Part shown: piece by piece, positions 1 to 56,547 of the stretch
Numbering within the stretch: position 1 is the first letter of the stretch
How the letters are laid out: each line of letters starts with the position of its first letter
Sequence record: SRR2962707_2394
Length of the DNA stretch: 56,547 nucleotides
Strand: one strand, 5' to 3'
Notes under the pieces: generated by a model
The model's database searches: none
What the model saw: only the letters and a program-made list of their open reading frames with translations
Told to the model about the DNA's origin: nothing
Position numbers and translations under genes: made by a program

Positions 1-1
1 G

Positions 2-502
2 GGAGAACTCGCAGAAAAGGCGGGAGTCTCGATCGGGTCGCTCTATCAATATTTCCCCGACAAGGCGTCGATCATTCATGCATTGGCAGAACGCTACAAT
101 GAAGAATCACAGCACTGCATCGACGAGGCATTGGCTGATGTGACAATGCAAAGTGATCTGATTGCCGCTTTTGATCAGTTGATCGATACCTATTACGACC
201 TGTTTCTGGCCGAGCCGGTAATTTGCGACATCTGGACGGGAACGCAGGCGGATAAGACCTTGCGCGACATGGAACTTGAAGTCAGCCGTGCAAATGCCCA
301 ATCGCTGACACGCACAATTCTTCGGCTACGCCAAAACGATGGGGATACCGCGACCATTGTCGCCCGTTGTCTTTTGATCATGTATACGGGCGAGGCCACC
401 ATGCGTCTTGCGATCTCCGTACCTGCATCTGAGGGGCGCGAAATCATCAGCAGCTATAAACGCATGGTGGGACGCGAACTGTCCGAAATGCTGCAGGCCT
501 AA
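2..502 (+). CDS. TetR family regulator (5' truncated by window edge)
   Basis: Frame from base 2 reads GELAEKAGVSIGSLYQYFPDK (TetR HTH) and continues into ORF 83..502. Confidence 0.9.
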   Translation, partial: GELAEKAGVSIGSLYQYFPDKASIIHALAERYNEESQHCIDEALADVTMQSDLIAAFDQLIDTYYDLFLAEPVICDIWTGTQADKTLRDMELEVSRANAQSLTRTILRLRQNDGDTATIVARCLLIMYTGEATMRLAISVPASEGREIISSYKRMVGRELSEMLQA

Positions 503-631
503 CCCAATGCGACACTTGGGTAACCTGCCTTTTCTGCTTTGGGGAATTAAGCCCTGATGCCTTATATTGGTCGCTGATGGGCTTGGCCGGACGGTTTGGT
601 CGTGCCCAATTTGTGTTGTTCAGAGGACGAA

Positions 632-1426
632 ATGCACTACAACCTGCGACACTATCGGGCCGAAGCGGAAAGTCATCGTCATAGCGATTTTCACCAGATC
701 ATTATTTCAGATGTCGGTAAGCTCGAACTTGAAGTGGAGGGCCGTGCAGGCGAAGTCTGTGGCCGACGCATGGCATTTGTCGAAGCAGGGCGGTCACATG
801 CATTCCGCGCCGAAGGATTGAACCGGTTCCTTGTTTTTGATGTGAATATTGATCTGGCCCACAAAACCGGGATTGAGGCACTTTGGCAAAGTCGCGGCAG
901 TGCATCAGCATATCTTGAACTTCAAAATGGCGCTCAGGGCTGTTTGCTCGGCTTGCTGGACGGGTTCGGCATGCCCTTGACCAATGCAATCGATGATACG
1001 GGTTTGGTGGATCAGATACGTTTCATTCTTGACCATAGTCGGCAGGCCGTTGGCACGCAGAAGGACACAGGGTCTGAAATTCCCACCCGTCTGATCCGGG
1101 TGATGGACTGGGCGGAAACCAGACTGACCGAGGCCATTACGATAGCGGACATGGCCCGTATCGCAGCCCAGTCGGAAAGCAGCCTTTTTGCTGCATTCCA
1201 GCGGTATACCGGCACTAGCCCCATGCGCTGGCTTACAGCCAAGAGATTGCAGATGGCCTGGTTTCTTTTACAAGATTCCCAAATGCAGCTTTCAATTGGC
1301 GATCTTGCCAATGCAGTAGGCTTTTCTGATCAAAGTGCTTTTTCGCGTGCCTTTTCCCGGCAGTTTGGGCGCACGCCTGTTGCCGTTCGGCGAGAAGCAC
1401 GTAAATTACCGGGCGCTGAACTCTAA
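632..1426 (+). CDS. AraC family regulator
   Basis: Cupin N-terminus (HRHSDFHQ), C-terminal AraC HTH (AVGFSDQSAFSRAFSRQFG); GAGG RBS before ATG 632. Confidence 0.9.
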   Translation: MHYNLRHYRAEAESHRHSDFHQIIISDVGKLELEVEGRAGEVCGRRMAFVEAGRSHAFRAEGLNRFLVFDVNIDLAHKTGIEALWQSRGSASAYLELQNGAQGCLLGLLDGFGMPLTNAIDDTGLVDQIRFILDHSRQAVGTQKDTGSEIPTRLIRVMDWAETRLTEAITIADMARIAAQSESSLFAAFQRYTGTSPMRWLTAKRLQMAWFLLQDSQMQLSIGDLANAVGFSDQSAFSRAFSRQFGRTPVAVRREARKLPGAEL

Positions 1427-1547
1427 CCAACATCTAACCTGGGTTCTGAATTAAGAGGCTGTCTGAAGCCTATTTTCGGAGTTTGGGCAAAGACCGTCTC
1501 GACCGTCTCCTGCATTGTTGCACTTTGCAATAAAGGGCATATGCGAG

Positions 1548-2444
1548 ATGACGGACATCAGGGGCGAGAACCAAAAACGAAGTGCAACAGTCATCGGCGC
1601 AATTGCGGTGGTTCTTTGGTCTCTTTTGGCACTGTTGACCACAGAAGTTTCGACCATCCCACCTTTTCAGTTGGTAAGTCTTTGCTTTTCCATTGCCAGC
1701 ATTTTTAGCTGCATCTGGATCCTCGCGCGTGGCGGAAGCCTTCTAAACGCTCTGCGCCAACCCTTGGGGGCATGGGTGCTGGGTGTGTTCGGGTTGTTTG
1801 GCTACCACTTTTTTTATTTTGCGGCGCTTGCTAATGCACCTGCTGTTGAAGCGAGTTTGATCGCGTATTTGTGGCCACTTCTCATCGTTCTTTTTTCCGC
1901 CCTTTTGCCGGGAGAACGATTGCGATGGCACCATGTTCTGGGCGGAATAGTTGGCCTTTGCGGTGCTATGCTGCTTGTCAGTAAAGGGCATAGTCTGTCG
2001 TTTGATCCGGCATTTTCTTTGGGATATGGAGCCGCGGTTATTTGTTCGGTTTTGTGGTCAGGGTATTCGGTTTTGAACCGACGATATCGCCATGTCCCGG
2101 TTAATGCGGTTTGCGGGTTTTGTGCCGGTGTGGCCATTCTTGGTTTCATGACACATTGGATGACAGAAATCTGGGTATCGCCAGACATTGTCCAGTGGCT
2201 CGCAATCCTCGGGCTTGGATTGGGGCCAGTTGGTGCCGCGTTCTTTGTCTGGGATTTTGGCACCAAGCATGGTGACATTCAGATACTGGGAGTGGCAGCC
2301 TATGGGGCACCGTTGCTGAGCACCTGTCTCTTGATCGGGTTTGGCAAAGCACTGGCGACGCCTGCGGTGATTGCTGGCTGTGTACTGATTGTTGCCGGTG
2401 CTGTTCTGGCATCCAGAGAACTTTTGTTCAGAAGGCCCTCATAA
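1548..2444 (+). CDS. EamA/DMT family transporter (YddG-like)
   Basis: About 10 hydrophobic segments; EASLIAYLWPLL motif. Confidence 0.88.
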   Translation: MTDIRGENQKRSATVIGAIAVVLWSLLALLTTEVSTIPPFQLVSLCFSIASIFSCIWILARGGSLLNALRQPLGAWVLGVFGLFGYHFFYFAALANAPAVEASLIAYLWPLLIVLFSALLPGERLRWHHVLGGIVGLCGAMLLVSKGHSLSFDPAFSLGYGAAVICSVLWSGYSVLNRRYRHVPVNAVCGFCAGVAILGFMTHWMTEIWVSPDIVQWLAILGLGLGPVGAAFFVWDFGTKHGDIQILGVAAYGAPLLSTCLLIGFGKALATPAVIAGCVLIVAGAVLASRELLFRRPS

Positions 2445-2684
2445 TTTGGCACTGAAATCATGATGATCATTCGATGAACGTTGTTCAGCAGGAGAGAAAT
2501 TATGGTGTTCTGAGCTTGCAATCGACAGTGGAATGATCTGCTAAGGATGCACCTTGGTCACAATTTCGTGATTTTGTCGCTGAAGTGAGATATTTGTGCT
2601 GTGCGATAGGTTTTAAGTGACTTATAGTCGTTTAGTTTCTGGGGAGGGGCGTGAGTTTAAAAATACGCATCTAGGGACGGATGA

Positions 2685-4460
2685 ATGACGCAGTCAAAAC
2701 CTGACATTGCACGGGATTTGAAACAGGCAATGTCGGCCGCCGAATTTGAAGCGGCGGCCAGAATTGGTGCCCGGATTCTCAAAATACACCCAAAACGAAC
2801 CGACATTCAGATTATGACTGCGGTCAGTGAGTTACAGGGAAAAATCCCTGGGAATGCTGGTCAGCGCCTTCGGAAGTTGTTTCGCAATATTGCATTAGAC
2901 GACCCGCTGTTCGGCGCGGTTTCTCAGAACTTATTACAATATTGCTATATTACTAATGACTTTAATTCAGTCGAATTGGCAATAGAGCAACGCCTTCGTG
3001 CTGCGCCACGGAATGATCTGCTTTCTTACATGCTTGGAAACCTTATTTTCCAACGCGAGGTGGCCAAAAGTCCGGGACGCTGCGTTGCACCTAAACTGTC
3101 CCGTGCGCTCGAAGCTCTTAGTGTTATTCCTGAACATAGTCCCCAGTTTATTGATACCCAAAAACTGATGGCGCGGATTCATTTGCATCAAGAGCAATAT
3201 GACTTGGCGTTTGAATTACTTGAAAAACTTGTCGCACGTCATCCGCAAAATATCGACATGCGGATGTTTTTGGCATCCAGCTATGCCGCTGCAGCAGAAG
3301 TCGAAAAAGCCGTTTCTATCAGTTTATCAATTATTGCTGATCAGCCCGATTATAGTGCGCAGCCTTACATGATTGTTTCTTTCCTGCGTCCGCAAGCAAT
3401 GCCAGAAACAGCGGCAGATTTCCTTGATGCCATTCTTGAGAAAACCGGCATAACGCTTAAGGATGCTTACAATGCTGCATTCGCGCGCGCCAAAATCGAA
3501 GAAGCCCAAGGAAACATGAAAGAGGCATTCAATTATTATCAAAAGGGGCATGCGGCCAACCGCAAGGCACGTCCGATTGATATGGCACAAGAGATAGATG
3601 AATTGGCGGGTTTGGCGTCAATGGCCAGAGATGCAGACGCGACCCGTGATCAAGTTCCTGCTGTCGATATTTCCGGAAATGTCAGCGGACCAAAGCCAAT
3701 CTTTATCGTTGGTATGCCGCGGTCGGGCACGACTTTGAGCGAACGTATTCTGGGCGCGCATCCTGATGTGTATGCTGCGGGCGAAATCGGTGATTTTGCC
3801 AAGGCCGTTACGGACGTTGTCGGGGCGGGTAAAATATCGGACCAATTGGTCCGCATGGATGCAAAAGCAGCACGGGCAATCAGAAAACAATATCTTGATG
3901 CGTTGAAAGATTATGCGCCGGACAAGCGGTTCGTCACCAATAAGACACCAGCGAATTTTGTCCGTGTGGAAATGATCAGGCGGGTGTTTCCCGATGCCCC
4001 GATCTTACATACCCATCGCCATCCGTTGGCGACCTGCTTGTCGATATATACAACCCCGTTTGCCATTCCGATGCGGTTTTCCGATGACCTTGGTGAGCTT
4101 GCCGATTACTACCAAGCCTATGTTCAGTTGATGGATGCGTTTTTTGAAACGGATCAAAACGGCATGCTTTATGATCTGTCTTATGAAGATCTGGTGGCCG
4201 ACCCGGAAGCCGTCGCAAAAGATTATCTTGCCCATTGTGGCTTGGATTGGCACCCGGAATGTCTTGAGTTTTACCGTGCTGACAAGGCTGCCGCGACGGC
4301 AAGCATGATCCAGGTTCGGCGCCCGATTTTCAAAGATTCTCTTGGGAAATGGCAACGGTTCGAACCCTATATCGGGCCATTGGCCAAGCTTGCCGAGGAC
4401 AGTGAAAACACCAAAGTAAAATCGGCACAGAAATCATCACGAAAAGCGGTTGCTGCGTGA
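2685..4460 (+). CDS. TPR-repeat sulfotransferase family protein
   Basis: TPR-like helices, then PIFIVGMPRSGTTL PAPS-binding motif and YEDLVADPE. Confidence 0.9.
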   Translation: MTQSKPDIARDLKQAMSAAEFEAAARIGARILKIHPKRTDIQIMTAVSELQGKIPGNAGQRLRKLFRNIALDDPLFGAVSQNLLQYCYITNDFNSVELAIEQRLRAAPRNDLLSYMLGNLIFQREVAKSPGRCVAPKLSRALEALSVIPEHSPQFIDTQKLMARIHLHQEQYDLAFELLEKLVARHPQNIDMRMFLASSYAAAAEVEKAVSISLSIIADQPDYSAQPYMIVSFLRPQAMPETAADFLDAILEKTGITLKDAYNAAFARAKIEEAQGNMKEAFNYYQKGHAANRKARPIDMAQEIDELAGLASMARDADATRDQVPAVDISGNVSGPKPIFIVGMPRSGTTLSERILGAHPDVYAAGEIGDFAKAVTDVVGAGKISDQLVRMDAKAARAIRKQYLDALKDYAPDKRFVTNKTPANFVRVEMIRRVFPDAPILHTHRHPLATCLSIYTTPFAIPMRFSDDLGELADYYQAYVQLMDAFFETDQNGMLYDLSYEDLVADPEAVAKDYLAHCGLDWHPECLEFYRADKAAATASMIQVRRPIFKDSLGKWQRFEPYIGPLAKLAEDSENTKVKSAQKSSRKAVAA

Positions 4461-4529
4461 CCTTATGGGGGCTTCGGGTTAGAAGGTATTTCTATATACA
4501 AAAAGATACCCAAAGAACCGGAGCCCCCA

Positions 4530-5504
4530 ATGACCCAGACCCTTCCCAAGGCAGAGCTGCATTTGCATCTTGAAGGTGCGATGACACCCGGATTGGTTCG
4601 TGCTTTTGCCAAACGCAATGGTCTGACATTGCCAGATGACATTTATGATGATCAGGACCGGTATATCTGGGGCGATTTTCCCGAGTTTCTCAAAAGTTTT
4701 GATAAGGCCAGTGCCGCGATCCGGACCAAACAGGATTATTCTGACCTAACCCATTTCTATCTGACTGAACAGGCCAAAGTTGGCACATTATATGTCGAAC
4801 TGTTTTGTTCACCGACCCATGCGCTCGATTGCGGTCTGTCCTATGAAGATCACCTTGAAGCCGTGGTCGATGGGATTGACCGCGCACACAAAGAAACGGG
4901 TATCATTGGTCGGATCATCATGACCTGTGTTCGTCATGTTGGCGGTGATGTTGCCGTGAAGGTGGCCGAGGAAACGGCTGCCTGTGCGCATCCCTATATC
5001 GTTGGTTTCGGAATGGGCGGGAATGAAAGCATGTTCTCGCAGGAAACCTTCTACCCGGCATTTAAAATTGCCGCAGATGCCGGACTGGGATGCACCACCC
5101 ATGCGGGCGAAGTGCAGGGTCCGCAAAGCGTATGGGACGCGATTGATAAACTGCCTGTGACCCGTATCGGCCACGGGGTGCGTTCCATCGAAGACCCGAA
5201 ATTGGTCGAAACATTGGCAAAGCGCGGAATCGTCTTGGAAGTGTGTCCGGGCTCAAACATCGCCTTGTCTGTCTATCCTGATTATGCATCGCATCCGTTG
5301 CGCAAATTTTATGACTCAGGGGTAAAGGTCACGCTCGGTTCAGACGATCCGCCGTTCTTCTTTACCAGCCTTGCCGATGAATATCAGCGTGCGCAGGATG
5401 TGTTTGGCTTTAGCGATGCTGAATTAATTGATGTGACCCGCACTGCGATTAATGCGGCCTTTGTTGATGATGCGACCAAGGCTGACTTGCTTGCCAAGCT
5501 CTAA
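4530..5504 (+). CDS. add: Adenosine/adenine deaminase
   Basis: PKAELHLHLEG, HAGE, RIGHG, CPGSN and SDDP motifs. Confidence 0.93.
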   Translation: MTQTLPKAELHLHLEGAMTPGLVRAFAKRNGLTLPDDIYDDQDRYIWGDFPEFLKSFDKASAAIRTKQDYSDLTHFYLTEQAKVGTLYVELFCSPTHALDCGLSYEDHLEAVVDGIDRAHKETGIIGRIIMTCVRHVGGDVAVKVAEETAACAHPYIVGFGMGGNESMFSQETFYPAFKIAADAGLGCTTHAGEVQGPQSVWDAIDKLPVTRIGHGVRSIEDPKLVETLAKRGIVLEVCPGSNIALSVYPDYASHPLRKFYDSGVKVTLGSDDPPFFFTSLADEYQRAQDVFGFSDAELIDVTRTAINAAFVDDATKADLLAKL

Positions 5505-5527
5505 TCCCGATAGTCCTTGTACCAATG

Positions 5528-5557
5528 AAAAAGCGCCCTTTGATCGGGCGCTTTTTT
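5528..5557. terminator. Bidirectional intrinsic terminator
   Basis: AAAAAGCGCCC-tttgatc-GGGCGCTTTTTT between convergent genes. Confidence 0.85.
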
Positions 5558-5578
5558 GTATCTTAAGGCAGCTATGGC

Positions 5579-6541
5579 TTACCAAGCAGTTTTACCCAGC
5601 AACTTTTCACCAAGCGGGGTGAGTTCAGCACGCTTATATCGGGTTTGTTCCCAATTGCGTGGATCACCGGGGAAAGCATGGCCGCGTGCGGGCAGGCGTT
5701 CGGACCAGCTTTTAACCCGCCAATCAACAAGTTCCTGTTCTTCGGGCGTTGCCGGCGCCATCGAGATATATTGCGCAATGCGCGACTGATCTGATCGGTT
5801 TGCGCGAATGCCATGGGCCAGCAGGCTGTTGAAAATCACAAGGTCGCCTGCCTTCATCGCAATACGTTTGGGCGCGTAGGGGGCGTTTTCAATATCCGGG
5901 CGGAACGGATCGCGATCGATGGGGGCGGTTTTGCGCCATTCTGCGAAATTGGCAAATAAATCCGGCACACATTGAAATCCGCCCATGTCATCGGTGGTAT
6001 CAACAAGCGACAACACACCTTGCACATTGATCGGCAAAGGATCCTTGGTGGTATCAGCATCCCAGTGAATAAATCCATCAAAGGCCCGTTTGCCCGTGTT
6101 CGGGGTATTTAGGTTCGCACGGTCAATAGACACCCAAAGGTCCGTTCGATCCCAGATATCAACAAACGCATCATAAACCCGTTGCGTCTGTCGGTTATCC
6201 CAAAGCGTTTGATGGTTATAAATCTCGACCATGCCGGAATTGTTCAATTCCTTCATCGCATGATCGCGCATTTGCGGGCGGTTCCAGCTTTCCGGGTCGT
6301 TTGGGTCCATCTCGGTGAATTCCCAAAGAAGATCAACCGTCGCGCGGACTTGTTCGACCGGGACAGCATTTGACACAACGACATAGCCATAGTTCTGCCA
6401 ATGGGCAAAATCGTCTTCTGACAAAACACGAAGCGGCAAAGTTTTTTTCAGATCGCGAAGCTGTTCTCCTTGAAATTCCTTGACCGACGCATTGCCGGGA
6501 CGGTCGGCATTGGACATTGGCGCTGTTGCTAACATTGACAT
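5579..6541 (-). CDS. Phytanoyl-CoA dioxygenase (PhyH) family Fe/2OG oxygenase
   Basis: HWD and distal AHG triad, KAGDLVIFNS; GGAG RBS before ATG 6541. Confidence 0.88.
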   Translation of the reverse strand: MSMLATAPMSNADRPGNASVKEFQGEQLRDLKKTLPLRVLSEDDFAHWQNYGYVVVSNAVPVEQVRATVDLLWEFTEMDPNDPESWNRPQMRDHAMKELNNSGMVEIYNHQTLWDNRQTQRVYDAFVDIWDRTDLWVSIDRANLNTPNTGKRAFDGFIHWDADTTKDPLPINVQGVLSLVDTTDDMGGFQCVPDLFANFAEWRKTAPIDRDPFRPDIENAPYAPKRIAMKAGDLVIFNSLLAHGIRANRSDQSRIAQYISMAPATPEEQELVDWRVKSWSERLPARGHAFPGDPRNWEQTRYKRAELTPLGEKLLGKTAW

Positions 6542-6690
6542 GCTGTTTCTCCCGGATGGTTGGTCTTTTTTGGCTGGATGAATTCTAAACAGCAGGGCAG
6601 TGTGATGCCCACTGACAGGACGGACAAAGAATGATACTATTTGGCCAAAATAGATAAAAATTTGTACCGTACAGGCATGGTTGATCTCTG

Positions 6691-7626
6691 ATGAAGCTGT
6701 TGTTTGAACATGTCCGAATTGCCGAAGACCGATCATGGAAGGGGCTTTATCGCAATCTCCAGGCGATCCCGTTTGAATGGCATTTTCACCCTGAATATGA
6801 ACTGACCCTGACACTTGGAAGCCATGGGCAGCGCTATGTTGGTGACCATATTGGCAGCTACGGGGATGATGACCTTGTGTTGCTGGGGCCAAATTTGCCC
6901 CACACGTGGCATTCTTCGAATGCCACGCCACCATCGGCCAGTCATGGTGGATTGCGTGCGCACGAAGCGGCCCTTCAGGTAAAAGGGCGGCGCAAAGGAC
7001 ATCAGGCCTTTGTTTTCTGGTTTACAGCAGACTGGATCACCGCAGTCTGCAAAACCATGCCGGAACTTGCAGGCCTTGATAAAGCACTTCGCCTCGCACG
7101 TCGCGGGGTACAGTTCGACCCGCAAACAGGGCGCAAGGTTGCGGCCTTTGCTCCGCAATTTGATCAAGGCGACCCGGCAGATCAGCTTTTACTTCTGATC
7201 GAAGTTTTGCGTACCTTGCTGGATGCACGGCAGCTTACACCCTTGGCATCTGATCGCTTTGATGCGGCCCTTCCGGATCATGATGATGCCAGCCGGTTGG
7301 GCAAGGTGCTTGATCTGCTGCATGGCAATTATCTGGAACCGGTCAGCAGTGCCGTGATCGCACAAAATGCAGGTATGAGCGAACGCACATTACGCCGGTT
7401 TTTTCAGCGCCATATGGGATCAAACATTCAGGATTATGTGATGGGCTTGCGATTGGGGCGGGCGGCCAGTTTGTTACTATCATCTGACATGCCAATCTAT
7501 CGTGTGGCAGAAGAAGCTGGTTTTCAAAACCTGTCGCACTTTAACCGTCAATTCCGACGCCACCGTGGTATTGCGCCAAGCATTTTCCGCAAAAGGCGTT
7601 TCGAAGCTATGCCAGACGTGGCCTAA
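6691..7626 (+). CDS. AraC family regulator, divergent from the dioxygenase
   Basis: WHFHPEYEL cupin; GFQNLSHFNRQF HTH. Confidence 0.92.
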   Translation: MKLLFEHVRIAEDRSWKGLYRNLQAIPFEWHFHPEYELTLTLGSHGQRYVGDHIGSYGDDDLVLLGPNLPHTWHSSNATPPSASHGGLRAHEAALQVKGRRKGHQAFVFWFTADWITAVCKTMPELAGLDKALRLARRGVQFDPQTGRKVAAFAPQFDQGDPADQLLLLIEVLRTLLDARQLTPLASDRFDAALPDHDDASRLGKVLDLLHGNYLEPVSSAVIAQNAGMSERTLRRFFQRHMGSNIQDYVMGLRLGRAASLLLSSDMPIYRVAEEAGFQNLSHFNRQFRRHRGIAPSIFRKRRFEAMPDVA

Positions 7627-7662
7627 GGTCTGACGTTTGGAGATGTTGTAGAAAATTCATCA

Positions 7663-8571
7663 TCAGGTGTGATGAAGGGCCATATGTGCATCAAACAGGG
7701 CCCAGAATTGGGCGCGAAGCATATCTTGTTCCTGTAAGATCTCATGGCGAGCTTCGGGAATTTCGGTGATCGAGATGTTGGGAAGTCCACCAAACATTTC
7801 TTCGGTTACCTGGTTTGAAACTACCTGATCATTACCGGCAAGAACCATCGTAATCGGGGGTAAGGTATCGGCAAGGCTTGTCAGTTTATCCGCGGTTGAT
7901 GCCTGTGCTTGAAAACAGGCATCAAGCCATCCGGCCGACGTGCCCCCTATGACCAAAGATGGATCATTGCCGAGATAAGTACGATTGCGTTCATATCGGA
8001 TGGGGTCGGAGGTCAACAGGTTTTCGGGGTCAAAATCCTTAAGCGGACTATGGGAACTTTGCCCCGGCAGATACTGCTTATCAAATCCATAGCGGCACAG
8101 ACTGCTTGATAGAAACTGCGCGGCAACGGATAACCAGTCAGGCCCACCCAACCCGAAAAACGGCGCTATCAGTAAGGCACTTTTCCAAAGATCAGCTTGA
8201 CCCAGCATCATGCCCATTGCGACCAGACCACCGGTTGAATGGGTAAGAGTCAAGTCGGAGACTATGCCGTGTTTGTGTTCGATGTGATCCATGACGTGTC
8301 GGGCATCGGTGGCGTAATGGGCGAGATCGCGGACATAGCCCATATTGTGGTCAGGTGCTTCGCGCGATGATCCACCTTGGCCACGAAAATCAAACGTCAC
8401 ACAGCCCCAACCACGCGCACCAAGATCGGACGCCGTTTCCTCATATCGTTCGATAAATTCACCGCGCCCTTGCAAGACAAGGACATAGCCGCGCGGGGCG
8501 TCATATGTGCTGATGCCATAACGCAGAGAAATGCCGTCAGGTGCGGTAAAACGATCAATAGAAAATATCAT
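7663..8571 (-). CDS. Alpha/beta hydrolase, lysophospholipase L2-like
   Basis: GRGEFIERY, DFRGQGGS, HSTGG nucleophile elbow, ARHEIL. Confidence 0.88.
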   Translation of the reverse strand: MIFSIDRFTAPDGISLRYGISTYDAPRGYVLVLQGRGEFIERYEETASDLGARGWGCVTFDFRGQGGSSREAPDHNMGYVRDLAHYATDARHVMDHIEHKHGIVSDLTLTHSTGGLVAMGMMLGQADLWKSALLIAPFFGLGGPDWLSVAAQFLSSSLCRYGFDKQYLPGQSSHSPLKDFDPENLLTSDPIRYERNRTYLGNDPSLVIGGTSAGWLDACFQAQASTADKLTSLADTLPPITMVLAGNDQVVSNQVTEEMFGGLPNISITEIPEARHEILQEQDMLRAQFWALFDAHMALHHT

Positions 8572-8598
8572 GGGTGTAACTGTTATCGGGACCGAACG

Positions 8599-9906
8599 TT
8601 ATTTTGCAGGCGTGTCCGCAGCCTTGCCAAGTGATGCGACAATAAAGGCTGACATCTTTTCAATCATGGCCGGGAAATCAGGATTAAAGGTACCGCGTCG
8701 CAACGTTCCCGGTGTCGCCGATGCAATCAGATTGCGTTCGCCGTAAACGACATTCTCGCCAGATTCACAGGCTTCATGCTGCTGTTCGTCATCATAATGA
8801 CCGCAATCATGAATGGCGCCGCTCAGGCCATAAACCGTGTTGTCGGGATGCATGGTAATGGCGGTATGGGCATGGTTGATCGTGCGCATTTCGTCATTGG
8901 CCGAGCTGACAATATCGATATCGTCACATTTGGGATGATCATCAAGCGCATTGTTTTCGCCCTGGTACCAAATCAGGTGCTTGATCGGTGCATCAACCTT
9001 TTTGCAAAAGAAATCAACAGCTGCAAGTGGATCGACGGTTTGGTCATCAGAGCTGATTACGAGGAAGACTGGAATATCAAAATTCTTGATCGATCCATCG
9101 CGATAAGGTTCGGTCAGAAGATGAAACTCGGCGGCCGCGTTCATGGCCATTGATCCATATTTTCCCGGATCATTGTTTTTGCTTTGGTCTACCCATTTTT
9201 TTACGTACCGGACATAAGGGGTAAGCCACGCTTGGTCGCTTTTTGCGGCCAACCCCGGCGATAACATGATCATGCCATTGATGCGTTTATCTTGTTTTCG
9301 GGCATCGAAATCCCGCCCAATCAGCGTTGCTCCCGTGGAATAACCGATGGGGATAATGTGTTCGATGTCAGCACCAAACGCATCAACGCCATAACGTACC
9401 GTGTCCAACCAGTCTTCTAAACGCACGTCGATCAAATCACCCGGAACCGTGCCATGGCCGGGCAACAAGACACCGTGAAACGTTGCACAGGGAAAACGAT
9501 TGCGCAGATGGTCGCGAACGTCACTTAACCAGAACGGACTATCGGTAAGGCCATGGATCATAAGAAACCCGACCTTTTCACCATGTGCAAGATCACCGCC
9601 TGCTGCATCACAGGATATCTTGTCTGGTGTCATAGCGAAGGGGGCACGCATATCAACGACTTGATCAATATTGTACGCGCCAAAGGGCTTTTCCTCTTGT
9701 GAGAACCGCTTTGATGACAAGACGTCGCGCAGTTGACGGCGGGTGGATGTCACGTAATCGGAGAACGCCATATCGCCAGAAGGCGCTTTGATGGCATGGC
9801 CAGACGGGCTGTATTGCGGGTCTTCCTTTGAGCAACCTGTAATCGCCAATGCGGCACCAACGATAACGTAAATTAGGCTGGACCGTATCGTTCTTTGATT
9901 GCTCAT
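8599..9906 (-). CDS. Alpha/beta hydrolase lipoprotein
   Basis: Lipobox ITGC; HGLTDSP; GYSTG. Confidence 0.8.
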   Translation of the reverse strand: MSNQRTIRSSLIYVIVGAALAITGCSKEDPQYSPSGHAIKAPSGDMAFSDYVTSTRRQLRDVLSSKRFSQEEKPFGAYNIDQVVDMRAPFAMTPDKISCDAAGGDLAHGEKVGFLMIHGLTDSPFWLSDVRDHLRNRFPCATFHGVLLPGHGTVPGDLIDVRLEDWLDTVRYGVDAFGADIEHIIPIGYSTGATLIGRDFDARKQDKRINGMIMLSPGLAAKSDQAWLTPYVRYVKKWVDQSKNNDPGKYGSMAMNAAAEFHLLTEPYRDGSIKNFDIPVFLVISSDDQTVDPLAAVDFFCKKVDAPIKHLIWYQGENNALDDHPKCDDIDIVSSANDEMRTINHAHTAITMHPDNTVYGLSGAIHDCGHYDDEQQHEACESGENVVYGERNLIASATPGTLRRGTFNPDFPAMIEKMSAFIVASLGKAADTPAK

Positions 9907-10006
9907 CTGGAATGGCTCCGTTTCATTACGTTTGTTGTGCGTTTTATAACATGTTTCGTTTGCTGGGTTTCGATGTTAGCGCGTGCACTCGATTGGTGCG
10001 AGAAAC

Positions 10007-10037
10007 AAAAAAAGTGGTCTGAATTCAGACCACTTTT
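10007..10037 (-). terminator. Intrinsic terminator after the OsmC-family gene
   Basis: AAAAGTGGTCTG-aatt-CAGACCACTTTT with an A-run on + strand. Confidence 0.75.
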
Positions 10038-10065
10038 GCAGAGTCACAATTAACAAGCATTAAGC

Positions 10066-10470
10066 CTATTCAATGATTTCCCAGCTATGGGTTACTTCTG
10101 CTGCCTTTGAAAGCATGATCGAGGCTGAGCAATATTTTTCAGCCGAAAGTTCAACCGCACGGCCAAGCTTGGCCTCATTGAGGTTTTCACCTTTTACTTT
10201 GAAATGCAGGTGAATTTTGGTGAAGACCTTGGGGTCGGTTTCCGCACGTTCGGCTTTGACGTCAGTTTCAACATCAAGAACGTTTTCACGACCTTTTTTC
10301 AGAATGTGGACAACGTCAATGGAAGAACATCCTGCAAGACCAAGAAGCAGCATTTCCATTGGGCTGGGGCCAAAGCCATTGTCTTTGTTGCCATCCATGA
10401 CAACACCGTGTCCCGTGCCGCTGGTCCCTGTGAAAGTAAGGTTCTCAAGCCACTTTACGCGTGCTTCCAT
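10066..10470 (-). CDS. OsmC/YhfA family protein
   Basis: PSPMEMLLLGLAGC and SAEKYCSAS. Confidence 0.92.
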   Translation of the reverse strand: MEARVKWLENLTFTGTSGTGHGVVMDGNKDNGFGPSPMEMLLLGLAGCSSIDVVHILKKGRENVLDVETDVKAERAETDPKVFTKIHLHFKVKGENLNEAKLGRAVELSAEKYCSASIMLSKAAEVTHSWEIIE

Positions 10471-10681
10471 GATTGAATTCCTGTGTTTTAAAAACGGATG
10501 TCCCATCCTCTAGCGCGGTTACGGCGTGCCTGCAAGTTGTGATCATGGATGCGTAAGGGCAGGGCTTTAGAAGACAGACCAGATTGATGTAATCTTAAGT
10601 ATAAACTGTTATAACTGTTTTTAACTTCAAGCATGATACTATCATAAGAATTCAGACCCTTATGACGCAGGAGCATTGGTC

Positions 10682-11023
10682 ATGACACAGGATCCCACCC
10701 GCAGCAAAAGCCGTTTTATGATGGGCATGGAGCATGTTCTTCGTGAAATCAATCACGAGATCATCAGTCCGGCAATCCCCGATATGTCGGTGGAAAATGC
10801 GGTGCCATTGATGATTACAGTGGCAAGGCTGCGTGCTGATTACCTGAAATATGCCTTTAAGCTTACAGCGGATCGTTCGGATCAACATCCGACAGAGGAC
10901 GAGCTGGCCAAGTTAAAACACCTGCGCGAATGCTATCAGGAATTGTTGGCCGCTGCCCGGGAACTCGAACATTGTATCGACCGTGGCTATATCGATCTCC
11001 CGATTCCACCGGCAAAATCCTGA
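10682..11023 (+). CDS. Hypothetical protein
   Basis: ORF with GGAG RBS; helical. Confidence 0.7.
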   Translation: MTQDPTRSKSRFMMGMEHVLREINHEIISPAIPDMSVENAVPLMITVARLRADYLKYAFKLTADRSDQHPTEDELAKLKHLRECYQELLAAARELEHCIDRGYIDLPIPPAKS

Positions 11024-11089
11024 TTTTTGTAAGTTGTTGTTTCCATGGCGATATGGCGATGTGAGGCAACAAAAAATTGACCCATAAAT

Positions 11090-12781
11090 ATGGAGCCCGG
11101 ACACGTTGGCGGGTTTGGTGCGTTGGCGTTAAGTTCTGATATTAAGGCAACAGCAGCTCTTTCACGTGACGGCATTATTCTGATTGAAAAGAATGGGCTG
11201 GCCATTTTGCATGCTAATCCGGCAGCGGAAGCCATTTTTGCAGATGGTGTATCGACCTTGCGGGCAGGGACTGAAGTAAAGCAGTTTCTGGCTTTCCTTG
11301 CCAAGAATGCAGAATTTGCCAATGGTGATGCCAAGGGTGCCGTTCGTGAAACACTTGATCATGTTTCGGGTAAAAAAGGCAAAGCGGACTTAACGGATTT
11401 TGCCTTGGGAAAACGCAAATTCACCTGGCGTCGACATGACGGGCCCGATGGGTCGGTGGCCCTTGTTGTACGTGATGTTGGCAAGGCCGAAGAACTTGCC
11501 CGTTCATTGGCAGACCATAAAACCTTTATCCAGCATATGATCGAAGTTCTGCCAACCCCGGTTTACCTCAAGAACCTTGATGGTGTGATTAACCGTTGTA
11601 ACGCGGCGTTTGCCGAACTGATCGGGTCAAGCCCGGACCAGGTGATTGGTAAAAACCTTGCCGATGTTGCCGATAAGTCACTTGTCGATGTGATTACCAG
11701 CAAGGAAAAAACGCTTTCCGACACTTTTGATAATGCGCGTGATGAAATCAGTTTCGCGGTTGGCGATATCGTTCGAACGGTGATGTTTGCCGCGGCACGG
11801 CTTAAAGGCCCAAGCGGGGCCATCGTTGGCACGATCGGTTCACTGGTTGATATCACTTCATTGAAGGATGCACAGGCCGAAATCGCCGCTGCCACGGAAC
11901 GCCTGACGGGGTTGCTGGAACATGCCCCGGTCGGGGTAGCCATTTCCAATCGCACGGACGGGACGTTCAGTTTCTATAACCAGACCTTTGCCCGGCTTGT
12001 GAAACTTGGCGAGGATGACGAAAATACCGATGCAGTGTTGCTGTCTGATCGCTACCGGGCACAAAGCTTAAGCGACATGGATATGCTAGGTGAACTTCGC
12101 GATGTCGAGTTGCGCATTCGCAGACCCAGCATGAGCGAGGCGGTGTGGGTTAAAACCAACATAGAACCGATCGATTTTGAAGGCGAAAAGTCGGTTCTAT
12201 GGTGGATTAGCGACATAACCAAAGAAAAGCATGCTGCCCGGGAATTGCAAAACAAGGCCAATAATGACGCACTAACCGGTTTGGCCAACCGCGCGCGGTT
12301 CTTGCAAAAAATGACCCAGTCCGAACTTGTTCTGCGCGGAACGGTTGCACCCTCAGCGTTGTTCATTGTTGATCTCGACCGGTTGCGCGAACTGAACAAC
12401 AAGCAGGGCCATAGTGCTGGTGATGCTGTTTTGATTGAAACCGCCAAACGTCTGAAGCGTGCCGCGCGCCGGGCAGAAGAAATATCGCGTCTTGGGGGCG
12501 ATCAGTTCGGCCTGCTGTTCATCAACAAGGGCGATGAAAACTATATGATCGAGACGGCCAATGCCATTCTCAAGGAAATGGAACAACCTGTATCGTTGGA
12601 AAATGGTGCGAAAGCAACCGTGACATGTTCATTGGGTGTTGTGGTCTTTGATGCCGGGCTCAGTGATATGAGCGAACAGCTCCGCCGGGCCGACAAAGCC
12701 ATGCGCGCAGCCAAGGAAGCCGGATCGGGCCAGTATCGCCTGTATGCCCGCGACATCGAACCGGACCTTGATCAGGACTGA
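11090..12781 (+). CDS. PAS-domain GGDEF protein (variant GGDQF site)
   Basis: PAS domains, DALTGLANR, GHSAGDAVL, RLGGDQF; start uncertain. Confidence 0.88.
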   Translation: MEPGHVGGFGALALSSDIKATAALSRDGIILIEKNGLAILHANPAAEAIFADGVSTLRAGTEVKQFLAFLAKNAEFANGDAKGAVRETLDHVSGKKGKADLTDFALGKRKFTWRRHDGPDGSVALVVRDVGKAEELARSLADHKTFIQHMIEVLPTPVYLKNLDGVINRCNAAFAELIGSSPDQVIGKNLADVADKSLVDVITSKEKTLSDTFDNARDEISFAVGDIVRTVMFAAARLKGPSGAIVGTIGSLVDITSLKDAQAEIAAATERLTGLLEHAPVGVAISNRTDGTFSFYNQTFARLVKLGEDDENTDAVLLSDRYRAQSLSDMDMLGELRDVELRIRRPSMSEAVWVKTNIEPIDFEGEKSVLWWISDITKEKHAARELQNKANNDALTGLANRARFLQKMTQSELVLRGTVAPSALFIVDLDRLRELNNKQGHSAGDAVLIETAKRLKRAARRAEEISRLGGDQFGLLFINKGDENYMIETANAILKEMEQPVSLENGAKATVTCSLGVVVFDAGLSDMSEQLRRADKAMRAAKEAGSGQYRLYARDIEPDLDQD

Positions 12782-12815
12782 TTACAGATTAAGTCAGGCG
12801 GATCGATCAGCCGAT

Positions 12816-12849
12816 AAAAAAACGCCCGGTCGTGATGACCGGGCGTTTT
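12816..12849. terminator. Bidirectional intrinsic terminator
   Basis: AAAACGCCCGGTC-gtgat-GACCGGGCGTTTT. Confidence 0.85.
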
Positions 12850-12946
12850 CGTTCGCGTGTTCCTTTCGGGTGAAAGGATTAACCGCTGTAATACATGTCG
12901 TACTATTACCACTTAATAAAATCAGTAACTTACACCTACAAAAAGT

Positions 12947-14110
12947 CTAACGCGTTAGACTGGTCGGCTTGCTGTCCTGCCATTTGTTGATTGCACCCTG
13001 CGCCATGGTTGAATTGCGGGGAACGTATGTTTCCAGAATTTTTGATGTCGTATCAATCGACCAACCGGCCACGGCAGCAATCCCCTGAATCGTTACCCCG
13101 GCTTCTGACATCCGCACCGCTGCTGTTCGCCGAAGGTCACGCGGTTGGAGGTGCTTCATATGCTCCGGTGTTGCATTTCTGAAATGGCGCAAGAATGTGG
13201 TGTAATATAGCGGTTGCCCGTCATGCTGAACGATTGTGGTGCATCCCGCATCCTTCGCACGCCTCACAGCTTCTGCTACATGCTCAACCGCATCGCGGTG
13301 TAACGGGACTTCAAGGAACTTCCCGGTTTTTTGCTGTCTGACGCGCACTGAATTGGTTGCAGCATCATAATGGCTGACCAGCATCCTTAAAACATCAATT
13401 GGACGTTGAGCGGTGTATTGCAGAAGATAAAAAGCTGTAATCGTTGCGAATGATCGGTCGCCATTCTGTGCCAGCCTGTACCATTCATCGATATGTTGTT
13501 CTTCCCAGACGACCTGGCGCCTGCTGCCTTCGTTCGTTTCAAGGAATTGAGCCGGGTTCTTGTCGGTGATTTCCCATTTGATGGCAGTTTTGAAAAGGAT
13601 GTTGAGCAACGTCTTCAGTTTGCGGTCTGCGCCCTTTACCCCGTCGAAACCATCAACGAAGTCTTGCAGCATCGGCGTAGTGAAAGCGGTAATCGGAAGG
13701 TTTGGGCCAAGGTCATAGATCTGATTCATGTGCTGGATGTAAAATTTCTTTGTGCCTACAGCCAGCTTCTTGAACTTCCGGCTATTTTTGTATTTGGCAA
13801 TTACCCAGCCGATTGAGCCCGGATAGTGATCATGCTCGTTCTCGACAACCTGCCCCAGCGTAGCCAAGCGAGAGATTGCATGCGCTGTCAGTTGCTCATT
13901 GTCAGACAGGTTCTTGAGGATTGATTTGTCGATCTCAAAGTTCTTGTCCGCCAGATCATTAAGGGCATTCAGAACCTTGATGCGTTGTGAGCGGTCATCG
14001 GGCAACCGTGTCAGAGGCTGCCCGCGCCGTTGCCAGTAATACCTGAATGTGCCGTCAGTGTTGCGGCGCTGGGTAAGGTACCTCAGCTTTTCCCCGTTTG
14101 GCCCTGCCAT
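12947..14110 (-). CDS. int: Phage tyrosine integrase
   Basis: TAQRPID (catalytic R), RDLRRTA, AGW, ETYV (catalytic Y). Confidence 0.92.
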   Translation of the reverse strand: MAGPNGEKLRYLTQRRNTDGTFRYYWQRRGQPLTRLPDDRSQRIKVLNALNDLADKNFEIDKSILKNLSDNEQLTAHAISRLATLGQVVENEHDHYPGSIGWVIAKYKNSRKFKKLAVGTKKFYIQHMNQIYDLGPNLPITAFTTPMLQDFVDGFDGVKGADRKLKTLLNILFKTAIKWEITDKNPAQFLETNEGSRRQVVWEEQHIDEWYRLAQNGDRSFATITAFYLLQYTAQRPIDVLRMLVSHYDAATNSVRVRQQKTGKFLEVPLHRDAVEHVAEAVRRAKDAGCTTIVQHDGQPLYYTTFLRHFRNATPEHMKHLQPRDLRRTAAVRMSEAGVTIQGIAAVAGWSIDTTSKILETYVPRNSTMAQGAINKWQDSKPTSLTR

Positions 14111-14366
14111 TGATTCGCTCCCGCAGCAATCGTTTTGCCATGTCGTCATCGTTGGTAAGACCTCCTATTTCGTCAAGGGCCTTGTCCAAGACCTTGCGGT
14201 CAAAGACATTTTTTCTGATCCCGGCATGGTCCCGGTAGGGAACGGGGCTGAAAATCCCGGCGTCGACTGCCTTTTGAAACGTGTTCGGGTTTGTCAAGCC
14301 TACATATTCACAGGCCTGTTCAAGCGATATACAGCGTGGCGGGATGTTGGCTGGTAATGCGCTCAC
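14055..14366 (-). CDS. Excisionase-like winged-helix protein
   Basis: PPRCISLEQACEYVGL...FDRKVLD; directly upstream of int. Confidence 0.7.
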   Translation of the reverse strand: MSALPANIPPRCISLEQACEYVGLTNPNTFQKAVDAGIFSPVPYRDHAGIRKNVFDRKVLDKALDEIGGLTNDDDMAKRLLRERINGRAKRGKAEVPYPAPQH

Positions 14367-14833
14367 TTCTTACCTCCCGGCGCGGGCAACAATGCAGGCA
14401 TCGTTCCATTTTCATACGCCAATTCGATTTGCGGACGCATGAAGTCGCCAACGGTCTGACCATCTGGCAACGCGATATGCGCCATAAATTCATTATCAAA
14501 GACCGTGATCCCGGATTCGACGGCTTCCAGCTTCGCCTTGATGACCAAGGCCAGTGCGCGCCAGCGTTGCCGCTCGGCCTGTTCATAGGCCGCGTTGATC
14601 TGTGTCTGAGTTCTTTCTTTTCCGGATTCCGTCAGGCGGATGTCGTCGCTGCTGATATCCGGCTTGGGCAGCGAGAACTTGACCTGACGGCCATTCATGC
14701 GGAATCCGATGGCGTTGTGGCCAGCATCCCAGCCATAGATGAATTGATCAGCGCCATATCTGGTCAGGGTCTTTTCGATTTCAGCCCGCGACCGGTCGGC
14801 GGCGACTGTGGTTTTCTCTGCGTACTTTGCCAT
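14363..14833 (-). CDS. Phage hypothetical protein
   Basis: Coupled ORF; RQRWRALALVIKAKLEAVESGI resembles recurrent phage proteins. Confidence 0.75.
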   Translation of the reverse strand: MAKYAEKTTVAADRSRAEIEKTLTRYGADQFIYGWDAGHNAIGFRMNGRQVKFSLPKPDISSDDIRLTESGKERTQTQINAAYEQAERQRWRALALVIKAKLEAVESGITVFDNEFMAHIALPDGQTVGDFMRPQIELAYENGTMPALLPAPGGKK

Positions 14834-15370
14834 TCAATCACCTCCCTTCACCGGCACCGTATGGGGAGCGGCTTCCATTTTCTTGAGCAGGCAACAGGCG
14901 TATTCTGCCGCGTGATATGACGACTTGTTTGCGTCTTCGCCAGAAAAAGGAATGCGAACAGACAAGGTCACGCAGCAGTATTCTTGGTGGACGTTAATGC
15001 TAAACGGGTTTCGATCTGTCCCTTCAAACGCTTCAGGCATATTCAGTAGCGCAGTGACAACACTGTCGATCTCGGATTTTTGGATCGCTGCTTGCTTGGT
15101 TTTCAGTGATTTTTGCGAGATCGTTGATTCCATCCGGAAAACATCAAGAGAACAATCAACTCCCCATCCGTAATCCGATCCTTTCGGCTCCCACGGCTTC
15201 GGCTTTTCCTCAACGATTTCGAAATCAGTGCTGGTCAGGGCGGCATGATTGCAATAGTCGCCGGTTTGTTCCCATTTGATAAAACCGCTTTCATCGTGAT
15301 GGACTATGCCGCAAAGCGTCTTTGCCCGCATTCCCGGCTTAAGCGCCTCAATCAACATTGGCTTGCTCAT
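14834..15370 (-). CDS. Hypothetical protein
   Basis: ATGA-coupled ORF with GAGG RBS. Confidence 0.65.
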   Translation of the reverse strand: MSKPMLIEALKPGMRAKTLCGIVHHDESGFIKWEQTGDYCNHAALTSTDFEIVEEKPKPWEPKGSDYGWGVDCSLDVFRMESTISQKSLKTKQAAIQKSEIDSVVTALLNMPEAFEGTDRNPFSINVHQEYCCVTLSVRIPFSGEDANKSSYHAAEYACCLLKKMEAAPHTVPVKGGD

Positions 15371-16401
15371 GACTTCACCTCCGGCCATTCGTTGTGTTCG
15401 ACACCATCAAGGGAGCGGCCTGCGGCTTTCTTGCCGACCTTTTCGAAATCCTGACCATCAATCCGGCAGTAGCGGCCAGCTAATTCAAGATGTTCGGCAG
15501 TTTCGCTCGGCATTGATTCAACCGGCAGCCATGATCCATGTTGCTTAAAGAAGAACGGCACACCAGCGGCCTTGCACTGGTCGCGCAACAGCCTTGCCCA
15601 GTCCGGATGCATCGGGTTTGCGTTGTGGCCACTTTCTCCGCCTACGATTGCCCAATCGATGCCAGGTGCTGGTTGCCCGCATGGATGTTTGGCATCCCAG
15701 CCACCACCCATCGGCTGATACAGGTCAAGGATGGATGCGAGATCTACTTCTGACAGAAGCGGTTCGATACTGAGGAAGCGCACCGTGGCAGGGGTGTGGA
15801 GCAACATCGGAATGCGCTGATCTGCCGTGGCCTGATCTTCGACGCTTGTGCCAAGCCAGACGTTGGGCAGGGGAAAAGACCCGTGTGGCGGATGACCGCG
15901 ATGAATAAGGGCAGGCATCCGATAGGTGTCACCGCCATGTTCTTCAGCGATTTCGTAGCCACGGAAACCTATTGCCTCGTCCCGGTCGTCGGTGTTGAGG
16001 AACTTATTCATCCGCTCAGGCCGCTTGGTCAACACGATAAAGGTGTGCTGCGGGCATAGCGCCATGACGGCAAACACCTGATTGATCCAGTCATCGCTGT
16101 AGTGGCGCAGGAACACATCGGTCTGGCTGCAGACAAAGATGGTTGCAGGCTTCTTCCAGCCGATGGGTTGCATCAACGTCTTCTGATCAAGGAATACTTC
16201 GACCTGATCGGCGTCCTGCGCTGCGTACCTGACCGGGTTTTTGAACCGCTTCTGAAAGGTTTCGGCATAGCAGTTCTTGCAGCCTGCCGAGACTTTCTCG
16301 CAGAAATGCCCAACACCACCGGTCTTCTTGTTCCGGGCGCGCATCGGGTTCCACGTCTTGCCCGTGGAGTTCGGGCGCTTTGTCCATTCAATTTTGGTCA
16401 T
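15367..16401 (-). CDS. DUF5131 / phage Gp37-Gp68 family protein
   Basis: TKIEWT, CEKVSAGCKNCYA, LTKRPER, NVWLGTSVEDQ, IVGGESG, PFFFKQ. Confidence 0.9.
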   Translation of the reverse strand: MTKIEWTKRPNSTGKTWNPMRARNKKTGGVGHFCEKVSAGCKNCYAETFQKRFKNPVRYAAQDADQVEVFLDQKTLMQPIGWKKPATIFVCSQTDVFLRHYSDDWINQVFAVMALCPQHTFIVLTKRPERMNKFLNTDDRDEAIGFRGYEIAEEHGGDTYRMPALIHRGHPPHGSFPLPNVWLGTSVEDQATADQRIPMLLHTPATVRFLSIEPLLSEVDLASILDLYQPMGGGWDAKHPCGQPAPGIDWAIVGGESGHNANPMHPDWARLLRDQCKAAGVPFFFKQHGSWLPVESMPSETAEHLELAGRYCRIDGQDFEKVGKKAAGRSLDGVEHNEWPEVKS

Positions 16402-17144
16402 GCCGCAGCCCTTTCCATAATAAGCTGATCGACGTTGATCAGGTGAGGTTTGAAGTCGACAGCCCACAGCCAAGGGTTTGCGCGCCAACTGTCATCGCCA
16501 TTGATCGAACACCAGAGATCGGCAAAGCCGCATTTGAATGTTGGGCCAAGACAACCTATGTCTTCGCAGCTTTGTCTGATGTGGTCGCAAGGGTCGTCGT
16601 TGCGTTCTGCTCCCTCAGCCTTTGCATCCGCTTCGCTGATATCCTGCAAGTGTTCGACCCGCACATCAGTCACCTCAAGCGTGATCCGGCTTGCCCAGCG
16701 TGGCATGAACCGGCCAAGGCGCTTATGCCACTCAACCGTTTCCGGGTCTTTGTGATGACGGCCTTTGCGGAACTGCGTCGGTTCTTCGAACGAGATGCTA
16801 TCGCTTTCAGAGATAAAGGCCCATTTCTGGCGACCAGACTTTGTGCGCTTGCCTTCGACCGGCTCCCAATGCCCGCGCTGGAAATAACTTTCCCGCACAT
16901 AAAGCAGATCGCCGGGCTTGCCGTAGGGGCATTTACGAGCAACGCGCTTGCCGTCAATACGCTCAAATATCACTTCGTCATCAGTGACGTATTTGAAGCG
17001 GTAATCTTCCGGTGCATCGTTAATGCCAGCTAGTCCGTTTGATCGCCGAGTCTGCGTCTTGCCGGTGCCCGGGCTTTCGATCTCGCGCAGGATCGCTAGA
17101 ACCATCGGTGCGCTGAAAGGGATTGGTTTTGTTTGGATGGTCAT
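16398..17144 (-). CDS. Phage protein, ASCH/PUA-like
   Basis: PIPFSAPMV..GKTQTRR, MPRWASRITLEVTDVRVE, WRANPW. Confidence 0.75.
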   Translation of the reverse strand: MTIQTKPIPFSAPMVLAILREIESPGTGKTQTRRSNGLAGINDAPEDYRFKYVTDDEVIFERIDGKRVARKCPYGKPGDLLYVRESYFQRGHWEPVEGKRTKSGRQKWAFISESDSISFEEPTQFRKGRHHKDPETVEWHKRLGRFMPRWASRITLEVTDVRVEHLQDISEADAKAEGAERNDDPCDHIRQSCEDIGCLGPTFKCGFADLWCSINGDDSWRANPWLWAVDFKPHLINVDQLIMERAAA

Positions 17145-18979
17145 GCCACATCTCCCAGATCAGGAACATCAACGCTGATCGCAGTTGCAAGCGGGCGCAC
17201 CCAGATCGGGGTGGAGCCCAGTGCGAAGGTCTGGCCGGTTCGTGCCAACAGGATCGCACGGCCCATTTCTGAGCCAATCGCGGTTGCGGTGGCCGGTGGT
17301 ACGGCATTGCCGATCCATTCGCGCCAAGCGGTGTGCGACTTGCCAACAAGTTCGAACTCGATCCCTTCGTCCGGATCGAAAAGGTTCTGCAGGGCTGCCA
17401 GCTCATAAGTCGAGAACGGGCGGTTCCACGTATCCCATTCCGAACGGATCACGCATTGAACCTGATCTTTTGGTTCCGGCAGACGCCAATCGGCAACAGA
17501 GTTCCAGCCGTTGTCATATTTGCCGGCCGCCGTGATTGATTTGGCGGTATCGGATGCATCGACAACACCGTAATGCCCACCGGCCTGAAAGGCTTCGCGG
17601 GTTTCTCCACCAAAGGCGCGGGGATCGGCAATCGACATATGACCGCCTTGCACTCCCTTGCCGCCACCGATAACCGTTGGCGCGGCTTCGTCGCTTGCGC
17701 AAACCTTCATGTTACCACCGTGACGATAACCCCAGTTGGGGCGGGGATCGGCAACGGATGCGGCACCATCTGCCGGTTTGGTTGCCCCGATCACGGTATT
17801 GGCGTGACGATCAAGCGGGATCACCTTGTATTTGTTCCGGCTGGCGGCATCATTCCATGACAGGCGCGGATCAGCGACAGAGAACGGACCCTGCCCCGGG
17901 CTTCTGTGCCCCGTAACGGTTGACGCATTTTCGTCCATGGTTTTGACACCATATTGACGGTATTCCAGCGCATCGATCGGACGCGGATCCGCGACACTGT
18001 GAGCGCCGTTTGTCGGCCCGCTCCGCCCGGGCACGCAACCAGTCGCCTGATCGAAGCTTCGAACCCCAAGCACATCGCTTTGATAGGCCTGATCCGGGAT
18101 GATCCCGAAGTCTTTGAGGAATCCGTCTTCGACATTGAGACGGTTCAAGCTACGCCAGTCCTTTCCCGGTTCGATCAGGGCAAGTCGGACCCAAGTTTTC
18201 CAAGCCAGTGAGGGCAGGGTGTGCATAGCACCGGCAACAGGGTTTCCGGGCATCGGCAGCTTGTTCAGGATATCGCCAACCGTGAGCAAGGAACGTTTCG
18301 GCGGTTCATACAGGAACGGCGGCACCTTGGCCGCGTGACGGGCCACCAGAAGGAATCTGCGTCTTTTCTGTGCCAAGCCACCCAATTCACCGCAACAGTG
18401 CGTGGTGCGGGCAACGATGTAGCCATAGGCCTTTAACAGCTGTTCGATCTGATCAAGAAACTCAGCGCCCCGCGTCATGATGCGCGGCACGTTTTCCAGA
18501 AGATAGAAACTGGCGGGATCGTCTTTGAAGGCTTCGAGGGCCAACCAGATACCGCGCAGCGTCAGCGCGTTCAGGGCCTGATACTTCGCAGTGCCCGCAC
18601 GGTTTGCACCAAGCAGACCGGAGAAGCCTTTGCAGGGCGGTGAGGTAAACACGATATCGGGAAACTCGTTACCTGCGGCGCGGCGGATATCATCGGGGGA
18701 AACAGGACGCCAATCACGCCCCGGTTCCTGCCCGTGCCATGCGGTATATTGTTCGGCATCAAACAGGTCCATGACAGTCCCTTTGACACCTACCAACCGG
18801 TTAAAATTATCAACACAGCCCGGATCAACATCGATCCCGCCGATGTTGCGGAAGTTTGCGCGATAGGTCGCAACCTTGTTGGTGACTTCGGCGCGGCTAC
18901 GGTTCATGCCAGCCATACCGGCCCCGATGCCACAGAACAGGCCAAAGGTTTTGATGTCTTCGTTGATGATCTGGTTCAT
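17141..18979 (-). CDS. C5 DNA cytosine methyltransferase
   Basis: LFCGIG (motif I), SPPCKGFS (IV), ENV (VI), QKRRR (VIII), IGNAVPP (X). Confidence 0.92.
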   Translation of the reverse strand: MNQIINEDIKTFGLFCGIGAGMAGMNRSRAEVTNKVATYRANFRNIGGIDVDPGCVDNFNRLVGVKGTVMDLFDAEQYTAWHGQEPGRDWRPVSPDDIRRAAGNEFPDIVFTSPPCKGFSGLLGANRAGTAKYQALNALTLRGIWLALEAFKDDPASFYLLENVPRIMTRGAEFLDQIEQLLKAYGYIVARTTHCCGELGGLAQKRRRFLLVARHAAKVPPFLYEPPKRSLLTVGDILNKLPMPGNPVAGAMHTLPSLAWKTWVRLALIEPGKDWRSLNRLNVEDGFLKDFGIIPDQAYQSDVLGVRSFDQATGCVPGRSGPTNGAHSVADPRPIDALEYRQYGVKTMDENASTVTGHRSPGQGPFSVADPRLSWNDAASRNKYKVIPLDRHANTVIGATKPADGAASVADPRPNWGYRHGGNMKVCASDEAAPTVIGGGKGVQGGHMSIADPRAFGGETREAFQAGGHYGVVDASDTAKSITAAGKYDNGWNSVADWRLPEPKDQVQCVIRSEWDTWNRPFSTYELAALQNLFDPDEGIEFELVGKSHTAWREWIGNAVPPATATAIGSEMGRAILLARTGQTFALGSTPIWVRPLATAISVDVPDLGDVA

Positions 18980-19563
18980 TCCGCTGCTCCCTTCATCAAA
19001 CTGAAGCGCGGCAGAAGACGCTGGCAGGCATTACCCCATGCATGGATAACGGCGTCTTCTGGCTGCCAGACGACCTGCTTATAGAGATCGCCTGCATCGA
19101 ACTCTGGTTCTGCACCTGGCATGATTGCCTGTTCCTCGGCAGAGCAAAGAACCTGATCAGCTTCCTTGGTCTCGTATGCGATCATGCTTGGGATCGGATA
19201 AATCAGTTCCGCGGCCTCGAAAATTGCCGCATCGAACTTGGCGCAAAGCATTCGATAGGCCTTGTCGCCATCAGGGAGAATCGCCGCCATGGCGTTCTTG
19301 AATGGCGAACTGAGATCGTTACTAAAGATTTCATGGGCATCATGCAGCAACGCATAAGGTGCCGCCGTTTTCGTCACCAGATCAGTCATCAACAAGGAAT
19401 GCTGTGCCACTGACCACTGGGTATGCGGATGGCCGGTGAAGCGGCGAATGTTGGCCAATGAATGACCGATGACATTGAAATCGATGTCAGATGCTTTGAC
19501 ATTAAGCAGATCAATAATCCTGCCATTGCTGGCGCGCATCGCGGTGTTTTTGGTATTGCTCAT
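18976..19563 (-). CDS. HD-domain phosphohydrolase (YfbR-like)
   Basis: RRFTGH, SVAQHS, LLHDAHE. Confidence 0.85.
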   Translation of the reverse strand: MSNTKNTAMRASNGRIIDLLNVKASDIDFNVIGHSLANIRRFTGHPHTQWSVAQHSLLMTDLVTKTAAPYALLHDAHEIFSNDLSSPFKNAMAAILPDGDKAYRMLCAKFDAAIFEAAELIYPIPSMIAYETKEADQVLCSAEEQAIMPGAEPEFDAGDLYKQVVWQPEDAVIHAWGNACQRLLPRFSLMKGAAE

Positions 19564-20012
19564 GCCACTTCACCCCGCGTTTCTGTGCCGTGCGCATCGG
19601 CAAGACCTTTGACGAGGTTGGAAACCGACTTTTGTTCGGTGTCGGTCAGTGCGCTGTAGTTTCTGACCAGCTCCAAGGTTTTGCGGTCGTTGTTGGTTTC
19701 AACCGTCAGACCTTTTGGAACGCCATCTTCGGTTTCGATCCCGTCAAAGAAGAACGACACCGGCACCTCAAGGGCCTTGGACAAGTCATAGAGCCGTGAG
19801 GCCCCGACGCGGTTTGCACCGCGCTCATACTTCTGGACCTGTTGGAAGGTCAGGCCGAGATTATCTGCAAGAACGCTCAGGCTCTTGCCAAGCAAGGTAC
19901 GGCGGAGGCGGATGCGACTGCCGACATGGACGTCAACGGGGTTCGGGCCACCTTCTGCTGTACGGCCACGGTTGCTGCCGCGCATATCAGTGGTATTGTC
20001 TGAATTGGACAT
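19560..20012 (-). CDS. XRE family regulator (PraR/PhrR-like)
   Basis: PNPVDVHVGSRIRLRR...LGLTFQQVQKYERGANR. Confidence 0.88.
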   Translation of the reverse strand: MSNSDNTTDMRGSNRGRTAEGGPNPVDVHVGSRIRLRRTLLGKSLSVLADNLGLTFQQVQKYERGANRVGASRLYDLSKALEVPVSFFFDGIETEDGVPKGLTVETNNDRKTLELVRNYSALTDTEQKSVSNLVKGLADAHGTETRGEVA

Positions 20013-20107
20013 GATTCGTTCCTTCTCTTGGATGGAGATCGGTTGATTTGTGTTCAGGTGCTGACAGAGTTGCCGCTCTGTCAGCGCCGCTTATTCTCAG
20101 AGATCAG

Positions 20108-21856
20108 TTATTCAGCAGCTTCAGCGGCCTGAGCCCGGACCAGTGGGCGGGTTTCCCCGTTTTCAATCCAGTAGCTGTGACCAACTTCAGGGGGTAGGTG
20201 TGGTGCGCTTTCAGGTTTACTGAAGGTCGCCCCGATCAGAACCTTGATCCCGCATTTCGAGGTGGCTTTGAACAGGCCCTGACGGTTCGGGATGTCAAGG
20301 ATATCGGCGCCATCAATGATGACGAGTTCGGAGCCATCAAGCCGCGCCATTGCGACCTGCATTGCGGCACGACAACGCCACTGTTCTGACGCGGAAATCA
20401 GATCATCACGGCGACCATTGAAGGTGACACCGAGATCAGCATTCAGGACGATAGGGCGCCAGCCGGAATCCTCGCAGGTCGGTGCGAGATAGTTGTCGTT
20501 AAAGGCATCAAGGCAATCTGCCAGTTTGCGCTGGCGGCATCCATCGGGGGCAACGGCCTTGCCGATGATCCCGAACCGTTCGATTTCGGCGGCTTTGACT
20601 TTGGCTTTTTCGTAATCTTCAAGGGCCTTGAGTTCCGCCTTGGCATCCACGACCGCATCGTTTGCATCGGCGAGATCAGCGGCAAGGGTTCCGCCGTCAG
20701 TGTCGGTGCTGGTATCGTCGGCTTCCAGTTTCTGTTTCGCATTTTCAGATTTCGTGATCTGACTTTCGAGGTCGGCAACACGACGGTTGAGGTCATTAAC
20801 TTTGGTGCGGGTGTTCTGAAGTGTGCCATCCGCCCCGGCGATAGCTTTCCGGCGTTCTTCGAGTTCCTTTTTGGAAAGCTTGTCACCTTCGTATTTGGTG
20901 ACACCCCGGACCTGACCGCTGACAACAGATATATTAATAGGTTCATCGCAGCACGGGCATTTCCAGTCCGGCTGGCCATCAACCGACGGCAGCTCGGCGC
21001 GGGCATCCTCGGCCTCTTTCACCGCCTTCTGGGCCTGTTCCAGCTCTGCCTTTGCCTTTTCCAGCGCAGTCACACGATAAGGCAGGTCTGCGGCCTCGGC
21101 CTGCAGGCGTTCCCGATCCACCGATGACATGGTTTCTGTTTTCTGCAGTTCGGCAAGTTTGGCCTCGGCTTCTTCAAGGGCGGCAACCAGATGACGGTGT
21201 TCGGCATCGGCTGGCAAGTTGTGCGGGCGCCAGCTATTAATTTTGGCGCTACCGTATTTTTCAGAGGTGATCTGTTCCCATGCACCTTTGGCTTTTGTCC
21301 ATGCCTGGCGGATTTCCTGATAGACGCTATCCCAGCCCTTGATCTCGATATCTTCGAACAGGTCTTTGATTGCGCGGGTGTTGGCGGAATCCTGATCGTC
21401 ATCGGCTTCGATCATCGGGAAGTTGATCTCGGCCAGATCACGGGTCAGGTCTTCGAGTGTTGGTGCCGCCTTGAGATAACGGATCAGGATTGAAGCCCGT
21501 TCATCCGGTTTGGCTGCAAAAAAGTCTTCGATCCCGGCAGCATAGGCGCTGACATTGAAGGCAGCACCTTCGGTCCGACGCTCTGCTTTGGGAAAGGCGA
21601 TGCCGATTTCGAAGTCCTTGTTATCGCTGTTCTGGCCTTTGATCAGAACAGATCCTTCCCTAACCCCGTCTGACACGATGTCCTTGAGGTCTTTCTTGGG
21701 CAGGCCTTTGATATTGACGATGCCGGACACTGCGGCACCGACCGCTTCGAGAAGCGATGATTTGCCGTTGCCATTTCGGCCGGCAACTATGGTGAAGTCG
21801 GCGACACTGATAGTCGCGCGCTTGCACCCCCGCATATTTTTGACTGTGATATCCAT
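20108..21856 (-). CDS. Rad50/SbcC-like ABC ATPase with coiled coil
   Basis: Walker A GRNGNGKS, coiled coil, CPCC hook, ISASEQ signature, Walker B IIDG. Confidence 0.82.
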   Translation of the reverse strand: MDITVKNMRGCKRATISVADFTIVAGRNGNGKSSLLEAVGAAVSGIVNIKGLPKKDLKDIVSDGVREGSVLIKGQNSDNKDFEIGIAFPKAERRTEGAAFNVSAYAAGIEDFFAAKPDERASILIRYLKAAPTLEDLTRDLAEINFPMIEADDDQDSANTRAIKDLFEDIEIKGWDSVYQEIRQAWTKAKGAWEQITSEKYGSAKINSWRPHNLPADAEHRHLVAALEEAEAKLAELQKTETMSSVDRERLQAEAADLPYRVTALEKAKAELEQAQKAVKEAEDARAELPSVDGQPDWKCPCCDEPINISVVSGQVRGVTKYEGDKLSKKELEERRKAIAGADGTLQNTRTKVNDLNRRVADLESQITKSENAKQKLEADDTSTDTDGGTLAADLADANDAVVDAKAELKALEDYEKAKVKAAEIERFGIIGKAVAPDGCRQRKLADCLDAFNDNYLAPTCEDSGWRPIVLNADLGVTFNGRRDDLISASEQWRCRAAMQVAMARLDGSELVIIDGADILDIPNRQGLFKATSKCGIKVLIGATFSKPESAPHLPPEVGHSYWIENGETRPLVRAQAAEAAE

Positions 21857-21903
21857 TTCAATGTTCTTTCATTTACCGGTGTTGATGGGATCAGCGGGCG
21901 CGA

Positions 21904-22911
21904 TCAGTCGCCCATATCAAAGGCGTCTGATGCGGCCTTTTGCTGAGGTTCGTCGGTGGCTTCGTCTTCCCCGGTTTCCTCGGAAGCATCAGGCCCGGAA
22001 TCTTCTTCGTCCTTGTCGGCCTTCTTGGCCTTGGTCTGCTTTGCCGATTTCTTCTTGTCCTCGGCTTCCTCGGTGATGACGCCATCTTCGTCGTGTTCGA
22101 TCTGTTCCGGGGCAGGTTCATTATCGATGGTCATGGTGTCGCCAAATGCTTCGATGGAACCACCGTCACCGATCTGAGACGCGACACCGCGGTCATAGCT
22201 GTCAGCGATGAAGGCTGCTTTCTGGACATCCATCGGCAGATACTTGGCGATGCGCCGGATCATGGTTTTCTTGCCCATTTCAGAAAAATGGCTGGCCCAT
22301 GAGGAATTGATGACGCCATTCTTGGCGAACCGTTTGGCGGCACTGTAACCCTGTGATGCATCGCGGATTGCTTCGATCTCGGCTCGGCTCATTACATCCC
22401 AGTGGTAGCCGCCGTCCTTGAATTTGGCGATGGCATAGAAATGCGTGATCTCGCCGCGATCACCCGCAGCCGGGGTGTGGTCAAGGGCCTCGTTAAGCCC
22501 GAAGCGATAAACAAAATCATCGTTGGCATGAACGGCTTGCGCCTGAATGCTGCTGACATCCCCGCTGTTCCGGGCCAATGCAATCAGGCCCTTGTATCCG
22601 GGGATAAACTGACAGCGCATCTGGCCCTGTACTTTGAACGGGATCAGATAGGCCTGACCTAATACGCCATCTGGTTCCAAGCCAAGCTGGGCGCAGGTCA
22701 TGACGGCGGACAGGAAGCTGTTGCGGTCGCAATCAAGCAGTTTCGGGTTGTTCTGTACCGATGTCATTACGACACGGACCAGCCGTTCAGGTGTCAGGTG
22801 CTTGGGCAGCGCCATCTTCATCTGTGGCATCATCCGGTCGAGCGTTCCGCGCAGTTCGTTTGCGGGGCTGACCTGTTTGCCTTGCTGGTTCTGGGTTGCG
22901 ATCTGGTTCAT
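21904..22911 (-). CDS. recT: RecT family ssDNA annealing protein
   Basis: ALPKHLTPER, AQLGLEPDGVLGQAYLIPF, GYKGLIALARNSG, EMGKKT; acidic tail. Confidence 0.93.
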   Translation of the reverse strand: MNQIATQNQQGKQVSPANELRGTLDRMMPQMKMALPKHLTPERLVRVVMTSVQNNPKLLDCDRNSFLSAVMTCAQLGLEPDGVLGQAYLIPFKVQGQMRCQFIPGYKGLIALARNSGDVSSIQAQAVHANDDFVYRFGLNEALDHTPAAGDRGEITHFYAIAKFKDGGYHWDVMSRAEIEAIRDASQGYSAAKRFAKNGVINSSWASHFSEMGKKTMIRRIAKYLPMDVQKAAFIADSYDRGVASQIGDGGSIEAFGDTMTIDNEPAPEQIEHDEDGVITEEAEDKKKSAKQTKAKKADKDEEDSGPDASEETGEDEATDEPQQKAASDAFDMGD

Positions 22912-22918
22912 AATTCAA

Positions 22919-23752
22919 TCAGTCCTTCTTGTGGAGTTTGCAGATATCGGTGCCGAATGCTGGGCAGTATTTATCCCCGCACATCATCGACATCGGGTTG
23001 GCGATAAAAGTGTTGGGATCGCCGGTTTGCAGGAACGTGCTCACATCCCTGACAAGACGGTCATTCGTGGCCTGCGCTGCTTTGACGCAGGCCTTGATGT
23101 CGTAGACCTTGGAAATCGGTTCCTCCTGCGGCTTGGAAAGCGGCACACGCGGAAGGTAATCTTCGATGATCGAGGCAAACGGAAAGCCGATGCTGTTGCC
23201 AAGCGCCCAGTAATTCCCGTACTGGACGCCATTGGCGCGAGCGACAACTCCGGTTTTGATGTCGCGCAGTCCGGCCTTTTCAGTTCCGACTGACGCCAAG
23301 GTGTCGATCTGCCCGCTCAGGATGAAGCCAGGGGCATAAGGCAGTTCGATCCGTTCTTCGACCAGAACAGGTGTCAGCTTTGGCGCGATCCGCTTGCGAT
23401 ACATCATCGTCATCTGACGGATCTGCTTCTGGGCGGCATCCCGGTTCGGGCTGGTATCGTCCCAGATGACGCCTTCTTCAATCCTGAGATCGAACTCATT
23501 GATTGCAGCATCGAACGCATCGCTATCTGAGCCGATTTCATTGCCGGTTTTTGCCTTGATGATCAGGCCATGTTCGGCGCCCTTGTGGACACCTGAGCCA
23601 ATAGCGGCACCGATTGACGGCTCAAGCTTGCGAGGCTCATAGCCAGCCTCGCGCATCAGGAACGGATACGTCCTTGTGATCGTGCGAAGGGCGCAATCAT
23701 TGTAGCCGGGGCCGGATGATGGCCGGATGATGAAGGTGTCGGAGCGCATCAC
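22919..23752 (-). CDS. PD-(D/E)XK exonuclease (RecB/Cas4-like)
   Basis: GSGVH, SGQID, DIKTG, QY and C-terminal Cys; next to recT. Confidence 0.8.
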   Translation of the reverse strand: MMRSDTFIIRPSSGPGYNDCALRTITRTYPFLMREAGYEPRKLEPSIGAAIGSGVHKGAEHGLIIKAKTGNEIGSDSDAFDAAINEFDLRIEEGVIWDDTSPNRDAAQKQIRQMTMMYRKRIAPKLTPVLVEERIELPYAPGFILSGQIDTLASVGTEKAGLRDIKTGVVARANGVQYGNYWALGNSIGFPFASIIEDYLPRVPLSKPQEEPISKVYDIKACVKAAQATNDRLVRDVSTFLQTGDPNTFIANPMSMMCGDKYCPAFGTDICKLHKKD

Positions 23753-24198
23753 GCAGCATCCTTGTGCTGTTGCGTCTTGCAGAGACGGTCGTACAAAACG
23801 ACGTTGACCGTTGCCGCGAGATTCATGCAGCCCGATGTCGGAATGAAAATCTTGTCACGGCAGCGCGAAAGCACCCGATCTCCAAGCGTCGCGTCTTCGG
23901 CCCCGAAAATGTAATAAGCCCGCTCCGGGTGCTGGTATTCAGGTAGCGGTGTTGCGTCATCAACCAGATCGACCGCAACAGGAACGCAATCAAAAGGCAT
24001 CAGGTCGAAAACACAGCTTGGGCGAAACAGCGGCATGTGCCGATAGTGTTTCATTGTATCGGTTGGGGACCGCCCGAACCGCCTGCCAGAAGCAGCTACA
24101 AATGCAGCGCCATAAACACCAGCAGCGCGAAGGGCTGCCCCGACATTGATGGAGTTCTTCGGGTTATCGAGCCCGATACCGCAATATCCGCGCATCAC
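23749..24198 (-). CDS. SpoU/TrmH family RNA methyltransferase
   Basis: NPKNSINVGAALRAA, IFGAED, FIPT..CMNLAATVNVVLYDR (SPOUT motifs 1-3). Confidence 0.88.
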   Translation of the reverse strand: MMRGYCGIGLDNPKNSINVGAALRAAGVYGAAFVAASGRRFGRSPTDTMKHYRHMPLFRPSCVFDLMPFDCVPVAVDLVDDATPLPEYQHPERAYYIFGAEDATLGDRVLSRCRDKIFIPTSGCMNLAATVNVVLYDRLCKTQQHKDAA

Positions 24199-24521
24199 CC
24201 GTTCCCCAACTGACGCGAATACATTTCCTGAACAGCACGGGCGCGGCTCATGGCTTCTTTGAAATACCTGGCTGTGTTCTGATCTTCGGGCTCTGCCGCT
24301 GTGCCCATAAGCTGGGCCATCGCCCCGGACATTTCGGCGAGCATGGCGTTGCGTTCTTCTATCGCGACAAGCAGCATATCGAGGCCATCGGTGGTCTTCT
24401 CAAGAATGACTGCAAACGGTTCTGCTAGTTCGTTGTCGAGCTTTCTGGCATGAGCCAGCAGCTTCGCCAGTTCAGGCCGCATTACCTTGATCTGGGCTCT
24501 AAGTTCGGTTGCTTTGCTCAT
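24195..24521 (-). CDS. Hypothetical helical protein
   Basis: ATGA-coupled start MSKATEL. Confidence 0.65.
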   Translation of the reverse strand: MSKATELRAQIKVMRPELAKLLAHARKLDNELAEPFAVILEKTTDGLDMLLVAIEERNAMLAEMSGAMAQLMGTAAEPEDQNTARYFKEAMSRARAVQEMYSRQLGNG

Positions 24522-24601
24522 GACGTGATTTCTTTCCTGTGTGCCAACCACTTTCGCAGCGGGCGGGTAATGCGATGGATGAAGGCAACAAATCTGGACA
24601 T
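24518..24601 (-). CDS. Small basic peptide (27 aa, MSRFVAFIHRITRPLRKWLAHRKEITS)
   Basis: Translated by hand; stop/start overlaps at both ends. Confidence 0.45.
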   Translation of the reverse strand: MSRFVAFIHRITRPLRKWLAHRKEITS

Positions 24602-24723
24602 CACTTGACCCCGTATGTTTTGAGCGTGATCCATGCCAATCGGCGGAGTGATGCGCGGGCGGTAAGATCATCAAGAATGTCGAAGGCCTCGCGCCGGATC
24701 CGATTGATGTAGGCCGCTGGCAT
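24601..24723 (-). CDS. Small protein (40 aa, MPAAYINRIRREAFDILDDL...)
   Basis: Translated by hand; TGATG overlaps at both ends. Confidence 0.5.
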   Translation of the reverse strand: MPAAYINRIRREAFDILDDLTARASLRRLAWITLKTYGVK

Positions 24724-24914
24724 CAGAAGCCTGCGTCAAACAGGCAGTCGAAGGCATCGAACAGATGCGGGAACAGCAACAGCACCAGAACTGCGAAGGC
24801 ATTCAGAACCAAGAGCCAGAGGATCACTTGAAAGGCTTCGATCTTCGATCCAAGTTCCGGGCAGTTGGCGCGGTTCTGGTCGCGTGGCGCGGCGCTGATG
24901 TTGAATTTCATCAT
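24723..24914 (-). CDS. Small membrane protein
   Basis: Single hydrophobic segment; coupled ORF. Confidence 0.55.
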   Translation of the reverse strand: MMKFNISAAPRDQNRANCPELGSKIEAFQVILWLLVLNAFAVLVLLLFPHLFDAFDCLFDAGF

Positions 24915-25345
24915 GACCGGCCCTCCGCTTTGGCGATGGCGCGGTATGCACGGGACAGTCGTTCGTCACAGAACCGCGCTGCAGGACTGTTCACGGCATG
25001 GTAGCGCAGGTCTTTGCGGCGACGTTCTTCTGACTTCACCATATCCTTGAGCGCAATCAACAGTTCATGCCCATGAGCAACGATTTGGCTATGGCTCTTA
25101 AAGGCGCGGACGCCATGAGCATCTTTGATGTGGTTGGAAAGTCCGGTAAATTTCACAGGCTTGTCGCATTCCGGGCAGCGGCATTTCATCTTGCCAGCCT
25201 TTTTGACCGGCATCGTGCGTTCTGCGACCAGCGTTCCGCCTGCGCATGCTCGGCAATAACCGGGAAACCCTTGATCAAGGCCAATCTCACAGCCGCAACC
25301 TGCACAGAGATCGCCGTTCAACATTGCTTCTGCAATTTCACCCAT
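24911..25345 (-). CDS. Cys-rich (Zn-binding) hypothetical protein
   Basis: CAGC, CRAC, CPEC...H..H. Confidence 0.7.
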   Translation of the reverse strand: MGEIAEAMLNGDLCAGCGCEIGLDQGFPGYCRACAGGTLVAERTMPVKKAGKMKCRCPECDKPVKFTGLSNHIKDAHGVRAFKSHSQIVAHGHELLIALKDMVKSEERRRKDLRYHAVNSPAARFCDERLSRAYRAIAKAEGRS

Positions 25346-25538
25346 TGCTTCGTTCCTTCTGCATCTTCGCCGAGGCGCGTTTCAGGTTGTCGATGAAAGA
25401 CATCGTGTTTTTCGCGGCTTCATAAGCTGACAGCGCATGTTCGCCGTGCGGGGTGCCGCCTTCTTCCGGAGTTATTCCGGGGCGTTGCTGCCTCTCGCGG
25501 TAGTATTGGTAGTGATAGACAAGTCGTGGATCAGGCAT
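25338..25538 (-). CDS. Hypothetical protein
   Basis: AGGAG RBS; coupled to the next gene. Confidence 0.6.
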   Translation of the reverse strand: MPDPRLVYHYQYYRERQQRPGITPEEGGTPHGEHALSAYEAAKNTMSFIDNLKRASAKMQKERSNG

Positions 25539-25592
25539 GTCCGCTCCTATCTGAAATCATGACAACAGGCCCGAAAGCCTGCTGCGGTGAGG

Positions 25593-26252
25593 TCAGATAT
25601 CGTTGATGATTTTGGTTTCGGCGGCGTACATTTTGAAAACATCGCGTTCAACGTTGTAGAGGCCGATAGAGAATGAAGGCCTTGATGAATCCCGATGATC
25701 GCCGGACCAACTGGCGATGCGAACAGAGATAATTTTGCCATTGCTGACTTGAATTGAGAGGTGTTCTTTAAGACGCTTATCCAAGAGTTTTAGGACGAAA
25801 TGCGTCTCGATATCGCAGCCGTCGACATCGGATAGTTCGTAAAATTCATCAAGGTCGTCATAATCTTCGCCGAGGCGTTCTTCAGGGTATTGGTCCACCC
25901 AAAGTTTGATCAGTTCTGACGCACATATTTCCTTTGGCGGGTCTTTGAAGATTTCGCTGAGTTCGGCATCGCACATCGCAGAAATCGCTTCGTTCTGCTT
26001 GTGGTCAATCGCGCTCTTGACCGCAGCCATGATCATCTTGTTGTAGCTAGTGAAATCGATGCGGTTGGCATGGATCTTGATCTGATCCTCAAGTGCGGAT
26101 TCAATCACTTTGCGCACCTGACCGTTATAACCGAACAGCTTTCCGAGGCTTTCTGTGATCATCTTATCGATCTGTGGTTTGATGATTTCCTGCACCGCTT
26201 CCGGCTGGATTGCCTCGGATACTGCGTCTGCAATTGTTTGTTCGATTGACAT
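25593..26252 (-). CDS. Hypothetical protein
   Basis: AGGAGG RBS; 219 aa. Confidence 0.75.
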   Translation of the reverse strand: MSIEQTIADAVSEAIQPEAVQEIIKPQIDKMITESLGKLFGYNGQVRKVIESALEDQIKIHANRIDFTSYNKMIMAAVKSAIDHKQNEAISAMCDAELSEIFKDPPKEICASELIKLWVDQYPEERLGEDYDDLDEFYELSDVDGCDIETHFVLKLLDKRLKEHLSIQVSNGKIISVRIASWSGDHRDSSRPSFSIGLYNVERDVFKMYAAETKIINDI

Positions 26253-26307
26253 AAAATCCTCCTGTTAACACTCAATAAAACCGGCCACCGACCGGCTTGG
26301 ATCAGGG

Positions 26308-26634
26308 TTAAACCGCGGCTTTGAGATTGACGGGCTGCGCTGTCATGTGTTGAACGAAGGGCGGCTTCTGATTGCTATTCAGCCACTGGAATTCAACGCC
26401 ATCGCGGAACCACTGGACTTGATACTCGCGGCGGCAGCCCCGGCATTGTCCTTGCATCGGCGCTGCATTCACGTTGTCGAAGAAATTCGCATCGGCATAA
26501 CCTGATAGGTGCAGAGTCCGCGTAACGCCCAAGTCGGCAAGATCCTTGTTTTCGTGCGGACACATGCATTTTGTCTTGAAGCTCAGGTCGTTGCGGAATT
26601 GGTCAAACGGCTGGCGTTCCATGGTAGTCTCCAT
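26308..26634 (-). CDS. Hypothetical protein with Cys pairs
   Basis: ORF in the leftward operon. Confidence 0.6.
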   Translation of the reverse strand: METTMERQPFDQFRNDLSFKTKCMCPHENKDLADLGVTRTLHLSGYADANFFDNVNAAPMQGQCRGCRREYQVQWFRDGVEFQWLNSNQKPPFVQHMTAQPVNLKAAV

Positions 26635-26643
26635 TGATCAGAG

Positions 26644-26931
26644 TTAAGCGGGCGCCCCGACCGGGAAATAAGGGCTGGCAATGCGCATTAGGGTGTGACG
26701 GTTATCGGCGTCCGCGTTTTCCATGCGTGTCAGGTGCGGAATAAGCGTTCCGTAAAGGCTGTCATCAAGACCCCAAAGCATGTACTCGGTGTCGTCCCAA
26801 TCCGCGCCGAGTTCGACTGCGGCGTCATAGACCGCCATCAGGGCGCGATCAGCGATTGCGTTGATCTTGTCGAGATGCGCACCGGTTCGGTCGAGTTCGC
26901 GTTCCGCGAATCCGGGGGAAAGACATTTCAT
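26644..26931 (-). CDS. Hypothetical protein
   Basis: ATGA-coupled ORF. Confidence 0.6.
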   Translation of the reverse strand: MKCLSPGFAERELDRTGAHLDKINAIADRALMAVYDAAVELGADWDDTEYMLWGLDDSLYGTLIPHLTRMENADADNRHTLMRIASPYFPVGAPA

Positions 26932-27221
26932 GACGCACCGCCTTCGGCTTTGGCGATCAGCGCGATTGCATCTTCGTCGCCAAGTTCAGCGCGGGAGTTG
27001 ATGTAAGAAAACATCTCGGGGCACAAAGCGATCAGCAGGGCGTTTGCTTCACGGGCAGGGTCATCCATCTTGGCGGCTTCGTTAATGTCAGCGTATGCCA
27101 GAGAAGCCCACCCGATACGGCCATTGGAATGTTCGACTATCCACCCCAAATCGCGACCTTCTTTGTTTCGCTGAATGTGCGCCTTCCAAGGCCCCGGCGT
27201 ATGTTTTGAAACTTCACTCAT
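26928..27221 (-). CDS. Phage protein with N-terminal HTPGPW motif
   Basis: SKHTPGPW...ANALLIALCPEM; GAGG RBS. Confidence 0.7.
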   Translation of the reverse strand: MSEVSKHTPGPWKAHIQRNKEGRDLGWIVEHSNGRIGWASLAYADINEAAKMDDPAREANALLIALCPEMFSYINSRAELGDEDAIALIAKAEGGAS

Positions 27222-27393
27222 CACGCACCTCACTAAAACAGTTTGGAAATCAAGGCAGTTGCCGTTGGGGCAAGCACCAGAAAAGCAAGTGTGAGCGTGA
27301 TCAGGATCGGGGTTTTCATTGCGCCACACCGCTGTTCGTGTTGATGACCGATAAGCGAACTTGATTTGATGTGTTCGCCGTTCTGGTGTGGTC

Positions 27394-27447
27394 AAAGTAA
27401 TGTGGTTATTTTACCACGTCAAGCATAAATGTGGGAAAAATACCATA
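27394..27447 (-). promoter_or_regulatory. PL-like promoter with OL operators
   Basis: Minus strand TTGACG-N17-TACTTT; TGTGG-N8-CCAYR boxes at 27401-27418 and 27430-27447. Confidence 0.75.
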
Positions 27448-27470
27448 GATGTGGTTTTTGTGATTTAGAC

Positions 27471-27498
27471 AAAGAAAAACCCGCCTCGTGGGCGGGTT
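27471..27498 (-). terminator. Terminator downstream of cI
   Basis: AACCCGCC-tcgtg-GGCGGGTT with U-tract on minus strand. Confidence 0.75.
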
Positions 27499-27522
27499 GG
27501 CGCTAGATGGTGGCGATAAGTT

Positions 27523-28200
27523 TTATTCGGTTATCTGTCCGACGACGCGATATATATGAAGGATGCGCCCTGCGTCGTAGTGGATTTCTTTTTTGGGATT
27601 GAACTGCTCAACGATGATTTTGTCGGCAGTCCTGCGCACCAACCGCTTAACGTATGCTTGATGGTCATCAAGCTCTAAAAGCACGTAGTCTCTTGGTCTG
27701 ATAGGTTTTATTGGGTTCACATAAAGCAAATCCCCTGATTCATAACGAGGCTCCATAGAATCCCCCGTCATATAGCAGGCAAACGCATTTTTCACGCCGA
27801 CGAGCGCCCCTGGTCTGTAAGCCATCCCCTGTATATCCCCATTATCGAGAAAGAATGCGTCGGCGCCGCCGCGCGCGTTTCCTCTAATGGGAAGGTCTCT
27901 AGGCCCGACAACAAAATCGACGCTGGAGGGAGGCATCTTAGCGTTTGGGTGAACTGTCTCGCTGCTGTCTGCAAGGGTAGGGGGCGAATCCCCTTCGCCG
28001 CTCATGAGCCACCCCACGTCGCATTGCAGGACACGCGCAAGGCGGGACGCGCTGTCTGATCGCATCCCTTTCTTTTTACCGTACTCGATCTGCTTAATGA
28101 ATGTCCTGTCCAGCCCCGCCTTTTCGCTGGCAGCGTTGGACGACAAATTTAGCTTGTCGAGGCGGGACTTAATCCGCGTGAACAGAGGGTTTTCTTCCAT
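27523..28200 (-). CDS. cI: CI-like repressor (XRE HTH + S24 peptidase)
   Basis: N-terminal HTH; GDSMEP serine and YVKRL lysine. Confidence 0.92.
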   Translation of the reverse strand: MEENPLFTRIKSRLDKLNLSSNAASEKAGLDRTFIKQIEYGKKKGMRSDSASRLARVLQCDVGWLMSGEGDSPPTLADSSETVHPNAKMPPSSVDFVVGPRDLPIRGNARGGADAFFLDNGDIQGMAYRPGALVGVKNAFACYMTGDSMEPRYESGDLLYVNPIKPIRPRDYVLLELDDHQAYVKRLVRRTADKIIVEQFNPKKEIHYDAGRILHIYRVVGQITE

Positions 28201-28279
28201 GTGGGCAATATCCCACAACGGATGTTGTTTTGCATGTGGTATTTTTACCATTGACATTGTGGTTAAGTTCCCACATTTT
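28200..28279 (+). promoter_or_regulatory. OR operators and PR-like promoter
   Basis: TGTGG-N8-CCA(CA/TT) at 28200-28217, 28235-28252, 28258-28275; TTGACA 28251-28256, N17, CATTTT. Confidence 0.8.
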
Positions 28280-28318
28280 GGGGTTATCAACTGGATAAAT
28301 CGCTTTTAAGGAAATCCC

Positions 28319-28567
28319 GTGGTGACAGGCGAAACAAAAACTCTCCGTGAAAAGCTTATGGAAGATGCCGAGGCGTTTTGCTCGGCGCAGGGTATTGCGA
28401 AATCGCACCTTGCCCGTGTGGTGATGAACCACGGCGGGTTCTTCAAGCGCCTTGAAGATGGCGGAGATTGCTCTACCGGAGCCTACGAAAAGTTTCAGGC
28501 TGTGTTCTCTGACCCGGATGAATGGGAAAGAGCAAAGGCCGAGCGGTTCGAAAAGCCAGCCGCCTAA
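28319..28567 (+). CDS. Cro-like protein
   Basis: Small HTH-like ORF divergent from cI. Confidence 0.72.
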   Translation: MVTGETKTLREKLMEDAEAFCSAQGIAKSHLARVVMNHGGFFKRLEDGGDCSTGAYEKFQAVFSDPDEWERAKAERFEKPAA

Positions 28568-28678
28568 AGCATTCCCGGCGCTCCCCTGCGCCGGGCATCG
28601 GCGCCACTCCGTTAAGTGGCAAGGGTCCGGCTACCCAGACCCTACGTCTCCCAGACGTGAAACCTCCCTGTTTAACTA

Positions 28679-28722
28679 GGCCGGGGCTTGTCGTCCCTCA
28701 ACGAAAAGCCCCGGCCCTTTTT
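28679..28722 (+). terminator. tR1-like terminator
   Basis: GGCCGGGGCTT...AAGCCCCGGCC then CTTTTT. Confidence 0.75.
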
Positions 28723-28816
28723 GAGCAGAGCAGAACAGTCAGGGAGCAGACCTGACAAGAGACAAGATACCCGACCGGCGCAGCAGCGTCTTTTGTAATC
28801 GGAGCGCGATTTTACA

Positions 28817-29317
28817 ATGACCAAACCAAGACCAACCAGATCCGAATTTGCCGCAGCGAGTTATGCCGTTGCCGTGTTGTCCGAGTCAGACATCCAAGAT
28901 GCGACATTAAAAGGCGTTTCTTCGCTTCGCCGCGCCAGTGACCCGGATGATACCGCCGTCCGCATTGCGTTCCGTGACGCAGCCCGACTTGAAGCGACTT
29001 TGATTGCGCAGGGGCATGAACCGAAATTCGGGCCAGCGTTCCAGAACATTGTCGAGCAGGCGCTTGGTCGCAGCATCGGTCACACCCCGGAAGATGTCGA
29101 AGGCCGTTTGATCGAACTGATGTCGGGTCTTGGCCATGTGGTCGATGAAATCCGCGCATCACGGTGCCCGACTGGCCCCGGTGGTGTGAAGTGCCTTCCC
29201 CATGAAACTGAAAAATGCCTGTCGCAGGCGCATGAGCTTCGCGCCACGGTCGACAAGCTGATTGCCGATCTTGAAGCCGAGGAAGGCAATGTCACCCCGA
29301 TGAACAAGACCGCTTAA
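28817..29317 (+). CDS. CII-like phage regulator
   Basis: Position after cro; helical regulator-like sequence. Confidence 0.55.
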   Translation: MTKPRPTRSEFAAASYAVAVLSESDIQDATLKGVSSLRRASDPDDTAVRIAFRDAARLEATLIAQGHEPKFGPAFQNIVEQALGRSIGHTPEDVEGRLIELMSGLGHVVDEIRASRCPTGPGGVKCLPHETEKCLSQAHELRATVDKLIADLEAEEGNVTPMNKTA

Positions 29318-29605
29318 CCACCAAACAAAGGAAGACCGATGCATCCGTATCTTTCATTTAGCGAAGCACTCTCCGAAATCAAAGCTGGCAAGCGCGTTGC
29401 GCGTACCGGCTGGAACGGCAAAGGCCTATGGGTCGAAGCGCAGCGCCCCGACGAAAACTCAAAGATGAACCTCCCTTATGCGTACCTGAACTATCCGGAC
29501 GATGCGCAAAATACTCCCGGCTGCAAGGTTCCATGGGTTCCGTCTCAGACGGATTTGTTTGCCGAAGATTGGGAAGTCATCGAATAACCACCAACCAAAG
29601 GAGAC
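29315..29605 (+). repeat. Direct repeats flanking tad2
   Basis: TAACCACCAAACAAAGGA (29315-29332) vs TAACCACCAACCAAAGGA (29585-29602), 17/18 identical. Confidence 0.85.
29339..29587 (+). CDS. tad2: DUF2829 / Tad2-like nucleotide-signal sponge
   Basis: SFSEAL..IKAGKRVARTGWNGKG...WVPSQTDLFAEDW matches the recalled Tad2 signature. Confidence 0.85.
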   Translation: MHPYLSFSEALSEIKAGKRVARTGWNGKGLWVEAQRPDENSKMNLPYAYLNYPDDAQNTPGCKVPWVPSQTDLFAEDWEVIE

Positions 29606-29842
29606 GCCATGTTTCTCCTGTTCGCAACCGTGATCCTGCCCCGCGTCTGGGTCAGTGATCACTTCGAGGTCGAAGAAATTTCGGCCGGCACTGATCCGCC
29701 AAGCGGATATCGCTGTTCCACATCGCGAGGCAAGGGGCTTCGTCTGATGATTGTGATTGCGAAAAACTTAAACCGGGGCGCCCAGCCTGTTGCAAGCATT
29801 TGGTTGCCCCGGTTTTCCGATCATCCAAGGAAGACAATCATC

Positions 29843-30097
29843 ATGAGCCTGCACGTCGCAAAACCAGAACATGAAGTCACTTATCAAGACTTGACAGCGC
29901 TTGTTTCCAAGAACGCCAGTCAACTGTCCTCGGTCGAGGTTTTAGCGATTGCCGCGAATATGGTTGGCAAGTTGATCGCGATGCAGGACCAGCGCGAGGT
30001 TACACCTCAGATGGCTATGGAGATCGTCGCCAGAAACATCGAGTACGGCAACCAGCAGGTGCTTGGTCAACTGAACAACACAGCAGGGAATGTATAG
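29843..30097 (+). CDS. Hypothetical protein (in-frame upstream ATG at 29609 also has an RBS)
   Basis: AAGGA RBS; helical 84-aa product. Confidence 0.6.
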   Translation: MSLHVAKPEHEVTYQDLTALVSKNASQLSSVEVLAIAANMVGKLIAMQDQREVTPQMAMEIVARNIEYGNQQVLGQLNNTAGNV

Positions 30098-30374
30098 CGG
30101 TTCATTTCGCTAATTACTCCTGAACAACCCCGTTACCCAGCTTGAAGGCAGGGTCGGGGTTTTGGGCTACCAAGTCCCGGTCAACGGGCCTGAGTTTGTT
30201 GGACACAGAAACGCGAACCAAAGGAGGACCACGATGAAACAGGCGGATTAAAGCCCGCCAAAACTCTCCGAAAGAACGAGCCAATACCCCGCACCGGGGC
30301 CTTCCCCACTGTACCCCGCAGTCGCCCCGGTGCCCCCCCCCTTTAAACAGACCAGACAACACCGAGGAAAAAGA

Positions 30375-30863
30375 ATGTCAGAAACGCATGAACCCATCGG
30401 CGAGGTTGAGATCGGCGAGATCGCTGAAAACCTCAAGGGTGACTACATCACCGCCATTTGTGACCGCTTCCGTCACGCGCCTAAGACTTGGCAGGAAATG
30501 AGCGAAGACGAACAGAAGACCTATATCGCCGGTCTGTCTGAACATACTGAAAACCTGATCCGCCAGGTCGTCCGCACGATTGCCCGCAACGGTCGTACAG
30601 TGATCGAAGCACGTCTTGAAAAAGTCACGGTTAAGGACGGCATCAAAGGCGAAATCAGCGTCAGCCAGTTTAACCCGGATCGTCACGAGCTGTTCGATTC
30701 AGTCGGCGACGCCATCATGATCGTCGTTGCCAGCTCTGCCGAAGACTTCGAAGGCGGCGACATCCCCCAGCCTGAACCAGACCAGCGAGATATGCTTGAC
30801 GCTGCCGGTTCCGATCTTGGCGACGAACAAGTCGAATTTCCAGACGAAGGCGAGGCGGCTTAA
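30375..30863 (+). CDS. Phage hypothetical protein
   Basis: GAGG RBS; acidic tail. Confidence 0.75.
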   Translation: MSETHEPIGEVEIGEIAENLKGDYITAICDRFRHAPKTWQEMSEDEQKTYIAGLSEHTENLIRQVVRTIARNGRTVIEARLEKVTVKDGIKGEISVSQFNPDRHELFDSVGDAIMIVVASSAEDFEGGDIPQPEPDQRDMLDAAGSDLGDEQVEFPDEGEAA

Positions 30864-30865
30864 TC

Positions 30866-31234
30866 ATGACAAACGAGGTCCGGCTGATTGTCTATGGCGA
30901 ACCGGCATCAAAAGCCAATAGTCGCAAGATCGTCAAATTTGGCAATCGACCGGCCTCGATTAAGTCCGACAAAGCGCGGGCTTTTGAGGCATCGGTCAAG
31001 CAACAGGTCCAAGAGTTGCCCCGACTGATGACCGAGAAGCTGGTTGCGTTCATTCGCATCTATTACGCGAGCGAGCGCCCGGACCTTGATGAAAGCATCA
31101 TTCTGGATGCCCTGCAGGGGCTGATCTACGCCAATGATCGGCAAGTGCGCGAGAAGCATGTTTACCACGACATTGACCGCCAAAACCCAAGGTTCGAGAT
31201 CGTGCTGCGCCCTTTGGTGAAAGGATTGATCTGA
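30866..31234 (+). CDS. rusA: RusA-like Holliday junction resolvase
   Basis: GEPASKANSR, RPDLD, DALQG..YANDRQV. Confidence 0.85.
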   Translation: MTNEVRLIVYGEPASKANSRKIVKFGNRPASIKSDKARAFEASVKQQVQELPRLMTEKLVAFIRIYYASERPDLDESIILDALQGLIYANDRQVREKHVYHDIDRQNPRFEIVLRPLVKGLI

Positions 31235-31305
31235 CCTTCTCCAAGCGGGTTCGCCCGTTTCGACAAGGCCGATTTCCATCCAAGAGCAGCAAGGGGAGCA
31301 GACCC

Positions 31306-31746
31306 ATGGAAGCTCAGACAGATATCGCGGAACTGCAAAAGGCCCATCTGGCGGCAACCGGAGAGGTCAAGGCAGCGAAGCGCAAGAAGGACGGTACGAT
31401 TTCGTCAAAGACGGCTGATGCACGGGAAACAACGTTTCAGCTTCTGAAGGCCGAAGTCGATGCCGGTTATGTGCATCCGGTTCCCAGACCAACACCAGCC
31501 GATCACAAGACCGCTGCGGAATCCTATCAGGAAGCCGACGACACCCTGAAATGGCTGCAGGACAACAAGGACAAGGTGCAGCGCCTGATCGCGGAGCGGT
31601 CCAGTTGGCGCGGCGCCCTGTGTGCGGCGATGAACGCGGTGCCAGGTGCATTCAGCATCGAGTTCTGTCAGCGCCAGATCAAGCGCATCTCTGACACCAT
31701 TATCAAAACACGTAACGCGCTTTTGCTGCGCGATTTGCATCTTTAG
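31306..31746 (+). CDS. Hypothetical protein
   Basis: GGAG RBS. Confidence 0.65.
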   Translation: MEAQTDIAELQKAHLAATGEVKAAKRKKDGTISSKTADARETTFQLLKAEVDAGYVHPVPRPTPADHKTAAESYQEADDTLKWLQDNKDKVQRLIAERSSWRGALCAAMNAVPGAFSIEFCQRQIKRISDTIIKTRNALLLRDLHL

Positions 31747-31757
31747 GAGCAGGGCAG

Positions 31758-31958
31758 ATGTCCAATCAATCAACCGTATCAGTCACCATAAAACTGACCT
31801 GCGCCGAAGCAGATCACATCAATCAGAACATGGTTCGCAAAAGCCCCGCGGGGTGTGTTTCGCTTGCCGAGGTCTGTGAGTCCTGCGTGGCGGAAATGGT
31901 CGCTTCCGATATTGAAGCCCATAACATCGAAGCCGCTGCCCGTGCGGTAGGGGCGTGA
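31758..31958 (+). CDS. Hypothetical protein
   Basis: AGGAG RBS. Confidence 0.55.
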   Translation: MSNQSTVSVTIKLTCAEADHINQNMVRKSPAGCVSLAEVCESCVAEMVASDIEAHNIEAAARAVGA

Positions 31959-31962
31959 TCCG

Positions 31963-32565
31963 ATGGCTGCACCACTTTTCACCGAAGCCGAAAAAACCGA
32001 GTTCACTGCAATAGCGCGGGCCGGTATCGAAGCCGATAAAACACCGGCCATGATCCGCTGCGAGTTATCCGAGCGGTTTGGCATTGGTAATCTCAAGGTC
32101 GGTAACGTACTGACGCGTTTAGGGATCAAGCTGTTTGAAACCAGAGAAGGTTTGCGCGGTGCCCGCGACATCGATCAGGCCGTTGAAAAAGCCGTTGTCG
32201 AACGCGCCAAGGAACTGATTGCGCAGGGTACGGGCCTTCTGCGGGTCCGGGCGATGCTGTCCATCGAGTTCAATCTCTATGAGATTTCTGTATCAACCAT
32301 CTGTCTGCGTGTTGGTGCGCTGGATCTTCGCGCCAGTCCGAACGGGTTCACACTCAAGCCTGATCCATGTGTCGAGCCGGACATCGACGAGAAGAAGGAA
32401 CGGGCGCAGGCCGATTACAACCCCGATGACGACAAGATACTCAAGGCCGCGCAGGAACTTCGCGCCATGAAGATCGATGCCCACAGAAGAAACGGGCAGT
32501 GGTTCCTTGAAGGGCGTCCGGTCAATTGCGTTCAGGTCATGATCCGTGCCGGGATGGTGTGCTGA
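31963..32565 (+). CDS. Hypothetical protein
   Basis: Operon context; 200 aa. Confidence 0.65.
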   Translation: MAAPLFTEAEKTEFTAIARAGIEADKTPAMIRCELSERFGIGNLKVGNVLTRLGIKLFETREGLRGARDIDQAVEKAVVERAKELIAQGTGLLRVRAMLSIEFNLYEISVSTICLRVGALDLRASPNGFTLKPDPCVEPDIDEKKERAQADYNPDDDKILKAAQELRAMKIDAHRRNGQWFLEGRPVNCVQVMIRAGMVC

Positions 32566-32566
32566 T

Positions 32567-32974
32567 ATGGGGTATGTCTCAAAAGTTATGCCGCCCTATG
32601 CCGTCAGGGACTGGTGTGCCCAAATGCGCAAGTACGGTCATTTCAGGATAGATGCCGAGATCGCCCATTTCACAGGCTTGACCGAGTCACAGTTGGCTTC
32701 AATCAAATATCAAGGTGCCGGGGTCGGCACCCGAGATAAATGCATAGCCGCGCTGGGCCGTGTTCGCCCCGCTGAGGCAGAAACGAAGTCTGAACCGAAG
32801 CCTGAGCCAAAAGTAGCCGAAGTACCGGAAGTCGATCCCAGAGGCCCGCACGGCGAGGTAATGCGCCTGATCATGATGTATCGATCATTGCCGCATGACG
32901 AGCGCACCCTTGGCCGTGCTGCCACGCAGGAAGAACGCGCCGAGTTTCTTCGCAGACAGAAGCGGGGCGGGTGA
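32567..32974 (+). CDS. Hypothetical protein
   Basis: Coupled to the MTase gene. Confidence 0.6.
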   Translation: MGYVSKVMPPYAVRDWCAQMRKYGHFRIDAEIAHFTGLTESQLASIKYQGAGVGTRDKCIAALGRVRPAEAETKSEPKPEPKVAEVPEVDPRGPHGEVMRLIMMYRSLPHDERTLGRAATQEERAEFLRRQKRGG

Positions 32975-34086
32975 TGTCCGTCAAAATTATCGTCGCAAAC
33001 TCCCTCACTGCGCTGAAACAGATGCCAGATCAGTCGGTTCATACCTGTGTGACCAGCCCGCCGTATTACGGTCTGCGTGACTATGGATGTGATGGCCAGA
33101 TCGGGCTGGAAGCCACACCTGCCGAGTTTATACAGAATGTGGTTGAGGTATTCCGTGAGGCACGCCGCGTTCTGCGCGATGACGGAACTGTCTGGATCAA
33201 TATGGGTGATAGCTACGGCGCACCTGGCGGCGATATCTTTACCGGTTTCAATGAGCGATATCATGGTTTGAGTACCGGGAAACAAGACAGGATTGGTGAC
33301 AATGCCAAATCTGCGACGGCCAAAGGTGCCTATCGCAACACCCGCAAGAAGAACCTTCTTGGTATGCCATGGCGTCTCGCGTTCGCCCTGCAGGATGATG
33401 GCTGGTATTTACGTCAGGATATTATCTGGTCAAAACCAAATCCGATGCCGGAATCGGTTACGGATCGCTGCACCAAGTCGCATGAATATATCTTTCTGCT
33501 GACCAAGCAGGATAGATATTATTTTGACCATGACGCGATCAAGGATGACGCCAACCTGACCGGTAAAGGGAATGCCAATTCTTTCCGGGGCGTCGCCTAT
33601 ATTGGTGGGGCAACCTTCGATAATTCTGAAGGTGGAAAGCGAACGGTTTCAGGTAACGTTCAGCCGCGTGGATCTCGCAACAGCTTCAAGCGCGAAGGGT
33701 CAAAACGCGCTGTCGCCCATGTCGGGCAGAATGTGGGCACACATCGCCCGGATCGTGATGACGGTCAGTGGGATATCGCGAAACGCAACAAGCGCAGTGT
33801 CTGGACTGTGGCAACGCAGGGCTTCAAAGAAGCCCATTGCGCGACATATCCGCCAGCCCTGATCGAACCTTGCATCCTTGCCGGATGCCCCGAGGGCGGC
33901 ACCGTGCTTGATCCATTTGGCGGAGCAGGCACCACGGCGCTTGTTGCGGATCGCCTCAAGCGCAATGCCATCCTGATCGAACTCAATCCTGAATATGCTG
34001 ATATCGCCGTAAACCGCATCAAGGATGATGCCGGGATGTTGCTGGATATCGAAGTCGTCAATGGCGTATCGGAGGCGGCTGAATAA
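32971..34086 (+). CDS. Beta-class amino (N4-C/N6-A) DNA methyltransferase
   Basis: TSPPY motif IV before VLDPFGGAGTT motif I. Confidence 0.92.
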   Translation: MMSVKIIVANSLTALKQMPDQSVHTCVTSPPYYGLRDYGCDGQIGLEATPAEFIQNVVEVFREARRVLRDDGTVWINMGDSYGAPGGDIFTGFNERYHGLSTGKQDRIGDNAKSATAKGAYRNTRKKNLLGMPWRLAFALQDDGWYLRQDIIWSKPNPMPESVTDRCTKSHEYIFLLTKQDRYYFDHDAIKDDANLTGKGNANSFRGVAYIGGATFDNSEGGKRTVSGNVQPRGSRNSFKREGSKRAVAHVGQNVGTHRPDRDDGQWDIAKRNKRSVWTVATQGFKEAHCATYPPALIEPCILAGCPEGGTVLDPFGGAGTTALVADRLKRNAILIELNPEYADIAVNRIKDDAGMLLDIEVVNGVSEAAE

Positions 34087-34907
34087 TGAGCGCACAGGGC
34101 TGGATCAAACTGCATCGCAAGATGATTGAATGGGAATGGTACGACGATCACAACGTCTGCCGGTTGTTCATTCACATCCTGTTGAAGTGCCACCGTAAAG
34201 AGAAACGGTATCGCGGAACGGCAATTCCTGCTGGCAGCTTAATCACCGGTCGCAAGAAATTGGCAGTCGAAACAGGCCTGTCCGAAAGACAGATCAGAAC
34301 AGCACTCGACAAACTAAAATCGACCAACGATGTGACCATCGAAGCAACCACAGAATATTCAATAATTTCAGTAGTTAACTGGATCGACCATCAGCGCACC
34401 GACCAGCAAGATGACCAACAAACGACCAGCGGGATGACCAACGAGCGACCAGCGAGCGACCAACGAGCGACCACAATACAAGAAGGTAAAGAAGATAAAG
34501 AAGGAAAGAAGAAAGACTCTGTTGTTGTTTCGCGCGCGGATGAAAATCCGAAAAACCTTTTCGAAGAAGTCACCGAACTTCTGAAGATCGATACCGCCAA
34601 GAACCAGAACTGGTTCATCAGAGCAGACATCATCACCGAACTCGAACAGACCTATGGCCGGGATACCGTTCTCGAAGCCGCAGGTCAGGTCAGCAGGGCA
34701 GGCAAGAAGGTTTCATCGCCTGCCTATCTCCGTTCGGTCTGTCAAACCATCGTCGAAGCAAAACAGCCTGTACCGTCAGGCACGGGGTCGCCCACATCGG
34801 GACCGTCCGATGAAACCCCGGAACAAACCCTTGCCCGACTGAGGGCCAAAGGGCTGATCGAAGATGATCCCGTCGAAGAAAACGAACAGGAGGCCTGTCA
34901 TGGCTGA
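34086..34907 (+). CDS. Phage replication initiator
   Basis: GWIKLHRK N-terminus, winged HTH (LAVETGLSERQIRTALDKL), internal iterons. Confidence 0.85.
   Translation: MSAQGWIKLHRKMIEWEWYDDHNVCRLFIHILLKCHRKEKRYRGTAIPAGSLITGRKKLAVETGLSERQIRTALDKLKSTNDVTIEATTEYSIISVVNWIDHQRTDQQDDQQTTSGMTNERPASDQRATTIQEGKEDKEGKKKDSVVVSRADENPKNLFEEVTELLKIDTAKNQNWFIRADIITELEQTYGRDTVLEAAGQVSRAGKKVSSPAYLRSVCQTIVEAKQPVPSGTGSPTSGPSDETPEQTLARLRAKGLIEDDPVEENEQEACHG
34400..34476 (+). repeat. Iteron-like ~11-bp tandem repeats (probable phage origin)
   Basis: Seven YGACCA-initiated units, e.g. TGACCAACGAG CGACCAGCGAG CGACCAACGAG. Confidence 0.75.
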
Positions 34908-35382
34908 ATACGAAACGATCATATCTGTGATCGCTGCATGGGAAGGTGTTCATCGCAAAAAATACACCGACGAGGAAAAGGCCCGGATCCTGAATGCGCT
35001 GCGCAAGGCCGAGGAAATCGATGTCAAAGCCGCAGAAGAACCGCTGTGTCTTGGTCGGTTCCTTCCGAAATACGGCGAGGTCATTGCGGCTGTCGATCAG
35101 GCCAAAGCCAAGCGCATCGGGGAAGTGAATGTTGATAGCACATTCGATACGGGACCGGGGCCCGCTGATCAGAACCTTGCGCGGATACGCAAAAGGATCG
35201 GGCCTGTGCGGTTCAAGTCTTGGTTCGGTGGCGCTGCTGTTCGGGTCGATGACAAGCATGCCTATCTCACAATGCCAGGACGTGCCGCAATGGATTGGGT
35301 GAAGCGCGATATGACGCCAGAAATCGCGGCTGCTCTTGGTGTCGATCATGTTCATGTGGATGTGAAAGGCACCAACCGATGA
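34900..35382 (+). CDS. Replication accessory protein with DnaA-N-like C-terminus
   Basis: IGPVRFKSWF...AAMDWV. Confidence 0.55.
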   Translation: MAEYETIISVIAAWEGVHRKKYTDEEKARILNALRKAEEIDVKAAEEPLCLGRFLPKYGEVIAAVDQAKAKRIGEVNVDSTFDTGPGPADQNLARIRKRIGPVRFKSWFGGAAVRVDDKHAYLTMPGRAAMDWVKRDMTPEIAAALGVDHVHVDVKGTNR

Positions 35383-35744
35383 CCAAACCCGAGCAAAATA
35401 ACCCCATGGGGGCTGAGATAACCGGAGGATGTGTGATGAAAGTTGCGATGACACCAGAACAATGGTCGGAGCGAATTGGCAAGAAAGCCAACCAGATCAA
35501 GTGGTGTGTCCATATCGTTGGGCCTGATGATATCTATGCAATGCCCAGCTATGAAGCTGCTGTTGAAATGGCCGGTCGCTGTAACCGTGACATCGTTGCG
35601 CATGACTTCGAAAAGCTATTCGACATCATCTGCTTTGCTGTTGCGGAACCATACACCGGACCAGATCACGGCACTGCCCTTGATAACGAGCTTGCCGAGC
35701 AATGGATCGCGGAACAGAAAGGAACCCAAAATGACCAAAGCTGA
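35379..35744 (+). CDS. Hypothetical protein
   Basis: ATGA coupling; alternative start 35436. Confidence 0.6.
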   Translation: MTKPEQNNPMGAEITGGCVMKVAMTPEQWSERIGKKANQIKWCVHIVGPDDIYAMPSYEAAVEMAGRCNRDIVAHDFEKLFDIICFAVAEPYTGPDHGTALDNELAEQWIAEQKGTQNDQS

Positions 35745-36390
35745 TGACGCAGTGAAGCGTGTGAAAGACTTTCTGTCCGAGTATGACGAAGCAGGTTTCG
35801 GGCGCGATGATGCAATCGCAAACATTGTTGGTGGTGGCGAGAAGGCTGCTTTGTTGTCGTCTGACATCCGCACCATCCTTGCCGAGCTTGGGAGCAAGAC
35901 AGATTTGCTCGACCTCGCCAATGAAACTATTGACGGTCTGCGAAGCAAAACCAAAGCCGAAGCCGCCGAGATGGAAAATCTGAAAGACCATCTTGCCGAA
36001 TCACGTTTACGGGCCGCCGACTTCAGAAGCGAGTGCATCGACAAAACCGCCGAGATCGAGCGGTTGCGACTTGAACGAGATACCGCGTTGTCACGCGCTG
36101 ATGTTGCGGAGGCGCAAGTCAAGGCGTGGAACGATGCTGTTTACGTCGAAGGGCTACCAATGCGGTTCGTCCCAGAGACGGATTTCGGGGCAGAAGTTCC
36201 ACCAATCCCAAGCGTCACAACAAAACGCGTCACGGAACTGCTTGATGAAAATAAGCGATTGCGGGGTGCGCTTGACGGTACGCTGAAAGAGTACGTTCAG
36301 CTTGCGGTTTCTGGCGACTGCGGAAACTGGGACCCGGAAGAAGAGCCGCACGTCATCAAGTCTCGCGAAGCCCTGAAAGGAGAGGCGTGA
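35731..36390 (+). CDS. Coiled-coil hypothetical protein
   Basis: AAGGA RBS. Confidence 0.65.
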   Translation: MTKADDAVKRVKDFLSEYDEAGFGRDDAIANIVGGGEKAALLSSDIRTILAELGSKTDLLDLANETIDGLRSKTKAEAAEMENLKDHLAESRLRAADFRSECIDKTAEIERLRLERDTALSRADVAEAQVKAWNDAVYVEGLPMRFVPETDFGAEVPPIPSVTTKRVTELLDENKRLRGALDGTLKEYVQLAVSGDCGNWDPEEEPHVIKSREALKGEA

Positions 36391-36494
36391 TGATAGGAGA
36401 TTGGCAGTTTGGGATCATAGCGGCATGGGTTTCTGTGATCGGTTTGGTTTGCGCCGGTGACAAGGTCATTTGCTTCTTTACGGGAGGGTGTTGA
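36390..36494 (+). CDS. Small membrane peptide (34 aa)
   Basis: TGATG overlap, GGAG RBS; MIGDWQFGIIAAWVSVIGLVC... Confidence 0.4.
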   Translation: MIGDWQFGIIAAWVSVIGLVCAGDKVICFFTGGC

Positions 36495-36495
36495 T

Positions 36496-36741
36496 ATGAG
36501 CGCGTCACACCACATGGACCACTCAAACCAGAGCGAATTTGATTTGGCTCGGCTTGACTTGATGGCATTCGGGGAAGCTGCAATCGAGATTGTAGATGGT
36601 AACGCGTATCATCATCCAATCATGATTTTCGATGAAGCAACTGATGTTGACCCGTCGATCTGGAACCATACCGGCAACTGCCTACGCGCCAGCAATCCCC
36701 GCGTTGTTGTCTGCCACTGTGCGCAATGTGGGGGGAAGTGA
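36496..36741 (+). CDS. Hypothetical protein
   Basis: GGAGG RBS. Confidence 0.5.
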   Translation: MSASHHMDHSNQSEFDLARLDLMAFGEAAIEIVDGNAYHHPIMIFDEATDVDPSIWNHTGNCLRASNPRVVVCHCAQCGGK

Positions 36742-37166
36742 TGCTTACTGACAACAGTCCTCAATCAGCGAAAACGGCACGGATGAGAAAGATGCTGGAA
36801 CGGGCGTCGAAGCGAAACCTAACCGCAGATGAAATTCAGAAGCAGAAAGCTTCGTTTGTTTGGGGGCAGCTTCCAGACGATCACCCGATGAGCAAAGCTG
36901 ACGTTGAAGCGCATTTATCCGGCTTTGCACCATACACGCCGGTCACAGTCTCGCAGCACACGTTTCCGTATCAGGAGCCGGATCGTGATGGCGGGACAGC
37001 CAGCAATCCGGTTGAAGGATCAATCATCGAAATGCAGGAAGCGGCAAGCTTTCACGGTCATCTGCCTTTTGAGCACAAGCCACCTCAAACAGGAAAGCGC
37101 AAGGACGGCTTCAACCCCTTCGGCTCAGGGCCGGAGCCTATCGGGCGGAGGGAAGGCCATGAGTGA
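36741..37166 (+). CDS. Hypothetical protein
   Basis: TGATG coupling. Confidence 0.55.
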   Translation: MLTDNSPQSAKTARMRKMLERASKRNLTADEIQKQKASFVWGQLPDDHPMSKADVEAHLSGFAPYTPVTVSQHTFPYQEPDRDGGTASNPVEGSIIEMQEAASFHGHLPFEHKPPQTGKRKDGFNPFGSGPEPIGRREGHE

Positions 37167-37326
37167 TTTCTTTCTCGGCGCGGTCTGGATGATCGCAATC
37201 ATCGCAGCACTCTGGTTGGGCTTCGAGAACTGGGGCGAAGGTGGAGGCTGGGCGATATTCGTGGCGGTCCTCTTGGCGCTAAAGGACAGCTTAAATCTAA
37301 AGTTCAAGTCGTCGGAAACTGATTGA
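37159..37326 (+). CDS. Small two-helix membrane protein
   Basis: MSDFFLGAVWMIAIIAALW...WAIFVAVLLAL. Confidence 0.55.
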   Translation: MSDFFLGAVWMIAIIAALWLGFENWGEGGGWAIFVAVLLALKDSLNLKFKSSETD

Positions 37327-38195
37327 GCAGAACAGCAACAGAGCGGATCAGAGCAGCAATGACCGAGCAGACATCAAACGAAATGGCGTGTTATCCGGTG
37401 CCTCATGATCTTGGGCCCGGATTTTCAGTGCAGGAATGCGGCTATGGCGACCTGTTGTTTCGGGTCACGCATAAACCGTCGGGTAAATGGACGCAGGCCG
37501 GATCCGTCGAGGAAGCCGTTGACAAGTTTGCTGGCCACGTCACAGGAACGCGGATCGAGCATGTTGTTAAAAACGGCAACATGTTCAACGTCGAGCGCGG
37601 CGAAGACGGCAAGGTCAGGCGCAAATTCCGCGTTGTCGAGATCGATCTTGATCAGAGCAAGGCCACGGAACAGGTCAAGTCCAAGGTCCGCACCGAAGTC
37701 AAGACGGAACAGGGCAAGAAGACCGGTGTTGAGGTCGTCGAGGAAGCGGTTTGCGCTAGGCGCAAACAGGATGACCGCTTGTTCGATGCGCTTGAACGCC
37801 ATCCGAAGCCGTTGATCCGGGCTTTTGAGATGATTGAGTTCGGGTTCACGTTGGCAACATCCGACGTGCAGAACACGATTGCGCGATATGGCGACAAGCT
37901 GACTGAATCTGCAGGCGAACCGCCAAGCCAAGAATGGTTTATCGATGTCGAACGCAGCTACCTGCAATGGGCAGACGAGATCATCGCCAACCACGGCGGG
38001 AACGATGCCTATCTCAGAGCGATCGATATCATCGTGTTTGGATTGAGTTGCCGCCAGACCGATGCGAAGTGGCGTAAGGCCGATACCAAGTTGCACACCT
38101 CGAACGGATCATCGATGAAACACCTGATGAACATGCTTGAGGTCTACTGCGATATGATGCACCGTAACAGGCAACCGGGATGGGGAGCGCAGTGA
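37323..38195 (+). CDS. Putative late regulator/antiterminator
   Basis: Position upstream of late genes; C-terminal HTH-like segment; function inferred. Confidence 0.4.
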   Translation: MSRTATERIRAAMTEQTSNEMACYPVPHDLGPGFSVQECGYGDLLFRVTHKPSGKWTQAGSVEEAVDKFAGHVTGTRIEHVVKNGNMFNVERGEDGKVRRKFRVVEIDLDQSKATEQVKSKVRTEVKTEQGKKTGVEVVEEAVCARRKQDDRLFDALERHPKPLIRAFEMIEFGFTLATSDVQNTIARYGDKLTESAGEPPSQEWFIDVERSYLQWADEIIANHGGNDAYLRAIDIIVFGLSCRQTDAKWRKADTKLHTSNGSSMKHLMNMLEVYCDMMHRNRQPGWGAQ

Positions 38196-38734
38196 TGAAA
38201 CGTGGAACGGACTATTCACCCAAGATAAGCCCAGAGGTTGCTGAGAAGCGCGGTCGTCTATTCCCGCTTTTTCATGACGACTTGTATCGGAAAAGGTTTC
38301 AGGCAGTTAATGTCAGCATCAATTCTGACGGCAGCGTTTCAGGGTTGCCCAACGTGAACCAAACCATCGCAGACAGCCACAAGATCGACATCCCTTGGTG
38401 CGATCCCGACAATGGCAACAATGGCCTTAAGACGGAGATAGATGGGCCAGACGAGGCATGCCGCGATGCCCGTGCGCAGTTTCTGGATGAGGCTGGCGGC
38501 GCGTGGAGCGGTGGAGCCGAAAAGCTGGATCAGGTGCTCGAAGATATGGTAAGCGGACGAGGACGGGTTGCTGAGCCGTCAAAACCTCATGTCAACGCAT
38601 CATATGATCCAGACGTGGATAAGATCGCAGTTAAAGTCGGGCAAGTGATGAGCTATATGATCGATCTTCAGGAAAAGGCAGTCAGGCAAGCCCTTATCGC
38701 TGCGGGGTGGACGCCGCCAGGGGGAGAGGGGTGA
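38195..38734 (+). CDS. Hypothetical protein
   Basis: TGATG coupling. Confidence 0.6.
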   Translation: MKRGTDYSPKISPEVAEKRGRLFPLFHDDLYRKRFQAVNVSINSDGSVSGLPNVNQTIADSHKIDIPWCDPDNGNNGLKTEIDGPDEACRDARAQFLDEAGGAWSGGAEKLDQVLEDMVSGRGRVAEPSKPHVNASYDPDVDKIAVKVGQVMSYMIDLQEKAVRQALIAAGWTPPGGEG

Positions 38735-38949
38735 TGCAAGAGGGGTGGCAACCAATAGAGACAGCGCCACGGGACGGTAGTCAGGTGGATTTGCGCGGCA
38801 GGGTTGGAAGATTTAATCATGAAATGAAGGGTATGCGATGGGATATCCGGTGTGGGTATTGGCTGAGTCTTGGCCGAGAAAAAAGAGCATGGCTCCCTGA
38901 TCTTAAGGGGCGAGAGGGCCCGACTGAATGGCGCCCACACATCCACTGA
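38734..38949 (+). CDS. WQPIETAP-motif (DUF551-like) phage protein
   Basis: GWQPIETAPRDG...PTEWRP. Confidence 0.7.
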   Translation: MQEGWQPIETAPRDGSQVDLRGRVGRFNHEMKGMRWDIRCGYWLSLGREKRAWLPDLKGREGPTEWRPHIH

Positions 38950-38960
38950 GGTCAGATCAA

Positions 38961-39039
38961 TTGACAATCTGGATCAGTTGTGAGACAAACCAGATAAGTT
39001 TTGATCAATGCGCCCGGGGAAACCTGCGGCGCATTTTTT
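38961..39039 (+). promoter_or_regulatory. Late promoter plus short terminator (pR'/tR'-like)
   Basis: TTGACA at 38961 (weak -10); AATGCGCC...GGCGCATT followed by T-run at 39007-39039. Confidence 0.5.
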
Positions 39040-39040
39040 G

Positions 39041-39161
39041 ATTCGTGCGGCAGTGCTGATGGAAGCGACCTAGAGTATCCCAACGAGGCAAGGGCGACGG
39101 CTGGGAACCTCGAACGAGGAAAGAGGCCCTTGATCCGGTATCAATCCCGGACTGCACGAAT
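39041..39161 (+). ncRNA. tRNA-like structured RNA (non-canonical)
   Basis: 10-bp closing stem, D-like arm GCT-GATGGA-AGC, T-like arm TCCGG-TATCAATC-CCGGA abutting the 3' strand. Confidence 0.55.
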
Positions 39162-39256
39162 ACCCAACATGGCCGTGGCCTCTTCCGAAAGGTACGCTCC
39201 TGTCCTCATATCCCGCCCGGGTTTTTCTTTGACATAACCAACCCAAGGAGAGCCCA

Positions 39257-39622
39257 ATGCGCTCGATCACCGAACACAAGGTTAATCCGGCCAACGACAA
39301 GCTTGAAATCATTGTTATCGATGAGCCCGGAGCTGGTGGCGCAAACCACAAGTACGAAGTTGTGTACGATGGCGGTACAGTTGGCTTCACTGTCGGCATC
39401 AATTTCCAGAACGGCCCGATCAACGAAGCCGGTGTGAACGGACTCACGCAGGAAGTTCTGCTTGCAATTGTGGCTGATCGTTTGCGCTCATTCCAATCTG
39501 GTCAATACGCATGCCGCGAGAACGCGCTTGCACTGACCAAGATCGAAGAAGCGCAGCATTGGCTGCACAGCCGCACGCTGACCCGGATGCATCGCGGCGT
39601 TGAAGGAACACACAAAGTTTAA
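39257..39622 (+). CDS. tad1: Tad1-like nucleotide-signal sponge
   Basis: GAGGANHKY, FQNGP, LLAIVADRLRSFQSG.YACRENALALTKIEEA..WL..R..R..RGVEGT matches recalled Tad1. Confidence 0.85.
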   Translation: MRSITEHKVNPANDKLEIIVIDEPGAGGANHKYEVVYDGGTVGFTVGINFQNGPINEAGVNGLTQEVLLAIVADRLRSFQSGQYACRENALALTKIEEAQHWLHSRTLTRMHRGVEGTHKV

Positions 39623-39675
39623 ATTGCCCGTCCTCAACCGGGCAACACTGGCCCATGTAGGGCTCGACGGCGGTT

Positions 39676-39698
39676 GCGTGAGAGCGTGCCGCCGTTTT
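39676..39698 (+). terminator. 3' arm of terminator-like hairpin after tad1 (stem begins ~39666)
   Basis: GACGGCGG...CCGCCGTTTT. Confidence 0.5.
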
Positions 39699-39717
39699 CA
39701 TTTGTGAGGCGTAACTG

Positions 39718-39858
39718 ATGCCACAGTCCATCACCACAGCAGCAATCGTTATCGCAATCGTTGCGGTGCTTGCGTTCTGTGCAGTGGTGGTTCTTGGTCT
39801 GCGGTTGGGTAAAGGGCTTGGTGGCGGGATCGGCAATATCTTTGATCCGTGGCAGTAG
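39718..39858 (+). CDS. Small single-TM protein (46 aa)
   Basis: GAGG RBS; MPQSITTAAIVIAIVAVLAFCAVVVLGLR...; too short for the ORF track. Confidence 0.55.
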   Translation: MPQSITTAAIVIAIVAVLAFCAVVVLGLRLGKGLGGGIGNIFDPWQ

Positions 39859-39869
39859 GGCGATCTGAT

Positions 39870-40448
39870 GTGGCGAAAAAGCAATACACAAAGATCCCGA
39901 AGCCAGCGGACTATAAACCCGAAACACACTTCCCCGACGACTGGAAGGTAACACACCTTCAAAACAGGCCACGTTGTCCGGCATGGTCAGGCCAGAAGGC
40001 TGCGCAGTGCGGGCAATTGGCAGGGTCCGGAACCAAGCGCAAGGACGAGGCCGGGGCGTGTTGTAGCTATCACGGCGGGGCCTCTGATGGTGCGCCGAAG
40101 GGCAACACGAATGCCGTAGACGCATCCAAACCACGCAGCAAATACATCGCGATTGAAGACATCGACGGTATCCGCGAATTGATGGGCAAGGATGTGATCG
40201 AGCAGTCCGACCTTTTATCGGCGCTGACGATGCATCGTATTCAGTTGGCTCTTGGTAATGAAACGACGAGCGCCGACGACAACGCCGCAGACAAGGTTGA
40301 TGCCAAGCTGGCCGTCATGGGAAAGACCTGGACAAGTCTGGTTAAGACCAAGATCGCGGCGCAAAACCTTCTGATGAAAACACCGGAACCGGAAGACGAA
40401 ACGCTGTCAGATGATGAACTCAAACGCCAGATTTTCGGTGACACCTGA
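39870..40448 (+). CDS. Terminase small subunit-like (HGGxSTG-type)
   Basis: C..C..CSYHGGASDGAPKGNTNA; upstream of TerL. Confidence 0.7.
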   Translation: MAKKQYTKIPKPADYKPETHFPDDWKVTHLQNRPRCPAWSGQKAAQCGQLAGSGTKRKDEAGACCSYHGGASDGAPKGNTNAVDASKPRSKYIAIEDIDGIRELMGKDVIEQSDLLSALTMHRIQLALGNETTSADDNAADKVDAKLAVMGKTWTSLVKTKIAAQNLLMKTPEPEDETLSDDELKRQIFGDT

Positions 40449-41208
40449 CCAGTTCGATAAGATGCCCCGTGAGGCGAAGCTCAGGTTCTTCAAGCTTGTA
40501 AAAGAATATCGCAAACGCGAAAGCCGCAAACGGTTCTTCCATCTGTTTCCTGATGAGACTCATGACTGGAACGGCGAAACGTTCCATGCCAGATCGCTCT
40601 ATGTCCCGCATGCTGAGTTCATGAAGGCAACAGCAGATTACATGGAAGTGGCCTTCATGGCCGGCAACAGAACCGGGAAGTCAGAAACCGGGACGTTCTG
40701 CGATGCGGTCTGGCTCACCGGGCTGTATCCCGAATGGTGGGAGGGCAGGCGGTTCGATGGTCCGGTGCGTGGCTGGGTCGCAGGTAAGACCAACGAAACG
40801 GTACGCGACATTCTCCAAGACAAGCTGCTTGGCGAGATTTCATGGCGCGGCCGACGCAAGACAGTATCGGGCACCGGGATCATTCCGGGCGAATGCATCG
40901 AATATGAAAGCGTGACATGGCGATCCGGGGTCCAGAACCTTGTCGACACGATCCGCATCAAGCATGTCAGCGGAAAGACATCGCTGCTTGGGTTCAAGTC
41001 CTATGCGCAGGGGCGAAGCGGGTTTGAAGGCACCGCACAGCATTTCGCGCATCTGGATGAAGAACCACCACAAGACATCTACAGCGAGGTCATGACCCGT
41101 CTGGCAACCACCAGCGGGGTCGGCATCTCGACCTTTACGCCACTTGATGGCCTTACCGAAGTCGCACTGGGCTTTATGCCGCAGGATATGCGGCCTGATG
41201 AGAGTTAA
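40438..41208 (+). CDS. Terminase large subunit, N-terminal ATPase half (P22 gp2-like)
   Basis: AGNRTGKS Walker A, HLDEE Walker B, TFTP motif III. Confidence 0.9.
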   Translation: MTPDQFDKMPREAKLRFFKLVKEYRKRESRKRFFHLFPDETHDWNGETFHARSLYVPHAEFMKATADYMEVAFMAGNRTGKSETGTFCDAVWLTGLYPEWWEGRRFDGPVRGWVAGKTNETVRDILQDKLLGEISWRGRRKTVSGTGIIPGECIEYESVTWRSGVQNLVDTIRIKHVSGKTSLLGFKSYAQGRSGFEGTAQHFAHLDEEPPQDIYSEVMTRLATTSGVGISTFTPLDGLTEVALGFMPQDMRPDES

Positions 41209-41638
41209 TGCATCTATCATGGGTATGAACCTTACATCTTCCGATATCGAGATGATGAAAGAGAGATCAATCCGGCCTGATGACTGGCTTCTCTATGCCG
41301 TTGTCCATGGATTGGTGGATCGCGAAACCGCTTGCCCCGACCTTGCCGAGACCTACCAGAAAGGCTGTTCGGTCTGCTCGCCACTTGCAGATCATTCTGT
41401 GCCAAAGGCAATCGCCCCGATGGGGTATGTGGAATCGGTGTGCCGCGCCCTTTGCGCCCTTGATTGCGTTGCCGATCCTGATGGTGTTGTTCTGATCAAA
41501 GGGGATTCCCAAAAGCCATACGGCTCGTTCCCATGGGACGGGATCAAGGAATGCCCGATCTGGATGCTTTACATGCCCCGCGTTAATGCGCTGCGGTCAG
41601 CCCTCAAACAATGCGGCCTTAAGGTCGTAAGCGCCTGA
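41198..41638 (+). CDS. Cys-rich hypothetical protein between the TerL halves
   Basis: 146-aa ORF overlapping both neighbours. Confidence 0.6.
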   Translation: MRVNASIMGMNLTSSDIEMMKERSIRPDDWLLYAVVHGLVDRETACPDLAETYQKGCSVCSPLADHSVPKAIAPMGYVESVCRALCALDCVADPDGVVLIKGDSQKPYGSFPWDGIKECPIWMLYMPRVNALRSALKQCGLKVVSA

Positions 41639-42381
41639 TGCCAGAGATCACACCCAGCCGCTACATGGTGATGGCCGGTTGGGATGATGTTCCGCATCTT
41701 GACGAGAAAACAAAGGCCGGTCTGATCGCATCCTATAAACCGCATGAACTTGATGCCCGGACCAAAGGCATACCAAGCCTTGGGGCAGGGGCGATCTATC
41801 CGATTGAAGAGGATGCGTTTGTTGTTGCGCCTTTCCAGATACCGGATTTCTGGCCGCGCTTCTATGCCATGGACGTTGGCTGGAACAAGACGGCGGTTCT
41901 GTGGTTTGCATGGGATCGCAGTTGTGACTGCCTCTACATCTACACCGAACATTACCGGGGCCAAGCAGAACCCAGCATTCACGCCGCTGCGGTTCGCGCG
42001 CGCGGTGAGTGGGTCAAGGGCGTTGTCGATCCGGCTGCACGCGGTCGGTCCCAGAAAGACGGCGAACAACTTATTCAGAACTATATCGATCTCGGATTGA
42101 AGCTGATCAAGGCTGATAACTCGGTCGAGGCGGGCATTGATCTTGTCATGGAGCGGCTTTCAACCGGTCGTCTCAAGGTATTTTCGACGGTGCGCAACCT
42201 GCTTGTCGAGATGCGGATATATCGCCGGGACGAGAACGGCAAGATCGTCAAGAAGAACGACCACGGCTGTGACGCGATGCGTTACGGCACGGTGTCAGGC
42301 ACGGCGGTCGCGCAAACCAAACCATTCGAAGAAAGAATTATAGTTGCCGCCCATGTGGGTGACAGCGATGCAGGATATTAA
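41638..42381 (+). CDS. Terminase large subunit, C-terminal nuclease half
   Basis: WDDVPHL, ARTKGIP, AMDVGW, NDHGCDAMRY. Confidence 0.9.
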   Translation: MPEITPSRYMVMAGWDDVPHLDEKTKAGLIASYKPHELDARTKGIPSLGAGAIYPIEEDAFVVAPFQIPDFWPRFYAMDVGWNKTAVLWFAWDRSCDCLYIYTEHYRGQAEPSIHAAAVRARGEWVKGVVDPAARGRSQKDGEQLIQNYIDLGLKLIKADNSVEAGIDLVMERLSTGRLKVFSTVRNLLVEMRIYRRDENGKIVKKNDHGCDAMRYGTVSGTAVAQTKPFEERIIVAAHVGDSDAGY

Positions 42382-42389
42382 GGGTTCAA

Positions 42390-44585
42390 ATGATGGGTGC
42401 CATGGCTGAACAGAGCTTTTACGATGAAGAAGATCGTAAGCAGTACGAAGCCGATCAGGCATCTATTGCAGAACAAAAGCGCCGGGACCGCCTGAACTCC
42501 ATTGTTCAGACCTTGCAAACCAAGGCCGATGATCAGGTCAAGAAGAAGGTCCATATCGAAGAACGCTGGCTCAATGATATGCGTCAGTTCTATGGCCGCT
42601 ACGACGAGAAGACCGAGAAAGACCTGAACGCCCCGAACAGCAGCAAAAGCAAGCTGTTCTTCAACATCACCCGGATGAAAACCAACGGCTGGGAAGCCCG
42701 CCTGACGGATATGCTGTTCCCGACCGATGACCGCAACTGGGGCATCAAGCCGACACCGGTTCCCGAGATCGATAACGCGCCAGTCCCACAGATACCAGAG
42801 GCCGCTTATCCGCAGCCGGAACAGGGTGCGGCGATGTCCGCCAAGCTTCAGATGGATGCCAAAGTTGCCGAGGCCAAGAAGCGTGCCGAGGCGATGGAAG
42901 AAGAAATTGATGACCAGTTCCGCGAGGCTGATTACTACGCCAAATGCCGCGATATGATCGGCGATGCCTGCCAGATCGGCACCGGGATCATCAAGGCGCC
43001 GGTTGTCAGTGCCAAGAATATCCGTCGCTGGGGTAAGGCCGAAGGTGGACCCGATGAAGGCGGTTATGTTCTGGCAAGCATTGATGATCCGAGCCCGGAT
43101 GCGCTTTCGGTTGATCCGTGGTCGTTCTTCCCCGATATGTCTGCATCCAGCGTGGATGATGCCGAGTTCTTCTTCGAGCGCCATCTCAGCAACAAGAAAC
43201 AGCTTCGCGACCTTGCCAAGACCAAAGGGTTCGACAAAGAGGCGATCCGTGAGCTGCTTGAAGAAGGACCGCAGGAAGGCGGGCCCGATTTTGTTGCCAA
43301 CCTGCGTGAGATTACCGGCGTCGGTGAGTTCGATAAAAGCGACAACCAGAAATATCAGGTCTGGGAATATCATGGTCCGCTGGAACCTGAAGATATCGAG
43401 ACGGTCTGTCATTGTATCGGTAAGGATGATCTGCTCGGGGATATCGAAGACCACGACATTCTTGAGGAAATCCATGTCGTCGCATGGTTCTGCCAGAACC
43501 GGCTGATCAAGTTTGGTCTGCATCTTCTTGACAGTCAGGAGCCGATCTATTCGGTTTTCAACCTTGAGAAAGACAAACGCTGCATCTTCGGGTTTGGTGT
43601 TCCTGCCCTGATGCGCGACAGCCAGAAGTCGCTTTCAGCAGCTTGGCGCATGATCCTTGATAATGCAGGGCTTTCGACAGGTCCGCAGGTTGTTATCGAC
43701 AAGGATGCGATTTATCCGGCGGATGGTAACTGGGCACTGGCACCGCGCAAGGTCTGGCTCAAGAAATCAACAGCTATCCCGATTTCCGAGGTGTTTGGCA
43801 CCTTTAGTATCGACAGCCATCAGGCCGAGCTTGCCAACATCGTTCAGATGTCACGCCAGTTTGCCGATGAAGAAACAGCACTGCCGCTGGTCGCCCAAGG
43901 CGAAAGCGGGTCACATCAGACCCAGACCGCGCAAGGCATGTCCATGCTGATGAACAGCGTCAATGTCGTGTTCCGTCGCGTGGTCAAGAACTATGATGAT
44001 GATGTCACCGTTCGCACGGTACGCCGGTTCTATGACTGGAACATGCAGTTCAATCCCCGGGAAGATATCAAGGGCGATTACAATGTTGATGCCCGTGGTT
44101 CTTCGGTTCTTCTGGTTCGCGAGATGCAAGCCCAGAACCTGCTTGGCATGATGAATATGTTTGGTGCCCATCCGGTCTTTGGCCCGATGACCAAGCATGC
44201 TGATCTGTATCGCAAGGCCGTCCAGGCGCACAGCATTGCTGCAGACGAGATCGTTCTGACCGATCAGGAAATTGCGAAGGTGAAGAAAGATCAGGCAGAA
44301 GCCGAGGCCAATGGTGGCAGCGATCCGGCCATGGAACTTGAGATTGCCAAGATGAATACGCAGATTGAAGTCGCCCAGATCGATCAACAGACCAAGATTG
44401 AAGTCGCCCGACTTAATCACGAATCCGCAATGATGAAACTTGCCGCCGATCAGCAGACTACGGTTGAAAAGATCAAGGCCCAGCTTGCCGGGAAGCAGAT
44501 GGAAATCGATAGCAAGGAACGCACTTTTGCCGCAGAAGCAGCGATTTCCAGCCAGATTGGTCCATCTGGTGGCGGGTCGTTTTAG
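42390..44585 (+). CDS. Portal protein (podovirus type)
   Basis: 731 aa after TerL; GTGIIK, VDPWSFFPD, GFGVP; C-terminal coiled coil. Confidence 0.85.
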   Translation: MMGAMAEQSFYDEEDRKQYEADQASIAEQKRRDRLNSIVQTLQTKADDQVKKKVHIEERWLNDMRQFYGRYDEKTEKDLNAPNSSKSKLFFNITRMKTNGWEARLTDMLFPTDDRNWGIKPTPVPEIDNAPVPQIPEAAYPQPEQGAAMSAKLQMDAKVAEAKKRAEAMEEEIDDQFREADYYAKCRDMIGDACQIGTGIIKAPVVSAKNIRRWGKAEGGPDEGGYVLASIDDPSPDALSVDPWSFFPDMSASSVDDAEFFFERHLSNKKQLRDLAKTKGFDKEAIRELLEEGPQEGGPDFVANLREITGVGEFDKSDNQKYQVWEYHGPLEPEDIETVCHCIGKDDLLGDIEDHDILEEIHVVAWFCQNRLIKFGLHLLDSQEPIYSVFNLEKDKRCIFGFGVPALMRDSQKSLSAAWRMILDNAGLSTGPQVVIDKDAIYPADGNWALAPRKVWLKKSTAIPISEVFGTFSIDSHQAELANIVQMSRQFADEETALPLVAQGESGSHQTQTAQGMSMLMNSVNVVFRRVVKNYDDDVTVRTVRRFYDWNMQFNPREDIKGDYNVDARGSSVLLVREMQAQNLLGMMNMFGAHPVFGPMTKHADLYRKAVQAHSIAADEIVLTDQEIAKVKKDQAEAEANGGSDPAMELEIAKMNTQIEVAQIDQQTKIEVARLNHESAMMKLAADQQTTVEKIKAQLAGKQMEIDSKERTFAAEAAISSQIGPSGGGSF

Positions 44586-44659
44586 ATTTTTGGCGATCAA
44601 TTGGAATGGACAAGTCAACTGGAGACATTCATCATTCCGGCAAAATGGAGGGCTGTGAG

Positions 44660-45193
44660 ATGATGAAAAGATTGTTTGGGGTTGTCGGTGTTCTGGTTCT
44701 GGTCGGGTGTCAGACGGTTGCGGAAGAGCAGCCGCTTACCTATCGCGCATCGGCTGTTGATGCAGTTGTCGCAACGATTACGGATGTTTGTATCAAACAT
44801 ATTGATGATCCGGTCGGGATGGCTGAGGCGGCACGAAATATAGGAATTGCCGAAACTAAACGCGAAACAGTGCGTTACGGTGATGGCTGGGTTCCCTTTA
44901 AAACCCAGACGCTAAACAACAGCACGGTCGCGCATTATTTCGGCGATGGTTCGCATTGCTCAATCTCTTGGCAAGCAGGGGCTGTTCCTGATGAACTTAT
45001 GCTTCGCGGGATAAACGCAGAGCTGATCAACGGGAAATACAAAGGCAGCCTCGTCGGATACGTGATCAAACCGCGCTATGGGTTGTCGCTTGTTAAGAAC
45101 GCAAATGGTGCGGCGGACATTGTGACGATCATGAACGCCGAGCGATACGCTGAGTTCGCTAAAGCCGTTGGTGCGACAGGAGCGGGAGGGTGA
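44660..45193 (+). CDS. Lipoprotein (moron)
   Basis: MMKRLFGVVGVLVLVG-C lipobox; GGAG RBS. Confidence 0.72.
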   Translation: MMKRLFGVVGVLVLVGCQTVAEEQPLTYRASAVDAVVATITDVCIKHIDDPVGMAEAARNIGIAETKRETVRYGDGWVPFKTQTLNNSTVAHYFGDGSHCSISWQAGAVPDELMLRGINAELINGKYKGSLVGYVIKPRYGLSLVKNANGAADIVTIMNAERYAEFAKAVGATGAGG

Positions 45194-45828
45194 TGATTAG
45201 GGCACTCAGATCGCTTGCGCTAGTTTCCGTGTTTTTGACCGCGCATACCACAACTTCAGCAGAAGAAATGTGCGCCTCCAAATATGCGGCGTATAGCGAC
45301 CGGATGCCATGCTATGCAGATACAATTAGTTGGGTGGAATTCTCACACCAAGGGGACCATGAAAACGTCTTTGATCGGTACAAACACGATTTCGAGCGGC
45401 TTACCCGAATGAGATTAGGCAACGATCTACCCATCTTTCAGCATGAGACCGTGTCGCGCCAAGATGCTTATCGTGATACGCCATTCCATTCAGAAAGCCT
45501 GAAAAGAAAAGTGGAAGTTTTATGCAAAATTTGGTGGACCGGTAAAGAATACCCAATTGCCCAGCACTTAAAATGCGGTATGCGTGGATACGGGATCTAT
45601 GCCGGGTTTCCCGTCAACGTTGATTCTGCGGTGCTTGGCTATAGTAATTTTGACGATTTGATTACTCAGACGGATAACATGATCAGAAGTGCGGTTTCCG
45701 ATCTCTCGATTGGGTTCTTCATTGAAAGAGACAGAGACATCCTGAGGGAAGACCAGTGCACGGCTATTGACGGAAATTTACTTTGCGCACCATCAATTGG
45801 AGAGTCTTCTACGCGACCGGTACAATAG
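45190..45828 (+). CDS. Exported hypothetical protein
   Basis: Signal peptide-like N-terminus; six Cys. Confidence 0.65.
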   Translation: MMIRALRSLALVSVFLTAHTTTSAEEMCASKYAAYSDRMPCYADTISWVEFSHQGDHENVFDRYKHDFERLTRMRLGNDLPIFQHETVSRQDAYRDTPFHSESLKRKVEVLCKIWWTGKEYPIAQHLKCGMRGYGIYAGFPVNVDSAVLGYSNFDDLITQTDNMIRSAVSDLSIGFFIERDRDILREDQCTAIDGNLLCAPSIGESSTRPVQ

Positions 45829-45944
45829 TGACGTTCGTAAAGCTGACGTTTCTTGAGAGATCGGGTTTTCTGGATGTTCCGCTGAACTTGGTGTGGTCAT
45901 CAATATGGCCACTGTATTGGGTGGCGGTAGCGAATTAAGGCGGC

Positions 45945-46346
45945 TCACAGGTCGCCTTTTTCTTTGTCTTCTTTGTGCCCCAGGCCGGAATAACGGTCCC
46001 TGATGGCCTTGAAGTGTTTTTTGGTGCTTTCGCTGGCTGTGGGATGGTCGGCAACGATGGCGGCCATCAATGCCAGAGTGGAGTATTGCATGACGGGCGG
46101 GAGGGCGCGGTAAGTATTTAGGAGGTCTATCTCGTCTTGAGGAGTGTGAAGCGGAGCGTCCCAACCAAGGAGGTACGCCGGTTCAACAAGCAGAACGGGA
46201 GCAAGCTTTTCCACCCATTCCGTGGAAAGAGTTGTCTTCTCGTTTTCAATTCGGTGAATTGTTTGAGGGGTCGTTCCGACAGCCTCAGCGACATCGGATA
46301 GCTTAAGGCCAAGTCGTTTGCGGGCTTCTTTAATTCGTGACTGCAT
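45945..46346 (-). CDS. XRE family repressor (secondary immunity region)
   Basis: LSDVAEAVGTTPQTIHRIE HTH. Confidence 0.85.
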   Translation of the reverse strand: MQSRIKEARKRLGLKLSDVAEAVGTTPQTIHRIENEKTTLSTEWVEKLAPVLLVEPAYLLGWDAPLHTPQDEIDLLNTYRALPPVMQYSTLALMAAIVADHPTASESTKKHFKAIRDRYSGLGHKEDKEKGDL

Positions 46347-46467
46347 TTACGTTTAACTTAAAAAATGTGTTGCGTTTAAGCTGTGAGTAAATTAAATTTT
46401 ACCTACGGCATGATTTGCTGTGAATAATTAACACAACATGTAAACAGAATCCAATAGGAGACGTTAG

Positions 46468-46632
46468 GTGCAAACTGAACAGATGAAAAACATCACTGTC
46501 CGCGCCGACCGTGATTTCTCTGACAAGGTCGATGATTGGCGTCGTATGCAGAAGGATATTCCTTCTCGCGCTGACGCAATGCGTCAACTCGTAGAACGCG
46601 GCCTCGAAGCAGAGCAATCCACCCAAAAGTAA
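46468..46632 (+). CDS. Ribbon-helix-helix (Arc-like) protein, 54 aa
   Basis: AGGAG RBS, GTG start; KNITVRAD...KVDDWRR...PSRADAMRQLVERGL; not in ORF track. Confidence 0.75.
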   Translation: MQTEQMKNITVRADRDFSDKVDDWRRMQKDIPSRADAMRQLVERGLEAEQSTQK

Positions 46633-46696
46633 ACCCCCGGTGTTGGCGCACCGAGGGTTTGAGATATCAAAATCCACTAGCAAAAGGACTTGTGAC

Positions 46697-47479
46697 ATGC
46701 AGGAGCATACACAAAATAATGCTGATTTGTCCAGCCAATCGTTGGTGACGCTGGATTACAACGGGTCCGTGATCCGTATCGACGACGAAAAACTTAACCT
46801 TACCGATATGTGGCGGGCTTCTGGCGGGCACGATTCAAAGCGCCCGGCAGATTGGGCTCGTAAAGATGGGGCGGCGTTTATCGACGCTGTTGGGATGTCT
46901 TTAAATATGCCTGTGGAGCATATTATCGAGGCAACTCGCGGAAAGAACGGCGTAACAATGGCCCATTGGCAGATCGGGCTTGCATATGCCAAGTACCTGT
47001 CGCCGGAATTCCACATGTGGTGCAACACGGTCGTTCGTGACCGTATGGAGAACAAACCGGCCCAACAGGACCTGTCGGACCCGGCGACACTTCGCCACCT
47101 ACTGTTGGAGCATACCGAGCGCGAAATCGAGTTGCTGGCCAAGATTGACGAAGCAAAGCCAAAGGTTGAAGGTTTTGATCGGATTGCACATGCCGATGGT
47201 TCGATGTGCATTACTGATGCGGCCAAAACCTTGCAGGTGCGTCCGAAAGACCTGTTCACATGGCTTCGGTGCAATGGCTGGATATACAAACGGGCCGGTA
47301 ACTCGCACGACGTTGCCTATCAGGACAAACTGAAAAGCGGTGTTTTGGAGCACAAAACAAAAACAGTCTATCGCGGCGATGGCACAGACAAGATCACGGA
47401 ACAGGTTCGCGTCACGCCGAAGGGCTTGACCAAGCTGGCACTGGTCTTCGGTGTTTCGTCGCAGGAGGCAGCGGAATGA
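46697..47479 (+). CDS. ant: Phage antirepressor (KilA-N + KilAC)
   Basis: NLTDMWRA..RPADW..YAKYLSPEF; KPKVEGFDRI..ITDAAKTL..VTPKGL. Confidence 0.9.
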   Translation: MQEHTQNNADLSSQSLVTLDYNGSVIRIDDEKLNLTDMWRASGGHDSKRPADWARKDGAAFIDAVGMSLNMPVEHIIEATRGKNGVTMAHWQIGLAYAKYLSPEFHMWCNTVVRDRMENKPAQQDLSDPATLRHLLLEHTEREIELLAKIDEAKPKVEGFDRIAHADGSMCITDAAKTLQVRPKDLFTWLRCNGWIYKRAGNSHDVAYQDKLKSGVLEHKTKTVYRGDGTDKITEQVRVTPKGLTKLALVFGVSSQEAAE

Positions 47480-47718
47480 ATATTCGAGAAGAGGTTATGG
47501 CTCATTTCGTTGAAATTGCTGAGAACGCCGAAAAGTCTGGCTTAGGTGGGCTTGACGTGCTTCGCAAACAATTTCCCGATGTTCCTGTGTCTATTTTGGC
47601 GGAGGCTGCAACCGAAGCGTGGATGAACGCAGATGAAGCATGGTGGCAGAAAGTCGAGAAAACCATCGACGACGAGATCATTAAAAAGGCGTTAGAAGGC
47701 AAGGGAGAACCGGCATGA
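47476..47718 (+). CDS. Hypothetical protein
   Basis: ATGA coupling; GGAGG RBS. Confidence 0.65.
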   Translation: MNIREEVMAHFVEIAENAEKSGLGGLDVLRKQFPDVPVSILAEAATEAWMNADEAWWQKVEKTIDDEIIKKALEGKGEPA

Positions 47719-48065
47719 AGTTCACCGATCTTTCCTTTGTCAGCCGTGGCGAACGCAACACCAACTGGGATGTGCCGCCGACTGATGACTATGTTGCTGC
47801 ATGCGCCCGTGGCGATGAAATGGCCGTGGAGTACATGCAGTATCTTCGGCTCAATCCCGGCGCAAAAGGCAGCAATGTTCTTGGTGCTATCATCGGGGAC
47901 GCACGACCAGAAGATAATCGAGGCTATCTGGTTGGCTTCCTTGGAACGGTGGAGCGCATGACGTGCGAGGCGCTTGCGTACCGTGATCCGGTACAGGATT
48001 TGATTAATACGCGGGCGCTCTACGCTCGTGCAGAAGCAGAACAGGATATCGCGCTCGTCGCCTGA
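47715..48065 (+). CDS. Hypothetical protein
   Basis: ATGA coupling; GGAG RBS. Confidence 0.65.
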   Translation: MKFTDLSFVSRGERNTNWDVPPTDDYVAACARGDEMAVEYMQYLRLNPGAKGSNVLGAIIGDARPEDNRGYLVGFLGTVERMTCEALAYRDPVQDLINTRALYARAEAEQDIALVA

Positions 48066-48092
48066 TACCTGCCCACAAACACACAGACACAA

Positions 48093-48123
48093 GGCCGCTC
48101 CCAACCGGGGCGGCTTTTTCTTT
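48093..48123 (+). terminator. Terminator of the antirepressor operon
   Basis: GGCCGCTCC-caacc-GGGGCGGCT then TTTTCTTT. Confidence 0.75.
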
Positions 48124-48143
48124 GACCAAACGGAAGATATGAC

Positions 48144-48581
48144 ATGGAAATCGGCACCCCCGGCGATGTCAAAACAGGGCTTTACCTTGCTGTTGCACTG
48201 GCGACCGCATCAGAGCGGCACCGTGACATGACCGTGATGGATATCGAGCGGTGCTTCTTTCCGCCTGTTGTGCATAGCCAGTGCCTTGTCGCCATCGAAA
48301 ACCAGATGCCGGTCGGGTTTATGTCTTGGGCCTTCTTGTCCGAAGAAATTGCAACAGGCTTTGCCAACCGAACCCGCATCCTGCAGGCCGATGAATGGGC
48401 AAGCGGTGATCAGGTCTGGATCATCGATCTGATCGCGCCGTTCGGTCATTGCAAGGAATTCGTTCGTTTTGCCCGTGATGAGCAGTTCGCGGGACAGGTT
48501 GTTTTCGCATCCCGTCAGCGCCCCGGTGGCTATCGGGATGTGGCGCGGTTCCTTGGGAAAGGTGTTTGTCATGGGAAATGA
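48144..48581 (+). CDS. HlyC/RtxC-family toxin-activating lysine acyltransferase
   Basis: SxxH (SERH), PVGFMSWA, EWASGDQVWIIDLIAPFG. Confidence 0.88.
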   Translation: MEIGTPGDVKTGLYLAVALATASERHRDMTVMDIERCFFPPVVHSQCLVAIENQMPVGFMSWAFLSEEIATGFANRTRILQADEWASGDQVWIIDLIAPFGHCKEFVRFARDEQFAGQVVFASRQRPGGYRDVARFLGKGVCHGK

Positions 48582-49497
48582 TAGCGGCGGATCAAGCAGC
48601 GGAAGCGACCCGACCGGACACGGTGCCCTTGCCGACAGCATGAAGGGCACTGGCAACACAAACCTGTCGGGCAGCGTTTCAGATCGTGGCGGCGGAGGTT
48701 ACGCCAATAACGGCGGTCAGGGCGGCGAAGGCAACAGTTCCAACCGTGACAACAACGGTGTTGGTGGTCGGGGCTCTTTGGGAGACTTGCGGAAAGCCGA
48801 CAACAGAGCGGTTGCCAGCCTAGGCGGCAAGCTTCGCGATGTGAACCGCGCATCATTGTCTTTCAATGAAGAAGATCCCGGCTTGCTTGATCGTGGTGCC
48901 GCAAACTTCAAAGACTTCCTGGGTGCAGGCGCACCCGGGGGATTTGCAAAATCTGGCGCGGCCAATTCAATTATCAGCACCGGTCTTAGTTTGATTAATC
49001 CTGCCCTTGGCGCTGTTGCTGGGGTGGCTCATAGCAAGTATGCGCAACCACCGGGAACAAACAACAACATCGGCCTTCTCAGTGCTGCAGGCGGCGCAAT
49101 CCCCGGTGTGGGCGGCCTTGTTAGCCGTGGCGTCAACCTCGTTGACCGTATCGTTGATCTGGATGACCAAGACGCAGCAAACAACCCAAGCTCTGCGGTC
49201 GCAACACGCGGCGACTTGATGGGGCCGCCAGATCCGGATGCATCCTATCCGGGCGGAGGCAACAGCAACGGCGGGCGCGGCCTGCTGTCCAATGTTCCAG
49301 CCCCGACAACCGGCACAGCAACCGCATCAGGCGGTAGCAGCACCCCGTCTAACTCAAGCAATGTCGGTCTTGTCAGCAACGCAGCCGGTGAGGGTCTTCC
49401 AACCCCCGGTGAGCGGTTCCGCAGTGATCGGTATATCGGTGGCCGCTGGGCGCGCAACCCGTCGTCAGGGCAGCTTGAATGGGTCTCCGGGACATGA
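48571..49497 (+). CDS. Gly/Ser/Asn-rich protein with hydrophobic core (possible internal virion protein)
   Basis: Overlaps hlyC stop; low-complexity ends; hydrophobic IISTGLSLINPALGAVAGVA. Confidence 0.7.
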   Translation: MGNDSGGSSSGSDPTGHGALADSMKGTGNTNLSGSVSDRGGGGYANNGGQGGEGNSSNRDNNGVGGRGSLGDLRKADNRAVASLGGKLRDVNRASLSFNEEDPGLLDRGAANFKDFLGAGAPGGFAKSGAANSIISTGLSLINPALGAVAGVAHSKYAQPPGTNNNIGLLSAAGGAIPGVGGLVSRGVNLVDRIVDLDDQDAANNPSSAVATRGDLMGPPDPDASYPGGGNSNGGRGLLSNVPAPTTGTATASGGSSTPSNSSNVGLVSNAAGEGLPTPGERFRSDRYIGGRWARNPSSGQLEWVSGT

Positions 49498-49709
49498 CGG
49501 CGATTGAAACGAACTCGACCGCATGGCTTGCGATTGCCAAACACATCGAAAAACGGATTGCAGAACTGCAGGGCGAACTTGAGGCGCAGGGTCTTGATCC
49601 CCGTAAGACGGACTTCATTCGCGGGCAGATCAGTGCTTTGCGCGACATCAAAAGCTTACCCCGTGCCGGTGATCAACCCGATATCGAGACACCGGCCCAT
49701 TACACCTAA
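49494..49709 (+). CDS. Small head-region protein
   Basis: ATGA coupling; W...L...FIRGQISALR pattern. Confidence 0.7.
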   Translation: MTAIETNSTAWLAIAKHIEKRIAELQGELEAQGLDPRKTDFIRGQISALRDIKSLPRAGDQPDIETPAHYT

Positions 49710-49775
49710 CAGATTTACTTTTCGCAGCCGCCTCTTTGCAATGCCGCTGCATTTCCGAGGGAAGGACTGAAGACC

Positions 49776-50831
49776 ATGACCACCAAGACTGAAGGCGAAG
49801 ATATCAATACCGGTGATGATGTCACCACTGTTTCTGATGACGCCGAATATGAAGCCGCTTTCGGGGAGTTTGCAGACCCTGAAGCCGCTTCGGATGATGG
49901 CGATATCGATGCAGGCGATGATGACGATGCCGCTCCGGCAGGGGCCGCTTCTGATGATTTGGGGGAAGATGACGACGCCGACCCTGAGCCTGATGCTGAT
50001 CCGAGCAACAGCGGTGATGATGATGGCAACGGCGATCCCGGTGGCGATGGCGACGGTTCTGATCCCTCGGACCAAGACGGTTCAGACATCTGGGCCAACG
50101 CACCGCCTGAACTGCGATCCGCCTATGAGGCCGAACGCAAGAAGTCGGAGCAGGCCCTAAAAAGCCAGACCGGCCGCATCTCCGCTTATCAGCGGCAGGT
50201 CAATGAACTGCAAGCACAGATTAACGCCGCATCCCGCAAGGGCACTGCCGCAAACCAGAAAGACAAGGCCGCATCAGGTGATGCCGCCCCTGATCAGCTC
50301 GGTGATGCCGACGGGTTTAAAACTCTGCGTGAGGATTACCCGGAAATCGCCCAGCCGATTGAAAACATGTTTAACCGGATGCAGGCCGATATCAGCCGCC
50401 GCGACCAGACCATTGAAAACCTGATGAACAAAGACCGTCAGGTTCATATCGATGAACAGGAAGCCGCACTGCTTGAGGCGCACCCGGACTGGATGGATGT
50501 AATCCAATCGGAAGCATTCGGGAACTGGGTCACATCGGCCCCGGCCCATATTCAGCCGATCCTTGAGCAGAACGCCAATGACATTGTTGATGCCGCCTCG
50601 GCCGCTGATGCGATTGAATTGTTCAAGCTGCGCACCGGTTACAAACCATCCCAAACCCCTGATCCTGCCTCGCAGCCGAAACCGGCCGGGGCTCCCCGAA
50701 ATAGCGGCAAGCGATCACGTCAGCTTGAATCCGGCACGTCGGCCAAATCAGGTCGGGGTGTTGGTGGAACTGGCGGGCCAGCTAAGGATAATTACGAAGC
50801 GGCCTTTGATTACTATGTCCGCAAGGCATAA
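49776..50831 (+). CDS. Scaffolding protein
   Basis: Very acidic N-terminus, coiled coil; just before the capsid gene. Confidence 0.75.
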   Translation: MTTKTEGEDINTGDDVTTVSDDAEYEAAFGEFADPEAASDDGDIDAGDDDDAAPAGAASDDLGEDDDADPEPDADPSNSGDDDGNGDPGGDGDGSDPSDQDGSDIWANAPPELRSAYEAERKKSEQALKSQTGRISAYQRQVNELQAQINAASRKGTAANQKDKAASGDAAPDQLGDADGFKTLREDYPEIAQPIENMFNRMQADISRRDQTIENLMNKDRQVHIDEQEAALLEAHPDWMDVIQSEAFGNWVTSAPAHIQPILEQNANDIVDAASAADAIELFKLRTGYKPSQTPDPASQPKPAGAPRNSGKRSRQLESGTSAKSGRGVGGTGGPAKDNYEAAFDYYVRKA

Positions 50832-50845
50832 CAGGAAACTGAAAG

Positions 50846-51850
50846 ATGTCTCAGCTTACCACTTACGGCGATGTCAACCAGCGTACCGCTGCTTGGGCCG
50901 CCACCACGATGCTTTCCCATGCGGAACCGGTTGTTATTCTTGCCAAGTTCGGCATGACTAAACCAATGCCGAAAAACAAGGCGGATACCGTCAAGTTCCG
51001 TCGTCCGGTTCCGTTTTCTGCGGCAACCACGCCGCTTGTTGAGGGTGTCACCCCGACTGCTCAGAAAATGAGCTATGAAGATGTCACCGCCCAGCTCAAG
51101 CAGTATGGCCGTCCGACTGAAATCACGGATGTTGTCATGGATCTGGCCGAAGATCCAGTCCTGTCCGATGCCTCCATGCTGGCAGGCGAACAGGCCGGTC
51201 TGACGCTTGAAATGATCACCTATGGCGTTCTTAAGGGTGGTTCCAACATCCATTACGCCAACGGTGCAGACCGCACCGCGGTTAACACCCCGATCAGCCT
51301 GTCCAAACAGCGTGCCGTTACCCGGTCGTTGAAGGCACAGAAAGCGGGCAAGCTGACCCGCATGCTGGATGGTTCGCCGAAATACGGCACCAAAGCGATT
51401 GAGGCCTGCTATGTCGCGGTTGCACATACCGACCTTGAAAGCGATATCCGCGCCATGGCCGGTTTCGTGCCGGTTGCCAAATACGGTAGCCGTCAGATGC
51501 TGTGCCCGGAAGAAATCGGTTCGGTCGAAGACGTGCGTTACGTCCTGTCGCCGGAACTTGAACCGTTTGCCAGTGCTGGTGGTGCCTATGATGCAGGCAG
51601 CGAGGACATGGTATCGGCAAACGACACCAACGCCGATGTCTATCCGGTTCTTTACATCGGCAAGGAAGCCTTTGGCACCGTGCCGCTGAAAGGCTCGAAC
51701 GCCATCACCCCGATGGTGGTCAACGCAAAGCCGTCTGCTGCCGATCCAATGGCGCAGCGCGGTTATGTGAGCTGGAAGGCTTACTTCACCGCTGTCATCC
51801 TGAACGAAAACTGGATGGCGCGTCTCGAAGTTGCTGTTACCGCTCTGTAA
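50846..51850 (+). CDS. Major capsid protein, N4-gp56 family
   Basis: MPKNKADTVKFRR, LVEGVTP, LKQYG, EIGSVE, DPMAQRG..SWKAY. Confidence 0.92.
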   Translation: MSQLTTYGDVNQRTAAWAATTMLSHAEPVVILAKFGMTKPMPKNKADTVKFRRPVPFSAATTPLVEGVTPTAQKMSYEDVTAQLKQYGRPTEITDVVMDLAEDPVLSDASMLAGEQAGLTLEMITYGVLKGGSNIHYANGADRTAVNTPISLSKQRAVTRSLKAQKAGKLTRMLDGSPKYGTKAIEACYVAVAHTDLESDIRAMAGFVPVAKYGSRQMLCPEEIGSVEDVRYVLSPELEPFASAGGAYDAGSEDMVSANDTNADVYPVLYIGKEAFGTVPLKGSNAITPMVVNAKPSAADPMAQRGYVSWKAYFTAVILNENWMARLEVAVTAL

Positions 51851-51878
51851 TCGGTCGATCACAATTTGACATGAACAG

Positions 51879-51902
51879 GGAAGGGTCTTCGGGCCCTTCT
51901 TT
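51879..51902 (+). terminator. Terminator after capsid gene
   Basis: GAAGGGTC-ttcg-GGCCCTTC then TTT. Confidence 0.7.
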
Positions 51903-51927
51903 CCATTTCTGACAAGGACAGAGAAAA

Positions 51928-52242
51928 ATGACTGTTTCATCGCAGAACGTGCTGACCGGCTCCACAACGGGCACCGGTGCAGCACTTACCATCCCGACCG
52001 GCTTTGAAGTCGGTTATGCCAAGGTGTGGAACATCACCGATGGCGACACCATCCATGAGTATTTCGACGGCATGACTGCCGGTCACGCTTTGAAAACCGC
52101 CAATCATGACACCGCACAGCTATCGCGGATCACGTCGAACGGTTTCACCGCGTATTCGGGCACGTCGGGCGACGGGATCACGCTTGGCACTGACATCAGC
52201 GAAGATGAAAAGTCGCTTGGCTATTTCATCATCGGCAAATAA
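51928..52242 (+). CDS. Virion structural/decoration protein
   Basis: Thr/Gly-rich beta protein after MCP. Confidence 0.6.
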   Translation: MTVSSQNVLTGSTTGTGAALTIPTGFEVGYAKVWNITDGDTIHEYFDGMTAGHALKTANHDTAQLSRITSNGFTAYSGTSGDGITLGTDISEDEKSLGYFIIGK

Positions 52243-52316
52243 CAGCCTGGCATAACGTTTCAGACGGGTGAGATGCCCGTCTGATCGTTCTGCATAGCGC
52301 AAGGAAAGATATCATC

Positions 52317-52559
52317 ATGAATATCACCGAAGCAAAGCAGGCGGCAAACAACGCCGGTAACGGGTCCGAAGACGATCTTCGTTCCGTCCTGCTTTATCTC
52401 ATCGAGCGTTCTGGTTCCGGTGCCGTTGTCGCATCCGGCACCCAAGCGGACGCAATTGCCGACCCTACGGGCGGCTCGACAGAGGATACGGAGGCCCGTG
52501 CGGCGATCAATGATCTGATCGATGCGTGTCAGGCATTCGGGATCGTCGCGACCTCCTGA
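52317..52559 (+). CDS. Head fibre-like protein
   Basis: AIADPTGG...AAINDLI...GIVA. Confidence 0.5.
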   Translation: MNITEAKQAANNAGNGSEDDLRSVLLYLIERSGSGAVVASGTQADAIADPTGGSTEDTEARAAINDLIDACQAFGIVATS

Positions 52560-52585
52560 TCACGCCGCCTATTCCAGACCTTTGC

Positions 52586-52611
52586 AAAGGGAGCCTTCGG
52601 GCTCCCTTTTT
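52586..52611 (+). terminator. Intrinsic terminator
   Basis: AAAGGGAGCC-ttcg-GGCTCCCTTTTT. Confidence 0.85.
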
Positions 52612-52635
52612 CTATGAGCCAACGAGGTTGGACCG

Positions 52636-53028
52636 ATGAAAATTATCATCAATTCCCACGCCCAAAGCCGTGCCGTGCCGATCCGTATCAATGGCAAGGG
52701 CCGCACCCTTGCTATTGGTAAAGAAGAAACTGTTCCCGATGACTGGGAAGCAGCACTTCGCGATGCCGGGCTTGATTTTACCGTGATCAAGGACAGCGAA
52801 ACCAAAGGCGATACTACCGATCCAGACGACACGGGCGCACAGCCTGCATCTGACGATCAGGTCAATCCGTCTCTGCTTGATGGCAACGTTGCTTCCGTCA
52901 TCGCAGGCCTTGCAGGCAAGACGCCAGACGAGCTGACGGCACTTCTTGCCGCAGAGCAAGCGGGAAAGACCCGCGCAACCGTTGTTACCGCAATTGAAAA
53001 GGCACTGGCTGAACACGTTTCGGCCTGA
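52636..53028 (+). CDS. Head-region hypothetical protein
   Basis: GAGG RBS; C-terminal LLAAEQAGKTRATVV motif. Confidence 0.7.
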   Translation: MKIIINSHAQSRAVPIRINGKGRTLAIGKEETVPDDWEAALRDAGLDFTVIKDSETKGDTTDPDDTGAQPASDDQVNPSLLDGNVASVIAGLAGKTPDELTALLAAEQAGKTRATVVTAIEKALAEHVSA

Positions 53029-53118
53029 TTGCCCTGTGCGGGTGAGGGTTGCGCCTTGTGGCTTCCTCGGCGCCAGCCGTGACCTTCACCCCTCATTACC
53101 GAGGAAGGAACTTTCCCG

Positions 53119-53694
53119 ATGAGTACGAAAATGAAAACCGTTCTTCTTGAAGAAGCCGATCTCACCCAGCTCAAGGAATTTGCAACCAACTCGCTTGGTC
53201 TTGAGTTCCCGCGCACCGCGAACACAGTGCATATGCTTTCCATGATCCGGCAGGTCCACACCAAAGACACGATTGAAGTTGCGGATGACGGCGCAGATGA
53301 AGGCGTTTCTCAGGGTGCAGAAGCAGGCAGCACCCCACCTGTTCAGCGGTCTGTCCAAAAAACCGGCAAGGAAATCTCGCCAGTCAAGTCGGCAGGTGAT
53401 CCGAAGGTTACGATCCTTATTCCGAATACCGAAAAGGTCGGTGGTGAACGCGATGTCTTTGTCAGCGTCAACGGCAAAGGCATGTTGCTTCCGCGTGGCG
53501 AGGATATCACGATCCCGTACCGGTACTACGCAGCGCTTCGCAACGCCGAGAAGTCCGAGTTTTACCAGAAGCCCGATGATTCGAATTACGAAATCAAGGA
53601 ACGCAAGGTTCCGTCCTATGCATTCGAAGTCAAATCGATGCCGCCTAAGAGCGAGATCGATGCATGGCTTCAGAGCATGCAGGGGCAGGCGTAA
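53119..53694 (+). CDS. Head-region hypothetical protein
   Basis: DVFVSVNGKGMLLPRGE. Confidence 0.7.
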   Translation: MSTKMKTVLLEEADLTQLKEFATNSLGLEFPRTANTVHMLSMIRQVHTKDTIEVADDGADEGVSQGAEAGSTPPVQRSVQKTGKEISPVKSAGDPKVTILIPNTEKVGGERDVFVSVNGKGMLLPRGEDITIPYRYYAALRNAEKSEFYQKPDDSNYEIKERKVPSYAFEVKSMPPKSEIDAWLQSMQGQA

Positions 53695-53699
53695 CAATC

Positions 53700-54404
53700 A
53701 TGGCGACATTCCTTGAACTCTGTCAGAAAACGGCACGGGAAAGCGGCACCGTTTCCGGGGTGTCGCCAAGCACAACTGCTTCTCAAAGCGGGCGACTGGC
53801 CAAAGTTGTCAGCTGGGTGGCCGAAGCATGGCTGCGCATTCAGAACCATCGTGATGACTGGCTCTGGATGCGCGGCGAGTTTTCCAAGATCACGATTGCG
53901 GGCACCAATGCCTATACAGGTGCGTCATGGAGCCTGACCGATCTGGCGCGGTTTGTGGTTGATCAGGATGCTGTCGGGTACTTGCCGGTCACGCTTTACA
54001 AAACCGCAACCGGTGTCGCCGATGAAGGGCCGATTGTCTATATCCCGTACCCGGCCTATCGCACCCGATACGGACGCGGTGCGCAGACCAACAATCGCCC
54101 TGTCGAATATTCGATTGGCCCATCTGGCGAATTCCTTCTCGGCCCTATTCCAGATGATGATTACACCGTGCGCGGTGAATATTTCAGGACACCGCAGCGG
54201 TTTACGCAAGACGCGGATGTCCCAACCGGTTTGCCCGCAAGGTTCCATGAAATCATTGCATGGCGGGCGCTGATGCTTCTGGCCGAGCATGACGAGGCAA
54301 TCACTTCGATCACGACTGCGGCCGGCAACTATTCCGAAATTCTCCGCCAGCTTGAACGGGACCAGCTTCCCGTTGTCACGCTTGGCGGCGGTCCTCTTGC
54401 GTAG
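53700..54404 (+). CDS. Tail adaptor (tubular protein A-like)
   Basis: MATFLEL, DWLW, LGPIPDDDY, PARFHEII; gene order. Confidence 0.72.
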   Translation: MATFLELCQKTARESGTVSGVSPSTTASQSGRLAKVVSWVAEAWLRIQNHRDDWLWMRGEFSKITIAGTNAYTGASWSLTDLARFVVDQDAVGYLPVTLYKTATGVADEGPIVYIPYPAYRTRYGRGAQTNNRPVEYSIGPSGEFLLGPIPDDDYTVRGEYFRTPQRFTQDADVPTGLPARFHEIIAWRALMLLAEHDEAITSITTAAGNYSEILRQLERDQLPVVTLGGGPLA

Positions 54405-54413
54405 GGAATTCTG

Positions 54414-56547
54414 ATGCAGCGATCAAAGTTCTTTGCGCTTGGTGGTGGTCTTGATCTGGTCACACCAAAGATCAGGATGAATCCGGGCCACGTCCTGACC
54501 GGGATCAATCACGAACCCGTGGCCGGTGGCTATGCCCGGATTGATGGCTACGAGCGGTTTGACGGACAGATCAAGCCTTCTGCGGCTTCTTATTGGGTGC
54601 TGGGGTTTGATGCCGGTGAAACCGCCATTACGGCAGGACAGACAGTTACCGGGGCAACAAGCGGGGCAACGGGCATCGCACTGTATGATGTAACGCCTGT
54701 TACCGGCAGTTGGGCGGGCAATGACGCGACAGGCAACATTGTTCTGATCGCGGTAAGCGGGACTTTTCAGGACGATGAGAACCTTGAGGTCAGCGCGGCA
54801 ACTGTTGCTGTTGCCGATGGAGAAGCAGAACAGCGTGGTGCGCAAAATGACACCGATGATACGACTTGGTATCGTGCAGCCATTGAATATCACCGGGATC
54901 AAATCGCGGCTGTTCCGGGATCCGGTGCGGTTCGTGGCGTCGGGGTGCTTGGAACCGATATCTATGCAATTCGCGACAATGCCGGTGGAACTGCCGGTGT
55001 GCTGCATAAGGCAACCTCAACGGGCTGGGTCGCGCAAGACCTTGGCCTTGAAATCGCTTTCACCGCAGCCGGTTTCAGAGAACTGGCCTTTACATCCGGT
55101 GGCATCAGAACGATTGCCTTCACCTCGGGCGGAACGACCGAGATTGAAGCAGGTAACACCGTTACCGGTGATAACAGCGGGGCAACGGCAGATGTTGTTT
55201 CTGTTGTACTGACATCGGGTACATGGGCAGGCGGGGATGCCGCGGGTACGCTATATCTCGCCGCTGATCAGGTCGGGACTTTCGTCTCTGAAAACCTTGA
55301 TGTCGGCGCATCAACAGACCTTGCGACAATTGCAGGTGACAGCACCCTTCATGACATTCAAGCCGATGACGAAATCACAGGGCAAACCGATGGCGCCACA
55401 GCAACGGTTCAACAAGTCATTCTTGATAGCGGGACATGGGCTGCAGGTGATGCTGTTGGTCGCCTGATCTGTATCGATCAGGACGGAAGTTTTGGCGCAG
55501 AAAATATCAGCATTGGTGACATCACTGATGTTGTAACGGTTGCAGCCAATTCGGACATCGTATCAATCGAAGAAGGCGACACCATCACCGGGGAAACCAG
55601 TGGGGCAACAGCCGATATTACCCGCGTTGTCGTCAATTCCGGCGCCTTCGGGACAAACGACGCAGCGGGATATCTTTATCTCACCGATCAGACCGGAGCG
55701 TTTGAAGCGGAAACGATCAAAACCGGCGATCAGTTGGAACTGGCAACAATTGCGTCAGACAGCACAGCTCTGACAATTTCAGCCGGTGGTCGCTATAAAA
55801 TCGTGACCCATAACTTCTTTGGACTGTCTGATCTGCGCCGTCTCTATGCCGCCAACGGGGCTGGCAGAGCATTCGAATGGGATGGCAGCGTCTTTGTGCC
55901 GATCCGGACTGGGCTGTCTGATGAACTCGATAAGCCCATACGTATTTGCATCCATAAAAACCAGTTGTTCCTTAGCTTCGATGGTGGTTCTGTCCAGCAT
56001 TCCGGCATCGGTGATCCGTATGCGTGGAGCGTCTTGCTTGGTGCCGCCGAGATCGCTATCGGCCAGGACGTGACGAACTTCCTGAGCCTGTTGGGCATCC
56101 TTGTCGTCACGGCGAAGAACAAGGTTTCTATTCTTTACGGTGATGACAGCTCGAATTGGCAGCTCACTGATATCAGCGCGGATAGTGGCGCCATCGAATG
56201 GACCATCCAAGATATGGGGACTTCCCCTGTCTTTCTTGATGACGGCGGTATCAGAACATTGCAGGCGACCGATCAGTACGGCGATTTCAGAATGGGAACG
56301 CTTTCCTTCCTGATCGATCCTGTTTTCGCCGCACGGCGCAGGCGTGGCGTTCTTCCGATTGGGTCGATCCGCCTGCGGGCAAAAGACCAGTACCGGCTGT
56401 TCTATGACGATGGCAGCGTCATCACGATGTATGTCGGCGGAAACGCCCCGGAATATTTACCGCAACGTCTCAACCATGTTGTCCGCTGTTCAGCGGTTGG
56501 TGAGGATAGCAACGGCAACGAGATCGCATTCTTCGGTTCCGATAACG
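54414..56547 (+). CDS. Tail nozzle/stabilisation protein (3' truncated)
   Basis: Hand-translated open frame MQRSKFFALGGGLDLVTP... to window end; absent from the track because no stop is reached; beta-propeller-like (HKNQLFLSF). Confidence 0.78.
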   Translation, partial: MQRSKFFALGGGLDLVTPKIRMNPGHVLTGINHEPVAGGYARIDGYERFDGQIKPSAASYWVLGFDAGETAITAGQTVTGATSGATGIALYDVTPVTGSWAGNDATGNIVLIAVSGTFQDDENLEVSAATVAVADGEAEQRGAQNDTDDTTWYRAAIEYHRDQIAAVPGSGAVRGVGVLGTDIYAIRDNAGGTAGVLHKATSTGWVAQDLGLEIAFTAAGFRELAFTSGGIRTIAFTSGGTTEIEAGNTVTGDNSGATADVVSVVLTSGTWAGGDAAGTLYLAADQVGTFVSENLDVGASTDLATIAGDSTLHDIQADDEITGQTDGATATVQQVILDSGTWAAGDAVGRLICIDQDGSFGAENISIGDITDVVTVAANSDIVSIEEGDTITGETSGATADITRVVVNSGAFGTNDAAGYLYLTDQTGAFEAETIKTGDQLELATIASDSTALTISAGGRYKIVTHNFFGLSDLRRLYAANGAGRAFEWDGSVFVPIRTGLSDELDKPIRICIHKNQLFLSFDGGSVQHSGIGDPYAWSVLLGAAEIAIGQDVTNFLSLLGILVVTAKNKVSILYGDDSSNWQLTDISADSGAIEWTIQDMGTSPVFLDDGGIRTLQATDQYGDFRMGTLSFLIDPVFAARRRRGVLPIGSIRLRAKDQYRLFYDDGSVITMYVGGNAPEYLPQRLNHVVRCSAVGEDSNGNEIAFFGSDN

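Follow-up and report, generated by a model that had tools for sequence, protein, structure and literature searches.

To our knowledge, bacterial toxins and CDI effectors are the only proteins for which lipidation by acyltransferases of the HlyC/TAAT type is known, which raises the question of what such an enzyme would acylate when it is encoded among the head genes of a phage. This is the situation in a prophage of a marine Thalassospira bacterium, contained in the stretch of 56,547 nucleotides from record SRR2962707_2394 that we analysed as a whole (hereafter, the window). The original prediction, made from the sequence, held that the enzyme acylates the Gly-rich product of the next gene, giving a lipidated virion protein for ejection or membrane penetration.

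Judged by its sequence, the ORF of 145 amino acids at positions 48144-48581 (plus strand) is a true acyltransferase of the HlyC/TAAT family. It matches PF02794 (HlyC) in Pfam with an E value of 4.5e-27 and 94.9 bits (cut-off, 25), the match spanning residues 17-128 of the ORF and positions 6-117 of the 127 in the profile, and it also matches phrog_20210 (E 2.4e-22; PHROG) and ApxC (4whn; E 4.9e-11). The profile search thus agrees with the original assignment, which was based on an SxxH motif and the aspartate of a WIID motif; both are present, and S23-x-x-H26 and W92-I-I-D95 align to the S-x-x-H and W-F-I-D of ApxC. In a gap-free alignment H26 and D95 fall on residues 35 and 104 of chain 4whn_A, which would be His24 and Asp93 of ApxC only if the chain carries a tag of 11 residues; we take Asp93 to be the catalytic aspartate of ApxC. 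H26 and D95, together with S23, are the candidate catalytic dyad of the enzyme. A His/Asp dyad is named as catalytic for TAATs in the available text of PMC8510554, being His37/Asp107 in CdiC. Among the TAATs that we aligned, the histidine is kept in 17 of 18, and position 95 is Asp in 13 and Glu in the other five. Likewise, the dyad is kept in six homologues of the enzyme with 50–96% identity, and those with 50–77% identity retain S23, H26 and the block WIIDLIAPFGH.

The pair of genes is located between the portal and the scaffold, an interval that is the usual location of genes for head-internal minor proteins. The portal protein, of the SU10 type (42390-44585, plus strand; PF23899, E 2.8e-13), shows 34% identity with that of the Pseudoalteromonas phage vB_Pun_Y3, the nearest cultured relative by its capsid. 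Between it and the acyltransferase lies an accessory block (44606-48065) that includes a lipobox ORF, a signal-peptide ORF, a divergent HTH gene and a KilA-N/ANT gene, has its own terminators, and has a GC content of 0.47–0.53 in four of its six genes, lower than that of the pair. The block ends with a terminator-like hairpin on the plus strand (48091-48117; stem of 11 bp and a T-run), 27 nt ahead of the acyltransferase gene. We found no promoter-like site between the hairpin and this gene, and the scan gave no strong terminator-like site between 48117 and the scaffold gene, only two weak ones of six pairs at 48838-48854, inside the Gly-rich ORF, and 49812-49826, inside the scaffold ORF.

The gene for the Gly-rich protein (48571-49497, plus strand) starts at an ATG at 48571, preceded by the Shine-Dalgarno-like stretch GGAAAGG, and overlaps by 11 nt the end of the acyltransferase gene, whose stop is at 48581, as had been claimed. 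At its 3' end it is overlapped by 19 nt by an ORF of 76 amino acids (49479-49709, plus strand) that begins with Met-Gly and has no family match in Pfam, PHROG or NCBIfam. This ORF is followed, on the same strand, by a scaffold-like protein (49776-50831; phrog_13678, E 1.1e-15), which in tblastn matches the vB_Pun_Y3 gene between portal and capsid (E 5.5e-13), and by the major capsid protein (50846-51850; phrog_1357, E 1.6e-63; PF25209), 49% identical to that of vB_Pun_Y3. The original description of a chain leading from the Gly-rich gene through a small ORF towards scaffold and capsid is therefore accurate, and translational coupling of the acyltransferase to the Gly-rich protein is supported. 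The GC content of the acyltransferase, Gly-rich and 76-amino acid genes (0.55–0.60) is similar to that of the structural genes (0.54–0.57), and, judged by its interval, strand, overlaps, GC and the lack of a strong terminator-like site before the scaffold gene, the Gly-rich gene belongs to the structural operon and is transcribed together with late genes. In vB_Pun_Y3 the portal gene is directly followed by the scaffold gene, indicating that the pair is dispensable for this type of head. The large terminase of the prophage is split into three ORFs that occupy two frames, and the terminase of vB_Pun_Y3 has no match in the window.

The Gly-rich gene codes for a protein of 308 amino acids that is rich in Gly (20.1%), Ser (12.3%), Ala (10.7%) and Asn (9.1%), poor in Lys (1.9%) and devoid of Cys, and that starts with MGNDSGGSSSG. 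Two alternative in-frame starts (ATG at 48538 and TTG at 48469) would lengthen this N-terminus, and a leader of such kind is called in three of the five homologues. The protein is predicted to be disordered (mean pLDDT of the predicted structure, 38.6), and the central hydrophobic stretch originally described corresponds to two moderately hydrophobic, Gly/Ala-rich segments at about residues 134-152 and 167-185 (best 19-residue Kyte-Doolittle windows, 1.58 from residue 134 and 1.51 from 167). Its homologues vary along the body and conserve a C-terminal stretch of ca. 70 residues. We found no match in Pfam, PHROG, NCBIfam or PDB, and the best score in the ESM Atlas was 0.80, with nothing at 0.9; hence, these five resources show no homology to known ejection or internal virion families. 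A profile of the family retrieved five matches from 1.84 billion representatives, three of them members of the family and the other two with E values of 5e-6, and pattern scans of genome, viral and metagenome contigs did not find it. Prediction of a complex of the enzyme with its neighbour, which is disordered, scored 0.01, against a mark of 0.34.

A conventional toxin could be an obvious substrate for an enzyme of this family, and the original prediction had stated that the window lacks genes for RTX toxins and type I secretion. This holds for the 65 ORFs of the window that we scanned, among which Pfam identified no family of RTX proteins, type I secretion or two-partner secretion and we found no export gene (T1SS, TpsB or peptidase-ABC exporter), nor an hlyCABD-type operon with an adjacent RTX protoxin and type I secretion. 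An RTX substrate elsewhere in the genome was looked for in the genomes of relatives. The HlyC family was absent from all 37 genomes of the host's family, while it was detected in both of the genomes known to carry it that served as positive control, and also from four close Thalassospira genomes; an RTX substrate in the host is thus unlikely. A search for the RTX N-terminal domain (PF02382), run without a positive control, gave no match in four related host genomes. By eye, and among the matches listed, the ten bacterial HlyC loci from genome contigs resemble classical RTX or two-partner secretion settings. The genome-contig scan also contained loci resembling CdiC-CdiA (L047, L048 and L052).

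The pairing of the two genes, which the original prediction proposed to survey, is conserved. Homologues of enzyme and Gly-rich protein have longest contigs of equal size (10735, 42691, 12958 and 27699) for four of the five Gly-rich homologues, equal size being only a proxy for co-location. Beyond this family, genes for HlyC-like proteins occur at 41 IMG/VR loci, and in all the 40 with readable downstream DNA the gene is abutted (-8 to +2 nt) by an ORF of 408–980 amino acids, although these viral loci are not independent and represent 24 distinct N-termini from few lineages. Residues G, A, S, T, N, Q and D make up 50–71% of these neighbours, 30 of which begin with MGG, usually as MGGGGGD, while the other ten have a leader ending in F, Y or L that is followed by a Gly/Asp-rich run. 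This start is specific, because 24 of the 228 distinct ORFs that reach 100 amino acids in the HlyC loci begin with MGG, and all 24 are HlyC neighbours. At locus L041, the enzyme is abutted not by a low-complexity protein but by a J-like tail-tip protein, which still starts with MGG, and Tyr replaces the catalytic His. Among seven representative loci, a lysozyme/endolysin PHROG is directly behind the neighbour in five, tail-fibre or tail proteins are upstream in four, and a downstream protein matches phrog_4287 (DNA ejection protein) in three, in two of which it has ca. 770 amino acids and also matches phrog_6121. For instance, the order in phage CRP-235 is gp30 (HlyC), gp29 and gp28 (lysozyme).

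The pairs of marine podophages (CRP-235, CRP-738, CRP-3, CRP-212 and those from IMG/VR) resemble that of the window in that an acyltransferase is followed by an abutting low-complexity protein, which is poor in Lys, devoid of Cys, has a Gly/Asp-rich motif after the initial Met or a short hydrophobic leader, and conserves a C-terminal domain; the window pair shows the same combination, with its 11-nt overlap, few lysines and Gly-rich start. They differ in that they follow the tail fibres and precede lysozyme and large ejection-type proteins, whereas the window pair lies between portal and scaffold. Additionally, neither tblastn of phage records nor pattern scans revealed sequence homology between the neighbours, and the enzymes form separate clades: viral HlyC enzymes make up at least three groups besides that of the window, whose clade falls outside the main clade of marine viruses, within an unresolved polytomy that also includes bacterial TAATs. 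The relation between the two kinds of pair would therefore be one of analogy, drawn from position, composition and N-terminal motif. GenBank names the marine genes only as 'putative toxin-activating lysine-acyltransferase', 'putative acyltransferase' or 'hypothetical protein'. The original prediction mentioned hlyC-like genes in marine podophages, and these can be traced to the GenBank annotation of CRP-235 and, in a preprint (10.1101/2019.12.14.876532), to a figure legend where the label hlyC stands without comment. The HlyC-labelled pelagiphages of that HTVC023P-type comparison figure were absent from our tblastn matches in phage records. Apart from this label and the GenBank names, our full-text searches found no account of a lipidated virion or ejection protein of a tailed phage.

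The enzyme can change while the neighbour remains. The homologues of CRP-235 gp29, which are gp28 of CRP-738, gp27 of CRP-3 and gp26 of CRP-212 (E 6e-19 to 6e-8), are each behind a protein of ca. 150 amino acids that is not an HlyC by sequence (hhalign probability 0.2; no sequence match in PDB). Fold prediction places this protein among the GNAT acyltransferases (pLDDT 87.6), and GCN5, NatD, a ribosomal-protein-alanine N-acetyltransferase and Naa50 head the list of its 130 matches in PDB with E ≤ 0.001. We surveyed 25 of 35 such loci, leaving out near-duplicates and those with a short downstream flank (L057, L060, L061, L062, L065, L071, L072, L080, L086 and L087), and in all 25 the putative GNAT gene abuts a protein with a leader ending in ..SG-x-I-x-F-(G/K)-GG. 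In HMO-2011-type roseophages, then, the slot is occupied by either type of enzyme and the neighbour family stays the same. Altogether, the pairing of enzyme and neighbour looks functional rather than accidental.

Which residue might be acylated is a separate matter. The original prediction pointed to K87, in the context LGGK, and to an N-terminal Met-Gly, and both occur in the window protein, where K87 is the only one of six lysines preceded by Gly (SLGGK). Nevertheless, K87 is exclusive to this protein among the six family members compared, being lost already in a homologue with 80% identity, and their alignment contains no invariant lysine and no conserved internal Lys or Gly-Lys acceptor of the type found in RTX substrates. 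We therefore reject K87 as the acylation site. Met-Gly is not conserved in the family either, because three of the five homologues have a leader with Asp aligned to the Met of the window protein. A conserved lysine in the marine neighbour family was also rejected, as the best column has Lys in nine of 18 sequences; two of the marine proteins contain only one Lys, and the positions of these lysines are not homologous. Thus, neither neighbour family has an invariant lysine, and what is conserved is the N-terminal poly-Gly, which follows either the Met itself or a short leader. This region is more likely than K87 to be the acceptor, and the acylated group could be an alpha-amine, either that of Gly2 once the Met is removed or that of a Gly freed by cleavage of a leader. 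All characterised TAATs acylate lysine, which, with a Gly-rich family that has no invariant one, counts against a lipidation pair. We know of no TAAT shown to acylate an alpha-amine.

We favour, with a probability of roughly 55%, that the two genes are a phage-encoded protein-lipidation pair acting on the Gly-rich partner, which would be ejected. The original interpretation of a lipidated neighbour thus survives in its TAAT with a dyad, the coupling and recurrence of the pair, and the lack of RTX genes, and fails in its acceptor lysine. Beyond the family assignment of the enzyme, this reading derives from gene context, and acyl transfer, acyl donor, virion packaging and membrane role would all follow from it by inference. 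Against it count also the dispensability of the pair for this type of head, its position beside an accessory block and the polytomy of the enzyme with bacterial TAATs. Late in infection, the TAAT enzyme would use acyl-ACP of the host as donor and transfer its fatty acyl chain to an amine of the disordered Gly-rich protein encoded by the overlapping gene, which might be docked in the procapsid through its conserved C-terminal ca. 70 residues. Upon infection, the unfolded, lipidated chain would exit through the tail, and the acyl chain together with the Gly/Ala-rich hydrophobic segments may assist entry into the host envelope and so aid DNA delivery. A more specific proposal, possible if rather unlikely, is that a viral acyltransferase of the GNAT superfamily (a TAAT here and a classical GNAT in sister phages) acylates the alpha-amine of an N-terminal Gly in a disordered internal protein that is ejected into the host envelope. 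This Gly would become exposed when Met is removed, in proteins that start with MGG, or when a leader is cleaved at F|GGGG.

The pair might instead be an accessory (moron) module akin to a toxin or bacteriocin, whose lipidated, membrane-active product would not be part of the virion and would be released by the lysogen against competitors or serve for exclusion. This is what would be expected if the enzyme acts as the characterised TAATs, since their substrates in the available text of PMC8510554 are all toxins or effectors destined for other cells, and it would fit the absence of the pair from vB_Pun_Y3, the adjoining accessory block with its own terminators, the hairpin ahead of the pair, the two hydrophobic segments and the polytomy of the enzyme with bacterial TAATs. 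We consider it unlikely, because the scanned ORFs of the window include none of the exporters mentioned above, and the pair has no promoter-like site of its own after the hairpin, no strong terminator-like site before the scaffold gene, translational chaining to the next ORF and the GC content of the structural genes; moreover, the analogous pairs are within tail and ejection modules of marine, apparently lytic phages.

It is quite unlikely that the enzyme acylates something else, such as the portal, scaffold, capsid, 76-amino acid, tail or a host protein, with the Gly-rich neighbour being just a syntenic structural protein. Although the neighbour has no conserved lysine and the L041 enzyme abuts a tail-tip protein, the same kind of neighbour abuts all 40 HlyC and all 25 GNAT loci, its family is constant while the enzyme type changes, and the N-terminal poly-Gly, its most conserved feature outside the C-terminus, occurs on no other ORF there and is shared, as an MGG start, by the L041 neighbour. 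Finally, we consider it very improbable that the enzyme is a relic that is decaying or has no catalytic activity, perhaps binding the disordered neighbour in the manner of a chaperone, and that no lipid is transferred. The His to Tyr change at L041 and the split large terminase, which may mean prophage decay, would be compatible with this, but the ORF is of full length with its 94.9 bits to the family model, the dyad positions (His in 17/18; Asp or Glu in 18/18) are kept across TAATs, and homologues as distant as 50% identity retain S23, H26 and the WIIDLIAPFGH block.

Compared with HlyC, CyaC or ApxC and their RTX protoxins, the lipidation pair that we favour shares the enzyme family, its size and the His/Asp dyad, a gene adjacent to that of the presumed substrate, and a Gly-rich substrate with a hydrophobic region that looks membrane-active. 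It differs in that no RTX protein with nonapeptide repeats, no genes for type I secretion and no N-terminal RTX domain accompany it, and in that the partner is a disordered protein of 308 amino acids from a phage head operon with no conserved Gly-Lys. A precedent for our proposal is the class IV CdiC-CdiA system, in which, according to the available text of PMC8510554, a TAAT (CdiC) attaches a lipid to the receptor-binding domain of CdiA, which is non-RTX and largely unstructured, the lipid promotes binding to the envelope of the target cell, and the acylated Lys is not strictly invariant. CdiA is, in contrast, a giant two-partner secretion protein with a defined acceptor, Lys1467 (PMC8510554), whereas the window partner is small, phage-encoded, has no TpsB, and belongs with neighbours whose conserved feature is an N-terminal poly-Gly.

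Eukaryotic viruses offer an analogy that is functional only. Penetration proteins such as VP4 of picornaviruses, mu1 of reovirus and VP2 of polyomavirus are N-myristoylated by N-myristoyltransferase, an enzyme of GNAT fold; they would share with our case a Met-Gly start, an acyltransferase of the GNAT superfamily and a small internal virion protein that is externalised at entry and acts on a membrane. In those viruses, the enzyme is that of the host and uses acyl-CoA, whereas here it would be encoded by the virus and of the acyl-ACP-dependent TAAT type.

The recurrence of the pairing in many marine phages suggests that some phages lipidate a protein that they inject into the host. If so, the substrates of TAATs would extend to small disordered proteins, possibly including N-terminal amines, and two widespread 'hypothetical' genes of an abundant group of marine phages would gain a function. 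Should the alpha-amine proposal be true, this would be the first TAAT acting on an alpha-amine, the myristoylated penetration proteins of eukaryotic viruses would have a counterpart in viruses of bacteria, and N-terminal lipidation would be widespread among the HMO-2011-type marine phages, which are abundant. If the pairing works as its context suggests, it would provide a handle on how the ejection proteins of podophages enter the host envelope.

The HlyC gene (48144-48581) encodes a 145-aa toxin-activating acyltransferase (TAAT) that matches PF02794 with 94.9 bits (cut-off 25) and the RTX-type TAAT ApxC with an E value of 4.9e-11. Its S23, H26 and D95 align with the ApxC motifs, confirming the SxxH and WIID signatures of the original prediction; PMC8510554 names the same His/Asp dyad for TAATs. 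The Gly-rich gene (48571-49497) and a 76-aa ORF (49479-49709) follow, linked by successive overlaps of 11 and 19 nt, and all three have a GC content of 0.55-0.60, like the structural genes; a terminator scan found no strong terminator-like site ahead of the scaffold gene. The Gly-rich neighbour (308 aa; 20% Gly, 1.9% Lys) shows every feature initially described; it has a good Shine-Dalgarno-like stretch at its start, a Met-Gly N-terminus, two hydrophobic Gly/Ala-rich windows and a single Gly-Lys (K87). It has no family match in Pfam, PHROG, NCBIfam or PDB, and its AlphaFold2 model has a mean pLDDT of 38.6, exceeding 60 only in a small C-terminal hairpin, which predicts an essentially disordered protein. 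The original observation is real.

The pair belongs to a prophage extending from an integrase (12947-14149) up to the window end. The first 12.8 kb are chromosomal (TetR, AraC, EamA, adenosine deaminase and a GGDEF protein, among others), and Thalassospira lucentensis has an adenosine deaminase with 99% identity to the one encoded here, which places the host in this genus of marine alphaproteobacteria. The integrase adjoins a PAS-GGDEF gene (11090-12781). The window lacks tRNA genes, which rules out a tRNA in this stretch as the attachment site. Early genes, including those for RecT, methylases, a CI-like S24 repressor and RusA, precede the terminase and an SU10-type portal (42390-44585). The large terminase is split across three ORFs in two frames (40411-42381): a Terminase_6N ATPase part (40411-41208; phrog_31467), a middle ORF with no match (41144-41638) and a Terminase_6C nuclease part (41638-42381). 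The split may reflect a frameshift or gene decay, insertion of an element, or a terminase that is naturally in pieces. Upstream, a 121-aa ORF (39257-39622) weakly resembles the Acb2/Tad1 hairpin domain (E 1.9e-4; 22 bits, under the 27-bit cut-off) and may be a candidate anti-defence sponge. After the pair come the scaffold (49776-50831), an N4-gp56-type capsid (50846-51850) and an SU10-type adaptor (53664-54404).

Portal and HlyC gene are separated by an accessory block (44606-48065). Of its six genes, four have a GC content of 0.47-0.53, below that of the structural genes. It includes an ORF with a lipoprotein-like signal (..VLVLVGC; 44606-45193), another with a signal-peptide-like N-terminus (45190-45828), a divergent HTH_3 gene on the minus strand (45945-46346) and a KilA-N/ANT antirepressor (46640-47479). 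One terminator-like hairpin lies at 45937-45958, and a strong one (48091-48117) closes the block.

The Gly-rich family is very small: searches returned five homologues in a set of 5.8 billion clustered proteins, and three representatives at E < 1e-10 among 1.84 billion; the enzyme clade has six further members with 50-96% identity. Using the size of the longest contig as a proxy for co-location, four of the five Gly-rich homologues match an enzyme homologue (10735, 42691, 12958 and 27699), and in the fifth case, from ENA, the sizes differ (3429 vs 3380). The Gly-rich protein diverges much faster than the enzyme (80% vs 96% identity, and 42% vs 77%), its conservation being concentrated in the final ca. 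70 residues (GLLS...GLPTPGERFRSDRYLGGRWARNP.SGQLEWV).

The strongest evidence for pairing beyond chance came from a wider survey of phage HlyC homologues. Among 50,697 GenBank phage records, the only match was Roseobacter phage CRP-235, in which the HlyC-like gp30 is separated by 1 nt from gp29, a low-complexity protein of 491 aa with the N-terminus MGGGGGDTTNV, itself followed by a lysozyme. IMG/VR contigs contain 41 loci encoding an HlyC-like protein, which are not independent (24 distinct N-termini); on the tree, their enzymes form one large marine clade, the pair L002/L004 and the long-branched L041. Wherever the DNA 3' of the enzyme gene can be read (40 loci), an ORF 408-980 aa long begins at -8 to +2 nt, with G/A/S/T/N/Q/D making up 50-71% of its residues. 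Thirty of these neighbours start with MGG, mostly MGGGGGDT.NVTNTGLGDDQY., and the other ten have a leader of 20-35 residues, ending in F/Y/L, and immediately after it a Gly/Asp-rich run. A control count over the same loci gave 228 distinct ORFs of 100 aa or longer; an MGG start occurs in 24, every one of them an HlyC neighbour.

A PHROG scan of 48 proteins flanking seven representative loci found tail-fibre or tail proteins upstream of the pair in four, a lysozyme/endolysin immediately 3' of the neighbour in five and, further downstream, a 'DNA ejection protein' (phrog_4287) in three, in two of them a ca. 770-aa protein also matching phrog_6121. By these matches, the marine pair is placed in a tail/ejection-type module. 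In L041 (306-3667), a highly divergent HlyC-like gene in which Tyr replaces the catalytic His overlaps by 1 nt the gene of a 980-aa J-like tail-tip protein (phrog_31), which also starts with MGG (MGGVVEKAKK). The window adaptor and the adaptor-position gene of a marine HlyC-pair contig (L023:1728-2417) both match phrog_10775, so the two phage groups share part of their tail architecture.

Homologues of CRP-235 gp29 occur in the HMO-2011-type roseophages CRP-738, CRP-3 and CRP-212, in each case 0-3 nt 3' of a gene for a ca. 150-aa protein with no HlyC signal (no Pfam match; hhalign probability 0.2), which occupies the HlyC slot of CRP-235. This family (L053:1823-2278, L054:1336-1800, L055:1406-1855 and 35 IMG/VR relatives, L056-L090) is predicted to fold as a GNAT acyltransferase: a model from a 10-sequence alignment (pLDDT 87.6) retrieved 130 PDB chains with Foldseek at E <= 0.001, and all the matches listed were GNAT-superfamily folds, the best being GCN5, the N-terminal acetyltransferases NatD and Naa50, and ribosomal-protein-alanine N-acetyltransferase. 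At the 25 GNAT loci examined, the abutting protein always carries a leader (e.g. ..RYLNPRASGMIVF-GGGGSSGPS) ending in ..SG-x-I-x-F-(G/K)-GG. Since the neighbours are homologous, two alternative acyltransferase types serve the same protein family within one phage group, a swap that is hard to explain unless the conserved function is modification of the neighbour.

The acceptor originally proposed, K87 in LGGK, did not survive comparison: it is lost already in a homologue at 80% identity, and the window family has no invariant Lys. The marine MGG proteins are strongly Lys-depleted (0.2-2% in most), and no column of their alignment has Lys in more than 9 of 18 sequences. Two of these proteins hold a single Lys each, one aligned with Arg in most others and Ser in the second single-Lys protein, and the other mostly with Gln, indicating that these lysines are not homologous. 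What is conserved is an N-terminal poly-Gly/Asp motif, after the initiator Met or after a leader; two marine variants have GGKK or GGSKK instead of the Gly run. The window family conforms to this: the window protein starts MGNDSGGSSSG, and relatives have ..RAVF-DNDSGGGGG, ..RIAF-DGDDGG and ..RIAL-DGDGGG. The N-terminal segment may therefore be both recognition and acceptor site, and this poly-Gly region should replace K87 as the proposed acceptor. The acylated atom would be the alpha-amine of the N-terminal Gly, freed by leader cleavage or Met removal; methionine aminopeptidase acts on proteins with Gly at position 2. To our knowledge, characterised TAATs are lysine-specific.

As first noted, the window contains no RTX or type I secretion families, nor TPS families. 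An RTX substrate elsewhere in the genome was sought in relatives: the HlyC family is absent from four close Thalassospira genomes and from 37 genomes of the host's family (it was detected in both genomes known to carry it), and the RTX N-terminal domain gave no hit in the four Thalassospira genomes, in a search without positive control. Among the matches listed, bacterial HlyC relatives in genome contigs appear, by eye, in the classical setting, beside giant Gly/Asp-rich proteins or as TpsB-HlyC-giant protein. Two bacterial contigs with identical flanks (L050 and L051; Hwanghaeella sp. and a gammaproteobacterial MAG) have a 138-aa HlyC-like gene amid IS-type transposase ORFs and no giant neighbour.

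In all, the best-supported reading, with a probability of about 0.55, is that the enzyme acylates its neighbour to give a lipidated ejection or membrane-penetrating virion protein. A lipidated accessory toxin is a live rival, because in Pseudoalteromonas phage vB_Pun_Y3, the nearest cultured phage by capsid (49% identity), nothing lies between portal and scaffold, because the pair adjoins the accessory block, and because its enzyme clade falls outside the marine viral clade, grouping with bacterial TAATs in a polytomy that the tree leaves unresolved. The closest precedent is CdiC, which lipidates the unstructured receptor-binding domain of the contact-dependent inhibition effector CdiA (PMC8510554). 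Full-text searches of the literature turned up no study of what HlyC genes do in phages; the only phage mentions they brought up were a figure-legend abbreviation in a genome comparison of pelagiphages (preprint 10.1101/2019.12.14.876532) and the CRP-235 isolation table of PMC9038755. That legend and CRP-235 gp30 agree with the original statement that hlyC-like genes without a known substrate have been noted in some marine podophages. Beyond the original prediction, pairs of an acyltransferase and a poly-Gly protein recur in the ejection modules of marine podophages, where TAAT and GNAT enzymes alternate in the acyltransferase slot.
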